Virus record (IMG/VR): IMGVR_UViG_3300032212_000011
Span: 1 to 53,689 of that record
Length of the DNA stretch: 53,689 bases
From: a virus
Lineage: Duplodnaviria > Caudoviricetes
Strand: one strand, 5' to 3'
Positions 1 to 53,689 of the stretch are shown one piece after another. How positions within the stretch are numbered: the first letter of the stretch is position 1; each line of letters opens with the position of its first letter. Both the position numbers and the translations under genes were made by a program. A model generated the notes under the pieces. It was not told the DNA's origin and did not search any database. It saw nothing but the letters and a program-made list of their open reading frames with translations.

Positions 1-146
1 GTGCAACAACAGGAGAGCCAACGCTGATTATTTCAGCAGAAGCAGGCCTCTTGTCTATACAGGGTGCACCTAGTTATATACAAACTACTGTTGTAAATTC
101 TGTGGATGATGTGGATGAAGTGCATAGATATTTAAGCACTCAAAAG
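1..146. repeat. Terminal overlap, copy 1 (matches 53544-53689)
   Basis: 146-nt direct repeat with 2 mismatches (127 G vs 53670 A; 146 G vs 53689 A). It falls inside a gene, so it is a circularisation overlap. Confidence 0.95.
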
Positions 147-1034
147 CACAAGTTTAAGTGGGTCATTCTTGATTCCATTACAGAAATTGGAGAAGTCTGT
201 CTTGCTCATGAGATAAAGACTAACCCTGATCCAAGAAAATCATATCCTGCTTTCCAAAGCAAAATGGAACAGACAATCAAAAAATTCCGTGACCTTCGTG
301 GCATGAATGTTATGATGACTTGTAAGCAGGTTAGAAAAGAAGATGCTGATTCTGGTATTGCTCGCTACACTCCTATGATGCCTGGCAATAAGTTGGGTCC
401 TGCTGTTCCTTACTTGTTTGATTTGGTGTTGGCTTTAAGAGTTGAAAAGAATCCTGAGACTAAAGTTTTGGAAAGACATCTACAGACCTACCAAGATTTG
501 AAGTATGAAGCAAAAGACCGCTCAGGAGTTTTGGAGAAGTTTGAAGAGCCAGACTTGCAGGCAATTCTATCTAAGGTTCATGAAAAGCTTGAGAGAGTTA
601 AGCAAGAGGACTTAATTGCTGAAGCAACTCTTTACTTCTATGATGAAGATGAAGGTGAAGTGATAATCATAGATAAAGGTGACTCGTATGATCCTGAGAT
701 TCGCAACTATTGCGAAGAGATGTCTAAAGCTGATTATGATGGATATCTGGAATCTATAGGGGAATCTGAAGAGCCAGTTGAAGAAGCAGAAGAGGCAGAA
801 GAAATTGCTGCTGAGGGAGATGGCGAATCTGAAATTGTAGTTGAAGAAGAAGAGCAAGAAGAAGTTGTTTTGAACAACAAACCTGTTCTTGCTGACAAAG
901 TAACATATCTTTTTGATGCTGCTAGTGATGAAGCCATTAAAACCTTTAAGGGCAAGGCATTACCAGAAGGTCATGAAGATATGCATCCAATGACAGCCAA
1001 AGAGTATACAGATTGGAAAGCTGATAACTCATAA
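1..1034 (+). CDS. Sak4-like AAA ATPase / single-strand annealing protein, C-terminal part. The true start is ATG 53447 across the junction; about 376 aa in total.
   Basis: Walker B-like WVILDSITE. The N-terminus with Walker A GPAGSGKT lies at 53447-53543 and is in frame. Followed by an SSB-like gene. Confidence 0.8.
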   Translation, partial: ATTGEPTLIISAEAGLLSIQGAPSYIQTTVVNSVDDVDEVHRYLSTQKHKFKWVILDSITEIGEVCLAHEIKTNPDPRKSYPAFQSKMEQTIKKFRDLRGMNVMMTCKQVRKEDADSGIARYTPMMPGNKLGPAVPYLFDLVLALRVEKNPETKVLERHLQTYQDLKYEAKDRSGVLEKFEEPDLQAILSKVHEKLERVKQEDLIAEATLYFYDEDEGEVIIIDKGDSYDPEIRNYCEEMSKADYDGYLESIGESEEPVEEAEEAEEIAAEGDGESEIVVEEEEQEEVVLNNKPVLADKVTYLFDAASDEAIKTFKGKALPEGHEDMHPMTAKEYTDWKADNS

Positions 1035-1096
1035 GCTGAATTATTTTTTTATTTTAATTTTATTTTAATTTTTTTTAACAAAAGAGGTATTACAAA

Positions 1097-1570
1097 ATGG
1101 CTAAATTACCAGGCTCATATGAAACAGAACTAGAAGATGATGACTTTGATGTTGTCCCTGCTGGTTGGAAGCCAATGGAAATGATCAAGAATGAGTGGAA
1201 AGATGTGAAAGATAATCCTGACCACAAATATCTTGAATGTACTTTCAAAATCCTTGGTGAAGAAAGCAATGGCAGACTAATTTGGTTGCGTTTGAATTTA
1301 ATAAACTCAGGCGCCAAAGCAGTCAACATAGCTAGAAAGGATTTGAGTCGAATCTCTAAGGCTTGCGGCTTTTCAGAAGAGCCAGAAGATGCGGATGAAT
1401 TAATGAACATCCCCATTGAAGGCAAAGTCACCATTAAGCCAGAAACAGCTCAATGGCCAGCTGGAAATGAATTGAAGGGTTTTAGGGCTTATGAGGATTC
1501 TGCCTCACCTTCAGCTTCAAAGAGCGAATCTGCTCCTGCCAAGAAATCAAAGCCTTGGGAGAAAAAGTAG
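1097..1570 (+). CDS. Single-stranded DNA-binding protein (DUF669-like)
   Basis: DFDVVPAGW N-terminus, YLECTFKI, aromatic KPW C-terminal tail; directly after the Sak4-like gene; GAGG RBS. Confidence 0.75.
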   Translation: MAKLPGSYETELEDDDFDVVPAGWKPMEMIKNEWKDVKDNPDHKYLECTFKILGEESNGRLIWLRLNLINSGAKAVNIARKDLSRISKACGFSEEPEDADELMNIPIEGKVTIKPETAQWPAGNELKGFRAYEDSASPSASKSESAPAKKSKPWEKK

Positions 1571-1577
1571 GTTAATC

Positions 1578-1595
1578 TGGCACATGGACGTGCCA
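1578..1595 (+). promoter_or_regulatory. Intergenic hairpin with an ANGGA loop (possible CsrA/RsmA site or transcript-stabilising stem)
   Basis: TGGCAC-ATGGAC-GTGCCA perfect 6-bp stem; no U-tract. Confidence 0.4.
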
Positions 1596-1626
1596 ACATC
1601 TTCCATTAAATAAGTCGGAGCAAAAA

Positions 1627-2001
1627 ATGAAATGTAATTACTGTAGTTCAAAAACAAAGATAGTTCCTGGCAATGAGTTGTATCCAGATATGGGGCTGTC
1701 TGATGCTGTAATGTTTGTATCTTGTAGCAATTGTGATGCCCACGTTATGTGTAAGAAGAATACTGAAGAGCCTGATGGAATACTCGCTGACAGCGCCCTA
1801 AGAGGTATGAGAGCGGCTGTATTTTCTAGGCTCAACCCTATGCTTGCTAACAAAGGGAAGAAGGCGCGTGCCAAAGTTCTAACTGGCATAGCTCGTTCTG
1901 TGTTCTGTGGCCAAGCAAATATAAATTGCTTTGGAGAGGGTGACTGTAAAAGAGCAATAGACTATTTGGACACGCTCGTAGCAGAGACTCACGGAGAATA
2001 G
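1627..2001 (+). CDS. Zinc-finger protein (DUF3268-like)
   Basis: CNYC...CSNCDAHV, GILADSALRGMR, INCF motifs. Confidence 0.65.
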   Translation: MKCNYCSSKTKIVPGNELYPDMGLSDAVMFVSCSNCDAHVMCKKNTEEPDGILADSALRGMRAAVFSRLNPMLANKGKKARAKVLTGIARSVFCGQANINCFGEGDCKRAIDYLDTLVAETHGE

Positions 2002-2002
2002 T

Positions 2003-2824
2003 ATGGCAAAGCTACCAAAGGACATTAACACTGCGGTCCACCTTATAGACCACAAAGAATACTTATCAAAGAAGCCCCGTGGCTACTTGGGAATGAGTTC
2101 TATTGGAGGTGAATGCGAGCGCAAAGCTTGGTATGGATTTAGATGGGTCCATTTGGATGGTCACCACCTAGCCAGAACTGAAAGAATATTTCAAGTTGGA
2201 CATTATTATGAAGGGGAGATGATTGAGCACTTGGAATCTATTGGAGTTGAATTCATAACCAGACAAGAAGAGTTTGTTTCCTGTCACGGACATATGAAGG
2301 GGCATTCAGATGGCAAAATAATAAAATTGCCAGAAGCTCCAAAAGCAGAGCATGTATTTGAAGCAAAGACTCACAATCAAAAGTCTTTTGAATCTGTGGT
2401 GAAGAAGGGAGTTGAGAAGTCAAAGCCTGTACACTATGCACAAATGCAAGAATATATGAAGCACTCTGGTTGTAAACGTGCATACTATTTGGCATACAAT
2501 AAGAATACCAGTGAGTATTATTCAGAGCGAGTCAAATATGATGCTGATTACACAGAAGATTTGGAGCGCAAAGCATTTTCAATTGTATTCTCTGATCAAC
2601 CACCTGAGAAGAAATTCTCTCCTAGTTACTATGCTTGTAAAAGCTATCCTTGCAAATATTATGATGTTTGTCACAAAGGATTCACAGACATAACCAAAAC
2701 TTGCCGAACTTGTATTCATGTAGATGTGGCAAATGAAGGGCGTTGGGTTTGTGAAAAGAAGAACAAAAATCTAACTTATGATGAGCAACTAGCAGGGTGT
2801 GGAGACTATGGAAGCATCATTTGA
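2003..2824 (+). CDS. PD-(D/E)XK Cas4-like exonuclease
   Basis: YLGMSSIGGECER, GHSDG, FEAKT, HYAQMQEY, C-terminal Cys cluster. Confidence 0.85.
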   Translation: MAKLPKDINTAVHLIDHKEYLSKKPRGYLGMSSIGGECERKAWYGFRWVHLDGHHLARTERIFQVGHYYEGEMIEHLESIGVEFITRQEEFVSCHGHMKGHSDGKIIKLPEAPKAEHVFEAKTHNQKSFESVVKKGVEKSKPVHYAQMQEYMKHSGCKRAYYLAYNKNTSEYYSERVKYDADYTEDLERKAFSIVFSDQPPEKKFSPSYYACKSYPCKYYDVCHKGFTDITKTCRTCIHVDVANEGRWVCEKKNKNLTYDEQLAGCGDYGSII

Positions 2825-4415
2825 ATACAGGTGGTACCAGAAGGAAGGCATTGAGGCAATATCAAAAGATTTAATTTATTGTCTTTCTTCTGGTTCTGAT
2901 GAATATCCTGTTGGAGCATTCCAGACTGGAACAGGAAAAACAATAATAATGACAGGGATTGTTGATGACATAGTAAACAAATTTCCTGGGCTGAAGATAA
3001 TTGTAGCTGCTCATGATAAAAGGATTATAAGACAGAACTACAAAGCGATGGTTCAAGAATTTGGAGAGTCATTTGTAGGGCTTTATTCTGCTGGGCTAAA
3101 GTCAAGAGAAGTTAAAAAAGTTACAGTGGGCAGCATTCAGTCTATGTATAACAAGACTGATCTGTTTGAAGATTTTGATGTTATGATAGTTGACGAGTGC
3201 CATCTAGTCAATCCAAAAAGAGCAGGGATGTACAGAACAATGATACAGAACTGCGATTTAGCAGTGGCAGGATTATCAGGCTCTCCATTCAGACTAGGGC
3301 ATGGATATATCTATGAGGGCAAAGACACCATATTCAAAAAGCTATCATACAATTTATGTACTCCTGAGAATCATGCTAGGTTGGTGGAAGATGGCTTCCT
3401 TGCTAAAATGTATACCAAAGCCACTCTAACAGAATTTGATACTTCAGACATAAAGTTGAAAGGCAGAGATTATGATGAAGCCCAAATGTCTGATGCATTT
3501 GATAGAGATGAAATAACTCAGGCCTGTGTAGAAGAAATAATCAAATTTGGCAAGAATTATAAGAGTTGGATGGTATTTGCAATAGATACTAAGCATGCCA
3601 ACAATATTCAAGAAGAGTTCAGAAAAAGGGGAATATCTGCCATAGCCATCCACTCCAAGATGGATGGAAGTGAAGATGATGCCCTAGAGGATTTTATGAA
3701 TGGCAAATACCAAGTTGCCATTTCAGTCAATATGCTGACTACTGGGTTTGATCACCCAAGAATAGATTTGATTGCTCATATGCGCCCAACAAAATCCCCA
3801 GTATTCCATGTACAGTCTAATGGGCGTGGAGGCAGACCCCATCCTGATAAAGACCATACTTTGGTTCTTGACTTTGCTGGGAATTTTGACGAGCTTGGTC
3901 CTTTGGATAATGTGAGAGTCAAAACCAAAAGAGAAAAGAAAGGTGGTGGAGAGCCAATAATAAAAATTTGCGAAGAGTGCGGCTGTAAACATCATCCATC
4001 CGTGAGAATATGTGACGCCTGCGGGTTTAAATTCCAATTCAAACATAAGCTCAGACTAGGTGGAGGAGATTTTGATATATTCTCTAGCAAAGAAACAACT
4101 ACAAAATGGGTCATTGTAAAGTCAACTACATACAACATAAAGCCTAAAACATATTCAGTTCCATCAATGTTGAAAGTTATTTACAGAACAGATTGTGGAA
4201 CTATAAGTGAGTTGATTGGAGTTGAGCATAAACGAGGCTCGTTCCCATGGAAGATAGCACGGAATTGGTTGAAGCATAGATTGCCTGAGCAAGTTGAACA
4301 TCCCAAAAAAGTTGAAGATATTCTACAAGATTTTCAAATCTTAAAAACCCCCACTAAAATGCTAGTTAATTTTGCTAATAAGCATCCTAAGATATTAAAT
4401 TCAGTTTTCGACTGA
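2799..4415 (+). CDS. Superfamily 2 DExH helicase with Zn ribbon (RadD/YejH-like); start may be ATG 2808
   Basis: TGTGKT, DECH, SGSP, TTGFD, QSNGRGGR, CEEC/CDAC. Confidence 0.9.
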   Translation: METMEASFEYRWYQKEGIEAISKDLIYCLSSGSDEYPVGAFQTGTGKTIIMTGIVDDIVNKFPGLKIIVAAHDKRIIRQNYKAMVQEFGESFVGLYSAGLKSREVKKVTVGSIQSMYNKTDLFEDFDVMIVDECHLVNPKRAGMYRTMIQNCDLAVAGLSGSPFRLGHGYIYEGKDTIFKKLSYNLCTPENHARLVEDGFLAKMYTKATLTEFDTSDIKLKGRDYDEAQMSDAFDRDEITQACVEEIIKFGKNYKSWMVFAIDTKHANNIQEEFRKRGISAIAIHSKMDGSEDDALEDFMNGKYQVAISVNMLTTGFDHPRIDLIAHMRPTKSPVFHVQSNGRGGRPHPDKDHTLVLDFAGNFDELGPLDNVRVKTKREKKGGGEPIIKICEECGCKHHPSVRICDACGFKFQFKHKLRLGGGDFDIFSSKETTTKWVIVKSTTYNIKPKTYSVPSMLKVIYRTDCGTISELIGVEHKRGSFPWKIARNWLKHRLPEQVEHPKKVEDILQDFQILKTPTKMLVNFANKHPKILNSVFD

Positions 4416-4589
4416 TAGGTTAAAAAATAGCCTATTTTTGGTCTTTTTAGCCCTTATTTTTGCCTATTAGGGGCTTTTTCAATAAAGTAGGTACTTACTA
4501 CGTCTGCAGACCTTGCTATCAAAGGGCTCAAAATCGAAAATAATCACGATTTAGGCCCAAAAGTTGTAGTTTTTATACGACCCATATAG

Positions 4590-4643
4590 TATAATAGTTG
4601 TAAGTTAAGGGAAAAGCCCTTAATTTTATCTAAAAACTGGAGA
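4590..4643 (+). promoter_or_regulatory. Early leader: TATAAT box, 5' hairpin and AAAACTGGAGA RBS motif
   Basis: TATAAT 4590-4595; TTAAGGG-AAAAG-CCCTTAA stem; motif 4633-4643; no good -35 at 17 bp. Confidence 0.5.
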
Positions 4644-4651
4644 TTTAAGAA

Positions 4652-5008
4652 ATGAAAAATTTATACCGATTTGTCCAAGAAATGATTTTATCTAAGGATG
4701 AAACTGAGACTACTTCTTTTATTCAAGAAGAGTACTATGCAAATTTGCTAGTTGATAATCATGGTTACTCAAAAAGAGCTGCTAAGGAAATTGCGAAAGT
4801 TTGTAAATATCAAAGAGATCAAGAAATTGAGGAAAAGATTGAGGATTTGCTTGAAAGCGTAGCAGAATTGCTAATTGAAAGAAGAGGGATTGATTCTTCA
4901 GAATTCTCAGATGAAGATGATTCTAAGCTTGATGAAATTGCCGATGACATCGCAGAAAATTCTTCAATTGAAGAGACTCTATCAGAAATGGTAAGAATAA
5001 ACCTTTAA
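4652..5008 (+). CDS. Hypothetical acidic early protein
   Basis: ORF with AAAACTGGAGA RBS; D/E-rich. Confidence 0.7.
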   Translation: MKNLYRFVQEMILSKDETETTSFIQEEYYANLLVDNHGYSKRAAKEIAKVCKYQRDQEIEEKIEDLLESVAELLIERRGIDSSEFSDEDDSKLDEIADDIAENSSIEETLSEMVRINL

Positions 5009-5016
5009 TTAAAGAT

Positions 5017-5046
5017 GCCAGTCGAAAGGCTGGCTAAAACTGGAGA
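5017..5046 (+). promoter_or_regulatory. GAAA-tetraloop hairpin followed by AAAACTGGAGA RBS motif
   Basis: GCCAGTC-GAAA-GGCTGGC then motif at 5036-5046. Confidence 0.6.
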
Positions 5047-5052
5047 AAGAAA

Positions 5053-5427
5053 ATGAAAAACTCAATCAAAATACTGCTTATGAATATAACGCCAAAACAG
5101 CTTACTGGAATAATTGCCGATAGGGCAGGGGATGATTTAGAAGTTGTCCAAGAATTGAAAAGAGTGACTTTTGCTGTAAACGCCAACGGGCTAGAATTCG
5201 TACAAATAAAGTTCTCATATAAATTTGGAAAGTCTCAAACTTTTGTAAGAACTATTTCGTTATCAGAGAGAAATGGAGACATTGTCTTTGTAAACGAGTA
5301 TGATAAGAAAGGTGTTCAATTTGATGTGGAGATACCTGAGAAGCTAGAGCAGTTGAAAGAGTTGCTAGATGTGGAAAATTGTATCTTTCACGATAGTGGT
5401 GAATATCTTGGAGCAGACCATGATTAA
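5053..5427 (+). CDS. Hypothetical early protein
   Basis: ORF with strong RBS. Confidence 0.7.
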   Translation: MKNSIKILLMNITPKQLTGIIADRAGDDLEVVQELKRVTFAVNANGLEFVQIKFSYKFGKSQTFVRTISLSERNGDIVFVNEYDKKGVQFDVEIPEKLEQLKELLDVENCIFHDSGEYLGADHD

Positions 5428-5557
5428 AATGTATAGAAAGTACAACTTTGGACACAAAGAGATAATAAACACAGAAACTTTGTCAAACGAGCTGGCGCTG
5501 AGAAAGTTACACTTTTATCTGTTAAGACGGAAACCAGCATTGGGAGTGGTGAAATGA
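5420..5557 (+). CDS. Small hypothetical protein (about 45 aa)
   Basis: ATG 5420 preceded by GGAG; overlaps both neighbours as expected for coupled genes. Confidence 0.5.
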   Translation: MIKMYRKYNFGHKEIINTETLSNELALRKLHFYLLRRKPALGVVK

Positions 5558-5784
5558 CTAATTTACAAACAATCAGAATGAGATCATTATTTTCTGGTAA
5601 AACTACAGAAAGAGTGATTGCTTATCAGGATGCAGATTTACAGCGATTTTTCGCAGGAATGGATATTGATGAGGCTATGCCATATTTAAGTCCAGACGAC
5701 AAGAGATTCCTTTCTATGGGGATTACTCCAGAAGAGGCAAAGCTAATAAAGGAGCGAAAGAGGGGCTATTTGCGGGCGGGTTAA
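5554..5784 (+). CDS. Hypothetical phage protein
   Basis: ATGA overlap; IDEAMPYLSPDDKRFLSMGITPEE resembles a widespread small phage family. Confidence 0.65.
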   Translation: MTNLQTIRMRSLFSGKTTERVIAYQDADLQRFFAGMDIDEAMPYLSPDDKRFLSMGITPEEAKLIKERKRGYLRAG

Positions 5785-6054
5785 AATAGCTCCTTTAAGC
5801 CCTTAATACGTCTATTTAATACGGTTATATACCTATAGACGAGAAACGAGCGTGCATAGGGCTTACAAGAGCTATTTTAAGACCTTAAAAGGGCTTTTAT
5901 AGCAGTATATAGTAGGTATGAAGAAAAGTTGTATTTTTTGTTTCTTTTTTACCCAGTTGTCTATATACTACCCTTGTCTAGTAAATATACTAGATCGACC
6001 CAAGGAGTAATATTATATTGCTCTATTTTTTAAGATAAAACTGGAGATTCAAAA

Positions 6055-6855
6055 ATGTTATATTTAGTAGATGGTAATTTCAAAGCAACTTTCCGTGGTC
6101 CTTTTGTAAGAGTTCAGATGGATGATCAATTTATTTTTGATACTGAAATCGCTCTTTCCAAAAAAGGTACAGATTTAACAGTCGGTCAGTTAGTTGAATT
6201 TGCCTCAGCAAATAATATCGAAATCAACTCCACCAAAAAGTCTGATGTAGTAGCAGAACTTTGCGATGGGTTATCAAACCTCAAAATACGGGAAATTAAT
6301 GAAATGACTGATTCTCAAAAAGCTGAACAAATTATCATAAAAGCTGAAGAAGATGGACTTGGTGAAGAAGCAACGCTTTTAGCCTTAGTTAATGGAGGCG
6401 TTCCGTTCAAGAAAGCCAATAAATTGTACACCCAAGTTCGAGTTCAATTGGGTTTGGAAGTTTCTGCTTCTGATCGCAAAACTCAGATTAATGACTATCT
6501 AGCCAAAAAAGGGTTGAAGCCAAAAGAGTACGCAGATACTCTAGCAATCGTTGCTTCTTTACAAGGAGTCGTGCCAGGATTGACATCTTCTCAAGCCCTA
6601 TCAGGAATCAATAAATTTGCTAAGGAAAACCAAATTGAGATGCCTAAGAAGCCAAAAGCTGTTAAGAAAGCAAGAGGTGGTTTCAAGACTCAACTCCAGA
6701 ATTGGATTGTTTCTAATGCTTCTGCTACCCAAGCAGAGTTGGAAGACTTCATCGCTCAAAACAAAAAGCCAGAGTCTATGGCCAAGCGTTACTCTGCGAT
6801 GTTAGAAGTTGCTAACCGAGTTGCTGCCTCTTTCTCTGAAGAAGCTGCTGAGTAA
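6055..6855 (+). CDS. Hypothetical Ala/Lys-rich protein with a possible helix-extended-helix nucleic-acid-binding motif
   Basis: AAAACTGGAGA RBS 6037-6047; LTVGQLVEFASANNIEINSTKKSDVV motif; followed by its own terminator. Confidence 0.6.
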   Translation: MLYLVDGNFKATFRGPFVRVQMDDQFIFDTEIALSKKGTDLTVGQLVEFASANNIEINSTKKSDVVAELCDGLSNLKIREINEMTDSQKAEQIIIKAEEDGLGEEATLLALVNGGVPFKKANKLYTQVRVQLGLEVSASDRKTQINDYLAKKGLKPKEYADTLAIVASLQGVVPGLTSSQALSGINKFAKENQIEMPKKPKAVKKARGGFKTQLQNWIVSNASATQAELEDFIAQNKKPESMAKRYSAMLEVANRVAASFSEEAAE

Positions 6856-6870
6856 TCTCTGCTAGTACTA

Positions 6871-6902
6871 AAAGGGACTCTTGTTAAAGGAGTCCTTTTT
6901 TT
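6871..6902 (+). terminator. Rho-independent terminator
   Basis: AAAGGGACTC...GAGTCCTTTT stem followed by a T-run. Confidence 0.8.
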
Positions 6903-6979
6903 ACATCTAACAGGGCGACTATATACTATGTGGGTCGCTTTATTATATAATAGATAATATTAACTAGTAGGAGAAATGA

Positions 6980-7435
6980 GTGAAGCTAACCATATTTGAT
7001 TTTGATGGAACATTAACTGCCAGCCTTTGGAGAAAGCAATTATATTTGGATGGGAAATATGATGATTTTCATGAAGCAGTTTCTGATGATATTGCCAATG
7101 AAAAAATATTTGATTTGTTTGCGTCAGCACTAGCAGAAGATGATCATGATGTAGTTATCTCTACAGCTAGACCCAGAAAGCATATAAAGTCTATGACAGA
7201 TTGGATAAGGGAAGAGGGCAGCTTTCTGAAATCTAAATTCTCAAGCATCCACATATATTGTAGGAGTGACTCAGACATAAGACCTAGCACTGAAGTCAAG
7301 AAAGACAATCTTGAGAGCTTATTGAGAAGACGTGGAGATGATTATGACTCTATTATTATTTATGAGGACCGTGAGGATTGCTGCCAAATGTACTCTGAGT
7401 TTGATGTAATAGTAGAGAAAGTGGAGGAGTTATGA
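6980..7435 (+). CDS. HAD-superfamily phosphatase (PNKP C-terminal-like), copy 1
   Basis: IFDFDGT motif I, ISTAR motif II, K, YEDR motif IV. Confidence 0.85.
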   Translation: MKLTIFDFDGTLTASLWRKQLYLDGKYDDFHEAVSDDIANEKIFDLFASALAEDDHDVVISTARPRKHIKSMTDWIREEGSFLKSKFSSIHIYCRSDSDIRPSTEVKKDNLESLLRRRGDDYDSIIIYEDREDCCQMYSEFDVIVEKVEEL

Positions 7436-7866
7436 GCAATGTATATGTATTTGACTTCGACGGAACAATCACTCAAAGCCTATGGAGAAATCACCATAGA
7501 CAAGAAAGGGACTATAGCACTTTTGATTCGCTACTAGCCTATGATGAACCAAATAATGATGTAGTTGGATTCATAAAGATGCTACAGAGCACTGGGCAAA
7601 TTATCATAGTATCGACTGCTAAATATGAAAGCAGAAGAGCGATGGTTACAAAATGGCTTCTGGAAAATAAAATATCTCCCAGATATATTTATATGAGAGA
7701 TGCTGGGGATTCTGAAACTGCTTCTGCCACAGTTAAATATAAAAATCTACAAAGGATATTGCTAACATTTTCTCCTACAGAAATAATCTGTATCGAGGAT
7801 GATGCAAAATGTATTGAGATGTATGAAGCAAATAATTGTATAGTTATACCTACTAGGAGAACATAA
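7432..7866 (+). CDS. HAD-superfamily phosphatase, copy 2
   Basis: VFDFDGT, VSTAK, YMRD, K, IEDD; clear paralogue of the upstream gene (SLWR shared). Confidence 0.85.
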   Translation: MSNVYVFDFDGTITQSLWRNHHRQERDYSTFDSLLAYDEPNNDVVGFIKMLQSTGQIIIVSTAKYESRRAMVTKWLLENKISPRYIYMRDAGDSETASATVKYKNLQRILLTFSPTEIICIEDDAKCIEMYEANNCIVIPTRRT

Positions 7867-8102
7867 TGGGCGACAAAAAGCAAGATACTGGAAAGCATTA
7901 CAGGAAAGAATACAAAGGAGTAAAGCTAGACCCTGCCAGAATAATAAAAGTTTATGGGGTGACTCACCCAATTCAATGTGGAGTGGTAAAGAAATCACTC
8001 AGGGCTGGACAAGGAAAGAAAACTCTATTGGAAGACATAAGGGATATCCAAACAGCATGCGATAGATGGATTGAGATGCTAGAAGAGGATGGAGAGATAT
8101 GA
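7866..8102 (+). CDS. Small conserved phage protein, DUF3310-like (possible nucleotide kinase)
   Basis: HY...D...K..RAG.K...EDI pattern reminiscent of DUF3310; translationally coupled. Confidence 0.45.
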   Translation: MGDKKQDTGKHYRKEYKGVKLDPARIIKVYGVTHPIQCGVVKKSLRAGQGKKTLLEDIRDIQTACDRWIEMLEEDGEI

Positions 8103-8779
8103 AAATTGTAATTGTAACTGGAGCAGAAAGCGGATTGGGGAAGGGAATTGCCAATCTATTTGAATCCAAAGGCTACCATGTTGTTAATCTTCCTAGGGAA
8201 ATATTTTGGGAAGATAATATGAAGTCTGCTATTGATTCTTTCATAGATGAAGTTGCTAGCACTTGCGATGTGTATGGCGTCATTAACTGTTTTGGAATCA
8301 ATCATCTTTCATTTATTGGAGAGACTCCTGAGGAAGATGAAAGAATATTTAGAATAAATGCCATGGGTCCATACTGGGTAATTAATGCGCTTAAAAGAAA
8401 TAAACAAGTCTGTAAAGTTTTGAATGTTTCATCCCAGACTTATCGAGTTGCTCAGAGAACTACTAGCATTTATTGCGCTAGCAAAGCAGCTCTATCGCAT
8501 ATGACTAAGGTTATGTCCAGAGAATTGGCTCCACACGGATGGCAAGTGAATGCTTACTCACCTGGCAAAATATTGGGAACTAAGATGGCTCGTAAAACTG
8601 ACAAGCAAGTTACAGAGCTAAGAGGTTGGGAAGATGATGATGCTGATGATTATGCCAAGAGTATGATTCCAGTAGGCAGATTTATGGATGTTGAAGAGGC
8701 ATCTCAAATAGCATATCAAATATTTGAATTGCCTCATTATGTAGCAGGGGAAACCATAGCTGCTACTGGAGGCGTTTGA
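8099..8779 (+). CDS. Short-chain dehydrogenase/reductase (SDR)
   Basis: TGAESGLG Rossmann motif, NVSS, YCASK catalytic YxxxK, VNAYSPG. Confidence 0.9.
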   Translation: MKIVIVTGAESGLGKGIANLFESKGYHVVNLPREIFWEDNMKSAIDSFIDEVASTCDVYGVINCFGINHLSFIGETPEEDERIFRINAMGPYWVINALKRNKQVCKVLNVSSQTYRVAQRTTSIYCASKAALSHMTKVMSRELAPHGWQVNAYSPGKILGTKMARKTDKQVTELRGWEDDDADDYAKSMIPVGRFMDVEEASQIAYQIFELPHYVAGETIAATGGV

Positions 8780-9321
8780 TGTTCTTTTTCTGTGATACTG
8801 AGACCACGGATTTGCTAGCTCCTGATGCAGCTGACCTAAACGTCCAACCTAGAATGACTGAAATTTATGCTTGCGTTACTGACGTTGACTTTAATATCAT
8901 AGCAGAGCTAGAAACGCTAGTCAATCCCCAGTTTCCAATCCCTCCACACATAACCAGAATAACAAATATAACAGATGAAATGGTGGCGGATGCTCCCAAG
9001 TTCATAGAGATATTTGACGAGCTATATGATATAGCAAAAATGAGCGAGGTTTTTGTGGCACACAATGCTTCTTTTGATGCTGGAGTTATTAAGCATGAGC
9101 TTGAGCGAGTAGGGCTTGAGTTCAATTTTCCGTGGTGGCGGTATCAACATTGTACAGTAGAGTTGTCCACTCCTATTGAGAACAAGCGACTCAAGCTAGT
9201 CAGACTCCATGAGATTGCTACTGGAAAGAAGTATTTCAACAACTCCCATAGAGCAAAGCCAGATGTTATGGCTATGTTAAAATGCTATAAGTGGCTAATG
9301 AAAGAGGGCTTTGTAAAATGA
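8779..9321 (+). CDS. DEDDh 3'-5' exonuclease (Pol III epsilon-like)
   Basis: DTETT, AHNASFD, HRAKPD; TGATG coupling to the SDR gene. Confidence 0.9.
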   Translation: MFFFCDTETTDLLAPDAADLNVQPRMTEIYACVTDVDFNIIAELETLVNPQFPIPPHITRITNITDEMVADAPKFIEIFDELYDIAKMSEVFVAHNASFDAGVIKHELERVGLEFNFPWWRYQHCTVELSTPIENKRLKLVRLHEIATGKKYFNNSHRAKPDVMAMLKCYKWLMKEGFVK

Positions 9322-12137
9322 TTCACTTAGCACTCAGGTCAGAGTACACCTTTAAGGATTGCTATCAGCATATTGATAAGCTAGCAGACCATGGAGAAGT
9401 GGCAGTTGGAATTGCTGACAGGAATAATACCTATGGCCACATAGCTCATTGGAAGAAATGTAAGGAGAAAGGAATCAAACCAATTTTTGGTGTTAGGCTT
9501 ATGGTTTGTATGAGACCTGAAGAGAAAAGAAAAGTTTGGGGTCCAGAATATATTTTCCTTGCAAAGAATGATCAGGGGCTGAAGGATATCTATCGGATGG
9601 TGCAAAGAGCATATGATAATTTCTACTACCATCCTTTCATTTGGCATGATGAATTAGATGAGCTTATTGATGATTCTGTTATCGTAATAGCTGAAACTTT
9701 TCAAGATGATAAGTATGTAGATTACATAGCGCTAACTCAAAGCACTCTTCCTATGATGCTTGATTGGGATATCCCCAAAGTTTTAATTTGCAACAATAGA
9801 TGGCCAGAGGCAAAAGATAAAGATGTTTATGAATTGCTGGCAGGAGATAAAAGAAATATTCAAACTTACCCTCAGCATGTTATGTCAAAAGAAGAAATGT
9901 GTAGGCTTTGGCCAAATCAGAATGCAGCTTTATGGAATACATTTACAATAGCCAATCAATGTAATGCGGAGCCAAAAATAGCAGACACTCTTAGATACAA
10001 TGGAGACAAAATTTTGGAGGACGAATGCTTAAAGGGAGCAAAGCTAAAGAATATAGATATGGGTGACCCTGAATATGCTGCTAGATATAAAATGGAATTG
10101 GGGCTAATCAAAGAAAAGGGATTCAATGATTATTTCTTGATCACTATGGAGATGGTTACTAAGGCAAAGGACATTATGCTAGTAGGTCCAGCGCGAGGCA
10201 GCTCTGCAGGCTCCCTAGTCTGCTACCTTCTAGGGATAACCGAGGTAGACCCGATTGTACACGACCTAATTTTTGAACGCTTTATAGATGCTAATAGAAA
10301 TGACTTGCCTGATATTGATGTTGACTTTCCTGACTATAAAAGGGATGCGGTGATTGCTGATTTAGTGAATGTAAATGGTAGGCAGAAAGTTAGACACATA
10401 TCCACCGTGAGTAAGTTGAAGCCCAAATCGGCAATAGCTGATTTTGCTAAAAGCCTTAGAATACCTGCCTATGAGACGGATGAAATTAGGAATGCTATCA
10501 TAGATAGGTCTGGAGGGGATGCTAGAGCAGCTATGAAAATAGCAGATACTTTTGATACAACAGAAGCAGGTCAAAGGTTCATAGAAAGATATCCTGCTAT
10601 GAAGTTAGTAGCAGACATAGAGAACCACGCTAGGCATACTGGAGTTCACGCAGCAGGAATAATCGTTGCTAATGATGAGCTATGGAATTATGGCGGGGTA
10701 AATACTCGTGATGATGTAATTATGCTAGACAAGAAAGAAGCAGAGCTTTTGAATCTTCTAAAGATAGATTGCTTAGGACTTAGGACTCTATCTGTATTGG
10801 AAGAATGTGCCATGCTGGTTGGTATGGATTACAATGACTTCTATACTTTGCCTTTGGATGATGCTCCCACCTACAAATTGCTAAATGATATGAGGCTATC
10901 TGGAATATTTCAATTTGAAGGAAGAGCTATGCAGATTCTATCTAAGGAAATGGGAATTGAGAATTTCGATGACATAGTAGCAATCACGGCATTGGCCAGA
11001 CCAGGACCACTACATTCAGGGGGAGCAAGCTTGTTCATCAAAAGAAGAACAGGACAAGAGCCGCTAGAATATCTCAGTGACCATCCTGATGTTGTTAGAC
11101 ATACCAAAGATACTTATGGAGTCATAATCTATCAAGAGCAATTGATGACAATTGCTAAGGATTTTGGAGATATGACTTGGTCTGAGGTTCAGCAAATTAG
11201 AAGAGCTGCCTCAAAATCTCTAGGTGAAGAATTCTTTAACAAATATAAAGAATCATTCTTGAACGGGACTAGAGCCAAAGGCATAGATGATGAAGAGGCA
11301 ACCAATGTATGGGAGAACATGGTTACTTTTGGGTCATGGGGAATGAATAAATCTCATACTGTTTCTTATGGGTTAATATCTTATTGGACTGCTTATATGA
11401 AAGCTCATTACCCAGTACAATTTGTAGTAGCAAATCTTAATCACTCAAAGAATGACTTGTCTTCCATAAAGATTTTGAGAGATGCCTTAGAATTTGAAGG
11501 AATTGTTCACATACCTGTAGACCCTGATAATTCTGATATGAAATGGAGGGAATTTGAAGGGAAAGTTTTGGGAGGATTGACTAACATCCCTGGCATAGGA
11601 GAAAAGAAAGCACAGTCAATTTTAAAAGCCAGAGAAAAAGGAAGATATACAGCAGGAATGCTCAAGTTGCTGCTAGATGTAAAGACTCCTTTTGATATCT
11701 TGTATCCTTGTAAGCACTATTGGGGAGAGTTCTATGAGAATCCCAGAGACTATGGGTTGAGGAAAGCACCAAATTGGATAGAAGATGTGCAAGAAAAAGG
11801 AACATATTTAATAATTGGTTTGGTTACTGCTAAAGATTTATTGGATATGAATGAGTATAACAAAGTTGCTAAGCGAGGTGGCAAGCTAGTAGATGGACCG
11901 ACTCAGTATTTGAAGATGAATATTGAGGATGATACAGATGCTATATCTTGTACAATAGGAAGATTCCAGTTTGAGCAACTACACGGACAGAGAATTTCTG
12001 ATGTTACAGTTTTAAATAAATCTTGGGTTATGATAAAAGGAAGAATAACTGGAGATTGGAGAGCCATCAACGTAGATGAAATAGAAATTCTAAATGAAAT
12101 TATGAAAGATCATTATTTGGAGAGAGGTGGAGAATGA
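9318..12137 (+). CDS. dnaE: DNA polymerase III alpha subunit (family C)
   Basis: PHP-like N-terminus (HLALRSEY, KPIFG), RGSSAGSLV.YLLGIT, PDIDVDF, HAAGII, KIDCLGL, NKSH; ATGA overlap supports start 9318. Confidence 0.95.
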   Translation: MIHLALRSEYTFKDCYQHIDKLADHGEVAVGIADRNNTYGHIAHWKKCKEKGIKPIFGVRLMVCMRPEEKRKVWGPEYIFLAKNDQGLKDIYRMVQRAYDNFYYHPFIWHDELDELIDDSVIVIAETFQDDKYVDYIALTQSTLPMMLDWDIPKVLICNNRWPEAKDKDVYELLAGDKRNIQTYPQHVMSKEEMCRLWPNQNAALWNTFTIANQCNAEPKIADTLRYNGDKILEDECLKGAKLKNIDMGDPEYAARYKMELGLIKEKGFNDYFLITMEMVTKAKDIMLVGPARGSSAGSLVCYLLGITEVDPIVHDLIFERFIDANRNDLPDIDVDFPDYKRDAVIADLVNVNGRQKVRHISTVSKLKPKSAIADFAKSLRIPAYETDEIRNAIIDRSGGDARAAMKIADTFDTTEAGQRFIERYPAMKLVADIENHARHTGVHAAGIIVANDELWNYGGVNTRDDVIMLDKKEAELLNLLKIDCLGLRTLSVLEECAMLVGMDYNDFYTLPLDDAPTYKLLNDMRLSGIFQFEGRAMQILSKEMGIENFDDIVAITALARPGPLHSGGASLFIKRRTGQEPLEYLSDHPDVVRHTKDTYGVIIYQEQLMTIAKDFGDMTWSEVQQIRRAASKSLGEEFFNKYKESFLNGTRAKGIDDEEATNVWENMVTFGSWGMNKSHTVSYGLISYWTAYMKAHYPVQFVVANLNHSKNDLSSIKILRDALEFEGIVHIPVDPDNSDMKWREFEGKVLGGLTNIPGIGEKKAQSILKAREKGRYTAGMLKLLLDVKTPFDILYPCKHYWGEFYENPRDYGLRKAPNWIEDVQEKGTYLIIGLVTAKDLLDMNEYNKVAKRGGKLVDGPTQYLKMNIEDDTDAISCTIGRFQFEQLHGQRISDVTVLNKSWVMIKGRITGDWRAINVDEIEILNEIMKDHYLERGGE

Positions 12138-12421
12138 AACTTAATGAATTATCAGACATACTTGAGCTTAAAAAGATGGAGGCAAAGAAGCGCACACCAA
12201 ATTATCACTTGAGGCTGAGCGATGAAAATCTAATTCAATTGGCAAAGTTGACTGAAGAGTATCACGAATCAAAAACTTGGTTCCCAATGCCTTATTGGGT
12301 AAGATTATTTTCAGAAACCTCTGATGTGAACGTAATACATGAACAATTAGAGAAGGCCAGCGTAAAAGTATTTGGTATGGAAATTCACGCAGAAGACCCA
12401 AGACATGGGAGAATAAGATGA
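12134..12421 (+). CDS. Hypothetical protein
   Basis: ATGA overlaps on both sides. Confidence 0.6.
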   Translation: MKLNELSDILELKKMEAKKRTPNYHLRLSDENLIQLAKLTEEYHESKTWFPMPYWVRLFSETSDVNVIHEQLEKASVKVFGMEIHAEDPRHGRIR

Positions 12422-13512
12422 TTCAAGAATATACTTTATATAAGCAAGATGCCAAAGGAAGAATCCGTTTGTGGAGAATATCGAATGATGATGGGTTGAT
12501 TCTCCGTGAGTCTGGTCTCATTGATGGTGATAAGGTTGAGACTGAGGACTACATTGAAGAAGGCAAGGCCAACCGAACTGTGGAAGAGCAAATTGATCTG
12601 TTCATGAACTCCAAAGTCAAAAAGAAAATTGACGCAGGTTACGTTTATGACTTGGAAGAGGCAAAAGCAAATAAGCCTACGAATGCTTTAGGTTTAACCA
12701 AGCCTATGCTTGCCAAGAGAGTTGACAGAGTTAAGCTTGACCAAATTGATTTTGGTGGAGCAGTAGTCCAAAGGAAATATGATGGACATAGGTGTATGGT
12801 GTCTTGGGTTGATGGAAGAGCTTTTGCCTACTCTAAGAATGGGAAAGAGTTGACAGCAATAACAGAGATTTTACATTCATTAAACTGTCTTGCTTTGGGG
12901 TTCAATGGATCAACTTTGGATGGAGAGCTATATTGTCATGGAAAATCACTACAAAGAATAAGTTCACTTGCTAAGAAAAGACAACCTGAAACTTCTGAGC
13001 TTGTTTATGTTATATATGATGTTGTATCAGACAAAGGATATCGTGATAGAATGGATATGCTAAAGCATATGTATGCCTATTACAATGATTTTGAAAATAT
13101 AACAGGGGCGCCTTCAATACCATGCGATGACTTCTCTCTGGGGAACCTTTACAAAATCAGAGATGAACAAATTGAATTGGGCTATGAAGGATTAATAGTT
13201 AGAATAGATGGAACTGGATATGAAGATGGCAAGCGTTCAACTAATCTTTTGAAGGTCAAGAAGTGTATTGATGGAGAATTCCTAGTCAAGAATATAATCC
13301 CATCCAAAGACAACTGGGGGATATTGGTGTGTATTTCTGATAATGGTTCAACATTTACAATGTCTGCGCCTGGCACTCACGCAGAAAAAGAAGAGTGTTT
13401 ATTAAATAAAGAAGCATATATTGGTAGACTAGTAACTGCTGAGTATGCTAACCTCACTGACGATGGAATACCTTTCCATCCCATAGCCAAAAATTGGAGA
13501 GAAACAGAATGA
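12418..13512 (+). CDS. ATP-dependent DNA ligase
   Basis: KPMLA, KYDGHR motif I, LDGELY, YEGLIVR, LLKVK. Confidence 0.92.
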   Translation: MIQEYTLYKQDAKGRIRLWRISNDDGLILRESGLIDGDKVETEDYIEEGKANRTVEEQIDLFMNSKVKKKIDAGYVYDLEEAKANKPTNALGLTKPMLAKRVDRVKLDQIDFGGAVVQRKYDGHRCMVSWVDGRAFAYSKNGKELTAITEILHSLNCLALGFNGSTLDGELYCHGKSLQRISSLAKKRQPETSELVYVIYDVVSDKGYRDRMDMLKHMYAYYNDFENITGAPSIPCDDFSLGNLYKIRDEQIELGYEGLIVRIDGTGYEDGKRSTNLLKVKKCIDGEFLVKNIIPSKDNWGILVCISDNGSTFTMSAPGTHAEKEECLLNKEAYIGRLVTAEYANLTDDGIPFHPIAKNWRETE

Positions 13513-14450
13513 GTGATAAAATAGTAATTTTAGGAGCAGGGATGGCAGGACTATTAGCTGCCAATATGATGCGCCACAGAAATCCTGTAGTCATGGAAAT
13601 AAAAGGTGAATTGCCACATAACCACGGAGCACTTTTAAGATTTAGAAGCAATTCTGTCTCAGCTGCTACAGGAGTTCCATTCAAAAAGGTGAATGTGTCA
13701 AAAGCAATTTACCATAATGGAGATGTGCTTAGCAGTCCAAACATATTAGTTTGTAACAAATACTCACAAAGAGTATCAGGAAAGGTGACTAATCGCTCAA
13801 TATCAAATTTGAATGATGAGACTAGATACATCGCTCCAGATAATTTCATAGAGTGTGCAGCTCGTGGAGTGGAAATTAGATATGGGATAAATCTTACAAC
13901 AGATGATTTTACTGATATTGCATTATCTTCTGGAAATCCAATTATTTCTACAATACCAATGCCAGCTTTGATGCAGAAATTGGACTATCCTGATAGAGAC
14001 AACAGCAAATTTGATTATTCACCTGTAGTTTCCTATAGGTTGACTATTGATAATGTTGATGCCTATCAAACAGTTTACATTCCTGATCCTGTAGACTCTC
14101 ATTTCTACCGCGTTTCTATTACAGGTCATGTAATCATATTTGAAACAACTCGTGACGACTTAGACATGAAAGAGGTCATTAGCGGGATGCAGGATATACT
14201 TTTCAAAGGATTTGGGATTTATGGGTGGGTGATCGCTCCAGAGTATATAGAGAAGGTCCACCAAAAGTATGGCAAGCTTATATCTGGAAACAGAAAGTAC
14301 GCAAGAAGATTCATATCTTGGGCAACAACTGAACGCAATGTTTATTCTTTAGGCAGATTCTCCACATGGAAGCAAATATTGATGGATGATTGCGTCAGAG
14401 ATATAAATGTTATTGATAATTTAATTGAAACTGAAAACTACAGAGGGTAA
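13509..14450 (+). CDS. FAD-dependent oxidoreductase (UDP-galactopyranose mutase / protoporphyrinogen oxidase-like fold)
   Basis: IVILGAGMAGLLAA dinucleotide-binding motif; ISTIP; C-terminal VYSLGRFSTWKQILMD. Confidence 0.7.
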   Translation: MSDKIVILGAGMAGLLAANMMRHRNPVVMEIKGELPHNHGALLRFRSNSVSAATGVPFKKVNVSKAIYHNGDVLSSPNILVCNKYSQRVSGKVTNRSISNLNDETRYIAPDNFIECAARGVEIRYGINLTTDDFTDIALSSGNPIISTIPMPALMQKLDYPDRDNSKFDYSPVVSYRLTIDNVDAYQTVYIPDPVDSHFYRVSITGHVIIFETTRDDLDMKEVISGMQDILFKGFGIYGWVIAPEYIEKVHQKYGKLISGNRKYARRFISWATTERNVYSLGRFSTWKQILMDDCVRDINVIDNLIETENYRG

Positions 14451-14454
14451 TACT

Positions 14455-15225
14455 ATGAGTATCATAAAAGAACCAAAAGTCAATTTGTTGGACTATACTG
14501 GGATGGGGATGTTGGACCCAAACTGGGCAGCTAAGAAGTTAATATACACAAAGCGCACTAGATTGGAGCAAAGTCCTGAAACATGGAAAGATACTTTTGA
14601 TCTATCAGGAAAAGAGTTGGAAGAAGAGCTACATTATGTAGCAAATTCAGTTAGAAGTAGCTGGGAGTTTGTAGACTTCACATTCCAAATATCTAATGTT
14701 GGAAGAGGATTCACACATCAAATGGTGAGAACGAGAACTGCTTCTTATGCTCAGCAATCTCAAAGAGTTGTTGATATGTCAGGATTTGATTATGTAGTTC
14801 CTCCTTGTATTGATGCAGATGAAAAGGCACTCGACAAATATTCTGAGGTAATGAGCAAGATTGACGATGGATACAAAGCATTGGTTGATATGGGGATGCC
14901 TGCTCAAGATGCCCGTGGTGTGTTGCCAACTAATGTGGGCACTAGCATAATTTGCTCCATGAATCTTAGAACGCTTGCGGATTTATGTGGGAAGCGAGAC
15001 AATCCCAGAGCAGAGGGTGAATATCATAAAGTGTTCAAAGGTATGGCAAAGTGCGCTCTTGAGGCTATGCCTTGGATTGAATACTTTTTGTATCCTCCAA
15101 GAATGGAGACTCCTGCCTTAGATGAGATTCTTATTACATTGAGAGGTGACAGGTCTCCAGTGGAAAATAATCTTTTAAATGATGCAATGAAAGAAATTGA
15201 TCGACTAAAGAAGGTTTGGGGGTAA
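14455..15225 (+). CDS. thyX: Divergent flavin-dependent thymidylate synthase (ThyX family)
   Basis: HQMVRTRTASYAQQSQR (RHRx7S with H to T), QDARGVLP, MNLRTL, KRD.RAEGE. Confidence 0.8.
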   Translation: MSIIKEPKVNLLDYTGMGMLDPNWAAKKLIYTKRTRLEQSPETWKDTFDLSGKELEEELHYVANSVRSSWEFVDFTFQISNVGRGFTHQMVRTRTASYAQQSQRVVDMSGFDYVVPPCIDADEKALDKYSEVMSKIDDGYKALVDMGMPAQDARGVLPTNVGTSIICSMNLRTLADLCGKRDNPRAEGEYHKVFKGMAKCALEAMPWIEYFLYPPRMETPALDEILITLRGDRSPVENNLLNDAMKEIDRLKKVWG

Positions 15226-15228
15226 GTC

Positions 15229-15531
15229 ATGAATGAAGATGAACTAATATTGCTAAATGCTATCTTAGACAAATATGAAATGAATTTGATAACTGCGATT
15301 TGGATTTTGAGAATAAGAAACAATCCATGTTGTACAGTCAATGATATTGCTACTGGAGTGAAAGATGCCAACAATATTAGGGTATCTTTGAAGCATCGCG
15401 CTCTTTCCCAATTCGTTGATACAAAAATTGGAGTTAGCAATGGTCAAGGCAGACCACCATTTCTATTAATAGTCAACGAACGAGGGAACAATATTTGCGA
15501 GGATTTAGATGGGCTAATTAGAAAGGGCTAA
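15229..15531 (+). CDS. Hypothetical protein, possible winged HTH
   Basis: NPCCTVNDIA helix pattern and GRP wing-like motif. Confidence 0.45.
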   Translation: MNEDELILLNAILDKYEMNLITAIWILRIRNNPCCTVNDIATGVKDANNIRVSLKHRALSQFVDTKIGVSNGQGRPPFLLIVNERGNNICEDLDGLIRKG

Positions 15532-15586
15532 AAATAGCTCTTTTATTTAGTAATTCTAGCCCCTACAAGGGCTATTCTAGCGATTA

Positions 15587-15620
15587 TCTCCCCTATATCT
15601 ATCTAATCGTATAGGGGAGA
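15587..15620. terminator. Hairpin at the convergence of the two transcription arms
   Basis: TCTCCCCTATA...TATAGGGGAGA 11-bp inverted repeat between convergent stop codons; lacks an adjacent U-tract. Confidence 0.55.
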
Positions 15621-15642
15621 GCCTAAAAGGGGCTTAAAACGT

Positions 15643-16008
15643 CTATTTTCCTCTATCTTGTATAAAGGTAAAATTGCCCTCTAATATGGTAGAAATTTCA
15701 GAAGCACCATCAACCATTTCAATATCATAGAAGAAATCACCAATTCTATCAGAATCTCCAGCACTGATTGGGAATGAAACTCTTCCATTAGGTCCATCAG
15801 TTATTGTCCCAGTAGATTGAAATTCATAATCTGCTGATTCTGGAGCCTCCAACTGAGTCACAGATAGTGTAAAAGTGAATCCTGTTATGTCTAAAACTGC
15901 TCCAGCAGAATCCGTCAACGAAAGATTAATTGATTTGGTATCACCTCGCTTTCTGATGATATTAGTTTGGGGAACTTCGCCCACCGTAGTTACATTAGCT
16001 CTAGACAT
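15643..16008 (-). CDS. Putative virion protein (BppU N-terminal-like)
   Basis: RGDT, DITG, G.VSF.I...D, G.FFYDIE, TILEG.F pattern. Confidence 0.6.
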   Translation of the reverse strand: MSRANVTTVGEVPQTNIIRKRGDTKSINLSLTDSAGAVLDITGFTFTLSVTQLEAPESADYEFQSTGTITDGPNGRVSFPISAGDSDRIGDFFYDIEMVDGASEISTILEGNFTFIQDRGK

Positions 16009-16010
16009 TT

Positions 16011-16283
16011 TTATTCTTCCACAGTAATAGTTAAATTGTCATCAACATCAGAAGACAAATCAGATTCATCTATTGAAACTGAAATATCATCCTCTATTGA
16101 AACTTGTAAATCCATTGCCTCAACAGCAACTCCAATTCCTTCTTCATCAATAGACACATCAAAGCCACTTATGAAAAAAGTAGTGCCAGAGCCTCCAGCA
16201 TTTAAGTTGTTCAGGTGATCCCTAACCATGTTTGGAGAACCCAAAGTGCTAGCTTCCAGCAGCAATTCTCTAAAAGTTGCCAT
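16011..16283 (-). CDS. Acidic hypothetical protein, probably structural
   Basis: Coupled ORF; repeated VSI(D/E) units. Confidence 0.55.
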   Translation of the reverse strand: MATFRELLLEASTLGSPNMVRDHLNNLNAGGSGTTFFISGFDVSIDEEGIGVAVEAMDLQVSIEDDISVSIDESDLSSDVDDNLTITVEE

Positions 16284-17365
16284 TATGTCTCAGTATCCAA
16301 GAATGCTTGTACAATGTCGGCAGTTCTTCTCTGATCTTTTATGGTTATTGTAGCAGCAGGATCAACCTCATACTCATAACAATCTCCACGGATGCACAAA
16401 GTTCCACCAGAACAAGTTGCGTCAACCCAAACTTTCCCGCCATAAACTTCAAGAACTGTTTCCCCAGCAGTCATGTTAGTCAGTCCAATATCACCATGCC
16501 AGTCTTCTGCCGTGAGGTTGTGTGCTCCAATATCAAAAACAGGGTATGCGTCTCCATCTGCCATATCATAACATTCAAATAGGGAAGTGCTACCATTCAA
16601 TTCTATGCTAGATAAGAAAGCGCACTTTTCAAAGAATCCAGATACAGCAGTTATTGCTGCAATACTACACCTAGTTATTGTGTTCAACCCATCAAGCTGA
16701 CCCATCAAAGTCATGTTCTCAACACTACAACCTGTTACATTTGCAGCATCTGCAGCAGTCAAAACCACATATGGGGAGACTCCTTTGAAATTATATCCTA
16801 AGCTATAGTCTTGATCAACCAGAGTCATACTTTCAAGAAAAGTAAATGATCTTATTCCTTGCGTTGTTGCTATAGTTAGTGCATCATCCAAATTCTTAGC
16901 TGGTATTTTGAACGTCCCAATTGGAGTTGAAACGCCATCTTCCCCAGTCGTTGGATTTATTACTACATGGCCTTGGTAAGCAGAAGCCAAAAGAACTTCC
17001 AAATCCACTAGGCCAGCAGAATTAGCTGATCGAACTGAAACTTGGTTTACATTAACTCTGTCCCCAACATTAGAATTGGCCCCAACTAAGTTCACAGCAT
17101 ATTGTCCATCTTCAAATGTAACAGTGTATGGCTCTAGTATCTCTATAGAGCGAGCAAGGGTAACGCCTCCAACTGTAAGAGTTGTATTGTGATTATGAGT
17201 ACTATCAAATACCACCCCTTCTTCACTATCGCCAATATCCCTCAACTCCAATCTAAAAGCATTCAGGTCAAGCTGTCTGATTTCAGTAGGAGTAGATTGT
17301 ATCAGCGTCATATCTGCTCTAGGAACAAAAATGACGTTAGTTAGTCTGTCTATTGTTATTGCCAT
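16283..17365 (-). CDS. Putative virion structural protein (beta-rich)
   Basis: Long ORF in the late operon; T/G/S/D-rich, Lys-poor. Confidence 0.6.
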   Translation of the reverse strand: MAITIDRLTNVIFVPRADMTLIQSTPTEIRQLDLNAFRLELRDIGDSEEGVVFDSTHNHNTTLTVGGVTLARSIEILEPYTVTFEDGQYAVNLVGANSNVGDRVNVNQVSVRSANSAGLVDLEVLLASAYQGHVVINPTTGEDGVSTPIGTFKIPAKNLDDALTIATTQGIRSFTFLESMTLVDQDYSLGYNFKGVSPYVVLTAADAANVTGCSVENMTLMGQLDGLNTITRCSIAAITAVSGFFEKCAFLSSIELNGSTSLFECYDMADGDAYPVFDIGAHNLTAEDWHGDIGLTNMTAGETVLEVYGGKVWVDATCSGGTLCIRGDCYEYEVDPAATITIKDQRRTADIVQAFLDTET

Positions 17366-17370
17366 ATGTT

Positions 17371-18981
17371 TTACTCGTCAGGTTGTAAAGCAATCACAGA
17401 AGAAAATCCAGTAACATCTACTACAGTTCCAGTGGTAGTTGATGGGACTTTGTATGGTGACACTGAACCTTGCCTTGCTTTTATTCTAATATCCAACCCA
17501 GAAGGATCAAAAGCGCTTTCATAAGTGAAAGATGTATCTTGTATAATTCCAGATGAATCAGTAAGACCTGTTAATAGCACATCACCATCAGTTATCGTTC
17601 CCGCAGTCTCTGTTGCTTTTATTTCAACTCTAGCATTTTCAATAGGAGTTCCTGCATCGTCAGTTACTGTGACTTTGATTGTGACCGGTGCTACTGACAC
17701 AGTTACAGTGGCCCCTGCTGTCCTTATACTAGGAGTAGTAGCTCCCGCTTGTACATTTATTGTAAGAGAGCCGCTGCCTACGTTGACATAAATTGCTTCA
17801 TTGCCTGTAGAGCCATCTGTTCCAGCATATCCCGTGAGAGTAGAGTCCCAATCCATAGAGCCTCCGCCTACAGATGAAAGCTCCACGGCATGTCCTGTTC
17901 CATCGCTAGCAAATTCACAAGTATTTATGTCCTCCAAATCATCACAAAACACAGCAGAGCTGGCACGATTCTCATCAATGACGCAATTTGTTAGAGTTGC
18001 ACCATTCAACGTTATGCTATCTGAATCTCTCCAAGTGACTCCTGTTAAAGTGCTATTGGACCTTAAAGTGGTCGTGCCAATTGAAGTGTAAACTCCTCCA
18101 GTTACAGTGAAAGTAGGATTGTTGCTTGTGACAGTTATAGTTCCTCTGTTAGTTGTTCCAAGCGCTTTTATGTTTATTGTATCCCAAGTACAAGTGGAGC
18201 TTGCGTGGTCTATAATTATCTCGCTAAAATCAGACGCAGCGTGAATAGTATCAGGTATGATGATATCAACGGCAGAATCATCAAAATAGCAAAGAGTAGC
18301 AACCTGAGAATTATTTTGACCAATAGCAAACTTGCCTTGTAGTTCATAAGCACCATTAAAACTAGTTAGGATTCCCCATCGATTTGCCACTAAGTCATTC
18401 TCAGTAGAAAATCCATCAAAGGTAGCAGGGTCACCAACTTCACCCGCAGTTAGGTATGCTCCAGTTCCAACTCGAATAGCATCCACGCTAAACTTAGCAG
18501 TAGCAATAGAGTCAAATCTCATTCCAGCACTGTCAGGAGAGGTGCCAGGTGAGCCAACCAAAGTTCTGTAAGGAGATGACCCATTGGAAGTATTAACAAA
18601 ATCTATAGGGTAGCAGCGTCCAACTCGACCGCCTGCACCATAAGTGTCATTTCCTTCAACGTGAAATTCAACATAAGCAGTCGTGCTGTCTCCTATTATT
18701 ACTTTGGCTCCTCCATTTGCTATTGTATCAAATGCACCAGGACTTGCAGCAAAGCCCCATACATAAATATGATTCCCTCCTGTCAAGTCAAATGCACTTC
18801 CATCTTGATACAGTGCACCGCGCTGGTTTGCACCAGAGACACCTCTCTCAATGGAGTTTGTTCCCTGCATAGAAAAAGTTGAAGATGCGACCATGCCTCC
18901 AGAGCCGATGGCAGACCAACCAGTGGTTGATTCTGCCAAGTCGATATCTGTGAGGTCTTCAGTATATGAAGGAGCAGCCAT
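17371..18981 (-). CDS. Putative virion fibre/structural protein with beta-helix-like segment and C-terminal Ig-like domain
   Basis: T/S/G-rich; VTVTDDAGTPIENARV typical of prealbumin/Ig-like domains. Confidence 0.6.
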   Translation of the reverse strand: MAAPSYTEDLTDIDLAESTTGWSAIGSGGMVASSTFSMQGTNSIERGVSGANQRGALYQDGSAFDLTGGNHIYVWGFAASPGAFDTIANGGAKVIIGDSTTAYVEFHVEGNDTYGAGGRVGRCYPIDFVNTSNGSSPYRTLVGSPGTSPDSAGMRFDSIATAKFSVDAIRVGTGAYLTAGEVGDPATFDGFSTENDLVANRWGILTSFNGAYELQGKFAIGQNNSQVATLCYFDDSAVDIIIPDTIHAASDFSEIIIDHASSTCTWDTINIKALGTTNRGTITVTSNNPTFTVTGGVYTSIGTTTLRSNSTLTGVTWRDSDSITLNGATLTNCVIDENRASSAVFCDDLEDINTCEFASDGTGHAVELSSVGGGSMDWDSTLTGYAGTDGSTGNEAIYVNVGSGSLTINVQAGATTPSIRTAGATVTVSVAPVTIKVTVTDDAGTPIENARVEIKATETAGTITDGDVLLTGLTDSSGIIQDTSFTYESAFDPSGLDIRIKARQGSVSPYKVPSTTTGTVVDVTGFSSVIALQPDE

Positions 18982-18986
18982 CAGGA

Positions 18987-20681
18987 TTACTCGTCAGATA
19001 CACGAGCTACAGCAGCAGAACCGCCACCAGAACCCAAAGTAGCAGTTGCTTCATATGGAACAGTGGGGCTAGGCTCACCGCCATAACGTCTGCGCACGAC
19101 AAGAGTTCTGCTTGCATTGAACACAGTAGTGAAGTTCAGAGTAGTTCCTGAAGTTATTTCCTCATCAATGTAAGAAACAAACATATTATTTCCAGCAGTA
19201 GCATTATCAGAACTGAAGTCTGTACTGGTAATTGTAAACGTGCTACCTGTATAAGAAGAATAATCAATTCTAATATATTTGCCTGAATCAGTTTGAACTC
19301 TTATAGAGCCAGAAGCAGGAGTATCAACAGGAATAACAGTATCAGATACAATGCTAGTTACAGCGGCACCCGTGAGTGTCGCATTCAATCCTAATTGGGC
19401 TACATCTAGCACTCCAGCCAATTCAGGACCAACCAACACATAATCTTCATTGGCTACCAATCCAGTAACTGTAAAGGTTACATTATTAGGTGGCTGGTTC
19501 GCAGTTCCAGTTAAATCAATAACCAAATCAGCAACAGCCAAATCATCAGCACCAATACCTAAACCATATGCGCCGATGATAGCAGAACCAGTAGATGCTC
19601 CAATGAAAGGCAAGGAAATAGTTTTAGCAGATACAGTAACATTCACATCAACTGTTCCGCCACCATTGCCTGTGATAGTCATACCGTCTGTTGGCAGCAC
19701 TCCTGTAAGGAGTTGTATCCAAATTTCAGTAGCGGCAGTCGTACTATTTGTAGCCAGCAATTGTCCAGTTCCTGCAGTAGCTCCAGTCCCCCAAGATAAA
19801 GATTCAGGCTCCACTAGAGTTCCTGTAGGAGTGTCTACTGTTATTGAATGGGTAATACCTCGAAAGATATCTGCGCTCAATCCATATAAAGTTGAAACAG
19901 TTCCCTCTCTTTGTAGCCACTGAGCATATTCATAGAAATCATTCTTAGAGTTAGCACCAAGCTCCCAATCACTGTAATAGAATTCATCAGTGGTGTTGCC
20001 ATCTGCATCAATCCCTTGGTAGCCTTCTATGTTGGTGATGTCAGCAATAGCTCCAATAGTAGCCTCAAGAGTTTGGTTATTCAAGTTGCTATCAGCTTTC
20101 AGAGCAAGTACATTATTACCACGGTTAGTCCCGCCACCAATAGAAAACTCAGTATATTGAGTTCCATAAACTCTCTGAGTACCAATTAATCTACGACCAT
20201 CAATATCAGCACCAGCACTTCTAACTAACACTAAAAATCTGTGCGTAGTAGATGAAGCAGCATCTTCAACAGCAGCGATCATTTTTGCTTCATTCCAGAA
20301 ATCGTTTGTAATCCTAGCACCATTTTGAATTACTTGTATGCTAGCTGAATTACCAAACACTTGAATGCCATCATAAATATCATCACCACCCTCTTGGGTA
20401 ATTGATGTATCATACAGATGTTCTGCTGCAGTTTGATCAATGTTAAAGCCATTAAGCAAAGTAATGTTTGTATCAACACCACCTCGTTGAGAAGGAACTT
20501 CATCAATGATAGATAATTCATCATCACCAGAGTCAACTTCTTGGTCAGCAAAATCTTGAAGCGCTCTATGTAATTCAATTCCTGTGGCATATGTAGGAGC
20601 AGACCCTGCGTGGGCATCCCCAATATATCTGATGTTCCCATTGGACCGTGTTATAGTCCAGTCTGTTGCGTCCCAAGTCAT
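18987..20681 (-). CDS. Putative virion structural protein
   Basis: 564 aa, acidic, T/G/A-rich, in the late operon. Confidence 0.6.
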   Translation of the reverse strand: MTWDATDWTITRSNGNIRYIGDAHAGSAPTYATGIELHRALQDFADQEVDSGDDELSIIDEVPSQRGGVDTNITLLNGFNIDQTAAEHLYDTSITQEGGDDIYDGIQVFGNSASIQVIQNGARITNDFWNEAKMIAAVEDAASSTTHRFLVLVRSAGADIDGRRLIGTQRVYGTQYTEFSIGGGTNRGNNVLALKADSNLNNQTLEATIGAIADITNIEGYQGIDADGNTTDEFYYSDWELGANSKNDFYEYAQWLQREGTVSTLYGLSADIFRGITHSITVDTPTGTLVEPESLSWGTGATAGTGQLLATNSTTAATEIWIQLLTGVLPTDGMTITGNGGGTVDVNVTVSAKTISLPFIGASTGSAIIGAYGLGIGADDLAVADLVIDLTGTANQPPNNVTFTVTGLVANEDYVLVGPELAGVLDVAQLGLNATLTGAAVTSIVSDTVIPVDTPASGSIRVQTDSGKYIRIDYSSYTGSTFTITSTDFSSDNATAGNNMFVSYIDEEITSGTTLNFTTVFNASRTLVVRRRYGGEPSPTVPYEATATLGSGGGSAAVARVSDE

Positions 20682-20684
20682 AAT

Positions 20685-21077
20685 TTAATCCTCTTTGTTA
20701 AAGTCAGTTATACACTTTTCATAATAGAATCTTACAGCATTCCTATCTTTGATTGCTTTCAAAGCACTTTGGGTGTTCTCAGCTAGCTTCTTATAATCAC
20801 TTTCATATAGCCCAATTACTTTTAAGCCTTCATCGTCAGTAGCAACAATGAAGGTTATCTTCTTCCATTTAATTTCATCCAAAGCAGGAGCAGCAGGACA
20901 TATGATTTTAGTTTTCTTGTACTCCACCACTGGAACCATTATCTTCTGTGGCTTCTTGAAACTGTAGCCGCAACCTGTCAGTAGCGCGGTTAGCAAACCT
21001 AACAACAAGACTTGCCTTTTTCTGCATAAGCCTTTCAATACGCCCGCATTCTTTCTCAAATACTTCAAGTGCATCAC
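20685..21077 (-). CDS. Outer-membrane spanin (Rz1-like lipoprotein); true start probably downstream of 21077
   Basis: Lipobox LLTALLTG-C, CPAAP; overlaps the upstream Rz-like gene in another frame. Confidence 0.75.
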   Translation of the reverse strand: MMHLKYLRKNAGVLKGLCRKRQVLLLGLLTALLTGCGYSFKKPQKIMVPVVEYKKTKIICPAAPALDEIKWKKITFIVATDDEGLKVIGLYESDYKKLAENTQSALKAIKDRNAVRFYYEKCITDFNKED

Positions 21078-21399
21078 TTTTCTCCTTTACTGTAGAACCC
21101 AATTTGCTTTCTAGCACTTTTCTGTTTTGGATTGCTGTATTGTATTCATCTCTCATTTCATCTTTTTCTTTGGAGCAATTTTCAAGATGTTCAGCCAGAG
21201 ATTTATTTGCAACTTCATAATTCTCAATTGCTGCTTCTTGCTTAGCAATTATAGCCTTCATATCTCCATATTCATCCATAACCCACCAGATGCCTATTGC
21301 TACTGATACTCCTAGTACGGCATAGATGGCGTATTTGCCATTGCCTCCAGTGAATAAGTTTTTAACAAAACCCAATACTGCTAAAGCATCTGCTATCAT
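20908..21399 (-). CDS. Inner-membrane spanin (Rz-like)
   Basis: N-terminal TM helix followed by a coiled coil; overlaps the lipoprotein gene. Confidence 0.75.
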   Translation of the reverse strand: MIADALAVLGFVKNLFTGGNGKYAIYAVLGVSVAIGIWWVMDEYGDMKAIIAKQEAAIENYEVANKSLAEHLENCSKEKDEMRDEYNTAIQNRKVLESKLGSTVKEKSDALEVFEKECGRIERLMQKKASLVVRFANRATDRLRLQFQEATEDNGSSGGVQEN

Positions 21400-21638
21400 T
21401 TCCCTTCTCCATCATCATCATTGTGATTATCTTGGCGAAGATTTTCAAGAATATATTTGAAAGCCCCTATCACTGCTAGATATATTGAAATGAAACCAGC
21501 AGCTGCTGCCTCATTTAGACCATTAGAGTTTTCTTTAAACCACTCCCACGCGTCATATCCTAGCCAAAGAAAGAAAACAGTAATTGCCAAATAAATTAGC
21601 CGATATTGTTTTATTACTATGTGACCTGGTGTTTTCAT
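21396..21638 (-). CDS. Holin-like membrane protein (2 TM)
   Basis: Two hydrophobic helices and a charged C-terminus; in the lysis cassette. Confidence 0.55.
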   Translation of the reverse strand: MKTPGHIVIKQYRLIYLAITVFFLWLGYDAWEWFKENSNGLNEAAAAGFISIYLAVIGAFKYILENLRQDNHNDDDGEGK

Positions 21639-21937
21639 GAACCTGCTACCTCTTTTCTGAGAAGCTTCATCTTCAACTCATGCTCATCTTTCGCACGTCT
21701 ATCATTTTCTAACAGCAAAAGATGGGCAGTCACTTCACGCTTGTTACGCTTAAAGTTGAAATATATTGCCGTCATCGATAATATTATGCCTATGAGAATG
21801 CCAACCTTACCTATCTCTGCTGGGATCATTTCTATGAATGTCACAAATCCTGTTCCTGCTGTTGTCGCACCCAGTGCGTGGGCAGTCTTCGCATCTTCCA
21901 GAGTGTCTGTGAGCATTTTCATGAGAACGAATTTCAT
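21635..21937 (-). CDS. Holin-like membrane protein
   Basis: Hydrophobic segments then a basic C-terminal tail. Confidence 0.55.
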   Translation of the reverse strand: MKFVLMKMLTDTLEDAKTAHALGATTAGTGFVTFIEMIPAEIGKVGILIGIILSMTAIYFNFKRNKREVTAHLLLLENDRRAKDEHELKMKLLRKEVAGS

Positions 21938-22434
21938 TATGATATCTTCTCTTTGTTTGTCTGCATTTGAATAGGGCTGGCAGTATAGCTGCGATAAAAG
22001 CTAAAGCCATTCCAACGTATTGTAGCATTTCCCAAATCATCGCCTTTTCCATTTGCAATAGATACAAGTAAAACTAATACAAATAATGCCCTAGTGATAA
22101 TGTTGTATATATCGGGTTCAAATCCCAATTCATACATAGCACATCCTGCAGCATTAGCGTACATAAACCATAAACATAAAGTTTGAATCCTTACCAATGT
22201 AGCAGTTGGATTCTTGACTCTATAAAGCACACTTATGATTGCTAAATCACATACTGCTGCACCAAAATAATATGTAAAGCCCCAATTTGCGCCAAAGCGC
22301 TCATCTAACATTTGAAAGCATGCGCAAAAAACTACAAATGCCCAAATTGAAAATGCATCAACAAATCTATTCCTGAATAAAGATGTTAATGCTATTGAAT
22401 AAAGCATGTAGCCTGTAAAATTGACTTCATACAT
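21937..22434 (-). CDS. Polytopic membrane protein (about 5 TM), function unknown
   Basis: Multiple hydrophobic stretches; coupled to its neighbours. Confidence 0.6.
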   Translation of the reverse strand: MYEVNFTGYMLYSIALTSLFRNRFVDAFSIWAFVVFCACFQMLDERFGANWGFTYYFGAAVCDLAIISVLYRVKNPTATLVRIQTLCLWFMYANAAGCAMYELGFEPDIYNIITRALFVLVLLVSIANGKGDDLGNATIRWNGFSFYRSYTASPIQMQTNKEKIS

Positions 22435-22521
22435 TTATTTTTTGCCCTTTCCTTTCCCTTTGGTTGTCTTGCTAGTCTTGCTAGTTGTTGTTTTCTTTTT
22501 CTTTCCATTACCGCCAGCCAT
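22435..22521 (-). CDS. 28-aa Lys-rich microprotein (not in the ORF track)
   Basis: Hand translation MAGGNGKKKKTTTSKTSKTTKGKGKGKK; GGAG RBS; fills the endolysin-membrane gene gap almost exactly. Confidence 0.6.
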   Translation of the reverse strand: MAGGNGKKKKTTTSKTSKTTKGKGKGKK

Positions 22522-22522
22522 G

Positions 22523-22864
22523 CTATTTGCTCCCATTATGTGTAAAAGAATAATGATTCCCATCATTGAATCTGCCGCCCCAAGTAGCCAGCTCATTCAT
22601 GGACTCCCATTTTTCACCAGGAATCCTGTGGTCCTCATTTGAAGATAAATACTTTCCATCTTTAAATAAATTCAAATCAGCTGCCAACTTATATTTGTGA
22701 CAACTGCTTTTATGTCCATAGCCTTTCTTTTCGCCAACTGCTCCGTGAAGTCTTGGGTCCCTGAATACATCTCCCAACCTAACTTCATACCCATTTTGAT
22801 ATAGCCAGATAATGAACTTGGCCAAGGTAATTGTGAACAATTCTTGCTTAGAGCCCAATGTCAT
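22523..22864 (-). CDS. Endolysin, peptidase M15 family
   Basis: R...S.H...LA.D and WGGRF.D.NHYS Zn-ligand motifs. Confidence 0.9.
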   Translation of the reverse strand: MTLGSKQELFTITLAKFIIWLYQNGYEVRLGDVFRDPRLHGAVGEKKGYGHKSSCHKYKLAADLNLFKDGKYLSSNEDHRIPGEKWESMNELATWGGRFNDGNHYSFTHNGSK

Positions 22865-22968
22865 AATAATTTCACCTTTTTCAATTATCTCGTAGCTAGA
22901 TAGAAGCCTCTAGCCCTTATAGATTCGTAGTATAATCTATCTAGGCTAGATAGTCTCTATATATCTTG

Positions 22969-25900
22969 CTACGCATTAACAATAGCACTTAGCGTATAAG
23001 ACTGGCTTTCCAAAGTAGTAGTTCCACCATCATCACTGATTGATATTGTCATTTGTAGAGAGTTATTTCCAACCTCAGTTTGAGAAATCCAAACTTGTCT
23101 GCTGGAAGTCAATGGCTCCCAAGTTCCAGAAGCGCCAAGCACAGAACCAAATGGCCCAGAATCTCCAATTCCAGATTCAGTGCCGCCCGTCTTATCAATC
23201 TTCACATGGTATCTGTTTCCGACATCTGCGCTCTTTGGGTCCACCCAATCATGAGCAAGGAATCCAAATATGTCTTGGTATTTGGTAATCTCTCCGCCAA
23301 GAGTCACGGCAAGACCAACTCTTGAGTCAGTAGGGTCATTGGTAACTTGTGTAAATGTGCCGCCTGGATATGAAACAGTTTCTCCTCCAACTGCCGCAGT
23401 ATTAAATGTTTGGTCAGCAGAAGTTGTAGAATTAGTAGCAGCATCAGCAGAAATAACTCTGTAGTGATATTCAGTTCCACCAGTCAAACCAGTCAAAGGC
23501 TCAGAGTGATTAGTTGTTAAGTTGGTGTTCAAAGTAGTAGTGCTTCCATAAGAATCAGTAAGCCCATACTCAACCTGAGAATCTGCTCCCTCATCAGTCG
23601 TCCAATTTATTGAAGCAGATGTTTCACCAACGCTAGATTCCCCTATAGCAGATATAACAGGCCCAGTAACATCAGCCCCTGAATCAGTAGTCAAAGTTTG
23701 ATTTGATGATTCCCCAGTAAGCAATTGCTCACTCTCAGATAACACCTTAAAGTTGTAAAGAGTGCTAGCAGTTAAGCCAGTAATTGTTTGACTATGAGAA
23801 GTCACCAAATCAGTATCTTTTGTAGTGGAGCTTCCATATCCTGTTGTCAAGCCATATTCAATTTGACTAGATGCTGGTACATTCGTCTCCCAAGTTATTG
23901 TAGCAGTAGTATCAGATTGAGATTGTACGACCACCAAACTTATTACAGGAGCACTGTCTATCAAACAAGGGTCGTCGCCTCCACCTTGTATATAGTTTGT
24001 TACAGTAGACCCATAAACGCAAACAGTAGCTCCATTAGCAATTATGGCTTTCCCTTTTGCTCCTCCAGAATTGGTACCTGACCCAGTTCCATCTTCACCC
24101 CAATCTCCACCTGCTCCAGAATCAGGAACAGTACTTGCGTTAGCAGTACTAGCTTTGGCAGCACCTCCAGTCCCAGAAGTTGAGCCTGCGTTTCCATCAT
24201 CAGCATGAGTAGATTCATAATACAGACCTTCTTGAAGTATTTGTCCTTTTGGTCCTGCTGGGCCTAAGTTATAGCCTGCTCCGCCACCGCCACCAACTCC
24301 TCCAATAACTAGTGTTCCAAAAGGTGCATTCAAATCAGTCCCAGTTCCAGCTTGTGAGCCACCACCGCCACCACCTGGAGCAACCAGCTTCCCATCTGCT
24401 GTATATCCAGATATGGAGCCAGCAAGATATATATCTGTATCGACACCTTGAGCATCATAGCAAGTTCCAGCATCACCTCCATCTAGCCCCTGATGCAATA
24501 TATCTGCACCTCCAACTATTGACTCATATACTCCACCAGAGCCACCAGAGCCACCAAATCCTTGCCACTCGGCAGCATTTATAAGGATTACAGTTAGCTT
24601 AGACCCAGCAGCAAAATTGCCAGCAATTACAGAAGTTGTATCAACTCCACAAAACACTCCCCCATCTAAAACGAAAGTGAGTTGGACAGGTTGGGAAGGA
24701 GCGCCAGCAACAACATGTAAATTTATCTCGCAATTTACTCCTGCTAAAGTAAATACAGAATTGTCAGAGAAAGCAGCTTCATAAGTCAAAGCCTTTATCA
24801 AATAGTGTCTAGATACTTTGCCAATCCGTGGAGTTATTTTCAACACTTGTCCTCTAAGTTCCTTTTGTGTTCCATCAAAATCCTGTACCTCGTCACTAGA
24901 AAATGATACAATATCTCCTGTGCTAAAATCCAAATACCTTTCTTGTGTCCTCCAATTATATTCAACTGGCTTCAATCCAAACCTGCTAATAAACCTTTGA
25001 GTCAGCAAGTTGGCACTATCTCTGGATATCAAAGGATTTGGCTCAAACTCTTTGTTCTTTTCTTCTCCATAATATCCAGCACCTTCAAGAGTAGCATTGG
25101 TGTAGGAAGACACGCCAGAATAATGTTGCTTGCTATCCTCTTCAGCCAAGAACTGTTTGGTGTGGAAGATATAAGCACTAGTAAATCTCAAGTCCTCACG
25201 GTTTTTCTTTTTGAGGGTTTCAAAATCAATATGCTTTCCTTCTTCAATTACCAATGATGTTTCTTTCCAAACGCTTATAGCAGAAAGTTTTACTTCAGTG
25301 GCAATAGGGTCATACCACATATCCAATAAGAATGATAAAAGTATTTTCTTTATTTGGAAATTGGCATCTTCAGATATGTGCCAGAGAGTATTGATTCTAA
25401 CTCCATTTTGCCACTCATCAACTTCAGTTGCCCAATCAGCAGTTGGAAGTTTTCCAGCGTCAATTCCAATAGAAAGAAGAATTATTTCAAGCAAATCATC
25501 TATTCTTTCATCGTCACTTATATGACAGATTTGAATATGATCGCCATCAGAATGCTTATCAGCATTATTTCTAGTCAGAGTTTCTCCAGAAGTTGCCGCA
25601 ACTATGTCATCCCCTCTAGCAAGAACTGTTACAGTAGCAGTAGCAGTGCCTATATTTGCTACGCTATCTATCAAGAAGAATTCAGTACCAATGAATAATA
25701 CTTGACCAACCACATACGTTATGTCTGCATCAACAGGAATTGTAAGGTCTGAATCATTCAAATCACCTCGCAAAGAGCCTTCAGTTTTAACTGGCCATTG
25801 ATTCTTGTCAGCATCAGCCTTAGTCAATTCATCTTTGCCTTGTAGAATGTAAACATCTTTCCCAGCTCCTACAAAAGTATCAATTTGATAATGTTTAGTC

Positions 25901-26403
25901 AAAGCGTCAGCCTCAACGTACCCAGACCCATCATCTTTTATGTGAAAGTATTTGATTCTAACGTTATTGTTCACGAGAATATTTCTGGCTTCAAACTTAC
26001 CAAGAAAAGTTCCATGAGGGCTAGGATTAATTGGGCTAGGGTCACCAGCAAAATCAGCAAAAGATATTGTAACAGAGCCTCTTCCTGCCAAGCCTTCTGA
26101 TGGCTTTAGCTCTGTTGGGTTCTCTGTAATTGAATTTATGACTCTATGTATAGGGTCATCAATTACTATGCTACCATCTCCTGCTGTTCTTTCACTACCA
26201 AATTGAATAGGAGTATTTGGACTAGCAAAATAATATGTTTTTGTGGCAGTGGGAGACTGCTGAATACAAGTCAAAGGTGTGTAATAACCCTCGCCACTTC
26301 CAGTAGGCAAAGTACAATTTCCTGTAATCTCAAGAATATCAATTTCAACTATTTGAAACTGTTCTTGCTTTACAGCTGCTCTATTGGTGTCAAAATCTGT
26401 CAC
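22969..26403 (-). CDS. Tail tip / central fibre protein with Gly-rich segment and two FN3 domains
   Basis: Second gene after the tape measure; GGGGG repeats; tandem ATITW.T...SQ(I/V)EYG.T..YG...H...TGL...T.Y repeats. Confidence 0.75.
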   Translation of the reverse strand: MTDFDTNRAAVKQEQFQIVEIDILEITGNCTLPTGSGEGYYTPLTCIQQSPTATKTYYFASPNTPIQFGSERTAGDGSIVIDDPIHRVINSITENPTELKPSEGLAGRGSVTISFADFAGDPSPINPSPHGTFLGKFEARNILVNNNVRIKYFHIKDDGSGYVEADALTKHYQIDTFVGAGKDVYILQGKDELTKADADKNQWPVKTEGSLRGDLNDSDLTIPVDADITYVVGQVLFIGTEFFLIDSVANIGTATATVTVLARGDDIVAATSGETLTRNNADKHSDGDHIQICHISDDERIDDLLEIILLSIGIDAGKLPTADWATEVDEWQNGVRINTLWHISEDANFQIKKILLSFLLDMWYDPIATEVKLSAISVWKETSLVIEEGKHIDFETLKKKNREDLRFTSAYIFHTKQFLAEEDSKQHYSGVSSYTNATLEGAGYYGEEKNKEFEPNPLISRDSANLLTQRFISRFGLKPVEYNWRTQERYLDFSTGDIVSFSSDEVQDFDGTQKELRGQVLKITPRIGKVSRHYLIKALTYEAAFSDNSVFTLAGVNCEINLHVVAGAPSQPVQLTFVLDGGVFCGVDTTSVIAGNFAAGSKLTVILINAAEWQGFGGSGGSGGVYESIVGGADILHQGLDGGDAGTCYDAQGVDTDIYLAGSISGYTADGKLVAPGGGGGGSQAGTGTDLNAPFGTLVIGGVGGGGGAGYNLGPAGPKGQILQEGLYYESTHADDGNAGSTSGTGGAAKASTANASTVPDSGAGGDWGEDGTGSGTNSGGAKGKAIIANGATVCVYGSTVTNYIQGGGDDPCLIDSAPVISLVVVQSQSDTTATITWETNVPASSQIEYGLTTGYGSSTTKDTDLVTSHSQTITGLTASTLYNFKVLSESEQLLTGESSNQTLTTDSGADVTGPVISAIGESSVGETSASINWTTDEGADSQVEYGLTDSYGSTTTLNTNLTTNHSEPLTGLTGGTEYHYRVISADAATNSTTSADQTFNTAAVGGETVSYPGGTFTQVTNDPTDSRVGLAVTLGGEITKYQDIFGFLAHDWVDPKSADVGNRYHVKIDKTGGTESGIGDSGPFGSVLGASGTWEPLTSSRQVWISQTEVGNNSLQMTISISDDGGTTTLESQSYTLSAIVNA

Positions 26404-26406
26404 CTT

Positions 26407-27150
26407 TTATACTCCTGTGTATGCAGAATATGAAAAGGAAACTGATTGCAGATTCCGTGTCTTGGAGTGCGCCTTTGGAGGATTCAACTTGGTATTGAAA
26501 CACATATATGACGAGTCTGGCGTCTCTTCATCCTCAAGGATAAAGAATGCTGTGGTAATCATATAATCTCCCAAATCTCTAAATTCATTTCTGGCTATTG
26601 TAGTTGGCATGTTTGGTATAGATAAGACTGCTTGTGTGGATATTGATCTATTCAAGATTGAAATTGGTGCAGCTGCTCCATTAACAATGACTTGCTGTTT
26701 CTTTGATGGAGTTAGCCATACGCGCTTATACCCTGCTTGCTCTCCGCTGTTTGGAACATCAAATGTGGCTCCAGCAGCAACATGAGTAACAATCATAACA
26801 GTTGAATCAGAGCCTTGCTTGTTGAATACTAATTTTATCACATCAACATCAGTTTGATTAAAATAGAAAGTCAAAACGCTCTGCCTAGTACCCAGAGTAT
26901 AGCTATACACAGATACATCATCAAAGAATATTTCTACAGTTCCAATTAGAGTGTGCCCAGCAATTGAAACATATGATATGGAAGTTGTTTCTGCTAAAGT
27001 AAATTCAAATTCCATTGTAGCATCTATTCCAGCACCAGCATAATTTTCAGAGAAGTCATATCCCTTTATGTTGTCTATGTCTTGGCCGCTATCATCAGAG
27101 TTAACTGCTATAGTGGATTCTGTCAAAACATTACTTGATGATATTTTCAT
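26407..27150 (-). CDS. Distal tail (Dit)-position protein
   Basis: Immediately after the tape measure, TAATG coupling; assigned by synteny only. Confidence 0.55.
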   Translation of the reverse strand: MKISSSNVLTESTIAVNSDDSGQDIDNIKGYDFSENYAGAGIDATMEFEFTLAETTSISYVSIAGHTLIGTVEIFFDDVSVYSYTLGTRQSVLTFYFNQTDVDVIKLVFNKQGSDSTVMIVTHVAAGATFDVPNSGEQAGYKRVWLTPSKKQQVIVNGAAAPISILNRSISTQAVLSIPNMPTTIARNEFRDLGDYMITTAFFILEDEETPDSSYMCFNTKLNPPKAHSKTRNLQSVSFSYSAYTGV

Positions 27151-29429
27151 TATGTTGAGCCTTTTGATTTTCCATTCTTCTGGGAATTATTTAATGCGTC
27201 AGCTAATGCCTCTGCCACAGTATCTCCTGCCTCTGCTTCAAATCTTATGACTTGAGCATTGCTATTAAAAGAGCCATCAGCGCCTGCAACAGTATCGTCA
27301 ACTTTTACATCTTGGAACTCTTCTGAGCTTGATGACGAGGAATCATCTGACAAATCTGGAGCAGCTACTGGAGTTGGTGCATTTGATCCCCCCTCAAATT
27401 CTTGGCTAGCAATAGCAGCTATTTCCAGCGCTCCTGCTATACCTGTAGCAGCCGCTAGAGGGTAATTTGGTAGAGCCTCTGTAACGGCTGCTGCAGTATT
27501 AACGAAAGCCTCTGAACCCTTTTGTATCTTCTTTATATAAAAAGCGGCCTTAGCAGCCTTCTCACTCTTCTTTCCTAGCGTTTCAATAGCTCCTATAGCC
27601 GTATTCAGCGTTAGATTCTCCAGACCTGCTTTTGCTCTTGCTTCTTTCTGCGCAAGCTTGATTCTTTCTTCCATTCCTTTGCGATTAATCTTATCAACAT
27701 TTAAAGCATATTGCTCTTCATTAATCAGCTTCTTGTCAAGCAATTGCTCTTGTAATTCCAAATCAAGCTCAAGACGTTCATACAAACGTTCAAGATCAGT
27801 CTCAGCCAGTTCCTCTAAGCCAGCGCGATATTCATCATCCAGCTCTTTGCGCTTTTCTTTTGCCTCAATCTCCGTGAGTAGCTTCGATTCCTCAGCTTGG
27901 TCAATTAACTCTTGCTCTGATTCAAGTCTCGCTGCGAGAGCTTCCACGGCTGTCTGGTCTGCGGCAGCTTGGTCTTCTTGTCTCTTCTGGATATCATCCA
28001 ATCTGCGCTGTCTTGAGTTCTGGAGAGCTTCAAGTTCTTTCTTTTCTTTTGCTGATACTTTTGCGCCATCTCCACCATCTTCTCCCTCAATCTTAAATTG
28101 ACTTAGAACATCGCCATTTTCATCTTCATTTGCCTTTCTGCGTTTTTCCCTCTCTTGTAAGAACTTCTCTGTTAATCCTTCGGCATTCTTTCGCTTAACC
28201 TCAGTGGCTGCAATATCAGCTTCCATCTCAGCAAATATTCCATCAATAGTATCTTGTCTAATTGAAGCATTTCTGGCCAAGGCAGTATCCAATCTTTTCC
28301 CTGCTGCCTCAATAGTATCATCTGTAAATATAGCAGCAACTGCGTCAACCAAGTATTCAGACCTATCTATAAGATTGTTTACAAAATCTAGAAACTCAAC
28401 AGTGGCAACTTTGATGAATGCTCTAAAGTGCTCAGGGAAGTTAGAAAATATTTTTCCAGCCATATCAACAGATTCTTCAGAGGCATCTGGAATCTCATTC
28501 ATCAAACTATTCCACATATCTCCAATTGTGCTAAATAATCCATCCAAATCTTTACCAAAACCAGCAAATTGTTGGAACACTGCATCAAGCCTTGCCTCTA
28601 CTTCTCCGCTGTTTATCATATTAGCAAATTCTTCAAGTTCAGCATTAGCAAACGAGAACATCTCGCTAATTAGTTCTGTAAAACCTGCGTCTCCAATTCC
28701 CTTGGCTATTCTGTCTACATTGTCTCCAAAGTTAGACATCAATCCATTTAGAGTATTGAATTGCTCTTCCATAGCTCCAGCAAAATTCTCATTACCAATA
28801 GATTGTAAGAATGCTGTTATTTCCTCTGCGTTCTTTCCAACTCTGGTAGTTTGTCCTTGGAATGTAAATGCTACTTCATCTCCAATGGACTTAGATTTGA
28901 TACCAAACTCTTTCAGTCTTTCAAATTCACCAGTAGCAGCATCTGCTACAGCTTCAATCATTTGACTCAAATCTTTTCCAAGAGCAACAGCAGTATTGCC
29001 GTATGATTGAAGTGCTGCCTCACCTGGGTCCAAACCCATATTTCTTAACTTCACAAATGCTTCAATGGATTTGTCTATGCTAAATGGGGTGGTTGCTGCA
29101 AAATCTTGGAGGGCTTCCATAGCCATTGCTGCATTCTCAGTAGAGCCTGTAGCAGTTTTCAAACTTGCTTCATAAGTTTGGAATTTTTTGGCAACATTTA
29201 TTATCCCAACACCAACAGCAGCTACAGCTGTAGCAGCAGCCAATACATGGAACTTTAAATTTGAAGAAGATTTGGCAGTTGAATTCTGCCGCTTGGACAT
29301 TCTTTTTAAATCTTTGGTTATATCATCTACAGCTTTGTCAGTGACCTTAGCAGATTTGCGCATGTCTGCCATGTACTCATCGACTTTGGCATCCATCTCA
29401 ACAATTAATTTTTCTATTTCAGTAGCCAT
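27150..29429 (-). CDS. Tape measure protein
   Basis: LQDFAATTPF...AVADAATGEFERLKEFGI tape-measure domain; helical; follows the chaperone. Confidence 0.92.
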   Translation of the reverse strand: MATEIEKLIVEMDAKVDEYMADMRKSAKVTDKAVDDITKDLKRMSKRQNSTAKSSSNLKFHVLAAATAVAAVGVGIINVAKKFQTYEASLKTATGSTENAAMAMEALQDFAATTPFSIDKSIEAFVKLRNMGLDPGEAALQSYGNTAVALGKDLSQMIEAVADAATGEFERLKEFGIKSKSIGDEVAFTFQGQTTRVGKNAEEITAFLQSIGNENFAGAMEEQFNTLNGLMSNFGDNVDRIAKGIGDAGFTELISEMFSFANAELEEFANMINSGEVEARLDAVFQQFAGFGKDLDGLFSTIGDMWNSLMNEIPDASEESVDMAGKIFSNFPEHFRAFIKVATVEFLDFVNNLIDRSEYLVDAVAAIFTDDTIEAAGKRLDTALARNASIRQDTIDGIFAEMEADIAATEVKRKNAEGLTEKFLQEREKRRKANEDENGDVLSQFKIEGEDGGDGAKVSAKEKKELEALQNSRQRRLDDIQKRQEDQAAADQTAVEALAARLESEQELIDQAEESKLLTEIEAKEKRKELDDEYRAGLEELAETDLERLYERLELDLELQEQLLDKKLINEEQYALNVDKINRKGMEERIKLAQKEARAKAGLENLTLNTAIGAIETLGKKSEKAAKAAFYIKKIQKGSEAFVNTAAAVTEALPNYPLAAATGIAGALEIAAIASQEFEGGSNAPTPVAAPDLSDDSSSSSSEEFQDVKVDDTVAGADGSFNSNAQVIRFEAEAGDTVAEALADALNNSQKNGKSKGST

Positions 29430-29688
29430 TATCTATTTTTCCATCGCAATACAATTTCCCTTTCACCTCTGACTAGTTGTTCTCTAGACATTTGCTCTTG
29501 CTTATTTGGGTCATTGTTATGATCAGTTATCAAATCAGTAAATCTTGATAGCGGTGTCTTCCAGAATTCATCAGCAGACATACCAAGTATTCTTATTGCT
29601 GATGAAATCCAATCTTGTATGGGTATTTCTTGTGCATCTTTTTTCTTTTGCTTTATGAACGTTCTAAATTTATCAGATTCTATCTGTC
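29429..29688 (-). CDS. Tail assembly chaperone, -1 frameshift extension (gpGT-like)
   Basis: -1 frame after the A9 run reads RQIESDKF...ILGMSADEFWKTP...WKNR and its TAA overlaps the tape measure ATG. Confidence 0.8.
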
Positions 29689-30105
29689 TTTTTTTTTAAA
29701 AATTCCAATCAGAGCAAAATAGCAAACGTCCACGAACAAAACTGGATAAGATTTAGTCATCGCACCATTATCAGTAACTCTAGGAAGAACTCCATCCATA
29801 AGAACTGCTTCTTGAATCTCATCAAATTGGACTTGAGAATCCATTTCATTGGCAGCCAAGAAGAAAAGTATTGCAGCATCTTCCATAGATATTGATCTAG
29901 ACAATATAGCAGCTCGCTCAACTATATTGTCACACTCAGTAGAATCTTGGAACGCATATATGGCATCTACAGCAGCAGAGTTAAAACACTTTCCAGTTTC
30001 AGTTTTGAACTTGGCTATGACTCCCATGTTAATTCTCAATGGGTAAACTCTATCATACAAAGTTATTTTCAATTCGCCATCATAGGCATTAGTTGGGGTT
30101 GTCAT
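29680..30105 (-). CDS. Tail assembly chaperone (gpG-like)
   Basis: Between tube genes and tape measure; ends at the slippery site. Confidence 0.8.
   Translation of the reverse strand: MTTPTNAYDGELKITLYDRVYPLRINMGVIAKFKTETGKCFNSAAVDAIYAFQDSTECDNIVERAAILSRSISMEDAAILFFLAANEMDSQVQFDEIQEAVLMDGVLPRVTDNGAMTKSYPVLFVDVCYFALIGIFKKKDR
29689..29697 (-). promoter_or_regulatory. Programmed -1 ribosomal frameshift slippery site (A AAA AAA)
   Basis: TTT AAA AAA AAA GAC AGA TAG at the end of the chaperone gene. Confidence 0.8.
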
Positions 30106-30863
30106 TAGTCTGCTCTCACCTGTACATCTTGCGAAGTAGAGTAGTTATTTCTTACTAGGAAATAGATTTGCGTAGCGCTCCCATTTCTAGCTCCATATAA
30201 GTCAGCATCACCTGTATCCCTAGCATATTTGCGAGCAATAACAGAATCTACTGCTGATACAGTTTCCCAAACTGCTACCTCTAAATTCTCTCCATCCTCA
30301 ACCGTGACTAGATTGGAGTAGCCTGCTATGTCGCTTGGGTCTAACTGGAATGCTACCCAAGTGTTTGCCGCAGCAGATATCACGGAACTTGAAGTATTCA
30401 GCGCAAGATTTGCTTGAGAAACAGCAGCAATAGCATTGGCTTGAGTATTTGATCCTCCAACTCCATCTTGATCAAACTCTCCAGTAGACTGAAGAGTAAC
30501 AGAAGCAGTTATTGCATCATTATCAGGAGAAGATTGTCCAACGCTCGCAACTATCATGGAAGTATTTTTGATGTAATCTGCTCCATCAAACATTCTAAAT
30601 TGCTCAATTGTTTTATTTTTAGCAGCAGTCTGCATATAAGCATAAGCAGCATCGCTAGAAAATACAAATTCCCCAGATACATCCTTAGTCATGAGGCCTT
30701 CTCCAGATAAGAGAGTCCTGAAGCTGCTGTGACCTTTATTGGTAATATCAATCGGAGTTAGTGAAGAAGCATCAGTATGATTCTTTTCACCGCCAACGAA
30801 AGTCCAAGTTGCACCAATCAATACTTGAAGTATTAAATTAGTTCCATTCAATTCACCTGACAT
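30105..30863 (-). CDS. Tail tube paralogue 3: tube domain plus about 115-aa C-terminal domain
   Basis: MSGELNGT...GG.K.H...PIDIT.K...FR.LL.GEGL...SPDND...LQS.G aligns with 33784-34191. Confidence 0.85.
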   Translation of the reverse strand: MSGELNGTNLILQVLIGATWTFVGGEKNHTDASSLTPIDITNKGHSSFRTLLSGEGLMTKDVSGEFVFSSDAAYAYMQTAAKNKTIEQFRMFDGADYIKNTSMIVASVGQSSPDNDAITASVTLQSTGEFDQDGVGGSNTQANAIAAVSQANLALNTSSSVISAAANTWVAFQLDPSDIAGYSNLVTVEDGENLEVAVWETVSAVDSVIARKYARDTGDADLYGARNGSATQIYFLVRNNYSTSQDVQVRAD

Positions 30864-30874
30864 GATTAAGTCCT

Positions 30875-31354
30875 CTATTTAAATGCTTGTCTGTACAATT
30901 TTTCAGCTTGTAACCAAAATTCTTTTTCAGCAGCCTGAACAGTTCTGCCATCTTGCATCAGTATGCCTACAGAAAATCTAGATATTTTATATAAGTTGTC
31001 TGTTGGAGTTGCAATCAAAGTATATAAACATCGTGGATATTTATTTACAATATTTCTCAGCTTGTCTGACTCCAGATTTAAATCAAGCAATTCAAGAATA
31101 ACTGCTCCATTTACTTCAGAATCCTTGTCGAGATTTGAGAAGTATTTTCCAATCTCAATCAAGAAGGGTAGCTGGTTTTCATAATCAATACAACATAATG
31201 CCCAATAAGCATCTTCAATCCCAACTTTGTCTATCAACTCCACAAGACTAATCTTTTTAGCAGTTGCTTTTTTAGTTTCAAAATTGTCCAGCGTTCTTTT
31301 CCATCCATGAGAACAGGGAGATTTGCTTCTTATGTCTTTAAGAGAAATTTTCAT
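30875..31354 (-). CDS. Hypothetical, probably non-structural protein
   Basis: IRSKSPC.HGW...GIEDAYWAL pattern; GGAG RBS. Confidence 0.6.
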   Translation of the reverse strand: MKISLKDIRSKSPCSHGWKRTLDNFETKKATAKKISLVELIDKVGIEDAYWALCCIDYENQLPFLIEIGKYFSNLDKDSEVNGAVILELLDLNLESDKLRNIVNKYPRCLYTLIATPTDNLYKISRFSVGILMQDGRTVQAAEKEFWLQAEKLYRQAFK

Positions 31355-31365
31355 ATCATCTCCAC

Positions 31366-33777
31366 CTAGTCTGGTATAAATATCTGAATGTTTTGTGCTG
31401 ACCCTTTATTGTTTTTCACTAAAAACATCAGCCTAGTTGCTGTTGGATCATGCGCTCCCATGTTTTCTGATGCAGTGGCAGAAACTGAAGTGGATACAGC
31501 AACTTCTGAATCTACTGCTGATACTGTCTCCCAGACTGCCAAATCACAATCTGATCCTATTGATAGTTGAACGCTGTCTAGGTACTGAGATATTTGCCCT
31601 GATTCAGACATTTCAAAACAAATCCAGCTTTGAGCAGGACAAGAAATAGTATCGCTGAAAGATGACATTTGGAATAGAGTTTGTGAAGGAGATGCTATGG
31701 CATCAGCTTTCGTATTCCCTACTGGTGGAGAAGTGTCCCCAAACTTCCAATAATTAAAATTGTCATCTCTTTCTGTTGATGTTAGCACTTTATCATACAT
31801 CATTATTTCATCAAGTTGCACAGTATTCTTGGGAACATTGCTTCCATTAGGGAAAGCCCCTATACTAAATAGTCCACCTGTAACAGGGGATGAATTAGTC
31901 ACTATTGCTGATGTATCAAGATTTGTCTCAGAAACATTATTCACTCTAGTGTCTAGCAACTCTCCAGTAGAATCAAAAGTCACACTAACCCAAGTCCAAA
32001 TGTTTACCTTAGAGGTATAATCTGTATCAATTACAAATTGAACATTGGCACCATCTCCATCATATAGCAACATAACTAGCTGTTGAGTTCCAGTATCAAT
32101 AAATTGTATGTTGTATTGATCATTATTTGAAGCACCATTATCGCTGTAACCAAATAGATAGCAGCTGTCTTCAGCAGGAAGTTGAACACCAAACTCTATT
32201 GTATAGTCTCCAGATGGCAATTGTAAATCATCTTCAGAAGCTGCCTGAATAGAATCAATACTAACATCAAATTCTTTTGCTTGGGATGCTCCACCAGTAA
32301 AAGCAGTGGATGGAGAAATGCTATATCCTGCTGTACTCGCATCTTGCTGATAATCCAAATCTGTTGCTCTTGATCCGTCATCTGCCGCAACTAGACCTGA
32401 GGACTCATTCATCCTTACCCAATTGATTGGGGCGAGTGCGGCAATGACTGCTTCAAAGTCTTCTTCTGCTGGAACTTCAGGAGCTGTGCTTGTACTAGTT
32501 GCCCACCAACTATATGCGTTGGTAGCGCTATATAATATTCCAGTTTGTGATGCATAAGTTGATATTACATCAATCTTTCCATCAAACGCATTTGCGTCAG
32601 GGTCATCTTTCAAAGCAGCAACTCTAAATTGCGCAGTAGTGTGACCAGTACTAACATTTGCCTCCCATCCAGAAGCATCTTCATTTATTATTTCAACATC
32701 ATTTATTCTTACTACAAAACTAACTCCAGATTCAAAGAATATACTGTAATAAGAGAATCCTGAATCCAAAGCAGCTATAGAAGCAGCAATTATGAAAGTT
32801 CTTTCGGTGAATGTGATGTTATCATCAGTTGTATACATAACCAGATTTAGAACATCAGCACTCGCATCATTAACCTGTATTTTAAACAGCTTATCCAATC
32901 CATCAGTGGTTACAGCATCATCATCCCAAAAAGAAAGTATTACATCGTTCACAGCTGCTATGTTATTGTTGAACTCTAGTGCAAATTCAATCCCCCATAC
33001 ATTTGACCGTGAGAATACTGTCCCAGTTTGGGTTGTCTCGCCAGCCAGCGACCTTTCTTCAAACCCTGCTATGTTCTTGGAGTCTCCTGCTTGAGAATTT
33101 ATTGAAGAATCTGCCAACCAAGATGAATCAACTAGAGAATTGTAATACAAAGGCTCTTTGGTGAATCCTGCTGCACCTTTACCTGTATTTGATGCTTTAG
33201 TGCCAATGCTTTCATCCAGCCTCCAAAAATCTATACAATTATTTTGATAAACTGCTGTATAGAAGCTGTATGCTGTTGAGCCTCCTGCTCCACCTCCTGC
33301 ACCTCCACCACCGCTACCATAATTAGGATTGCCTCCATTCTCAATACCGCCACCAAATGTCTTATTGGTGTACTCAGGAGCATTAGCAGAACTAGAAGCA
33401 ATTTTGATTGAGAATGATGCAGATAATGCAACTCCAGAAGTTGGGGCCTCACTATAATTTACCACCATTCCTTCCAGCGGCTCTTCTGTTAAATTAGGCT
33501 TTATGGTTTTAAACTTGTGTATCAATCTTGATGCGGCTGCGTCACGAAATGCCATAAAAGATGCATCAGAGTTAAAAACAACCTCCATAGATACAGTCTC
33601 AGTTATCTGTCCATCACCATCAAGCATGCGGTCTGCTTCACCAGCAGACTGGTTAGTTATCATAATTGGTGAAGTAGCCACATTGTGAGTGTGAGAACGC
33701 TGGCCTCCAATGAATACATATTCATCGTCAACCAGCATCTGCAGATAAGCACTTATGCCATTGATTTCGTCAGCCAT
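31366..33777 (-). CDS. Tail tube paralogue 2: tube domain, Gly linker, two LamG-like domains, C-terminal domain
   Basis: N-terminus MADEING...IGGQ.SHT...PI.IT aligns with the tube; FWRLDES/WVRMNES...FDGKID/LDEIMMYDKVLT LamG-like motifs. Confidence 0.8.
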   Translation of the reverse strand: MADEINGISAYLQMLVDDEYVFIGGQRSHTHNVATSPIMITNQSAGEADRMLDGDGQITETVSMEVVFNSDASFMAFRDAAASRLIHKFKTIKPNLTEEPLEGMVVNYSEAPTSGVALSASFSIKIASSSANAPEYTNKTFGGGIENGGNPNYGSGGGGAGGGAGGSTAYSFYTAVYQNNCIDFWRLDESIGTKASNTGKGAAGFTKEPLYYNSLVDSSWLADSSINSQAGDSKNIAGFEERSLAGETTQTGTVFSRSNVWGIEFALEFNNNIAAVNDVILSFWDDDAVTTDGLDKLFKIQVNDASADVLNLVMYTTDDNITFTERTFIIAASIAALDSGFSYYSIFFESGVSFVVRINDVEIINEDASGWEANVSTGHTTAQFRVAALKDDPDANAFDGKIDVISTYASQTGILYSATNAYSWWATSTSTAPEVPAEEDFEAVIAALAPINWVRMNESSGLVAADDGSRATDLDYQQDASTAGYSISPSTAFTGGASQAKEFDVSIDSIQAASEDDLQLPSGDYTIEFGVQLPAEDSCYLFGYSDNGASNNDQYNIQFIDTGTQQLVMLLYDGDGANVQFVIDTDYTSKVNIWTWVSVTFDSTGELLDTRVNNVSETNLDTSAIVTNSSPVTGGLFSIGAFPNGSNVPKNTVQLDEIMMYDKVLTSTERDDNFNYWKFGDTSPPVGNTKADAIASPSQTLFQMSSFSDTISCPAQSWICFEMSESGQISQYLDSVQLSIGSDCDLAVWETVSAVDSEVAVSTSVSATASENMGAHDPTATRLMFLVKNNKGSAQNIQIFIPD

Positions 33778-33783
33778 ACTAGC

Positions 33784-34191
33784 TTACACCCAAGTAAATG
33801 AACCAGAAGATTGTAGCGCTACTGAGTTAGTTACCTTATCATTATCAGGAGAAGCCTCAGAGAAGCTAGCAACTTGATATAGGCAATCAAAATCATTGCC
33901 ACCAATCGTGATTCTAAATCTAGTAATAACTTTGGATGAAAATAAAGCACGTAATTGTAAGAAAGCTGCGTTTGAGTTATACTTCAACTCAAGAGCCAAG
34001 TCGCAAGACTGTAGGCCTTCAGCATCCAATAGGGCACGGAAACTGCCACTATCCTTACAAGTAATGTCAATTGGAGTATTATTCAAAGTCAAAGTATGAC
34101 TCATCTGTCCACCAATCTGCGTATATGTTCCTGAATCTGGAGTATCTTCTATTGCTACATAGACACCAGTGCCGTTTGCTTCGCCTGCCAT
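33784..34191 (-). CDS. Major tail tube protein (TP901-1-like)
   Basis: 135 aa, IDITCKDSG.FR.LL, LQSSG; follows the tail terminator. Confidence 0.88.
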   Translation of the reverse strand: MAGEANGTGVYVAIEDTPDSGTYTQIGGQMSHTLTLNNTPIDITCKDSGSFRALLDAEGLQSCDLALELKYNSNAAFLQLRALFSSKVITRFRITIGGNDFDCLYQVASFSEASPDNDKVTNSVALQSSGSFTWV

Positions 34192-34206
34192 GATAAACCT
34201 CTCTAT

Positions 34207-34614
34207 CTATCGTTGAATGTATGAAGTCCAATTGATGGAAGCATCTAAAACAAATCTTCCATTAATATTTCTGCCGTTACTTGAAGTAGTCTCACCCAAT
34301 TTGACTGTGACTCCATCTTTTGTATATTCTGCTGCATACGGAAACGCATCTTTAATCAAATCTAACGCATCCCATGCTTTACCAGAGCCAATTTCTGTTT
34401 TCATCCTAATAGAGATTTGGAATATTCCAATCTCTTCCCTTGAGTCTGTACTAGCTTTACCAAGCGATTCAGTATCTGCTGGCAATAAATATGTATCTAA
34501 ATACAAATCTACATTCTCAGAATCAAGGCTTTTGTTCTCTCTTGCTATTGGATATCCAAGAGCAGCATCAAATAATTGCTGATTAAGGGCTTCTGTAATG
34601 CTTTTATAGCTCAT
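34207..34614 (-). CDS. Tail terminator protein
   Basis: IA.EN, LLPA, GIFQISI; directly before the tube gene. Confidence 0.75.
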   Translation of the reverse strand: MSYKSITEALNQQLFDAALGYPIARENKSLDSENVDLYLDTYLLPADTESLGKASTDSREEIGIFQISIRMKTEIGSGKAWDALDLIKDAFPYAAEYTKDGVTVKLGETTSSNGRNINGRFVLDASINWTSYIQR

Positions 34615-35027
34615 TTCACCTTACTCACAGCATTATTGATGTGCTTTTTTGATCTCTTCAATGCTTTTCTAGCCATCCCATTTGGAGCCTGCTTAGAATG
34701 TCCATATTCAAGAGCAATAGAATATGGCAAATTATTTGTTATCGTCATATGCGAGAACATTCCTGCCGCCATAACTTCCTTTCTCACGATTGAAGCTGAC
34801 AATCTTTTTGTTGAACTTGTAGTAGCATCACTTGAAGACCCAATACTTGGAAACCAATTTGCTCTAAATCTACCAGTATCAACAGGAGAATTAACAATCA
34901 CATCCGTGAATAGAAATATCTGAGCCCATCTGTATGCTTTGCTGGCCTTTTTCAATGACTTATCAGCAAACGCATCCACGAAAGTTTTTGCTCTGACTTT
35001 TCTGTTTGCACTAATTCTAATTGTCAT
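34611..35027 (-). CDS. HK97 gp10-like neck/tail completion protein
   Basis: SPVDTGRFRANW, NNLPY...LEYGHSKQAP.GM. Confidence 0.88.
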   Translation of the reverse strand: MTIRISANRKVRAKTFVDAFADKSLKKASKAYRWAQIFLFTDVIVNSPVDTGRFRANWFPSIGSSSDATTSSTKRLSASIVRKEVMAAGMFSHMTITNNLPYSIALEYGHSKQAPNGMARKALKRSKKHINNAVSKVK

Positions 35028-35386
35028 GACCTTGCCTGAACAATATAAATAATTGCTTCCCCAATAGGGGCAATAGATTTTATGCTTTCAATAGAATGCT
35101 CAACTCCAGCAATTATCATGGTATCTTCATAATCTGGCTCAACTTCACAAGAGCAAATAACCTTTCTATCGCTTTTCTTTACCCTAGAGCCATCTACGAG
35201 GCTATCAGAATAGCCTACAACGACCGCTAGCAAGGCGATATCGCTCTCAACCTCGTTAGCGTATTCATTCTTAATTTCGTCGTAGCTAGCAGCGTTCCTA
35301 GAGCGTAAACAGACATTAGTCCTGCTTCCAAATTCTTCTAGCAGCTCAATTGCATCTGATGCAAAATCATCATAAAAATCACTCAT
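35024..35386 (-). CDS. Head closure / head-tail joining protein
   Basis: A.ELLEEFG, VDG..VK..DRK, P.G....Y.VQAR. Confidence 0.75.
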   Translation of the reverse strand: MSDFYDDFASDAIELLEEFGSRTNVCLRSRNAASYDEIKNEYANEVESDIALLAVVVGYSDSLVDGSRVKKSDRKVICSCEVEPDYEDTMIIAGVEHSIESIKSIAPIGEAIIYIVQARS

Positions 35387-35817
35387 CGTCTTACCAGCGG
35401 AATGGTTTTTATTGATGATGCCTTATCTGTGTAGCAAATTGCTCCCAGTAAAGCAGTAACTTGCGGAAAGTAATCAATCCACTTTCTGCCTATATTTCCA
35501 ACAGCATATTCAGTTTCTTTCTCAAGAACATCTGTTTTCTTTCTCTGTCTTTTTATTTGGGGGTCATTTGATTGCCGTGTGAATAGATTCTCTGTTAAGT
35601 GTCCATTCGCAACTATAGACAATGCCTCTTTGATAGTGGAGCTTATGTTGTCCAAATCTGTTAAGTCTTCATTTGGACAAGCATAAACATCCATGAAATA
35701 AATCTCTGCCCACCCCAAGGCATCAGTTTTCTCTGAATCAGAATTTGAAACCCATGGGGAAACGTCTACTAGAAGCGCATCTGCTTCAGCTAAACTGATT
35801 AATGTTGGAGTTGGCAT
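35383..35817 (-). CDS. Head-tail adaptor
   Basis: ISLAEADA, K...LE.EY, ends in LVRR; synteny after the capsid gene. Confidence 0.65.
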   Translation of the reverse strand: MPTPTLISLAEADALLVDVSPWVSNSDSEKTDALGWAEIYFMDVYACPNEDLTDLDNISSTIKEALSIVANGHLTENLFTRQSNDPQIKRQRKKTDVLEKETEYAVGNIGRKWIDYFPQVTALLGAICYTDKASSIKTIPLVRR

Positions 35818-35827
35818 CGTTTATTTC

Positions 35828-36013
35828 CTACTTTTTGTCTTTTTTGTCAGCAACTTTTGCTTTTGCTTCAGCAATTTCCAGTGCTTCAGCAGCTTCAGCA
35901 GCTTTTTCTGCATCTTCATGATATCCTGCTTTCATCATGATCTTTTTCTGATCAACTTCACAAGATATTTTCCTGCCAGTCTTTTTGTTATACAGTGAAA
36001 TTATATGTGCCAT
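35828..36013 (-). CDS. Small hypothetical protein downstream of the capsid gene
   Basis: GGAG RBS; Ala/Glu/Lys-rich. Confidence 0.65.
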   Translation of the reverse strand: MAHIISLYNKKTGRKISCEVDQKKIMMKAGYHEDAEKAAEAAEALEIAEAKAKVADKKDKK

Positions 36014-36044
36014 GATAGCATCTCCAATAATTAGTGAGGGTTAT

Positions 36045-36092
36045 AAAAAACGGCAGAGTATTTCATCTGCCAAAATGGTGGCCGAAGCCACC
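36045..36092 (-). terminator. Tandem hairpins / terminator after the capsid gene
   Basis: On the minus strand GGTGGC-TTCG-GCCACC, then GGCAGA-N8-TCTGCC-GTTTTTT. Confidence 0.75.
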
Positions 36093-36099
36093 CAGCCAA

Positions 36100-37245
36100 C
36101 TAGAACTTACGAAGTTGAATTGTGCCACGTCTATCCCAGCAACGTGCGCCAATTAGCATATCCCAAGACCAAACAAATTCTTTGGTATCTTGATCATAGC
36201 CTTCAACAAAACGAATGGACATACCATTGATTGTTGCGACAGCAGCAGATACTTTATCACCAGGATTGTCCAAAGGTGGAGCAGCCCAAGCATAAGTATT
36301 AGGATTAGTGATAACCCCATGGAATACATCATTAGCATTACCAGAAGATACAACTGTGATAGCTGCTCCATCTGGGATCAACTGATCAATTGGGTCTACC
36401 AATGGAATAGAAGTAGCAGTTGCAGTAGTTTGAGTAGCTACAACGAAAGGATGCGTTACGCCAGCAACTAAAATGTGATCACCTGCTTCAAATGTACCAG
36501 TAGTAGCATCAGTAATAAGATTCTGTGAACCAATTACATTTAAAGTTGAGCTAGCATTATCAGTTACACCGGCACCATCGCCATTAGAGTGAGTGTCTGA
36601 AGGCATATTAGCAGAAGAGAAGAAACTCATTCCCATTACATGACCCATTTCGCCATTTCTCAAAGATGCTTCACCATCAGCTCCACGAGTTTGAGATTGG
36701 TTAAACCAGTTAGCTCCAAGCAAATCAGCTTCAACATCATAATCAAGTAAAGCAATACGATTTTGCTTTGCTATTTTTTGATTGTTAGCAGATTTACGAC
36801 CAAGAGCAACATCAGCAGCAGTCTCAAAAAGAGCAGTAGAAGAGTACAAACCACGACCTTCTAACATCTTAGTAGCAAGATGAACATCAATCTTCTGAGA
36901 GAATGCAGCCATTGCTGGTTGAATCACTTCTCGTGTTAGATCAGATAAGTCGAGTTTTCGCTGTTGCGAAGTAATACCAGTTGATAAATCAAGATGATCT
37001 TCAATGGCAAACGATGTTTTGCTGTCACGAGTATCTTGCTTATTAATGGTTCCTGAGAATGAATCAACTTCATATTCAGTAGGGGTTTTCACGTCAATGG
37101 TGTCACCAACAGCCCAGCCATTGGATTTTTGAGTGAAGTCTTGAGTTCTGTCGCGATAAAGTAATGAGCCAATTACAAGCTCATGCTCTAGTACGCGCAT
37201 GGATTCTGCTGCAATTACAGCAGCTGTATTTAACACTGTAGCCAT
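36100..37245 (-). CDS. Major capsid protein (P22 coat-like, with an inserted domain)
   Basis: VGDTIDV..P, QPAM.A..QKID, WDMLIG; follows the scaffold; has its own promoter and terminator. Confidence 0.85.
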   Translation of the reverse strand: MATVLNTAAVIAAESMRVLEHELVIGSLLYRDRTQDFTQKSNGWAVGDTIDVKTPTEYEVDSFSGTINKQDTRDSKTSFAIEDHLDLSTGITSQQRKLDLSDLTREVIQPAMAAFSQKIDVHLATKMLEGRGLYSSTALFETAADVALGRKSANNQKIAKQNRIALLDYDVEADLLGANWFNQSQTRGADGEASLRNGEMGHVMGMSFFSSANMPSDTHSNGDGAGVTDNASSTLNVIGSQNLITDATTGTFEAGDHILVAGVTHPFVVATQTTATATSIPLVDPIDQLIPDGAAITVVSSGNANDVFHGVITNPNTYAWAAPPLDNPGDKVSAAVATINGMSIRFVEGYDQDTKEFVWSWDMLIGARCWDRRGTIQLRKF

Positions 37246-37393
37246 CGTATTTCTCCGAATTGTATTATTGAGTGAGGGTATTTATTTTGCCTTAATATGG
37301 ACACAATCCAAATTCGCAACTTTCTCACTCAAACCCACAAGGTATTGGCACAACCAATTCGTAGAATGAAAGCACTGGCTTAACTAGGGAGCT

Positions 37394-37422
37394 AGTATAT
37401 ATGAAAAAGGCTGGCGAGTAAA
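37394..37422 (-). promoter_or_regulatory. Sigma70-like promoter for the capsid gene
   Basis: TTTACT-17bp-TATACT on the minus strand. Confidence 0.65.
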
Positions 37423-37436
37423 TACCCAGCCAGCCT
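37404..37436 (-). terminator. Terminator after the scaffold gene, overlapping the capsid promoter
   Basis: AGGCTGGC...GCCAGCCT stem then a T-run on the minus strand. Confidence 0.65.
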
Positions 37437-37460
37437 ATTGGACAACATTTACTTAAATGA

Positions 37461-38270
37461 TTAACTTAGATTTTCAAGCTTGTCTCGCAAGATATTGTAA
37501 GTTGTCATATCACCAGCATTAGCTGCATCAGAAAGCTGCTGCTCAAGAGCTTCACGGTCACTTGGTCCAGAATCTCCATCGCCACCATGACCACCGCTGA
37601 TGCTATCTGGCCAGTAATATGGGTTTGTTGCCTTCAATTCATCCATGAATCTTTCTGGAGTCATCAAATCGCCACTCTTGGTTTTTATGTTATGTCCATT
37701 TTCATCCAGAGCTACAATTTCACCATTATCATCAACAGAAAAGATATCACGAGCATCCCGTGAGATGTTTTTCAAGGCTTCTGGGCGCGCTTTTGTCTTT
37801 GCTGCCAAATCCTTCATAGCATCATCAATGAATTTGTTTTGATACAAAGACTTGTATTTGCTGCTAGATTCCTTGTATCCATCTTTCTTATCAGTTAGCT
37901 CTTTAAGAATTGTATTGTGCTCAGTTGTAACTTTGTCCAATCTCTGAGCAATTACATCCTCAAATTTCCCATCTTTGATTAGTTGAGCCTCTTCATTGTT
38001 TTTGAATACACTCATCATGTTGTTCACTTCATCAACATTCAGACCCTCCCATTGCTTCGCATTACTCTTCAAATTCTTCACTTCATTCAACAGTTCGCCA
38101 TTCTTGGCCTTAAAACCAGCGCTAGCATTATCAACAGCTAATTGTACTGCTGCATCAATGTCAGCTTGACTGAATGAATTTCCAGAATCCTCGTCGCCTT
38201 CCCCATCACGATTGAAATTATGACTGCCAAGAGCAGCTAAGATGGCTAGTCTTATATTGTTGTTTTTCAT
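37461..38270 (-). CDS. Capsid scaffolding protein
   Basis: Coiled coil, K.KN.ELL.E.K, PYYW...GG; between the MuF-like and capsid genes. Confidence 0.75.
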   Translation of the reverse strand: MKNNNIRLAILAALGSHNFNRDGEGDEDSGNSFSQADIDAAVQLAVDNASAGFKAKNGELLNEVKNLKSNAKQWEGLNVDEVNNMMSVFKNNEEAQLIKDGKFEDVIAQRLDKVTTEHNTILKELTDKKDGYKESSSKYKSLYQNKFIDDAMKDLAAKTKARPEALKNISRDARDIFSVDDNGEIVALDENGHNIKTKSGDLMTPERFMDELKATNPYYWPDSISGGHGGDGDSGPSDREALEQQLSDAANAGDMTTYNILRDKLENLS

Positions 38271-39403
38271 ATATCATCTCCAATATCTATTAAATTTTGA
38301 GCAGAAAGCTCTTCCAGTGTTATCGGTGCACCAAACCTGTCAGATAAATCATCAAGACTTATTTGACCGCTTCTGAACAATTTCCCCTTTTTAATTCCAA
38401 GGATATCATTCTGAAAATCTGCTGGCTGTCTTCTCAACCAGTCTTCATAATTAGTTGTGCCTCTTACTTGCTGCACATTGTAAATGCCTTTTTCTCTGCG
38501 ACTCTTGGTTGCTTTGGTAATCTTTCCTCCAGAAGTTTTGTTGTCTCCTGATTGGTAATTCCTGCCTGCTGAAATTGCTGGCCTGCCACCAAAATTTGCC
38601 TCTGGAATATCAGGTATCTCAGTTGACCTACAATTCCAATGCGCTTTTCCTGGCCCACCCATCCAAACATAATCATGGTCTATTGGCTCACCAGACAGCG
38701 TGTATAATTTTCCATCCCTAGGTCCGCAAATGGTTGTAGTGGTTCTATTGTCCAAAGTAGCAAACCACCTAACGCCATCTATTATATCTGAATTCTCTTC
38801 ATAAATCGTGTGTCTTACTGTTGCAGCATTGCTTTGAATAGCAGTTCTTATTATAGTCTTCAAATCATTCTTAGATGAACTTAAAACGCCAGAAATGTTT
38901 TTTGATATATCAGATATTGGCTGTCCACTTTGTATTCCAACTCTGACTGCTGCCATCAATTTCTCTGCTTTCCTAGCAGACAAGCCATCAATTAAATTGA
39001 AGATTGGCTCACCCTGTATTGGAGATGCTACAGATATAGCAGATATTTGCTGAGATGTAATTGTCGCAGTTGGACTCAAGGAATTTGCCGTGAGTCTATT
39101 TAATGAGCCCAACTGGAAATCATACTCAGATTCCACAAAGGTAGCCAAATCCCTTGCTATGGTTTCCTTAAAATTTGTACCATATCCTTCTGAGTATACA
39201 GTGATAACATCTGTTATGGCTAGCTGTAGGGCTTCCTGACTTAGATGCCCAGACCCATAGCTAACTAAAACTTCATCAATTATGGACAACGCTTGCGCAT
39301 CTAATCCATTAACAATTTTCTGAAACTTTAGTTGCTTCCCTGATGTGTATCTTTCAACAGATACAGCATGCTTTATAAAATGATCGAATATTGTTATATT
39401 CAT
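38267..39403 (-). CDS. Head morphogenesis protein (SPP1 gp7 / MuF-like)
   Basis: RTA, ATLDNRTT..C..RDG, HWNCRST, Y.DWL..Q. Confidence 0.9.
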   Translation of the reverse strand: MNITIFDHFIKHAVSVERYTSGKQLKFQKIVNGLDAQALSIIDEVLVSYGSGHLSQEALQLAITDVITVYSEGYGTNFKETIARDLATFVESEYDFQLGSLNRLTANSLSPTATITSQQISAISVASPIQGEPIFNLIDGLSARKAEKLMAAVRVGIQSGQPISDISKNISGVLSSSKNDLKTIIRTAIQSNAATVRHTIYEENSDIIDGVRWFATLDNRTTTTICGPRDGKLYTLSGEPIDHDYVWMGGPGKAHWNCRSTEIPDIPEANFGGRPAISAGRNYQSGDNKTSGGKITKATKSRREKGIYNVQQVRGTTNYEDWLRRQPADFQNDILGIKKGKLFRSGQISLDDLSDRFGAPITLEELSAQNLIDIGDDI

Positions 39404-40920
39404 TATTCATCTTCTTTTGTTGGCTCTTCTTTTGTAGGAGCAGGCATCATGGACAATTTTGGAGGCTGAGAAGCAAGCTCATTCTTTTCCTCTTCAACAG
39501 TTCCCTTTAGCAATCCTGCTCTATGTAAATTCCATAAGTAAGTATTATCTGATATTCCATTTGCCATCCATTGTTGCACTAGGGCAGTCTGCTCTTGAGC
39601 AGTAAGGGCAATATTGCTGAACTCCTTATTGCCTTCATACTTTATTTCTGCCTCACTCTTCTTGCCTGTTTTCCATTCGCTGATTATTTTCAACATTTGC
39701 GTAATAGCTTTGCCAGCAGTATCAACTACAGATAGCAGCGTTGCTCCATTCTGATATTGTCTTATCCTAAGAGTTTCAGCAGCCTCAGCTTTATTGCTTC
39801 CTCCACCCAATAAGTTTGCACCATATGATATTGCTTCTTTTTCTAATTTGTCCATATGAGCCATAACATGACTCAAAGCACTAGTATCAGTAGCAGGATA
39901 AAAAGCTTTGGCTGCATCATTTTCCATTACTAGCATTACAGTTGAGCCAACAGTCTTTGGGGCTTCACCATCTGCCACGCCAGTGAGAGTAAGCATTGGA
40001 TTACAAGACATATATTCTGACATCGATAAGTCAGCAGATTTTTGATACATTTGAATGGAAGTATTAGCAATTCCCTGCATAGGAACAACATCAACATCAG
40101 TTTTTATTTCAGTAGAGCCGCAAACTACAGCAGGGATATATGATAAAGTGTTTCCCTTATAGGAAGGGGCTACAGTCTGTTCTATGATCCCATCTTCATC
40201 ATCATATACAGTTACATTGTAAACACTTCCTGATTCATCGTCAACTTCACCAATTCTTGATACGCAATAGTTGACTCCATTGCTGTGAGAGAATTCATCA
40301 TCTTCTTCAGCTGCTTTCTCATATACAGAAAGAGTCAATCCATCCTTATCTTCCTTCCAGTTAATTAGGGATTTTGCTTTTATGGGAACCATCTTAATCT
40401 CCCCATCCTTATCATCAATATCAGCAAACAGAGTAATCCTGCCCTGTAATAACAACTCATGGACAACATTATTGTATAGCTCTTGCAATGTCTTACCATC
40501 CTTGGTAGCATCTTTCTCAAGGTATTGTAATTCTGATGGCAACTCCAACTCAGGGCTGCCTCTTTTGGCCAGTCCAGTGAGACCTCGCATTGAGCTTGCC
40601 GTGTTGTCTGGAAAATGCGCTCTTTTCTTGTATGCCATGTAAGCAGGGTTCGTGTGATATGATGGGTCACTTAGCAAGAACTCTGAGTGGTGAGAAGTTT
40701 TCCCTGATACAGCATTCAGAACATTATTATCTGCGCCTATCCCTCCAGTGGTAGGAGATGTATCAATTACAGACATTCCAGCAGGCATGGGCAAGTACAT
40801 CGTGTTGCCTTGCTTAATGGCGCTTTCGCCTTCATTGGCATCTCTAATAGATTTCCACAGCCATTGCTTTGCTATATACTGTGGGTGCTTAGTAGTGACT
40901 TTGTACGTTTTAGTTGTCAT
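39403..40920 (-). CDS. Portal protein (DUF4055-like)
   Basis: HPQY...W..IRD...GE..IK....YLP, Y..YK.RA, INW; directly after TerL. Confidence 0.85.
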   Translation of the reverse strand: MTTKTYKVTTKHPQYIAKQWLWKSIRDANEGESAIKQGNTMYLPMPAGMSVIDTSPTTGGIGADNNVLNAVSGKTSHHSEFLLSDPSYHTNPAYMAYKKRAHFPDNTASSMRGLTGLAKRGSPELELPSELQYLEKDATKDGKTLQELYNNVVHELLLQGRITLFADIDDKDGEIKMVPIKAKSLINWKEDKDGLTLSVYEKAAEEDDEFSHSNGVNYCVSRIGEVDDESGSVYNVTVYDDEDGIIEQTVAPSYKGNTLSYIPAVVCGSTEIKTDVDVVPMQGIANTSIQMYQKSADLSMSEYMSCNPMLTLTGVADGEAPKTVGSTVMLVMENDAAKAFYPATDTSALSHVMAHMDKLEKEAISYGANLLGGGSNKAEAAETLRIRQYQNGATLLSVVDTAGKAITQMLKIISEWKTGKKSEAEIKYEGNKEFSNIALTAQEQTALVQQWMANGISDNTYLWNLHRAGLLKGTVEEEKNELASQPPKLSMMPAPTKEEPTKEDE

Positions 40921-40922
40921 GA

Positions 40923-42173
40923 TTAGTATCCATAATTATTTGTTCGATGTTGTATCTTGCCCACTCCAGAATAAAGACCCCAAATATTGTATCCTACTGC
41001 GTCAGCAATGTGGTCTAGTCCAGATGATTTATCAGGTTGCCCTGAGTCAGTATAAATTTGCTGTTCTAGTGCTTCTGTTAGTCTTGGGCACTTATTTGTG
41101 TCAACATACATCGTGATTTGCCCTTCACTATTTTTTATTTTCCCATTTACCAATGATACACGGTTTTTGATCAATGGGTTCTTTCTTGGAACTTTTACTT
41201 GGAATCCAGCATCTTTAAGCTGCTTAATATCTGATGATGTTGTATTGGATGATGACATATTATCACCACTCGCATCAGGCCTAGCAACTTTCTTGTGATT
41301 GGGATATCTTTCATTGATTATTTTCGTTTGTTCAATCGTATCATATGCATCATACGTCTCATCAAAAAAGTAAACAGAGCCATCCCTAACAACAGACATA
41401 GCAGAAGCACCCTTATAAACATTAAAATCAAATCCAGTATGAATGATTTCATTTTTGCCAAGCTCAAGCGAGAAGTGATTATCATTTCTATCAAATCCTG
41501 GGTACACAGACCCTACTTGTAAGTTTGTAAACTCTCCCATCAAATAAGCAGCAATTAGCTGCTCAGGGTACATGGCTCTCAGATCAGATATGTAATCATC
41601 AGGCAAGTTTTTCTCATTGCTATAAGTGCTCATTTGAATCAGCTGTGAACCCTCTAGTGGCTCACGCTTAAATAGTTGATACGTTGCTTTGTATCCTTCT
41701 GGTGTAGTTGTTACATGAACTTGATTTATTTTCCCATCAGGAAACTTTTGTCTACACCGTGCTTTTATCTTTCTCATAACATGGAGCGCCTTATCCAACT
41801 TCAGGACATCAAATTCATCAAGGAAAGCATCGCCGCATTCCCAACCAACTATGTTCTCTGGCTTCTCCATTGTTCTACAATAAATTTTTCCATACCCTTG
41901 GATGTAAACTATATGCTTAGATTGGTTTATTTTGTATACAGCACCCATCGACTCAAGCACATCTGATATAGCAGGATAAAATATGTCACGTATTAGTGGA
42001 TAAGTTGGAGCTAAGTATGCCAAGTCAATTCTTGGATATTGCAACTTAGTTGATAAGATCTTTGTTACTGCCACATGAGTTTTTCCAGAACCAAAACCAG
42101 CAACAGCAGCCACATAGGGCTGCTTGCTAATAAAGAATTCTGACTGCGGTCCAGATAAGGCTACATCATGCAC
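40923..42173 (-). CDS. terL: Terminase large subunit
   Basis: AGFGSGKT, FLDEFD, TTTPEG, GFDFN, PDASG, DHIADAVGY. Confidence 0.95.
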   Translation of the reverse strand: MHDVALSGPQSEFFISKQPYVAAVAGFGSGKTHVAVTKILSTKLQYPRIDLAYLAPTYPLIRDIFYPAISDVLESMGAVYKINQSKHIVYIQGYGKIYCRTMEKPENIVGWECGDAFLDEFDVLKLDKALHVMRKIKARCRQKFPDGKINQVHVTTTPEGYKATYQLFKREPLEGSQLIQMSTYSNEKNLPDDYISDLRAMYPEQLIAAYLMGEFTNLQVGSVYPGFDRNDNHFSLELGKNEIIHTGFDFNVYKGASAMSVVRDGSVYFFDETYDAYDTIEQTKIINERYPNHKKVARPDASGDNMSSSNTTSSDIKQLKDAGFQVKVPRKNPLIKNRVSLVNGKIKNSEGQITMYVDTNKCPRLTEALEQQIYTDSGQPDKSSGLDHIADAVGYNIWGLYSGVGKIQHRTNNYGY

Positions 42174-42514
42174 TAAAAATCATCTCTCATGTATTCCAAT
42201 GTATCTTGTCTCAAGAATTTAAAATGAGGAGCAAACATCTGCTCATTATGCATGACATCCCATTTCAAGAATAACTTACCATGCCAAGCTGTTCTATCAT
42301 ATCTGATATTAAGCTTGTCCATAACCCAGCCTCTGATCTTTCCTGCGTCAGAATGAAGCAAAGGCATAAAATCAAATAACTCTGGTCTAGTCCAACCAAA
42401 CCACATTAGAATCACCTTGTTGATACGATTTGATTCATCAGCAGGCTTTCTTTGAGGTCGAGCTATAGGATATAGGAAAATAGCTATGAATACTAGTATA
42501 ATTTCAGATATCAT
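42173..42514 (-). CDS. Hypothetical protein with N-terminal TM helix
   Basis: Hydrophobic N-terminus; coupled to terL. Confidence 0.6.
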   Translation of the reverse strand: MISEIILVFIAIFLYPIARPQRKPADESNRINKVILMWFGWTRPELFDFMPLLHSDAGKIRGWVMDKLNIRYDRTAWHGKLFLKWDVMHNEQMFAPHFKFLRQDTLEYMRDDF

Positions 42515-42927
42515 GATAATGCCCTTAAAGTTAAGTGGTCTGGGTCATACTTATTTAGCAATACTCTCATCATATCAGACAATTTGTATAAAACTGAGTC
42601 AACAGGGTCATAATCCAATATTGCCTGCATCCTTTTAGTGAGAGTTAGCACATATAGCTTTTCTATATCAGTAACCTTATCAAATGGAGGAATGCATGAA
42701 AGGCTTGATTTGCTGCTGAATATGAAGTGTATAATGGTACCATAGAATACATTCCAAATAACATCTGCTAAGAATCCAAACAGAAGTGCTATTTTCCTAG
42801 GAATGAATTCATACCAAGCACCTTTCTCCATTGCTTCCTTTTTTGGCATAACCCAAATAAAAGCTGCCAGAGTAACTATAAATGGAACAATCATCCAGAA
42901 TAAAAACCAATAAATAAAACTAAGCAT
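42511..42927 (-). CDS. Hypothetical membrane protein
   Basis: Two hydrophobic segments; ATGA overlap. Confidence 0.6.
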   Translation of the reverse strand: MLSFIYWFLFWMIVPFIVTLAAFIWVMPKKEAMEKGAWYEFIPRKIALLFGFLADVIWNVFYGTIIHFIFSSKSSLSCIPPFDKVTDIEKLYVLTLTKRMQAILDYDPVDSVLYKLSDMMRVLLNKYDPDHLTLRALS

Positions 42928-43045
42928 CTGCCTTCTCCATTGTTTTGACTTTCTTGCCTTGTCGTTGTAAGATAGCCAGTTTCACTGCTCTGGCGCATTT
43001 GTTTAACTGCAGAAATTTTCTCATTTTTGTATCCCTTATAGCCAT
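42920..43045 (-). CDS. 41-aa basic hypothetical protein (not in the ORF track)
   Basis: MAIRDTKMRKFLQLNKCARAVKLAILQRQGKKVKTMEKADA; TAATG coupling; fills the gap. Confidence 0.5.
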   Translation of the reverse strand: MAIRDTKMRKFLQLNKCARAVKLAILQRQGKKVKTMEKADA

Positions 43046-43419
43046 TAGAAATGCTTCCTGTTATTTATGTATGCTATAAACACACGTTCGTTGATATGAA
43101 CAAAACCATTTGGAACACCAATACAATCAGCGCTGATTAAGAATGTCCAAGGCTTGCGATTGAATCTATGAGCAACGATTGGTTCAAGCTCAAGTTTTCT
43201 TGCTGCTATTACAGATTGGCACCAGAACGATTCCCAATCAGGCTTTTCAACACGTTTGACTTCAAATGCGAATGGGGGAAGTATGATATCAGTTCCACCG
43301 CTTCTGACTTGCTCAAGATTCCGTGTTGGTAATTCCTCCAGATTGAAAGTTCTGAGTAGCCATTTACAGAATTCTCTTTCACCGCTTGCTCCTTTGCTTC
43401 TTACATTAATTCTGGACAT
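43045..43419 (-). CDS. Holliday junction resolvase (Hjc-like PD-(D/E)XK)
   Basis: RSKGASGERE, GTDI, FEVKR, W.Q. Confidence 0.8.
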   Translation of the reverse strand: MSRINVRSKGASGEREFCKWLLRTFNLEELPTRNLEQVRSGGTDIILPPFAFEVKRVEKPDWESFWCQSVIAARKLELEPIVAHRFNRKPWTFLISADCIGVPNGFVHINERVFIAYINNRKHF

Positions 43420-43422
43420 TGG

Positions 43423-43668
43423 CTATTCCCTCAAACTTGAATCAATGTAATCAATTATGCTGTTGATATCTGTAAAATCTTCAACGTCATCATCACGAAT
43501 CTCACAATCTGTTGAGGACTCAATATCCATTACAATTTCAATTATATCAAGCGAATCAAAATCAGACATATCATCATGGATACCACGATGCTCTTTTTCA
43601 CCCATACTATTTCTGATAGCATCCAGCACTCTTTTTTCTATTTCATGTCTATCCATAATATGCTCCAA
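43423..43668 (-). CDS. Acyl carrier protein-like
   Basis: About 80 aa, acidic; DSLDIIEIVMDIE...EI.DDD.E phosphopantetheine-site pattern. Confidence 0.8.
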   Translation of the reverse strand: MEHIMDRHEIEKRVLDAIRNSMGEKEHRGIHDDMSDFDSLDIIEIVMDIESSTDCEIRDDDVEDFTDINSIIDYIDSSLRE

Positions 43669-43968
43669 TTATCTGCGTCTACGATTTTTGTCCAATCTAA
43701 CTCTAATGACTTCAGCCTCTGCTTTTCTAGTTGCTCTGGGATAAAATGAACGCCTTACAATTTTTGCCTTTTCAATATTTGGATCAGGCTCACCTTCAGG
43801 GCCACCAAGATAAATGCTCTTGACTCCATCTCCATCACTATATCCAGTAGGAGTGGGCTCACCTGCTATAACAGTGGTATAGCCATCTCTCAAATCTGAT
43901 CCATATTGGCAATTGTATCCCATTCTATATTCCATTGCCAATTTTAACTTTGTCTTCATAGAGAGCAC
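43669..43968 (-). CDS. Hypothetical protein
   Basis: Coupled ORF in the operon. Confidence 0.55.
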   Translation of the reverse strand: MLSMKTKLKLAMEYRMGYNCQYGSDLRDGYTTVIAGEPTPTGYSDGDGVKSIYLGGPEGEPDPNIEKAKIVRRSFYPRATRKAEAEVIRVRLDKNRRRR

Positions 43969-44417
43969 TCAGTTTGTTGAGCATCAGTCAAATCTCCAAC
44001 AGACACAATATAGTCATTAACTACAGTCCACTCAGAGATTTGCTTAACATCTCTCATATCACTAATAGGCAACACGTAGCATATAGTAAACATATTGAAA
44101 TAGATATCAGCCCCAGATACTTTAAATTTTACATGGTTAAATAAGGTATCTTCAAAGAATTCTTTATTGTCCACATATAGCAATACATCATTCCGTGATA
44201 CATATCCTGTAACGTCTGCTACCTCAATTAATATGAAACCATCTGCTTCATCAGCCAATTGCTTTAGCTTTGCTTCTGAACTCACTGAATAAGCAGCATG
44301 GCTAGTGAGGTCTGGAGAAGTATAGATTTTAACAACGTCTACGTTACCATACCACCAACTCTCAGCAGATATGCCCATGCTCATTATGAGCAACAAAATA
44401 GATATGATCAATTTCAT
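43956..44417 (-). CDS. Hypothetical exported protein
   Basis: MKLIISILLLIMSMGISA signal-peptide-like N-terminus. Confidence 0.6.
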   Translation of the reverse strand: MKLIISILLLIMSMGISAESWWYGNVDVVKIYTSPDLTSHAAYSVSSEAKLKQLADEADGFILIEVADVTGYVSRNDVLLYVDNKEFFEDTLFNHVKFKVSGADIYFNMFTICYVLPISDMRDVKQISEWTVVNDYIVSVGDLTDAQQTECSL

Positions 44418-44578
44418 AATAATTCCTCTTCCTTTAGTATTTCTCTGATTTTAATCAGTGCTTTGTAATCATGCTCACTAACTTGATAGAAGCGCGCCTC
44501 CTCAACATGAGATACTGCATCAAATAAGTTCTCCAATTCTCCATCGGCAGCATTTCTAATCATAAGAAGTATTTCCAT
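44414..44578 (-). CDS. 54-aa hypothetical protein (not in the ORF track)
   Basis: MEILLMIRNAADGELENLF...EEELL; ATGA overlap with the next gene; fills the gap. Confidence 0.5.
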   Translation of the reverse strand: MEILLMIRNAADGELENLFDAVSHVEEARFYQVSEHDYKALIKIREILKEEELL

Positions 44579-44582
44579 TGGA

Positions 44583-45062
44583 TTATTTTTCATCTTCTTC
44601 TCCAGTTTCTACAGGTAGTCCATTTAATGTTATGTTAAGTCCCATTGAAGGGGAATCATCCTTTTTGTCCATTCCTTCAGTGAATGCCATTCCAGTCATA
44701 TCCATAATTTGTTTCGCAATAGGACTTGCTGATTTTGCTTCAACGTCAATGTTGTCCAACAAGTTTTCAACAACTTGACCTTTTACCCATACTCTTGTGT
44801 GTTTATATATCTTCTCTAGGTAGGATAATTGTAACTCGTTTAGGTTGTCAAAGTCTATATAGGCGACCATTGCTTCATCTAGTTCAGCAATGAGGGCAAA
44901 CTGCTGGAATTCCGTGAGCGCAATATGACACTCAACTGCCCAAACATAATCCTTGTTATTCTCTGCCATCCTCTTGGGGTTGTGAGCAGAGTACATATCA
45001 CATTTCCTAGCCATAGATACAGCAAATTTGGTTGGGAACAATGATGCTGGTAATTTTGCCAT
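44583..45062 (-). CDS. Hypothetical protein, candidate terminase small subunit
   Basis: First gene of the late arm, 159 aa, helical, with C-terminal LNITLNG strand; no diagnostic motif. Confidence 0.35.
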   Translation of the reverse strand: MAKLPASLFPTKFAVSMARKCDMYSAHNPKRMAENNKDYVWAVECHIALTEFQQFALIAELDEAMVAYIDFDNLNELQLSYLEKIYKHTRVWVKGQVVENLLDNIDVEAKSASPIAKQIMDMTGMAFTEGMDKKDDSPSMGLNITLNGLPVETGEEDEK

Positions 45063-45064
45063 TT

Positions 45065-45559
45065 TTATTGACCTGCCTTAGTTTGTATAAAAAGTGCTAT
45101 TTTTGGGTACATAACCTGCCTAGCGTTAGTGCCTACTAACTTGGCAGCCCAGTGGTACCATGGCGTTGAAATCTTATATTTTATAAAATTATACCTAAAA
45201 TTATAGGTGTTCAATAATCGCTGCAGGCCAAGCGATACGTGGGCTGAGGGTTCTTTTATTATTAAATTATATATATTCTTATAATAACTATATTTGATCT
45301 TTTTGGAAATTTCTGTGATTTTACAGCATTTCTCACAGATTATTACCAAAAACATGCATTTTAAGAACACATTTACGCACATTGTTTCATTTTTGTACAT
45401 TTTATTACCTTTCTCTATCTATAGGCCAAACCTATAATTTCATAGTTTATCTCGCTTCAGCCCAGTGATACCAACGCATAGAGCGATTATTTTTAGCTTA
45501 TAATTTTATATAATTTTATAAATCGGCTTCATATACTATAGTGATTCTAGCGCGATTCA
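45065..45559. other. AT-rich non-coding region with direct and inverted repeats (candidate origin or packaging site)
   Basis: CAGCCCAGTG(G/A)TACCA at 45145 and 45458; AAATTATAGG 45198 / CCTATAATTT 45431 inverted pair; (TATAATTTTA)x2 at 45499. Confidence 0.5.
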
Positions 45560-47848
45560 TTATCTTAGACTAGTTCTAACCAGTTTCATCAAGATGCCCT
45601 TATTGTTCTCAGCTTTCATAGTCTCAATATAGCCATTCTCTTCCAACTCATTGATAAGTTGTCTTTTCTCGTTTGGCTTCATTCGAATCACTTTAGACAC
45701 ATTCATTGCATCACTACGCTTGATCCATTTGTTCAATCCAAACTTCTCTCGCATTCGTTTACATACTTGTGTCATTGCTACATCAAACTCACCCATGCCC
45801 ACTTCTTCCCTGAATAGCTTATCAGCATAACTACAACAATCTGTAGCAAACTGTAGGCTGCGATTCATTATCTCTTCTGTTATAATAGGCTCATAAGGAT
45901 TTTCTACAATTGCCTCTACCATAGCCAATTTCTTAGCATTAGCTGTGCGCCTGTTCCATATTTCCTTCAAATGTCCTTTTCTCTGGTTATCTTCCAGTCC
46001 GTGTTTATGTAGATGTTTCTTCAGCCCATCTGCTAAATATACAATCTTTGGTGAGTATCTGCGAGCAGAAGGTAATTTGTGCAGACCACGGACCAATTGT
46101 GAGGCATCAGACAGATACCTCAAATTTGCTTTCAGCTCTTCACTAAATCTGATATCAGTCTTTTTCTCTTCTCTAAGCAGACCTTTATACTTATCAGCAT
46201 CAAAGAACATAAAGCGAGAAAGCATACCCATACCAACAAATTTGTATTCTAGCGCAGGGATCAATAAAGCTTGAGTAGTTGCACCTATCATATTAATGTG
46301 GGGAGAGTGGAGATGTGTAATTATGGAATTGTCTTCACCTTTAGCATTTGCCTTGCGTCTTTTGGGAACCAGCATATCAGACCAAGTGTATGCTTTCATC
46401 AGGTCTTCAAATAGCTCTTGGAGTTTTGGATTAGATTTGGCTTTATCCAATAATCCGCCAAATTCATCGAAAACCATTAAGGCATCTTCATAAGGCACAC
46501 TTTGGAAAAGAAGGTCTTGGATACCTTCCATTGATGCAACTTTATGTACTATATTGGAAGAGCGTGCATCATATATAGGTTCATCTTCATCGAAGCATTC
46601 ATCAAATACAGTATTAATACCAAAATTGATTAAATCCTTTCCGCAGCCTGATTCACCAATTATTAGAGATTGGATATTCATACGGTCACCAATTTCTGAC
46701 CTGTATATTCCTGCACCACCGTGAGCTACCGTCATTCTTGCTACTACATTAGCCACCATCAAATTTGGTATCCAATGTAATTCGTACAAAGCCCTCACCA
46801 ATTCCCCGAATTTATTATCAGGGGCAAGAACTTCTTCATCCATGAGCTTAACTGTTTCAATTTCAGCATCTTCTTTCTCTTCAGCAATATCAACTTTGCG
46901 TTCAAGTAAGATTCTATCAAAAGCCCCATCTATATACTCATGGATGTTTTCGTCAGAGTTGCCTCTGGATTCTCTAATTTCATCAGGTAATTGAGAAAGC
47001 TTGCCTTTTATGATATAGAATACAGCATCCTTTTCCTGTACCTTATTCATATAATGTAGTGCTAACCCACGAAAATACCTGCGATGTACAGTTCCATCCA
47101 ATACATCAGAAGGAAGGTCAGCACTTTCATATTCATAACCAGAATACTCAAAAGTTGTTAATTGTCTTATTTCTTCTGGTGTGTACTTGGGTAGCAATAT
47201 CTGCTCAAAATCACCTTTTATGAATCCATGGCGCTTCTTTATGAAGTCTTTGTCTCCTTTTCGTATGATTGGAGGTGCTGTGTAAATTGGTTGGCTGCAA
47301 GTGAATACTGAAGTATCTGTGCCGAGTGTCGACGCATAGGCTTTTCTTTCTTGGAGCGATGTGAGCTTTGAACATTCAAAGTATAGTCTGATTCTTGCAT
47401 TATCTGATCCTAGTTTTTGAGAGCTTGTTATTTGCCAAGTGACATCACAAGCTATTTTATTGGACGAGAGCCAATTCTTTATGAATGACTCAGGTTTATT
47501 TGGATTCCATCCCTTGATAACTACGTCATCTAAATCAAGAGCTACAACTTTACCCATAGAATCACGGATTGTAGCAGGGTCATCTACTTTGTCTTTCTTA
47601 ATACGTCTGATTGGCTTCTTCTCATAAACTTGGGACTTACCATATTCTGTAAGTTCACCCAAAACTATGAAAGAATCTTCATCAGTTAATTGAACTGCCA
47701 TCATTTCGTGAAAGTTATCATATTCATATTCATTTGCTACAAACGAATAACCAGCTTTATATGATTCTATCGTGTTGCCAGATTTATCAATTATCTTGGT
47801 TGGCTTCTTATCACTCTTATGCGGCGATAATATAAGCATTTTTGCCAT
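45560..47848 (-). CDS. Primase-helicase-like replication protein with C-terminal P-loop ATPase (DUF3987-like)
   Basis: ALDLD in the N-terminal domain; IIGESGCGKD Walker A; MVFDEFG Walker B; AAAACTGGAGA RBS supports ATG 47848 rather than 47887. Confidence 0.7.
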   Translation of the reverse strand: MAKMLILSPHKSDKKPTKIIDKSGNTIESYKAGYSFVANEYEYDNFHEMMAVQLTDEDSFIVLGELTEYGKSQVYEKKPIRRIKKDKVDDPATIRDSMGKVVALDLDDVVIKGWNPNKPESFIKNWLSSNKIACDVTWQITSSQKLGSDNARIRLYFECSKLTSLQERKAYASTLGTDTSVFTCSQPIYTAPPIIRKGDKDFIKKRHGFIKGDFEQILLPKYTPEEIRQLTTFEYSGYEYESADLPSDVLDGTVHRRYFRGLALHYMNKVQEKDAVFYIIKGKLSQLPDEIRESRGNSDENIHEYIDGAFDRILLERKVDIAEEKEDAEIETVKLMDEEVLAPDNKFGELVRALYELHWIPNLMVANVVARMTVAHGGAGIYRSEIGDRMNIQSLIIGESGCGKDLINFGINTVFDECFDEDEPIYDARSSNIVHKVASMEGIQDLLFQSVPYEDALMVFDEFGGLLDKAKSNPKLQELFEDLMKAYTWSDMLVPKRRKANAKGEDNSIITHLHSPHINMIGATTQALLIPALEYKFVGMGMLSRFMFFDADKYKGLLREEKKTDIRFSEELKANLRYLSDASQLVRGLHKLPSARRYSPKIVYLADGLKKHLHKHGLEDNQRKGHLKEIWNRRTANAKKLAMVEAIVENPYEPIITEEIMNRSLQFATDCCSYADKLFREEVGMGEFDVAMTQVCKRMREKFGLNKWIKRSDAMNVSKVIRMKPNEKRQLINELEENGYIETMKAENNKGILMKLVRTSLR

Positions 47849-47974
47849 GAAAAATTTCTCCAGTTTTTCAACGTTATTATGAGCCAAGTATTATACGATA
47901 TAAAGGCGTCAATAGATATATGGTAGTTTGTATATATAATAAATGATCATTGATACAAAATATTTCCTAAATGC

Positions 47975-48003
47975 TTTACTTATCATTACCATAGTAATAT
48001 AAT
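47975..48003 (+). promoter_or_regulatory. Sigma70-like promoter starting the + strand arm
   Basis: TTTACT-17bp-TATAAT; same -35 as the capsid promoter. Confidence 0.7.
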
Positions 48004-48058
48004 ACTTCCCTAGCTCGAACGAGCGCATATAATACCTGCTAAAAACTGGAGAGTTACA

Positions 48059-48478
48059 ATGGCTAAAAAGACTGAGAAAGAACTGCTTCAACTTGTTGAA
48101 ACCCAAATTGCTAATAAAAATGCCTATAATAAGGCCAAAGCAAAAGAATTAGAGTCAAGAGAGGCATTGCTATCTATATTACCAGAATCTGGCTCCAAGA
48201 AAACCATGATGGTTGGTAAGTATAAAATAACACTTTCCCCAAAAGTCAACGTGAGTTTGGACAAAGATGAAATAACCAAGACCAAAATTATTGACGATGT
48301 TGATTGGAGTGAGTTGGATGATGAATCCCTATCATTATTGTCTAGTGAAACTAAATTTGATTCAACAGGATACAAGAAACTAGTCAAAGATAATCCTGAC
48401 ACCTTTTATGACATAATGGATTATGTTACTGAATCAATTGGACAAGGAACTGTAACAATAAAGTTTCCCAAAGAGTAG
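48059..48478 (+). CDS. Hypothetical early protein
   Basis: AAAACTGGAGA RBS 48042-48052; N-terminal coiled coil. Confidence 0.7.
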   Translation: MAKKTEKELLQLVETQIANKNAYNKAKAKELESREALLSILPESGSKKTMMVGKYKITLSPKVNVSLDKDEITKTKIIDDVDWSELDDESLSLLSSETKFDSTGYKKLVKDNPDTFYDIMDYVTESIGQGTVTIKFPKE

Positions 48479-48483
48479 AAAGT

Positions 48484-48541
48484 CCAAGTTCTGTGGAAGG
48501 CTTTTCTTCCCTCCAGTTTTGAAGTCGGAAGCAGAACTTGG
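48484..48541 (+). ncRNA. Candidate small RNA with a loop complementary to AAAACTGGAG leaders
   Basis: Perfect 10-bp closing stem CCAAGTTCTG/CAGAACTTGG enclosing CTTTTCTTCCCTCCAGTTTT. Confidence 0.5.
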
Positions 48542-48618
48542 CATTATTTTACGCTCAATTTGCGACTCCTATGGCAGGTTGGGCCTTTTTATTGAACTTG
48601 AATGTGAATGGAATAGAT

Positions 48619-48846
48619 ATGGCAACTTTAATAAATAACGTTGAGTTAGAGAGAATTGTGTCAAAGGTTCTTGAAGATGATATGAATAAGTGCTTGGATG
48701 AAACAGTTGCCAAAGTCATATCTGAATTACATGATAGAGTGAGGGTCAAGGTCGCAGCTAGAATGATAGCATTGTGTAGCTCTGATTACAACATGGAATA
48801 TCTCAGAAATGAACTGAGAATAAGTGTGAAGATTAATTCAAAATAA
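48619..48846 (+). CDS. Hypothetical protein
   Basis: ATG 48619 is more plausible than TTG 48538, which overlaps the RNA stem. Confidence 0.55.
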   Translation: MATLINNVELERIVSKVLEDDMNKCLDETVAKVISELHDRVRVKVAARMIALCSSDYNMEYLRNELRISVKINSK

Positions 48847-48856
48847 GCAATAGATT

Positions 48857-49093
48857 ATGAGTGATGACAAACTAGAGCCAATTGAGCAATTAAGATACTT
48901 TTGCTCTAATCATTTGCCTGCTGAAGCATGGTTAGATTCTGAAGATTACTTCGAGGCTGTGGTTGCAGAAATCAAACAACTAAAGAAAGAATTATCAGAA
49001 TGCATTGAAATGTATGACGATGGTCAAATTAACTATCATGCTGATGATTTAGCTGATGATGTTCGTGATCTACTAACAAACAATAAGGAATAA
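48857..49093 (+). CDS. Hypothetical protein
   Basis: ORF in a tightly packed operon. Confidence 0.6.
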   Translation: MSDDKLEPIEQLRYFCSNHLPAEAWLDSEDYFEAVVAEIKQLKKELSECIEMYDDGQINYHADDLADDVRDLLTNNKE

Positions 49094-49096
49094 AAG

Positions 49097-49351
49097 ATGA
49101 ATATGAAAGAAGCAACTGTTGATGATGAAGTGATTTCACACCCTGAGAATCAATGTTTTACTGCAGGCATTAATTTGCCAAAATGGGGCCATAAAATTGA
49201 AGTGCACAGTAGCAGCAGAGAAGGTGCTATTGCTGAGCGCGACCAAATTTTAAGCCTACTACAACAAGAACAAACTGTGAGAGATGAAGCGTTCAATCGT
49301 GGCTATGCTGCATGCAAGAATGCTATTATGGAGCTATTAAATGAAGCCTAA
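49097..49351 (+). CDS. Hypothetical protein
   Basis: AAGGA RBS; operon packing. Confidence 0.6.
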   Translation: MNMKEATVDDEVISHPENQCFTAGINLPKWGHKIEVHSSSREGAIAERDQILSLLQQEQTVRDEAFNRGYAACKNAIMELLNEA

Positions 49352-49958
49352 AAATATTGGTGGCATGAGAGTCCAAGAGCATGACCTTACATCAGAGAAT
49401 CCGTATGAGGCATTGGGTGTTCCATCTGACAGCAATAGAAGCCAAATCAAAGTTGCCTTCCTCAAACTAAGCAAAATATATCATCCTGACGTTGGAGGGG
49501 CAGTTGCTGACTTCCAAAAAGTTCAATGGGCCTACAAGATATTATCCAATGAAGAATCAAGAAAGTTGTATGATGAAACTGGAAGCACTGCTGCTAAGCA
49601 AGAATTGAATATCCACGCTCTTATGGCAAAAATAATGGGTGAGCAGCTATCAAAAGAAGGGTTTGAAGGAAACATCATCCAGACAATTCTCCTACGTCTA
49701 GATAACGACCTAAGAACCTATAAAAATAATATAAGGGAAGCTAGCAGAGGCGTACAAACGCTTAATAGGCAGCGTGGCAGAGTGCGCAATGATGAAGAAT
49801 ACAACATATTTGATGGATATCTAGATGAACAGATTCAAGGTGCCAAAAAGCAAATAGCAGTATTTGAAAAGGCACTAGAAGAAATTCAAATGGCAATAGA
49901 AGGCTTCAAAAATTATGAAGATACAAGACCTACTCAAAACCATGGGAGATTCTCATGA
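49341..49958 (+). CDS. J-domain (DnaJ type III) protein with C-terminal coiled coil
   Basis: PYEALGV...YHPD.GG...FQ.VQ.AY.ILS...R..YD. Confidence 0.9.
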   Translation: MKPKNIGGMRVQEHDLTSENPYEALGVPSDSNRSQIKVAFLKLSKIYHPDVGGAVADFQKVQWAYKILSNEESRKLYDETGSTAAKQELNIHALMAKIMGEQLSKEGFEGNIIQTILLRLDNDLRTYKNNIREASRGVQTLNRQRGRVRNDEEYNIFDGYLDEQIQGAKKQIAVFEKALEEIQMAIEGFKNYEDTRPTQNHGRFS

Positions 49959-50380
49959 TTGTCCAAGATGTTATAATGCTCCAAGTCCAACCCACGGGAG
50001 ACACTTGTGAGAGTGCTTGTATTGCGATGATCACGGGCAGACCTGTTTCTGATGTAATTGCTGAGTTCCATGATCATTATTGTAGAGGAACATTGGAGCC
50101 AATGCAGTTCTTTATTAGGCACAGCTATTACCCAAGACCTTGTAAGACAACTGAAAGATACCCAAAAATTGATAGAGTGTATATGGTAACTGTTCCCAGT
50201 CTTAACAATAGAGCTGTCAACCATTGCATAGTTTGGGATTGTAGAGATGATGTTAAAATCTTTGATCCTAATCAGGGTAGACCCAATATGAGGTATTATA
50301 CACTAGACAATTATCTTTTGGATAATGATCCTCTTGCTTACCAGTTAAGAAGCTATTGCTTGGAGTTTGAATTCCAATGA
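49955..50380 (+). CDS. Papain-fold / peptidase C39-like protein
   Basis: Q....TC..ACIAM, HCIV, IFDP catalytic pattern. Confidence 0.6.
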   Translation: MIVQDVIMLQVQPTGDTCESACIAMITGRPVSDVIAEFHDHYCRGTLEPMQFFIRHSYYPRPCKTTERYPKIDRVYMVTVPSLNNRAVNHCIVWDCRDDVKIFDPNQGRPNMRYYTLDNYLLDNDPLAYQLRSYCLEFEFQ

Positions 50381-50625
50381 TTATTGATGATGAAATGGCC
50401 AATAAGCTGATGAAAATCTTTGGAGAAGATGAAACATTCAAGATAATTATTGGCGCGCTTGATGCTGCTATAGCAGACAGAGAATTGTCTTTCCCTATTA
50501 ATCAAGTTCAGTTTCAACTGGAACTAACTAATAGAATTAGATTGGCAGTAATTGCACAAAATGAACGAGGTGAATCAGATGAACAGCATAGGGATGAAAC
50601 GCAGACTATCATTCAGAGAGATTAG
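50377..50625 (+). CDS. Hypothetical protein
   Basis: ATGA overlap. Confidence 0.55.
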   Translation: MIIDDEMANKLMKIFGEDETFKIIIGALDAAIADRELSFPINQVQFQLELTNRIRLAVIAQNERGESDEQHRDETQTIIQRD

Positions 50626-50908
50626 AGTTTTGGTTTTGATGGATGAAAATGTATTCTGCGTTGCCACTGCTGCTAAAGCAATGGGGGTGAATAGCAAGGC
50701 AATATATCAGTATATCACTTCAATTGAATCCAAAATGGAGTTTGTTGTATATGAAATGTATGCTCCCATAACTGGAAAGAGAAAGAAACGAAAATACACT
50801 GAAAAAGGCAAGATATTGGTACAATTTGCCTATGAGGTTGTAGACTTATGCAATCGTTTAGAGGTAGAATTGTATTATAGCGATGAGGGTCGTAAATGTA
50901 TAGAATAG
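50552..50908 (+). CDS. Stand-alone LysR-type HTH protein (start probably ATG 50579 or later)
   Basis: VATAAKAMGV...AI...I..IE......Y...YTEKGKIL...A pattern of LysR N-terminal domains. Confidence 0.65.
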   Translation: MHKMNEVNQMNSIGMKRRLSFREIRVLVLMDENVFCVATAAKAMGVNSKAIYQYITSIESKMEFVVYEMYAPITGKRKKRKYTEKGKILVQFAYEVVDLCNRLEVELYYSDEGRKCIE

Positions 50909-51315
50909 TAACTGGAAACCACAAAACTCTGACTCAAATTTCAACAGAAGTTGAGCATGGTGAAGATTGCTCTAATCTCATTGATAAGATGAAAGAGCTG
51001 ATGATTGATAATTCTGGAATTGGATTAGCAGCTAATCAAGTTGATGTGGCCAAAAGAGTGATTGTTATGGTTTCTGGTAATACAGTTATTGAGCTCATTA
51101 ATCCTGAGATTACCAGACAATATTTTGGTAAGTCCAAAGGGTTGGAAGGCTGCTTATCCTTCCCAAACAAATTAGCAAAGATGTATAGATGGAACAGAGT
51201 CAATGTAAAAGGCTTTGACCGTGATTGGAATTTGATAGAATTGAAGCTGAAAGGTCTAGCAGCTCGATGTGTACAACATGAAATAGACCATTTAAATGGC
51301 ATAAATATTGCCTAA
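50896..51315 (+). CDS. def: Peptide deformylase (C-terminally short)
   Basis: GIGLAANQV, EGCLS, QHEIDHLNG. Confidence 0.95.
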   Translation: MYRIVTGNHKTLTQISTEVEHGEDCSNLIDKMKELMIDNSGIGLAANQVDVAKRVIVMVSGNTVIELINPEITRQYFGKSKGLEGCLSFPNKLAKMYRWNRVNVKGFDRDWNLIELKLKGLAARCVQHEIDHLNGINIA

Positions 51316-51316
51316 T

Positions 51317-51344
51317 TGAACCTTGAACTATGAACTATGAACTG
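51317..51344 (+). repeat. Four tandem 7-mers TGAAC(C/T)N ending in an RBS
   Basis: TGAACCT TGAACTA TGAACTA TGAACTG-GAG. Confidence 0.8.
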
Positions 51345-51353
51345 GAGAATACC

Positions 51354-51776
51354 ATGCAAGAAGTAAACATTATAATGTCACAGAACCCTGCTTTCAACTT
51401 CGTTGGAGTTAGATTCCTTGAAAGAGAAGGTTGTTTGTCTCATAAGACATATTACTACAAAACAGTTGAGCAATTAGCTGAGGGTGATCAAGTAGTTGTT
51501 GCAGTTGGAGCAGATTTGCGTTTCAAAGTAGCAGAAGTTGTTGAAATTGATTGTATGTATAAGGTTGATGGGACTTTCAAGTATAAGTGGATTGTTCAAA
51601 AGATTGACTCGTCAACTTACGAAGATTGTTTGAAGGTTGAGCATGAAGTTTCTGAAGCACTTGTCAAAACTCGTATGAATAAGATTCGAGAAGAGATTGG
51701 CGAGCAAATTAAGGAAACAATTGGCAAGGCCAACTACAAAAATCTTGTTAAGTTGGTTGATTTCAGTGCCAAATAA
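51354..51776 (+). CDS. Conserved-type phage hypothetical protein
   Basis: AACTGGAGA RBS favours ATG 51354; YYYKT...GD.VVV, KYKWIVQKID. Confidence 0.65.
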   Translation: MQEVNIIMSQNPAFNFVGVRFLEREGCLSHKTYYYKTVEQLAEGDQVVVAVGADLRFKVAEVVEIDCMYKVDGTFKYKWIVQKIDSSTYEDCLKVEHEVSEALVKTRMNKIREEIGEQIKETIGKANYKNLVKLVDFSAK

Positions 51777-52020
51777 GAACGACAATCGTCCAATCTGCAC
51801 TTGTGGAGCATATTCTTTCCCTCACAAGATAGGAGGCAAGTGCGATGGCACTGCCTTCGCAGAGTATTATTGGGGCTGGGAAAGACAAGATTGCAAATAT
51901 TGCAATTGTAATGTCAATGGACATTGTGAAGTTATTTCTGGCCAAGAATCAATTAAAGAGGCAGAGTGTTTCATAAATAATACAGATTATTATTTGAAGC
52001 TTTCGCCTGACTACTTTTAA
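51766..52020 (+). CDS. Cys-rich hypothetical protein
   Basis: CTCGAYSFPH..GGKC, CKYC.C....C; start uncertain (GTG 51766). Confidence 0.55.
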   Translation: MPNKNDNRPICTCGAYSFPHKIGGKCDGTAFAEYYWGWERQDCKYCNCNVNGHCEVISGQESIKEAECFINNTDYYLKLSPDYF

Positions 52021-52034
52021 AACTGGAGAATGTT

Positions 52035-52424
52035 ATGGGTAAGATGAATTTGGATACAGGATTGGTCGAAGGAATTATGGCCATGAGCAAAGGCAATATT
52101 GGAGCGGCAAATGCACTGTCAGAGATGGCACAGGGCTGGCTAGAAGCAGACCCACAATCTGGTTTTGCATCATTCGCCCCTTTGTGGTTTCTGGACACTT
52201 TGGAAATTTATGGTGCTGATATACATGTGCTATGGAAGGATTGCTGCGAATGTAAAGTTGAAAGAGTGGTAATGTTGTCCAGAGCCATACAAATTGGCCT
52301 TATAGATTGCTACTCAGTTGTACAAGCATCTCATAGATACAATCACGGAAAGCCACAAACTTTTGATTGGGAAGTTTTGGCTGCTAAGCTAGTCAAGGAA
52401 TTTCCAGATTTGAGAATAGTATGA
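52035..52424 (+). CDS. Hypothetical protein
   Basis: AAAACTGGAGA RBS 52019-52029; MSKGNIGA...LDTLEIYGADI.VLWKD.C. Confidence 0.7.
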   Translation: MGKMNLDTGLVEGIMAMSKGNIGAANALSEMAQGWLEADPQSGFASFAPLWFLDTLEIYGADIHVLWKDCCECKVERVVMLSRAIQIGLIDCYSVVQASHRYNHGKPQTFDWEVLAAKLVKEFPDLRIV

Positions 52425-52690
52425 TTGAGCAGTACAACTTAACTCCTGCTGTTTACCAGAAGCTGATCAAAAAAGTTCCTCCCATAGAGCTAATAAGATT
52501 AACCTCAGTATTCAGCTATAACCAAGAGCCTGTTACCAAAGTTTGTCTGATGTTGATAGTTGATAAGTTTGGAGATTTCATAGATGAATTTGATGGCTCT
52601 TATGTCCATAATGTTTCAAAGGCAGTGTACGAATGTTTGTCTGCTGAAGAGCAAATGGAAATTTTGAGGTATATAAACCGTGAAGATTGA
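52421..52690 (+). CDS. Hypothetical protein
   Basis: ATGA overlap. Confidence 0.55.
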   Translation: MIEQYNLTPAVYQKLIKKVPPIELIRLTSVFSYNQEPVTKVCLMLIVDKFGDFIDEFDGSYVHNVSKAVYECLSAEEQMEILRYINRED

Positions 52691-52877
52691 TTTCAATAAT
52701 CCTAGCCCACTTGTCATTTTCTTTGTTGTTATGTTTTTCATAATAGTGCTGATTGCAGGAAGCAAAAATAGAGTAATTGATCCATATGAAGCCTCTTGTG
52801 AAAAACATGGGCTAGAATATCAGAGCGGAAACATTCAAACTAAAACTAACAAAATAACAATTTACTGTAAGGAGTAA
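52680..52877 (+). CDS. Small membrane protein
   Basis: GAGG RBS, GTG start, one TM helix. Confidence 0.55.
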   Translation: MKIDFNNPSPLVIFFVVMFFIIVLIAGSKNRVIDPYEASCEKHGLEYQSGNIQTKTNKITIYCKE

Positions 52878-52880
52878 AGC

Positions 52881-53213
52881 ATGAACGAGAATTTTTATTA
52901 TTTGATAGCAGGAGTCTTATTGATTCTGATAGTATTTCATTTCTTGAAAGATAAGAAAGATACTTTGAGACCATCTAGACCGCATTTGCCTCCAATGGAG
53001 CCTCCATTTGGATATCCATTCAACTCAGTGCCAAATGATCCTGATCCAAACAATCCTGTATGGCAAACAGTTCTAACCTATACATTGGATGATGGCACTG
53101 TAATAGTAAGGGAAAGACGACATAGAGTTGATGGACATTTTGAGCACTTAAATGATAGGCATGAGTGGGTCTCTGGCCATTTATATGGCAAATATGATGG
53201 CTATGATCACTAA
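52881..53213 (+). CDS. Membrane-anchored Pro-rich protein
   Basis: AGGAG RBS; N-terminal TM helix, Pro-rich linker, His-rich C-terminus. Confidence 0.6.
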   Translation: MNENFYYLIAGVLLILIVFHFLKDKKDTLRPSRPHLPPMEPPFGYPFNSVPNDPDPNNPVWQTVLTYTLDDGTVIVRERRHRVDGHFEHLNDRHEWVSGHLYGKYDGYDH

Positions 53214-53383
53214 TGGAGTGCTCTTGCGGCAGTCCTAAGTTTAGGACTAGTAAAGTTGATGGCATTAGTATACACTCTTGTAACTCTTGCGGCAGGAATT
53301 ATGAGCGCTTTGTAGCTCCTGTCAAAAAATTTAAGCTAGTTGGTTTGGATGCTAATGGTAAGCAGATATTCAAACTAGCTTAA
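53213..53383 (+). CDS. 56-aa Zn-ribbon protein (not in the ORF track)
   Basis: MECSCGS...CNSCGR; TAATG coupling. Confidence 0.6.
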   Translation: MECSCGSPKFRTSKVDGISIHSCNSCGRNYERFVAPVKKFKLVGLDANGKQIFKLA

Positions 53384-53446
53384 GTAGTGTACTGCACTTA
53401 AAACAAACTTTGAACTTAATGAATGTGAATCTTGAAGGAGATTGAA

Positions 53447-53689
53447 ATGGGAATTAAAATAACATCTGTGGATGAGGCAATTGGGTCGAATGGACTCAAA
53501 ATCCTAGTCCACGGTCCAGCTGGGTCAGGAAAAACTGTGCTCAGTGCAACAACAGGAGAGCCAACGCTGATTATTTCAGCAGAAGCAGGCCTCTTGTCTA
53601 TACAGGGTGCACCTAGTTATATACAAACTACTGTTGTAAATTCTGTGGATGATGTGGATGAAGTGCATAAATATTTAAGCACTCAAAAA
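53447..53689 (+). CDS. Sak4-like ATPase, N-terminal part (continues at position 1)
   Basis: AAGGAG RBS; MGIKI...KILVHGPAGSGKT Walker A. Confidence 0.85.
   Translation, partial: MGIKITSVDEAIGSNGLKILVHGPAGSGKTVLSATTGEPTLIISAEAGLLSIQGAPSYIQTTVVNSVDDVDEVHKYLSTQK
53544..53689. repeat. Terminal overlap, copy 2 (matches 1-146)
   Basis: Direct comparison of the two ends. Confidence 0.95.

What the first reader, a model, noticed from the sequence alone, without database searches (positions are those of the whole stretch)
14455..15225. ThyX homologue lacking both hallmark histidines
Seen: the RHRx7S signature reads RTR-TASYAQQ-S. The upstream segment that is GH.(S/T).FEH in canonical ThyX reads SVRSSWEF. 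The Ser, the following Arg, QDAR..LP and the late Arg (KRD) are retained. Known: in Thermotoga ThyX the GH histidine (H53) stacks on the folate and RHR contacts FAD/dUMP. Inference: nucleotide and flavin binding are kept but the folate site is remodelled, so the enzyme may use a different donor or stop at a different product.
Basis: partly seen in the sequence, partly recalled or inferred. Interest (0 to 1): 0.8.

Follow-up and report, generated by a model that had tools for sequence, protein, structure and literature searches.

The report
Partner-dependent phage ThyX variant
This phage gene is a real but rebuilt flavin-dependent thymidylate synthase homologue that always travels with a second, unnamed flavoprotein gene, a pairing also carried by therapy phages whose DNA was recently found to hold an unexplained modified thymine.

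Summary
Window 14455-15225 (+) encodes a 256-aa Thy1/ThyX-fold protein whose RHRx7S motif reads RTRx7S, and T. maritima H53 and H59 are V and F.

It is not a one-off. All 120 close homologues share these features. The gene belongs to a deep phage clade separated from canonical ThyX by a branch with support 100.

RTR is not the defining change. Inside the clade the middle residue is T 53, H 38, N 5, S 4 of 100 loci. The clade-defining change is loss of the whole H53-N85-Y91 triad.

The clade also has a partner. A 313-aa flavoprotein with a UDP-galactopyranose-mutase/protoporphyrinogen-oxidase-like fold lies directly upstream in 92 of 93 testable clade loci and in 0 of 80 canonical loci. The reverse search gave 78/78 and 6/6.

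No carrier has ThyA or a second ThyX (0/36).

Carriers include Pbunavirus, reported in 2025 to hold hypermodified thymine with no known genes.

Best reading: an obligate two-flavoprotein module acting on C5 of dUMP. The product is open: dTMP about 0.4, or a 5-hydroxymethyl/activated derivative.

The parts
14455..15225 (+). ThyX-like protein (P0001, 256 aa): Thy1 fold, RTRx7S, lacks the H53/N85/Y91 triad and H59; C-terminal helical tail about residues 213-256
13509..14450 (+). Partner flavoprotein (P0273, 313 aa; the ORF tool lists a TTG at 13494): GxGxxG plus an acidic residue ending beta-2; phrog_4828 'unknown function'; fold nearest UDP-galactopyranose mutase and protoporphyrinogen oxidase
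   Evidence: linkage
14436..14457 (+). Junction: partner stop TAA at 14448-14450, AGAGGG inside the partner's last codons, ThyX-like ATG at 14455. This layout fits coupled translation (inference).
   Evidence: by stop-to-stop ORF coordinates the gap is <=100 nt in 72 of 92 pairs
8099..8779 (+). Classical SDR (P0393; TGxxxGxG, S...YxxxK intact). Possible accessory, by association only.
   Evidence: Homologue present in 25 of 99 clade loci and 0 of 80 canonical loci. It lies next to the pair in Wifcevirus. No Pseudomonas phage is listed among its 164 matching phage records.
6980..7866 (+). Two tandem HAD_PNKP-type phosphatase-domain ORFs (6980-7435 and 7432-7866). Possible accessory, by association only.
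   Evidence: Homologues in 21 and 33 of 99 clade loci and 0 of 80 canonical loci. HAD-domain genes lie next to the ThyX-like gene in Pbunavirus and Wifcevirus and near it in Rhizobium phage TM30.
8776..12137 (+). Context: RNase T-type 3'-5' exonuclease (8776-9321) and DNA polymerase III alpha (9291-12137), the replication module in which the pair usually sits
   Evidence: 63 and 79 of 99 clade loci against 0 and 6 of 80 canonical loci

Best explanation
P0001 is the nucleotide-binding catalytic half of an obligate two-gene flavoenzyme module found essentially only in phages. The module is a compact UGM/PPOX-fold flavoprotein followed by a ThyX that has lost the H53-N85-Y91 triad.

Shown:
- ThyX fold.
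- Retention of the residues that in T. maritima ThyX hold dUMP and the flavin.
- Coordinated replacement of the residues that hold folate/NADPH on the other flavin face.
- Near-absolute linkage to the partner gene.
- It is the sole thymidylate-synthase-type gene in every carrier examined.

Inferred: the enzyme still places or handles a one-carbon unit at C5 of deoxyuridylate on its own FAD. The half-reaction that canonical ThyX performs at the H53 pocket (flavin reduction by NADPH and/or methylene delivery) has been handed to, or is gated by, the partner flavoprotein.

My single most likely product is still dTMP, which makes this a partner-dependent thymidylate synthase. The stated confidence is for this dTMP reading. 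That the two genes form one functional unit acting on dUMP C5 I put at about 0.8.
For: - Fold and family: Pfam Thy1 E 7.4e-37. AF2 model pLDDT 95, Foldseek TM 0.80 to 1o27.
- Nucleotide-side residues are invariant in 60 diverse clade members: Q89, R92, R94, R154, R172, R181; R104 is nearly so.
- Linkage: the flavoprotein lies upstream on the same strand in 92 of 100 clade loci. 7 of the other 8 have <=672 nt upstream; only L109 lacks it with 2,639 nt upstream. It is in 0 of 80 canonical ThyX loci.
- Reverse search from the flavoprotein: 78 of 80 IMG/VR loci hold a clade-type ThyX downstream, and the other 2 are cut 100 and 555 nt after the gene. 6 of 6 testable GTDB contigs do too.
- Clade against canonical split has SH-aLRT 100.
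- No ThyA in 36 of 36 carriers and exactly one Thy1 gene each, 12 of them (the window and 11 IMG/VR records) >=90% complete by CheckV. This is the pattern expected of a phage's own thymidylate synthase.
- In Rhizobium phage TM30 the pair sits with dUTPase and ribonucleotide reductase.
- Inteins interrupt two homologues.
Against: - PMC11940539 (passages read) reports that Y91 mutation slows flavin oxidation during methylation about 1000-fold, and that H53 stacks the folate. By canonical rules, an enzyme lacking H53, N85 and Y91 should be a very poor dTMP synthase.
- No member of this clade has been assayed, as far as my ten literature searches show.
- The partner's nearest folds (UGM, PPOX, amine oxidases) are not NAD(P)H:flavin reductases.
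- Two cultured carrier genera show signs of DNA modification with no known genes. Pbunavirus F8 and 14-1 have about a quarter of T replaced. [quoted passage not shown]
Confidence: 0.4

Rival explanations
1. Same two-gene module, different product. The ThyX-like enzyme transfers the methylene to dUMP but does not finish with hydride transfer. It releases 5-hydroxymethyl-dUMP, or a 5-methylene species trapped by an alcohol. This would be a ThyA-independent, flavin-based entry to 5-CH2-X thymidine hypermodification. The partner flavoprotein, HAD phosphatases and SDR would serve flavin redox upkeep or side-chain supply.
For: - All 292 Pseudomonas phage records that match the ThyX-like protein have a counterpart count of 292 for the flavoprotein. 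Those listed are about 61-67 kb PB1-like phages, and 'crassa' is filed as Pbunavirus.
- Pbunavirus crassa has RTR, no His at the H53 position and no Tyr at the Y91 position, and no ThyA.
- bioRxiv 10.1101/2025.03.31.646159 (section 8 read in full) reports new thymidine-derived nucleosides of 362 and 390 u in F8 and 14-1. They replace about a quarter of T in a TG context, in phages said to lack known modification genes.
- By my arithmetic, 5-hmdU + erythritol - H2O = 362.3 and 5-hmdU + pentose - H2O = 390.3. Both therefore need an activated 5-CH2 group.
- Wifcevirus carries the pair with HAD and SDR genes and resists RM systems unexplained.
- HAD and SDR homologues are in 33 and 25 of 99 clade loci and 0 of 80 canonical loci.
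- The SDR's best solved relatives include polyol and sugar dehydrogenases, though they are generic.
Against: - A hydroxymethylase needs the methylene donor as much as a synthase does, so loss of the folate-face residues is not explained any better.
- Three quarters of Pbunavirus T is ordinary T, and the modification is TG-specific. That requires a DNA-level step and, on this model, conversion of the remaining hmU to T.
- No kinase, glycosyltransferase or aGPT-Pplase-type domain was recognised among the 50 window ORFs scanned against Pfam.
- The link to Pbunavirus and Wifcevirus is one related lineage, not independent cases.
- Nothing is known about the DNA of the window's phage.
Confidence: 0.3
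2. Donor-free 'reverse ThyX'. With oxidised FAD the enzyme abstracts hydride from the methyl of dTMP. This regenerates the electrophilic exocyclic methylene, which water or a polyol traps. The partner flavoprotein re-oxidises the flavin. No folate or NADPH site is needed.
For: - It is the only model that directly explains why every folate/NADPH-face residue is lost while the nucleotide and flavin residues are kept.
- The partner belongs to an oxidase-rich superfamily.
- The chemistry is the reverse of the last step of the ThyX mechanism as described in PMC8989533 (passage).
Against: - There is no precedent known to me.
- Carriers with dUTPase and RNR but no other thymidylate synthase suggest the enzyme consumes dUMP, not dTMP.
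- The model is purely inferential.
Confidence: 0.1
3. An ordinary, autonomous ThyX whose odd residues are tolerated drift. The upstream flavoprotein is merely a co-inherited neighbour in one phage replication module.
For: - The pair usually travels with DNA polymerase III alpha and an exonuclease (79 and 63 of 99 loci), so the linkage is partly shared ancestry.
- The RHR histidine is evolutionarily labile.
- Databases already name these proteins thymidylate synthase.
Against: - The pair persists in a 207-kb Rhizobium phage, at a locus where the annotated neighbours include an exonuclease, a HAD-like hydrolase, dUTPase and RNR but no polymerase III alpha.
- It persists across contigs of about 40-104 kb, with the genes abutting or overlapping (gap <=100 nt by stop-to-stop ORF coordinates) in 72 of 92 pairs.
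- The substitutions are not drift. Clade-specific residues are themselves conserved: I/V at H53 in 97 of 100 loci, F at H59 in 98, A at N85 in 99, never Y at Y91.
Confidence: 0.08
4. A catalytically dead ThyX-fold protein kept for a structural or regulatory role.
For: Loss of residues considered important in T. maritima ThyX (PMC11940539 passages).
Against: - All substrate-phosphate and uracil-side arginines are invariant.
- Two homologues carry inteins within the domain.
- The family is large and strongly conserved: 804 hits, E<=1e-3.
Confidence: 0.02

Closest known systems
Canonical flavin-dependent thymidylate synthase ThyX/FDTS (T. maritima TM0449; PDB 1o26/1o27)
   Same: Thy1 domain and fold. 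Q75, R78, R80, S88, R90, R147, R165 and R174 equivalents are kept in the window protein.
   Different: - H53->V, H59->F, H79->T, N85->A, Y91->V, W181->G; new conserved K33/R36.
- About 40-residue C-terminal helical tail.
- Obligate upstream flavoprotein, which canonical phage ThyX loci never have (0 of 80).
ThyA-family dUMP/dCMP hydroxymethylases of phages with 5-hmdU-derived hypermodification (as described in PMC8989533, passages read)
   Same: Possible analogous role: divergence of a thymidylate synthase scaffold toward a 5-CH2-X product in phages.
   Different: Unrelated fold and cofactor logic. No ThyA-family gene is in the window or in any of 36 carriers. The activity here is unproven.
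UDP-galactopyranose mutase / protoporphyrinogen oxidase / amine oxidase flavoproteins (for the partner)
   Same: N-terminal FAD-binding Rossmann motif. Whole-chain structural match: 4dsh Z 22.7 (rmsd 3.4, 305 aligned), PPOX Z about 20, LAAO/MAO Z about 18.7.
   Different: - About 313 aa against 365-510 aa.
- 10-16% identity.
- No Pfam family reaches its cut-off and there is no PDB sequence hit.
- Essentially virus-restricted.
- Catalytic residues were not compared.
Folate/FAD-dependent RNA uracil-C5 methyltransferases TrmFO/MnmG (named in PMC8989533 and PMC11940539 passages)
   Same: Flavin-N5 methylene relay onto uracil C5. A histidine stacks the folate in TrmFO (PMC11940539 passage).
   Different: These are single proteins acting on RNA. 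I did not test any relationship of the partner flavoprotein to them.

Membership tests
ThyX / FDTS (Pfam PF02511 Thy1) | Thy1 domain and ThyX fold | tested here: met
   E 7.4e-37, 127.4 bits against cut-off 24.8. Foldseek TMt 0.80, E 9.7e-12 to 1o27_A.
ThyX / FDTS (Pfam PF02511 Thy1) | Signature RHRx7S (Myllykallio 2002, as quoted in PMC2826268) | tested here: not met
   The motif reads RTRx7S. One mismatch would still pass the <=2-mismatch filter used in PMC2826268. 62 of 100 clade loci lack the His.
ThyX / FDTS (Pfam PF02511 Thy1) | Nucleotide-side residues (Tm Q75, R78, R80, R90, R147, R165, R174; their roles are recalled, not tested) | tested here: met
   Q89, R92, R94, R104, R154, R172 and R181 are present and invariant or nearly invariant in 60 clade members.
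ThyX / FDTS (Pfam PF02511 Thy1) | Folate/NADPH-face triad H53-N85-Y91 (roles per PMC11940539 passages) | tested here: not met
   V66, A99 and V105 in the window. Canonical loci have H 79/80 and Y 80/80; the clade has I/V/T and T/V/A/I.
ThyX / FDTS (Pfam PF02511 Thy1) | Works as a stand-alone enzyme (no dedicated partner gene) | tested here: not met
   Partner flavoprotein in 92 of 93 testable clade loci, 0 of 80 canonical loci. Reverse search: 78/78 and 6/6. This is gene linkage only; physical or functional dependence is not shown.
ThyX / FDTS (Pfam PF02511 Thy1) | Makes dTMP from dUMP, CH2-THF and NADPH | not testable with these tools
   Needs complementation and an enzyme assay.
UGM/PPOX/amine-oxidase (GR2-type) flavoproteins (partner P0273) | N-terminal GxGxxG and an acidic residue ending beta-2 | tested here: met
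   G9, G11 and G14 invariant, E30 nearly invariant in 48 sequences.
UGM/PPOX/amine-oxidase (GR2-type) flavoproteins (partner P0273) | Two-domain fold | tested here: met
   AF2 pLDDT 91.8. VIA Z 22.7 to 4dsh, 20.6 to 3lov. Atlas TM 0.78-0.81 by query length to PPOX-like clusters.
UGM/PPOX/amine-oxidase (GR2-type) flavoproteins (partner P0273) | Sequence-family membership (Pfam Amino_oxidase/GLF) | tested here: not met
   Only Pyr_redox_2 at E 0.033, 14 bits against cut-off 26.1. No PDB sequence hit at E<=10.
UGM/PPOX/amine-oxidase (GR2-type) flavoproteins (partner P0273) | UGM substrate-binding and histidine-loop residues | not tested
   No residue-level superposition was available.
5-hmdU-based thymidine hypermodification pathway (PMC8989533) | ThyA-family dUMP hydroxymethylase | tested here: not met
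   PF00303: 0 matches in the window's complete record.
5-hmdU-based thymidine hypermodification pathway (PMC8989533) | 5-hmdU DNA kinase and aGPT-Pplase transferase | tested here: inconclusive
   Pfam scans of 50 window ORFs named no such domain. No dedicated models were used, and many ORFs have no match at all.
5-hmdU-based thymidine hypermodification pathway (PMC8989533) | Modified thymidine in virion DNA | not testable with these tools
   Needs LC-MS of virion DNA. It is known only for Pbunavirus F8 and 14-1.

The most novel reading that the evidence does not exclude
The flavoprotein + triad-less ThyX pair is a flavin-based, ThyA-independent route to an activated 5-methylene or 5-hydroxymethyl deoxyuridylate. 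The route would run either from dUMP with a non-canonical carbon-delivery step or by oxidising dTMP.

It would be the missing genetic origin of the 5-CH2-O-sugar(alcohol) thymidines just reported in Pbunavirus. If so, a very large set of uncultured phages, this one included, would carry unrecognised thymine modifications.
Probability: 0.38. Interest if true: 0.9.

Novelty: new variant of a known kind. Interest (0 to 1): 0.8.

Why it matters
- **An undescribed enzyme system.** ThyX is treated as a self-contained enzyme and as an antibiotic target. Here a whole phage branch of the family has discarded the residues that define its folate/NADPH half-site and acquired an obligate second flavoprotein. 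My ten literature searches found no description of this arrangement.
- **It is widespread.** The ThyX-like protein has 804 word-index hits and the partner 1,723.
- **It is in therapy phages.** The pair is present in Pbunavirus phages used in therapy.
- **It makes an open question testable.** How Pbunavirus builds its newly found modified thymine without any known modification gene can now be tested with two named genes.
- **Either outcome is informative.** A partner-dependent thymidylate synthase and a flavin-dependent hydroxymethylase would each be new enzymology.

Tried and rejected
- **Binding prediction.** Complex prediction on ThyX-like (A4) with the flavoprotein (A3), 1:1, returned 'no answer' (score 0.00, mark 0.32). 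I take nothing from it.
- **Fusion proteins.** None of 270 ThyX-search proteins contains a flavoprotein domain. Long forms are inteins (P0218, P0246) or have unnamed N-terminal extensions.
- **Close cultured relatives.** Megablast of 8000-20000 against phage records gave no match.
- **Partner sequence in PDB.** No match at E<=10.
- **Cellular carriers that could prove essentiality.** Only 7 GTDB contigs hold the flavoprotein, and all are MAG contigs. This was not informative.
- **Literature on a ThyX-type hydroxymethylase or a ThyX partner.** Nothing found. PMC7048862 on vB_Eco4M-7 holds no restriction-digest data.
- **SDR as a pteridine/dihydrofolate reductase.** None is among the 60 best of 235 PDB matches; these are generic SDRs including polyol dehydrogenases.
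- **H178->R as a third lost histidine.** Rejected, because most canonical sequences also have R there.
- **Earlier findings.** The search of earlier findings was not open.
- **Not seen.** Supplementary and Extended Data files of the END-nuclease preprint could not be seen. They may list Pbunavirus gene annotations that bear on rival 1.

Full report
**1. The observation**

Window 14455-15225 (+) is an open 256-aa frame (P0001). The opposite strand is full of stops. The ATG at 14455 follows the upstream gene's stop by 4 nt and is preceded by AGAGGG. Homologues start at the same point (100% coverage, 255-257 aa).

Pfam Thy1 matches at E 7.4e-37 and PHROG 85 'thymidylate synthase' at 1.3e-31. The HMMER alignment to T. 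maritima ThyX chains maps residues as follows. Chain index minus 12 gives the residue number, checked against S30, H53, R78, N85, R90 and Y91 as named in PMC11940539.

- RHR(78-80) -> R92-T93-R94
- S88 -> S102, R90 -> R104
- H51-G-H53-E-T-P-F-E-H59 -> N64-S-V66-R-S-S-W-E-F72
- R147 -> R154, R174 -> R181

Two further changes were missed: N85 -> A99 and Y91 -> V105.

**2. It is a conserved family, not decay**

The word-index search found 804 proteins. All of the best 120 (50-70% identical) have RTR and (S/T)(V/I/L)RSSWE(F/M).

The exhaustive search of 50%-identity cluster representatives found 4,208 hits. Aligning the best 150 shows a large group with T(I/V)xSSWEF and R(T/H/S/N)R. Canonical sequences of the GH..EH + RHR type appear only from about E 1e-25.

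An AF2 model (pLDDT 95) superposes on T. maritima ThyX with TM 0.80.

**3. What defines the clade**

I fetched 177 IMG/VR loci using three queries (P0001, a canonical alignment A1, and an RHR-type clade alignment A2). I added two phage records and the window. L015 and L136 are the same contig.

Comparing 100 clade loci with 80 canonical loci gives these group-specific positions:

| T. maritima residue | Canonical loci | Clade loci |
|---|---|---|
| G52/H53 | G 75, H 79 of 80 | T 93, I 94 of 100 |
| H59 | H 77 | F 98 |
| N85 position | S 66 | A 99 |
| Y91 | Y 80 of 80 | T 53, V 31, A 8, I 4 (top four; never Y) |
| W181 | W 72 | G 92 |

- The clade also has new conserved K33 and R36, where canonical sequences have A and C.
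- The RxR middle residue is T 53, H 38, N 5, S 4 in the clade and H 75, F 3, Y 2 in canonical loci.
- A maximum-likelihood tree of 161 distinct sequences puts the 83 clade rows on one side of a branch with SH-aLRT 100. I dropped identical sequences and rows shorter than 170 residues.
- Within the clade the RxR middle residue changed at least 6 times.

RTR is therefore a secondary, labile feature. The coordinated loss of the H53-N85-Y91 triad is the real signature.

PMC11940539 (passages read) supports the triad's importance. It states that the H53 imidazole is held by Y91 and N85, stacks the reduced flavin or the folate pterin, and that Y91 mutation slows flavin oxidation about 1000-fold. PDB titles confirm that H53A, H53D and Y91F mutants were studied.

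**4. The partner**

The gene immediately upstream (13509-14450; P0273) has a GxGxxG start. It has no Pfam family above cut-off and no PDB sequence match. It matches PHROG 4828, 'unknown function'.

Its family is large and viral: 1,723 hits, and the Atlas clusters are 95-100% viruses. Its AF2 model (pLDDT 91.8) is closest to UDP-galactopyranose mutases (Z 22.7-21.3), then protoporphyrinogen oxidases (Z about 20), then L-amino-acid and monoamine oxidases (Z about 18.7).

Linkage was tested with HMMs built here.

- The flavoprotein lies upstream on the same strand in 92 of 100 clade loci. 7 of the remaining 8 have <=672 nt of upstream sequence; only L109 has room (2,639 nt) and lacks it.
- None of 80 canonical loci has it within their flanks.
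- By stop-to-stop ORF coordinates the gap is <=100 nt in 72 of 92 pairs.
- Starting instead from the flavoprotein, 78 of 80 IMG/VR loci hold a clade-type ThyX. The other two are cut 100 and 555 nt downstream.
- 6 of 6 testable GTDB contigs also hold it. All 7 hits are MAG contigs.
- In the phage database the two proteins hit matching counts: Pseudomonas 292 and 292, Escherichia 27 and 27. The Gordonia, Mycobacterium, Halorubrum, Bacillus and other phages that appear in the ThyX tally are not listed among the top ten names of the flavoprotein tally; nine minor names are not shown.

**5. Context**

The window is a complete virus record by CheckV.

- It has sipho-type structural genes: tape measure, major head protein, portal and terminase.
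- Its replication block holds an AAA_24 ATPase, a DUF669 protein, a helicase, two HAD_PNKP phosphatase-domain ORFs, an SDR, an RNase T-type exonuclease, DNA polymerase III alpha and an ATP ligase, followed by the pair.
- It has no ThyA and one Thy1 gene.
- The same holds in 35 other carriers: 0 with ThyA, each with exactly one Thy1 gene.
- Homologues of the polymerase III alpha, exonuclease, HAD and SDR genes are in 79, 63, 33/21 and 25 of 99 clade loci, against 6, 0, 0 and 0 of 80 canonical loci.

Part of the linkage is therefore shared ancestry of one replication module. However, the pair also sits in a 207-kb Rhizobium phage next to dUTPase and ribonucleotide reductase.

**6. Link to modified DNA**

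Pbunavirus 'crassa' and Wifcevirus Bas99 carry the pair within the same gene block. Their ThyX-likes read RTR and have A at the Y91 position; in crassa the H53 position reads I.

A 2025 preprint (10.1101/2025.03.31.646159; section 8 read in full, other parts as passages) reports the following:

- Pbunavirus F8 and 14-1 DNA was previously thought unmodified.
- In these phages about a quarter of T is replaced, in a TG context, by nucleosides of 362 and 390 u.
- These phages lack known modification genes.
- The words thymidylate, ThyX and oxidoreductase do not occur in its main text.

By my arithmetic the masses equal 5-hmdU + erythritol - H2O and 5-hmdU + pentose - H2O. [quoted passage not shown]

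These are leads, not proof, and the two genera are related.

**7. Reading**

Shown:

- a ThyX fold with an intact nucleotide side and a rebuilt opposite face;
- an obligate gene partner of an oxidase/mutase-type flavoprotein fold;
- the sole thymidylate-synthase-type gene in its carriers.

Inferred: the two proteins work as one system on C5 of deoxyuridylate.

My probabilities for the product are:

| Reading | Probability |
|---|---|
| Partner-dependent dTMP synthase | about 0.40 |
| dUMP-derived 5-hydroxymethyl/activated product for thymine hypermodification | about 0.30 |
| dTMP-oxidising 'reverse' enzyme | about 0.10 |
| Ordinary autonomous ThyX | about 0.08 |
| Inactive protein | about 0.02 |
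| Other | the remainder |

No computation here separates the first three. The assays listed under next steps would.

**8. Novelty**

Ten full-text searches found no description of a ThyX subfamily with a dedicated flavoprotein partner or of a ThyX-type hydroxymethylase. Known 5-hmdU pathways use ThyA-family enzymes (PMC8989533, passages).

I class this as a new variant of a known kind. It could prove categorically new enzymology.

Noticed in passing
window 6980-7435 and 7432-7866 (+): Two tandem ORFs overlapping by 4 nt, each a HAD_PNKP-type phosphatase domain (about 150 aa). In Pbunavirus and Wifcevirus a single 290-342-aa protein with this domain plus an unnamed C-terminal half sits beside the ThyX-like gene.
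   Followed up: partly
window 8099-8779 (+): Intact classical SDR. Homologues accompany the pair in Wifcevirus, Serratia and Xanthomonas phages, but no Pseudomonas phage is listed among its matches. They also occur in Gordonia and Mycobacterium phages as 'FabG-like reductase'.
   Followed up: partly
L001:7336-8091 (Vibrio phage VA-RY-3): A sulfotransferase-like gene (Pfam Sulfotransfer_3, E 5.8e-07) lies two genes downstream of the ThyX-like gene, between it and the exonuclease/polymerase III alpha genes.
   Followed up: no
proteins P0218 and P0246 (homologues, not in the window): Inteins are inserted inside the ThyX-like domain, roughly 100 residues from the N-terminus.
   Followed up: partly
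proteins P0121, P0073, P0101, P0133, P0150, P0197: ThyX-like homologues with N-terminal extensions of about 140-340 residues that match no Pfam family. They could be extra domains or gene-calling artefacts.
   Followed up: partly
window 15229-15531 (+): A 100-aa ORF directly after the ThyX-like gene. It has no Pfam or PHROG match and no homologue in any of the 179 other loci compared.
   Followed up: partly
window 50896-51315 and 49341-49958 (+): A phage-encoded peptide deformylase (Pfam E 1.2e-39) and a DnaJ-domain protein.
   Followed up: no
window 17371-18981, 18987-20681, 45560-47887 (-): Large ORFs (536, 564 and 775 aa). None has a significant Pfam match (the first only a weak Ig-like hit), and the first two have no PHROG match; 45560-47887 was scanned against Pfam only.
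   Followed up: no
L023, L034, L085 (RFR); L078, L084 (RYR): Canonical GH-type phage ThyX sequences in which the RHR histidine is Phe or Tyr. Among 50%-cluster representatives, P0254 combines GH with RTR, P0256 with RKR and P0260 with RYR.
   Followed up: partly

What the first reader, a model, noticed from the sequence alone, without database searches (positions are those of the whole stretch)
48484..48541. Candidate trans-acting small RNA antisense to the shared RBS of early genes
Seen: just after the first gene of the early arm, a perfect 10-bp stem (CCAAGTTCTG / CAGAACTTGG) encloses CTTTTCTTCCCTCCAGTTTT. Its CTCCAGTTTT (48511-48520) is the exact reverse complement of AAAACTGGAG, which forms the RBS of six genes (4633, 5036, 6037, 48042, 52019, and 47857-47867 on the minus strand for the primase). 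Pairing with the 5036 leader (AAAACTGGAGAAAGAAAA) can extend further. Read on the minus strand, this copy has no start codon at RBS distance, so it is not itself an RBS. Alternative inner pairings (GGAAG/CTTCC twice; GGCTTT/GAAGTC) could hide or expose the seed. Inference: one phage sRNA silences a dispersed regulon, including the gene it is co-transcribed with (negative feedback or early-to-late timer).
Basis: partly seen in the sequence, partly recalled or inferred. Interest (0 to 1): 0.85.

Follow-up and report, generated by a model that had tools for sequence, protein, structure and literature searches.

The report
Anti-RBS hairpin after first early gene
An uncultured phage carries, just after its first early gene, an RNA hairpin whose open loop is the exact complement of the ribosome-binding sequence shared by six operon-leading genes, which could let one RNA switch those genes off, but this rests on one genome and no expression data.

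Summary
AAAACTGGAG occurs 7 times (0.19 expected) and is the commonest 10-mer of this 53.7-kb phage record. Six copies lie 6-9 nt before start codons. The seventh, inverted, fills the 3' part of the 16-nt apical loop of hairpin H1 (48484-48541; -21.8 kcal/mol).

H1 lies in a 140-nt non-coding gap after gene 1 (DUF7173). A second, + strand-specific hairpin with a U-run (H2, 48553-48593) follows and looks like a terminator.

The seed is predicted open (0.63 kcal/mol) and the 10-bp duplex is -12.3 kcal/mol. A complement of 10 nt or more in the 2,883 nt of sense non-coding sequence arose in 0.35% of shuffles.

Against it:
- Shuffled loops pair about as well by energy.
- The conserved 11th base is not matched.
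- Anti-SD cores are not avoided in genes.
- No RNA data and no fetchable close relative exist.

Verdict: a real 3'-UTR RNA module. Functional anti-RBS pairing, in cis on gene 1 and possibly in trans, has probability about 0.4. A trans "regulon sRNA" remains unproven.

The parts
47975..48003 (+). Promoter-like site (TTTACT-17-TATAAT) upstream of gene 1. It is a prediction only.
   Evidence: 10 of 12 matches, but such sites are no more frequent than in shuffles (12 found, 10.4 expected). TATAATACTT is shared with the divergent primase promoter-like site.
48042..48051 (+). AAAACTGGAG ribosome-binding motif of gene 1. It is the proposed cis target, 460 nt upstream of the loop.
   Evidence: The ATG lies 7 nt after GGAG. 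The motif is mostly unpaired in the predicted transcript.
48059..48478 (+). Gene 1, 139 aa, DUF7173 / phrog_2480, function unknown. It is the first gene of the + arm.
   Evidence: 27.9 bits against a cut-off of 27. One close homologue of the same length, 52% identical.
48475..48552 (+). H1 extended hairpin. It adds A-rich/U-rich lower pairs around the core, from the stop codon region to the AU-rich spacer.
   Evidence: -25.8 kcal/mol.
48484..48541 (+). H1 core. It has an 11-bp lower stem, a symmetric GGAA/GGAA internal loop, a 6-bp upper stem with two G-U pairs, and a 16-nt apical loop.
   Evidence: -21.8 kcal/mol, z -2.67. The stem has probability about 1.0 in the 585-nt predicted transcript.
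48505..48520 (+). Apical loop UCUUCCCUCCAGUUUU. Its last 10 nt (48511-48520) are the anti-RBS seed CUCCAGUUUU.
   Evidence: opening energy 0.63 kcal/mol; duplex -12.3; unpaired probability 0.61-0.98.
48542..48552 (+). AU-rich spacer CAUUAUUUUAC between H1 and H2.
   Evidence: Its likeness to the Hfq-binding spacers of sRNAs is an inference from recalled knowledge.
48553..48593 (+). H2: an 11-bp hairpin with three G-U pairs (48553-48584), then C and UUUUUAUU. Terminator-like.
   Evidence: -14.1 kcal/mol on +, -4.3 on -. The simple consensus scan did not list it. Other terminators of this genome end in GGGGCUUUUU-type tails.
48619..48846 (+). Gene 2, 75 aa. The true start is at 48619, so 48479-48618 is non-coding.
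   Evidence: the only homologue (75 aa, 65% identical) aligns from residue 17 of the 91-aa call.
47858..47867 (-). AAAACTGGAG RBS of the primase gene, the first gene of the minus arm.
4633..4642 (+). AAAACTGGAG RBS of a 118-aa gene that follows a terminator and promoter region.
5036..5045 (+). AAAACTGGAG RBS of a 124-aa gene. Pairing with the loop can extend to the start codon.
   Evidence: -16.1 kcal/mol.
6037..6046 (+). AAAACTGGAG RBS of the first gene of the replication block (266 aa).
52019..52028 (+). AAAACTGGAG RBS of a 129-aa gene.

Best explanation
H1 is an RNA stem-loop in the 3' untranslated region of the first early transcript. That transcript runs from a promoter near 47975-48003 through gene 1 (48059-48478) and H1 to the H2 terminator near 48590.

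The long, rod-like stem holds a 16-nt loop open. The last ten bases of the loop, CUCCAGUUUU, include the anti-Shine-Dalgarno core CUCC. They are the exact complement of the AAAACUGGAG leader.

I propose that the loop pairs with this leader, competes with the 30S subunit and lowers translation. The first and kinetically favoured target is the RBS of its own mRNA, 460 nt upstream, which would make gene 1 self-limiting. As the terminated transcript or a 3' fragment of it accumulates, the same loop could pair in trans with the five other operon-leading genes that carry the identical leader. Weaker pairing is possible with two genes that carry ACUGGAG.

Shown: the structure, the complementarity, the predicted accessibility, the position and the rarity by chance. 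Inferred: transcription limits, pairing in vivo, any processing, any effect on translation, and the timing role.
For: - Exact 10-nt complement of the genome's most frequent 10-mer, which serves as RBS for six genes.
- The six leaders share nothing else. Outside the 11-mer their flanks match at 1-13 of 25 positions, so the 11-mer is an island under selection and something reads it.
- The complement lies in the apical loop of the most conspicuous hairpin of a proven non-coding gap.
- Seed opening energy is 0.63 kcal/mol, the duplex is -12.3 and target opening costs 0.7-4.0.
- In a 585-nt model transcript H1 forms with probability about 1.0, and both seed and RBS stay largely unpaired.
- Only 0.35% of 20,000 shuffles of the non-coding sequence give such a complement.
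- It is the only 10-nt anti-RBS hit in sense non-coding sequence, and the only one at k = 8, 9 or 10 that matches more than two genes.
- H2 is strongly + strand-specific and ends in a U-run, so the RNA strand is the transcribed one and a defined 3' end is likely.
- Precedents, from abstracts read and passages read. The icaR 3'-UTR motif pairs with its own SD. aSD-like 8-mers several hundred nt downstream of an RBS pair with it and repress in B. subtilis. The P1/P7 c4 RNA pairs through loops with an RBS region.
Against: - Loops shuffled to the same composition give similar duplex energies with the 76 start regions: the best averages -16.6 kcal/mol, and 4.7% of 300 shuffles reach the observed 17 targets at -12 or below. 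Energy alone is therefore not special.
- The loop has C opposite the conserved 11th base A of all six leaders.
- Anti-RBS k-mers as a class are not enriched in non-coding sequence. I found 1, 3 and 5 hits at k = 10, 9 and 8, against roughly 1, 3 and 10 expected by my arithmetic.
- CTCCA is not depleted in coding sense strands: 56 observed against 35.5 expected, z +3.65. This phage therefore shows no general pressure against anti-SD cores.
- H1 folds as well on the minus strand, -22.3 against -21.8 kcal/mol.
- No Rfam family matches.
- The distant relatives I could read have neither gene 1 nor the motif nor the hairpin.
- The host, and whether it has Hfq, is unknown.
Confidence: 0.4

Rival explanations
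1. H1 is an ordinary 3'-end structure of the gene 1 transcript, and the loop's match to the leader motif is chance. H1 might be a stabilising hairpin, the first half of a tandem terminator, an RNase III-type processing site, or a put/nut-like element that modulates read-through of H2.
For: - Tandem hairpins at operon ends occur elsewhere in this genome, for example at 36014-36099 and 4416-4480.
- H1 is flanked by an A-rich 5' run and a U-rich 3' run, like a terminator.
- C/U-rich shuffled loops pair with purine-rich start regions about as well.
- Anti-RBS k-mers in non-coding sequence occur at about the chance number overall.
- Any 200-nt stretch has about 25 exact 10-mer matches elsewhere in the genome.
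- The finding was picked from a very large scan, so a coincidence at the 0.35% level will turn up.
Against: - The match is to the single most repeated motif, not to any 10-mer.
- It lies wholly in the open loop rather than in a stem.
- A 16-nt loop is unusual for a plain terminator or stabiliser, on recalled knowledge.
Confidence: 0.35
2. The 11-mer is read by a protein, and the inverted copy in H1 is a seventh binding site or irrelevant. The protein could be a translational repressor or a leader-cutting nuclease in the manner of T4 RegA or RegB, or a DNA-binding regulator.
For: - The 11-mer is an island of identity in otherwise unlike leaders.
- T4 shuts off early mRNAs through proteins acting on their start regions. 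RegB cuts GGAG in early Shine-Dalgarno sequences and cooperates with T4 polynucleotide kinase (passages of PMC3014915).
- This phage encodes two polynucleotide-kinase-like proteins.
- A DNA-binding protein would accept either orientation.
Against: - No RegA-like or RegB-like family was found among the 30 + arm proteins scanned against PHROGs.
- The fixed 6-9 nt spacing to the ATG and the single orientation of the six sites point to the RNA level. At that level the seventh copy is the complement, not a site.
- Nothing explains why a DNA site should sit in a hairpin loop.
Confidence: 0.1
3. The minus-strand copy is a relic of an inverted, decayed leader cassette and has no present function.
For: With one small gap, the minus strand reads AAAACTGGAG-G-GAAGAAAA against AAAACTGGAG-AAAGAAAA at 5036. 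Both also have ATGCCA 15-18 nt upstream.
Against: - Ungapped flank identity to the six leaders is 4-10 of 25 upstream and 3-8 of 25 downstream, no better than between unrelated leaders.
- blastn-short finds only the 10-mer.
- There is no start codon or ORF remnant at RBS distance.
Confidence: 0.05

Closest known systems
icaR mRNA 3'-UTR / 5'-UTR interaction of Staphylococcus aureus (PMC3868564; abstract read)
   Same: A pyrimidine-rich anti-SD motif in the 3'-UTR of an mRNA is complementary to the Shine-Dalgarno region of the same mRNA. The proposed outcome is blocked initiation.
   Different: - Here the complement is 10 nt, lies in an apical loop and also matches five other genes.
- It is a phage, not a bacterial chromosome.
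- Nothing has been tested, and RNase III involvement is unknown.
Long-range anti-SD-like sequences within mRNAs (Gill et al., PMC12697547; abstract read)
   Same: An aSD-like sequence hundreds of nt downstream of an RBS on the same RNA, said there to pair with the RBS, promote decay and inhibit initiation.
   Different: That work reports depletion of such sequences in endogenous genes. This phage shows no depletion of CTCC or CTCCA in its genes. The element here is in a structured 3'-UTR.
c4 antisense RNA of phages P1/P7 (passages of review PMC12197685). The related P4 CI RNA and the Rfam C4 family are recalled, not looked up.
   Same: A phage RNA made from the same transcription unit as its target pairs through loop sequences with the region around a ribosome-binding site.
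   Different: - No Rfam family reached its gathering score anywhere in the window, and none came near it around H1, so it is not a member.
- c4 controls one operon (ant), not a dispersed set.
- c4 belongs to temperate-phage immunity.
3'-UTR-derived, terminator-ending base-pairing sRNAs of bacteria (for example CpxQ, SroC; recalled, not looked up)
   Same: The layout is a seed-bearing stem-loop, an AU-rich spacer, then a terminator hairpin with a U-tail at the end of an mRNA.
   Different: No evidence of processing, of an internal promoter or of Hfq. The host is unknown.
T4 RegA and RegB (review PMC3014915; passages read)
   Same: A phage shuts down many early genes after transcription through sequence shared by their translation start regions. 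GGAG is a frequent early SD.
   Different: Those readers are proteins. Here the candidate reader is an RNA loop.

Membership tests
Base-pairing sRNA / 3'-UTR-derived regulatory RNA | Seed complementary to the translation start region of target mRNAs | tested here: met
   Exact 10-nt complement to six RBSs. At least 8 nt matches eight genes. But shuffled loops give similar energies.
Base-pairing sRNA / 3'-UTR-derived regulatory RNA | Seed single-stranded in the RNA's own fold | tested here: met
   Opening energy 0.63 kcal/mol. Unpaired probability 0.61-0.98 in the 585-nt transcript model. Prediction only.
Base-pairing sRNA / 3'-UTR-derived regulatory RNA | Intrinsic terminator at the 3' end | tested here: inconclusive
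   H2 is an 11-bp hairpin followed by CUUUUUAUU, at -14.1 kcal/mol on + against -4.3 on -. The consensus scan listed no terminator here; H2 has a longer loop than that scan allows.
Base-pairing sRNA / 3'-UTR-derived regulatory RNA | A discrete RNA species accumulates | not testable with these tools
   The only run that holds the sequence is a DNA run, which may be the source.
Base-pairing sRNA / 3'-UTR-derived regulatory RNA | Seed and target conserved or covarying in relatives | not testable with these tools
   Close relatives exist only as proteins. The 24 readable loci and the record G001 are too distant and lack gene 1, the motif and the hairpin.
icaR-type 3'-UTR / 5'-UTR anti-SD interaction | Anti-SD motif in the 3'-UTR of the same mRNA that carries the SD | tested here: met
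   RBS at 48042-48051 and loop at 48511-48520 lie on one strand with no terminator-like structure between them. Gene 1 is the only ORF between. Co-transcription is inferred.
icaR-type 3'-UTR / 5'-UTR anti-SD interaction | Pairing blocks initiation and creates an RNase III substrate | not testable with these tools
   Needs toeprinting, reporters and RNase III assays. Nested folding cannot score a loop-to-5'-end pseudoknot.
C4 antisense RNA family (P1/P7 c4, P4 CI) | Match to the curated covariance model | tested here: not met
   No Rfam family at gathering score in the whole window. Around H1 there were only 5 matches at E 3.8-8.3, to snoRNA or miRNA models, far below their thresholds.
Ribosome-binding site (for the minus-strand copy itself) | Start codon 5-13 nt downstream, followed by an ORF | tested here: not met
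   No ATG, GTG or TTG follows GGAG on the minus strand within that distance. The 36-aa minus ORF starts upstream of the motif.

The most novel reading that the evidence does not exclude
One RNA loop, made as the 3' end of the very first early transcript, acts as a master anti-RBS. As it accumulates it pairs with the identical 10-nt leader of every operon-leading early and replication gene: gene 1 itself, the primase, the gene opening the replication block and three small genes. It thereby closes the early programme after transcription. This would be an RNA counterpart of T4 RegA/RegB and an intrinsic early-to-late timer encoded in 58 nt.
Probability: 0.2. Interest if true: 0.8.

Novelty: new variant of a known kind. 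Interest (0 to 1): 0.5.

Why it matters
Known phage-encoded RNAs mostly act on one phage gene (c4, OOP, sar) or on host genes. Global shut-off of phage early genes is known for proteins (T4 RegA, RegB). A 3'-UTR loop that reads a leader shared by all operon-first genes would be a compact RNA-only way to time a lytic programme.

The idea is simple to test with reporters and compensatory mutations.

Even the minimal cis version would be a phage example of the 3'-UTR to RBS feedback so far described in bacterial mRNAs.

The exact 11-mer island in six otherwise unlike leaders needs an explanation in any case.

Tried and rejected
**Relatives, all blank for the question**
- megablast of 47500-49500 against phages gave no match.
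- tblastn of the primase against phages gave 8 records, at 23.3% identity or less.
- Gene 1 against phages gave none.
- Distant blastn of 48440-48640 gave two 24-nt chance hits.
- Viral contigs found nothing with gene 1, the primase alone, the 49955-50380 protein or a 19-nt loop pattern.
- With a 5-sequence primase alignment I obtained 19 metagenome, 4 viral and 1 genome locus. All are at most 49% identical over part of the primase.
- None of these 24 loci encodes gene 1. One of 24 has the motif once, and 0 of 24 have its complement.
- The pattern AAACTGGAG is absent from the two relatives' records that are held; three of the five loci asked for were not held.
- The 46.5-kb relative G001 uses CTTTTGGAG as RBS at 5 genes. 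Its 4 other copies lie inside ORFs, and there is no intergenic complement.
- A covariance model of H1+H2 found only itself in 262 kb (150.4 bits), plus one 9-bit match at E = 6.

**Expression**
- No RNA holder was listed. The single DNA run may be the source, and its contig is identical, so it gives no variation.

**Gene 1 function**
- Only 6 proteins in 1.84 billion representatives scored at E of 0.001 or better.
- The AlphaFold model has pLDDT 67, and Foldseek against the PDB gave nothing at E of 0.001 or better. Its function stays unknown.

**Other readings rejected**
- tRNA or tmRNA: none found.
- Inverted leader relic.
- Internal sRNA promoter: only a 9-of-12 consensus match at 48396-48424, at background frequency.
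- Minus-strand RBS.
- H2 as the coding start of gene 2.

- Supplements were not consulted.

Full report
**What the window is**

The window is a whole IMG/VR virus record of 53,689 nt, rated 100% complete. The only sequencing run that holds it is labelled a microbial-mat metagenome.

Bases 1-126 recur at 53544-53669, and the run's own contig is 53,573 nt. The genome is therefore probably circular or terminally redundant.

Genes form two arms. A + arm runs from 48059 over the end of the record to 15531. It carries small unknown genes, a DnaJ-domain protein, a peptide deformylase, a Sak4-like protein, SSB, a Cas4-type exonuclease, a helicase, two polynucleotide-kinase-like proteins, a DNA polymerase, a ligase and a thymidylate synthase. 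A minus arm runs from the primase at 47848 down to 15643.

The two arms diverge from a 210-nt region with sigma-70-like promoter matches. No phage RNA polymerase was seen among the 30 + arm proteins scanned. "Early" is an inference from gene content.

**Check of the observation**

Every sequence statement holds, apart from a one-base slip: the primase copy is at 47858-47867. AAAACTGGAG occurs 7 times against 0.19 expected, and 0 of 100 shuffles reach 7. It is the commonest 10-mer of the genome, and AAAACTGGAGA is the commonest 11-mer, with six copies.

The six 11-mer copies lie 6-9 nt before the ATG of genes at 4652, 5053, 6055, 48059, 52035 and (minus strand) 47848. Four of them follow long gaps with terminators and promoter-like sites, so they lead transcription units.

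Outside the 11-mer the six leaders are unlike each other, matching at 1-13 of 25 flank positions. The 11-mer is thus an island of identity, not a recent duplication.

The phage's general Shine-Dalgarno form is UGGAGA. Two more genes carry ACUGGAGA: 44414-44593 (minus strand, start at 44593) and 51354.

**The seventh copy**

The seventh copy is inverted and lies at 48511-48520. On the minus strand no start codon follows it. On the transcribed + strand it reads CUCCAGUUUU.

**Anatomy**

The gap 48479-48618 is non-coding. The gene 1 homologue has the same length, and the only gene 2 homologue starts at the equivalent of 48619.

H1 (48484-48541) folds into the following parts (-21.8 kcal/mol, z -2.67, 5 of 200 shuffles as good):
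- an 11-bp lower stem;
- a symmetric GGAA/GGAA internal loop, which by recalled knowledge of tandem G-A pairs should stack;
- a 6-bp upper stem with two G-U pairs;
- a 16-nt apical loop, UCUUCCCUCCAGUUUU.

A-rich and U-rich flanks extend H1 to 48475-48552. An AU-rich spacer follows. Then comes H2 (48553-48584), an 11-bp hairpin with three G-U pairs, followed by CUUUUUAUU.

H2 is strongly strand-specific, at -14.1 kcal/mol on + against -4.3 on -. Its GGGC-plus-U-run end resembles other terminators of this genome. The simple consensus scan did not list it.

H1 itself folds equally well on either strand. The 131-nt region has z -3.02, with 0 of 200 shuffles as stable.

**Is the loop fit to pair?**

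- The seed costs 0.63 kcal/mol to open, the 10-bp duplex is -12.3 kcal/mol and the six targets cost 0.7-4.0 to open.
- In a 585-nt model of the gene 1 transcript H1 forms with probability about 1.0.
- In the same model the seed is unpaired with probability 0.61-0.98, and the gene 1 RBS is mostly unpaired.
- Nested folding cannot score the loop-to-leader contact itself.

**Is it more than chance?**

For:
- In 20,000 shuffles of the 2,883 nt of non-coding sequence, read in the sense of transcription, a complement of 10 nt or more of the 11-mer appeared in 0.35%. For 9 nt the figure was 2.0%, and for 8 nt 8.8%.
- It is the only 10-nt anti-RBS hit in that sequence.
- It is also the only hit at k = 8, 9 or 10 that matches more than two genes.

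Against:
- Anti-RBS k-mers as a class occur at about the number expected by my arithmetic.
- Any 200-nt stretch has about 25 exact 10-mer matches somewhere in the genome.
- Loops shuffled to the same composition pair with the 76 start regions about as well. The best averages -16.6 kcal/mol, and 4.7% of 300 shuffles reach the observed 17 targets at -12 or below.
- The loop has C opposite the conserved 11th base.
- CTCCA is over-represented rather than avoided in coding sense strands, z +3.65.

**Comparative and expression evidence: none could be had**

Close relatives exist: primase at 83, 66 and 52% identity, gene 1 at 52% and gene 2 at 65%. They are known only as proteins from ENA, Logan or NCBI, without accession numbers. 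The tool that would fetch their contigs is closed.

The 24 loci and one 46.5-kb record that I could read are distant. They lack gene 1, the motif and the hairpin.

That record does use its own extended RBS, CUUUUGGAG, at five genes, with no intergenic complement.

No RNA run holds the phage. No Rfam family matches.

**Interpretation**

With good confidence, H1-H2 is an RNA module at the 3' end of the first early transcript.

For the loop I favour functional pairing with the AAAACUGGAG leader, at probability about 0.4. This is because it gives the otherwise unexplained 11-mer island a reader. The same logic has been shown in bacteria, for the icaR 3'-UTR (abstract) and for distant aSD-like sequences (abstract). 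It has also been shown in phages, for the c4 RNA (passages).

The cis contact with gene 1's own RBS needs the fewest assumptions.

The main rival, at about 0.35, is a plain terminator-associated or processing hairpin with a chance match. Protein readers of the motif in the manner of T4 RegA or RegB (passages) stand at about 0.1, and a decayed inverted leader at about 0.05.

**Novelty**

If real, this is a new variant of known kinds (3'-UTR anti-SD elements, loop-seed phage RNAs) rather than a new principle. It is not a member of the C4 family.

My two full-text searches and the passages I read of the 2025 review of phage sRNAs showed no phage RNA that reads a leader shared by many phage operons. 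These were narrow searches and do not show that none is in print.

Noticed in passing
window 1-126 and 53544-53669: The first 126 bases recur near the end of the record, and the run's own contig is 53,573 nt. The record is classed 'linear' but is probably circular or terminally redundant, with a unit length of about 53.54 kb.
   Followed up: partly
window 45079 (+), 47924 (+), 53630 (-) and 87 (-): TAGTTTGTATA occurs four times. The copies at 87 and 53630 are the same copy in the end overlap. The copy at 47924 lies in the divergent promoter region. It could be a promoter or operator element.
   Followed up: no
window 51316-51353: Four imperfect tandem heptamers (TGAACCT TGAACTA TGAACTA TGAACTG) run straight into the GGAG of the RBS of the gene at 51354.
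   Followed up: no
window 6021-6030: CTCTATTTTT lies 6 nt upstream of the 6037 leader motif and is its complement with two mismatches. It may be a local RBS-sequestering hairpin, although the MFE of the spacer uses it differently.
   Followed up: partly
window 48571-48846: The record's own gene call for gene 2 (91 aa from 48571) is probably 16 codons too long. The only homologue (75 aa) starts at the equivalent of 48619, and 48571 lies inside the terminator-like hairpin H2.
   Followed up: yes
window 6980-7866, 49341-49958, 50896-51315, 8099-8779: Auxiliary genes: two adjacent polynucleotide-kinase-like genes, a DnaJ-domain protein, a peptide deformylase and a FabG-like reductase.
   Followed up: partly
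whole window, coding strands: TGGAG and its complement CTCCA are both over-represented in coding sense strands relative to synonymous-codon shuffles (z +5.07 and +3.65). The cause is unknown.
   Followed up: no
G001 (loci L026-L028), record positions about 43596-43641 and 43684: The 46.5-kb distant relative has two GCTATATATAGC palindromes 22 nt apart, beside the first gene divergent from its primase (operator-like). It uses CTTTTGGAG as RBS at five genes.
   Followed up: partly
window 5785-5876: A long imperfect hairpin (AAUAGCUCCUUUAAGCCC ... GGGCUUACAAGAGCUAUU) lies right after the gene ending at 5784, ahead of a second terminator-like hairpin. This is another tandem 3' structure, and its 5' arm carries a 9-nt complement of one gene's RBS (49341).
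   Followed up: no
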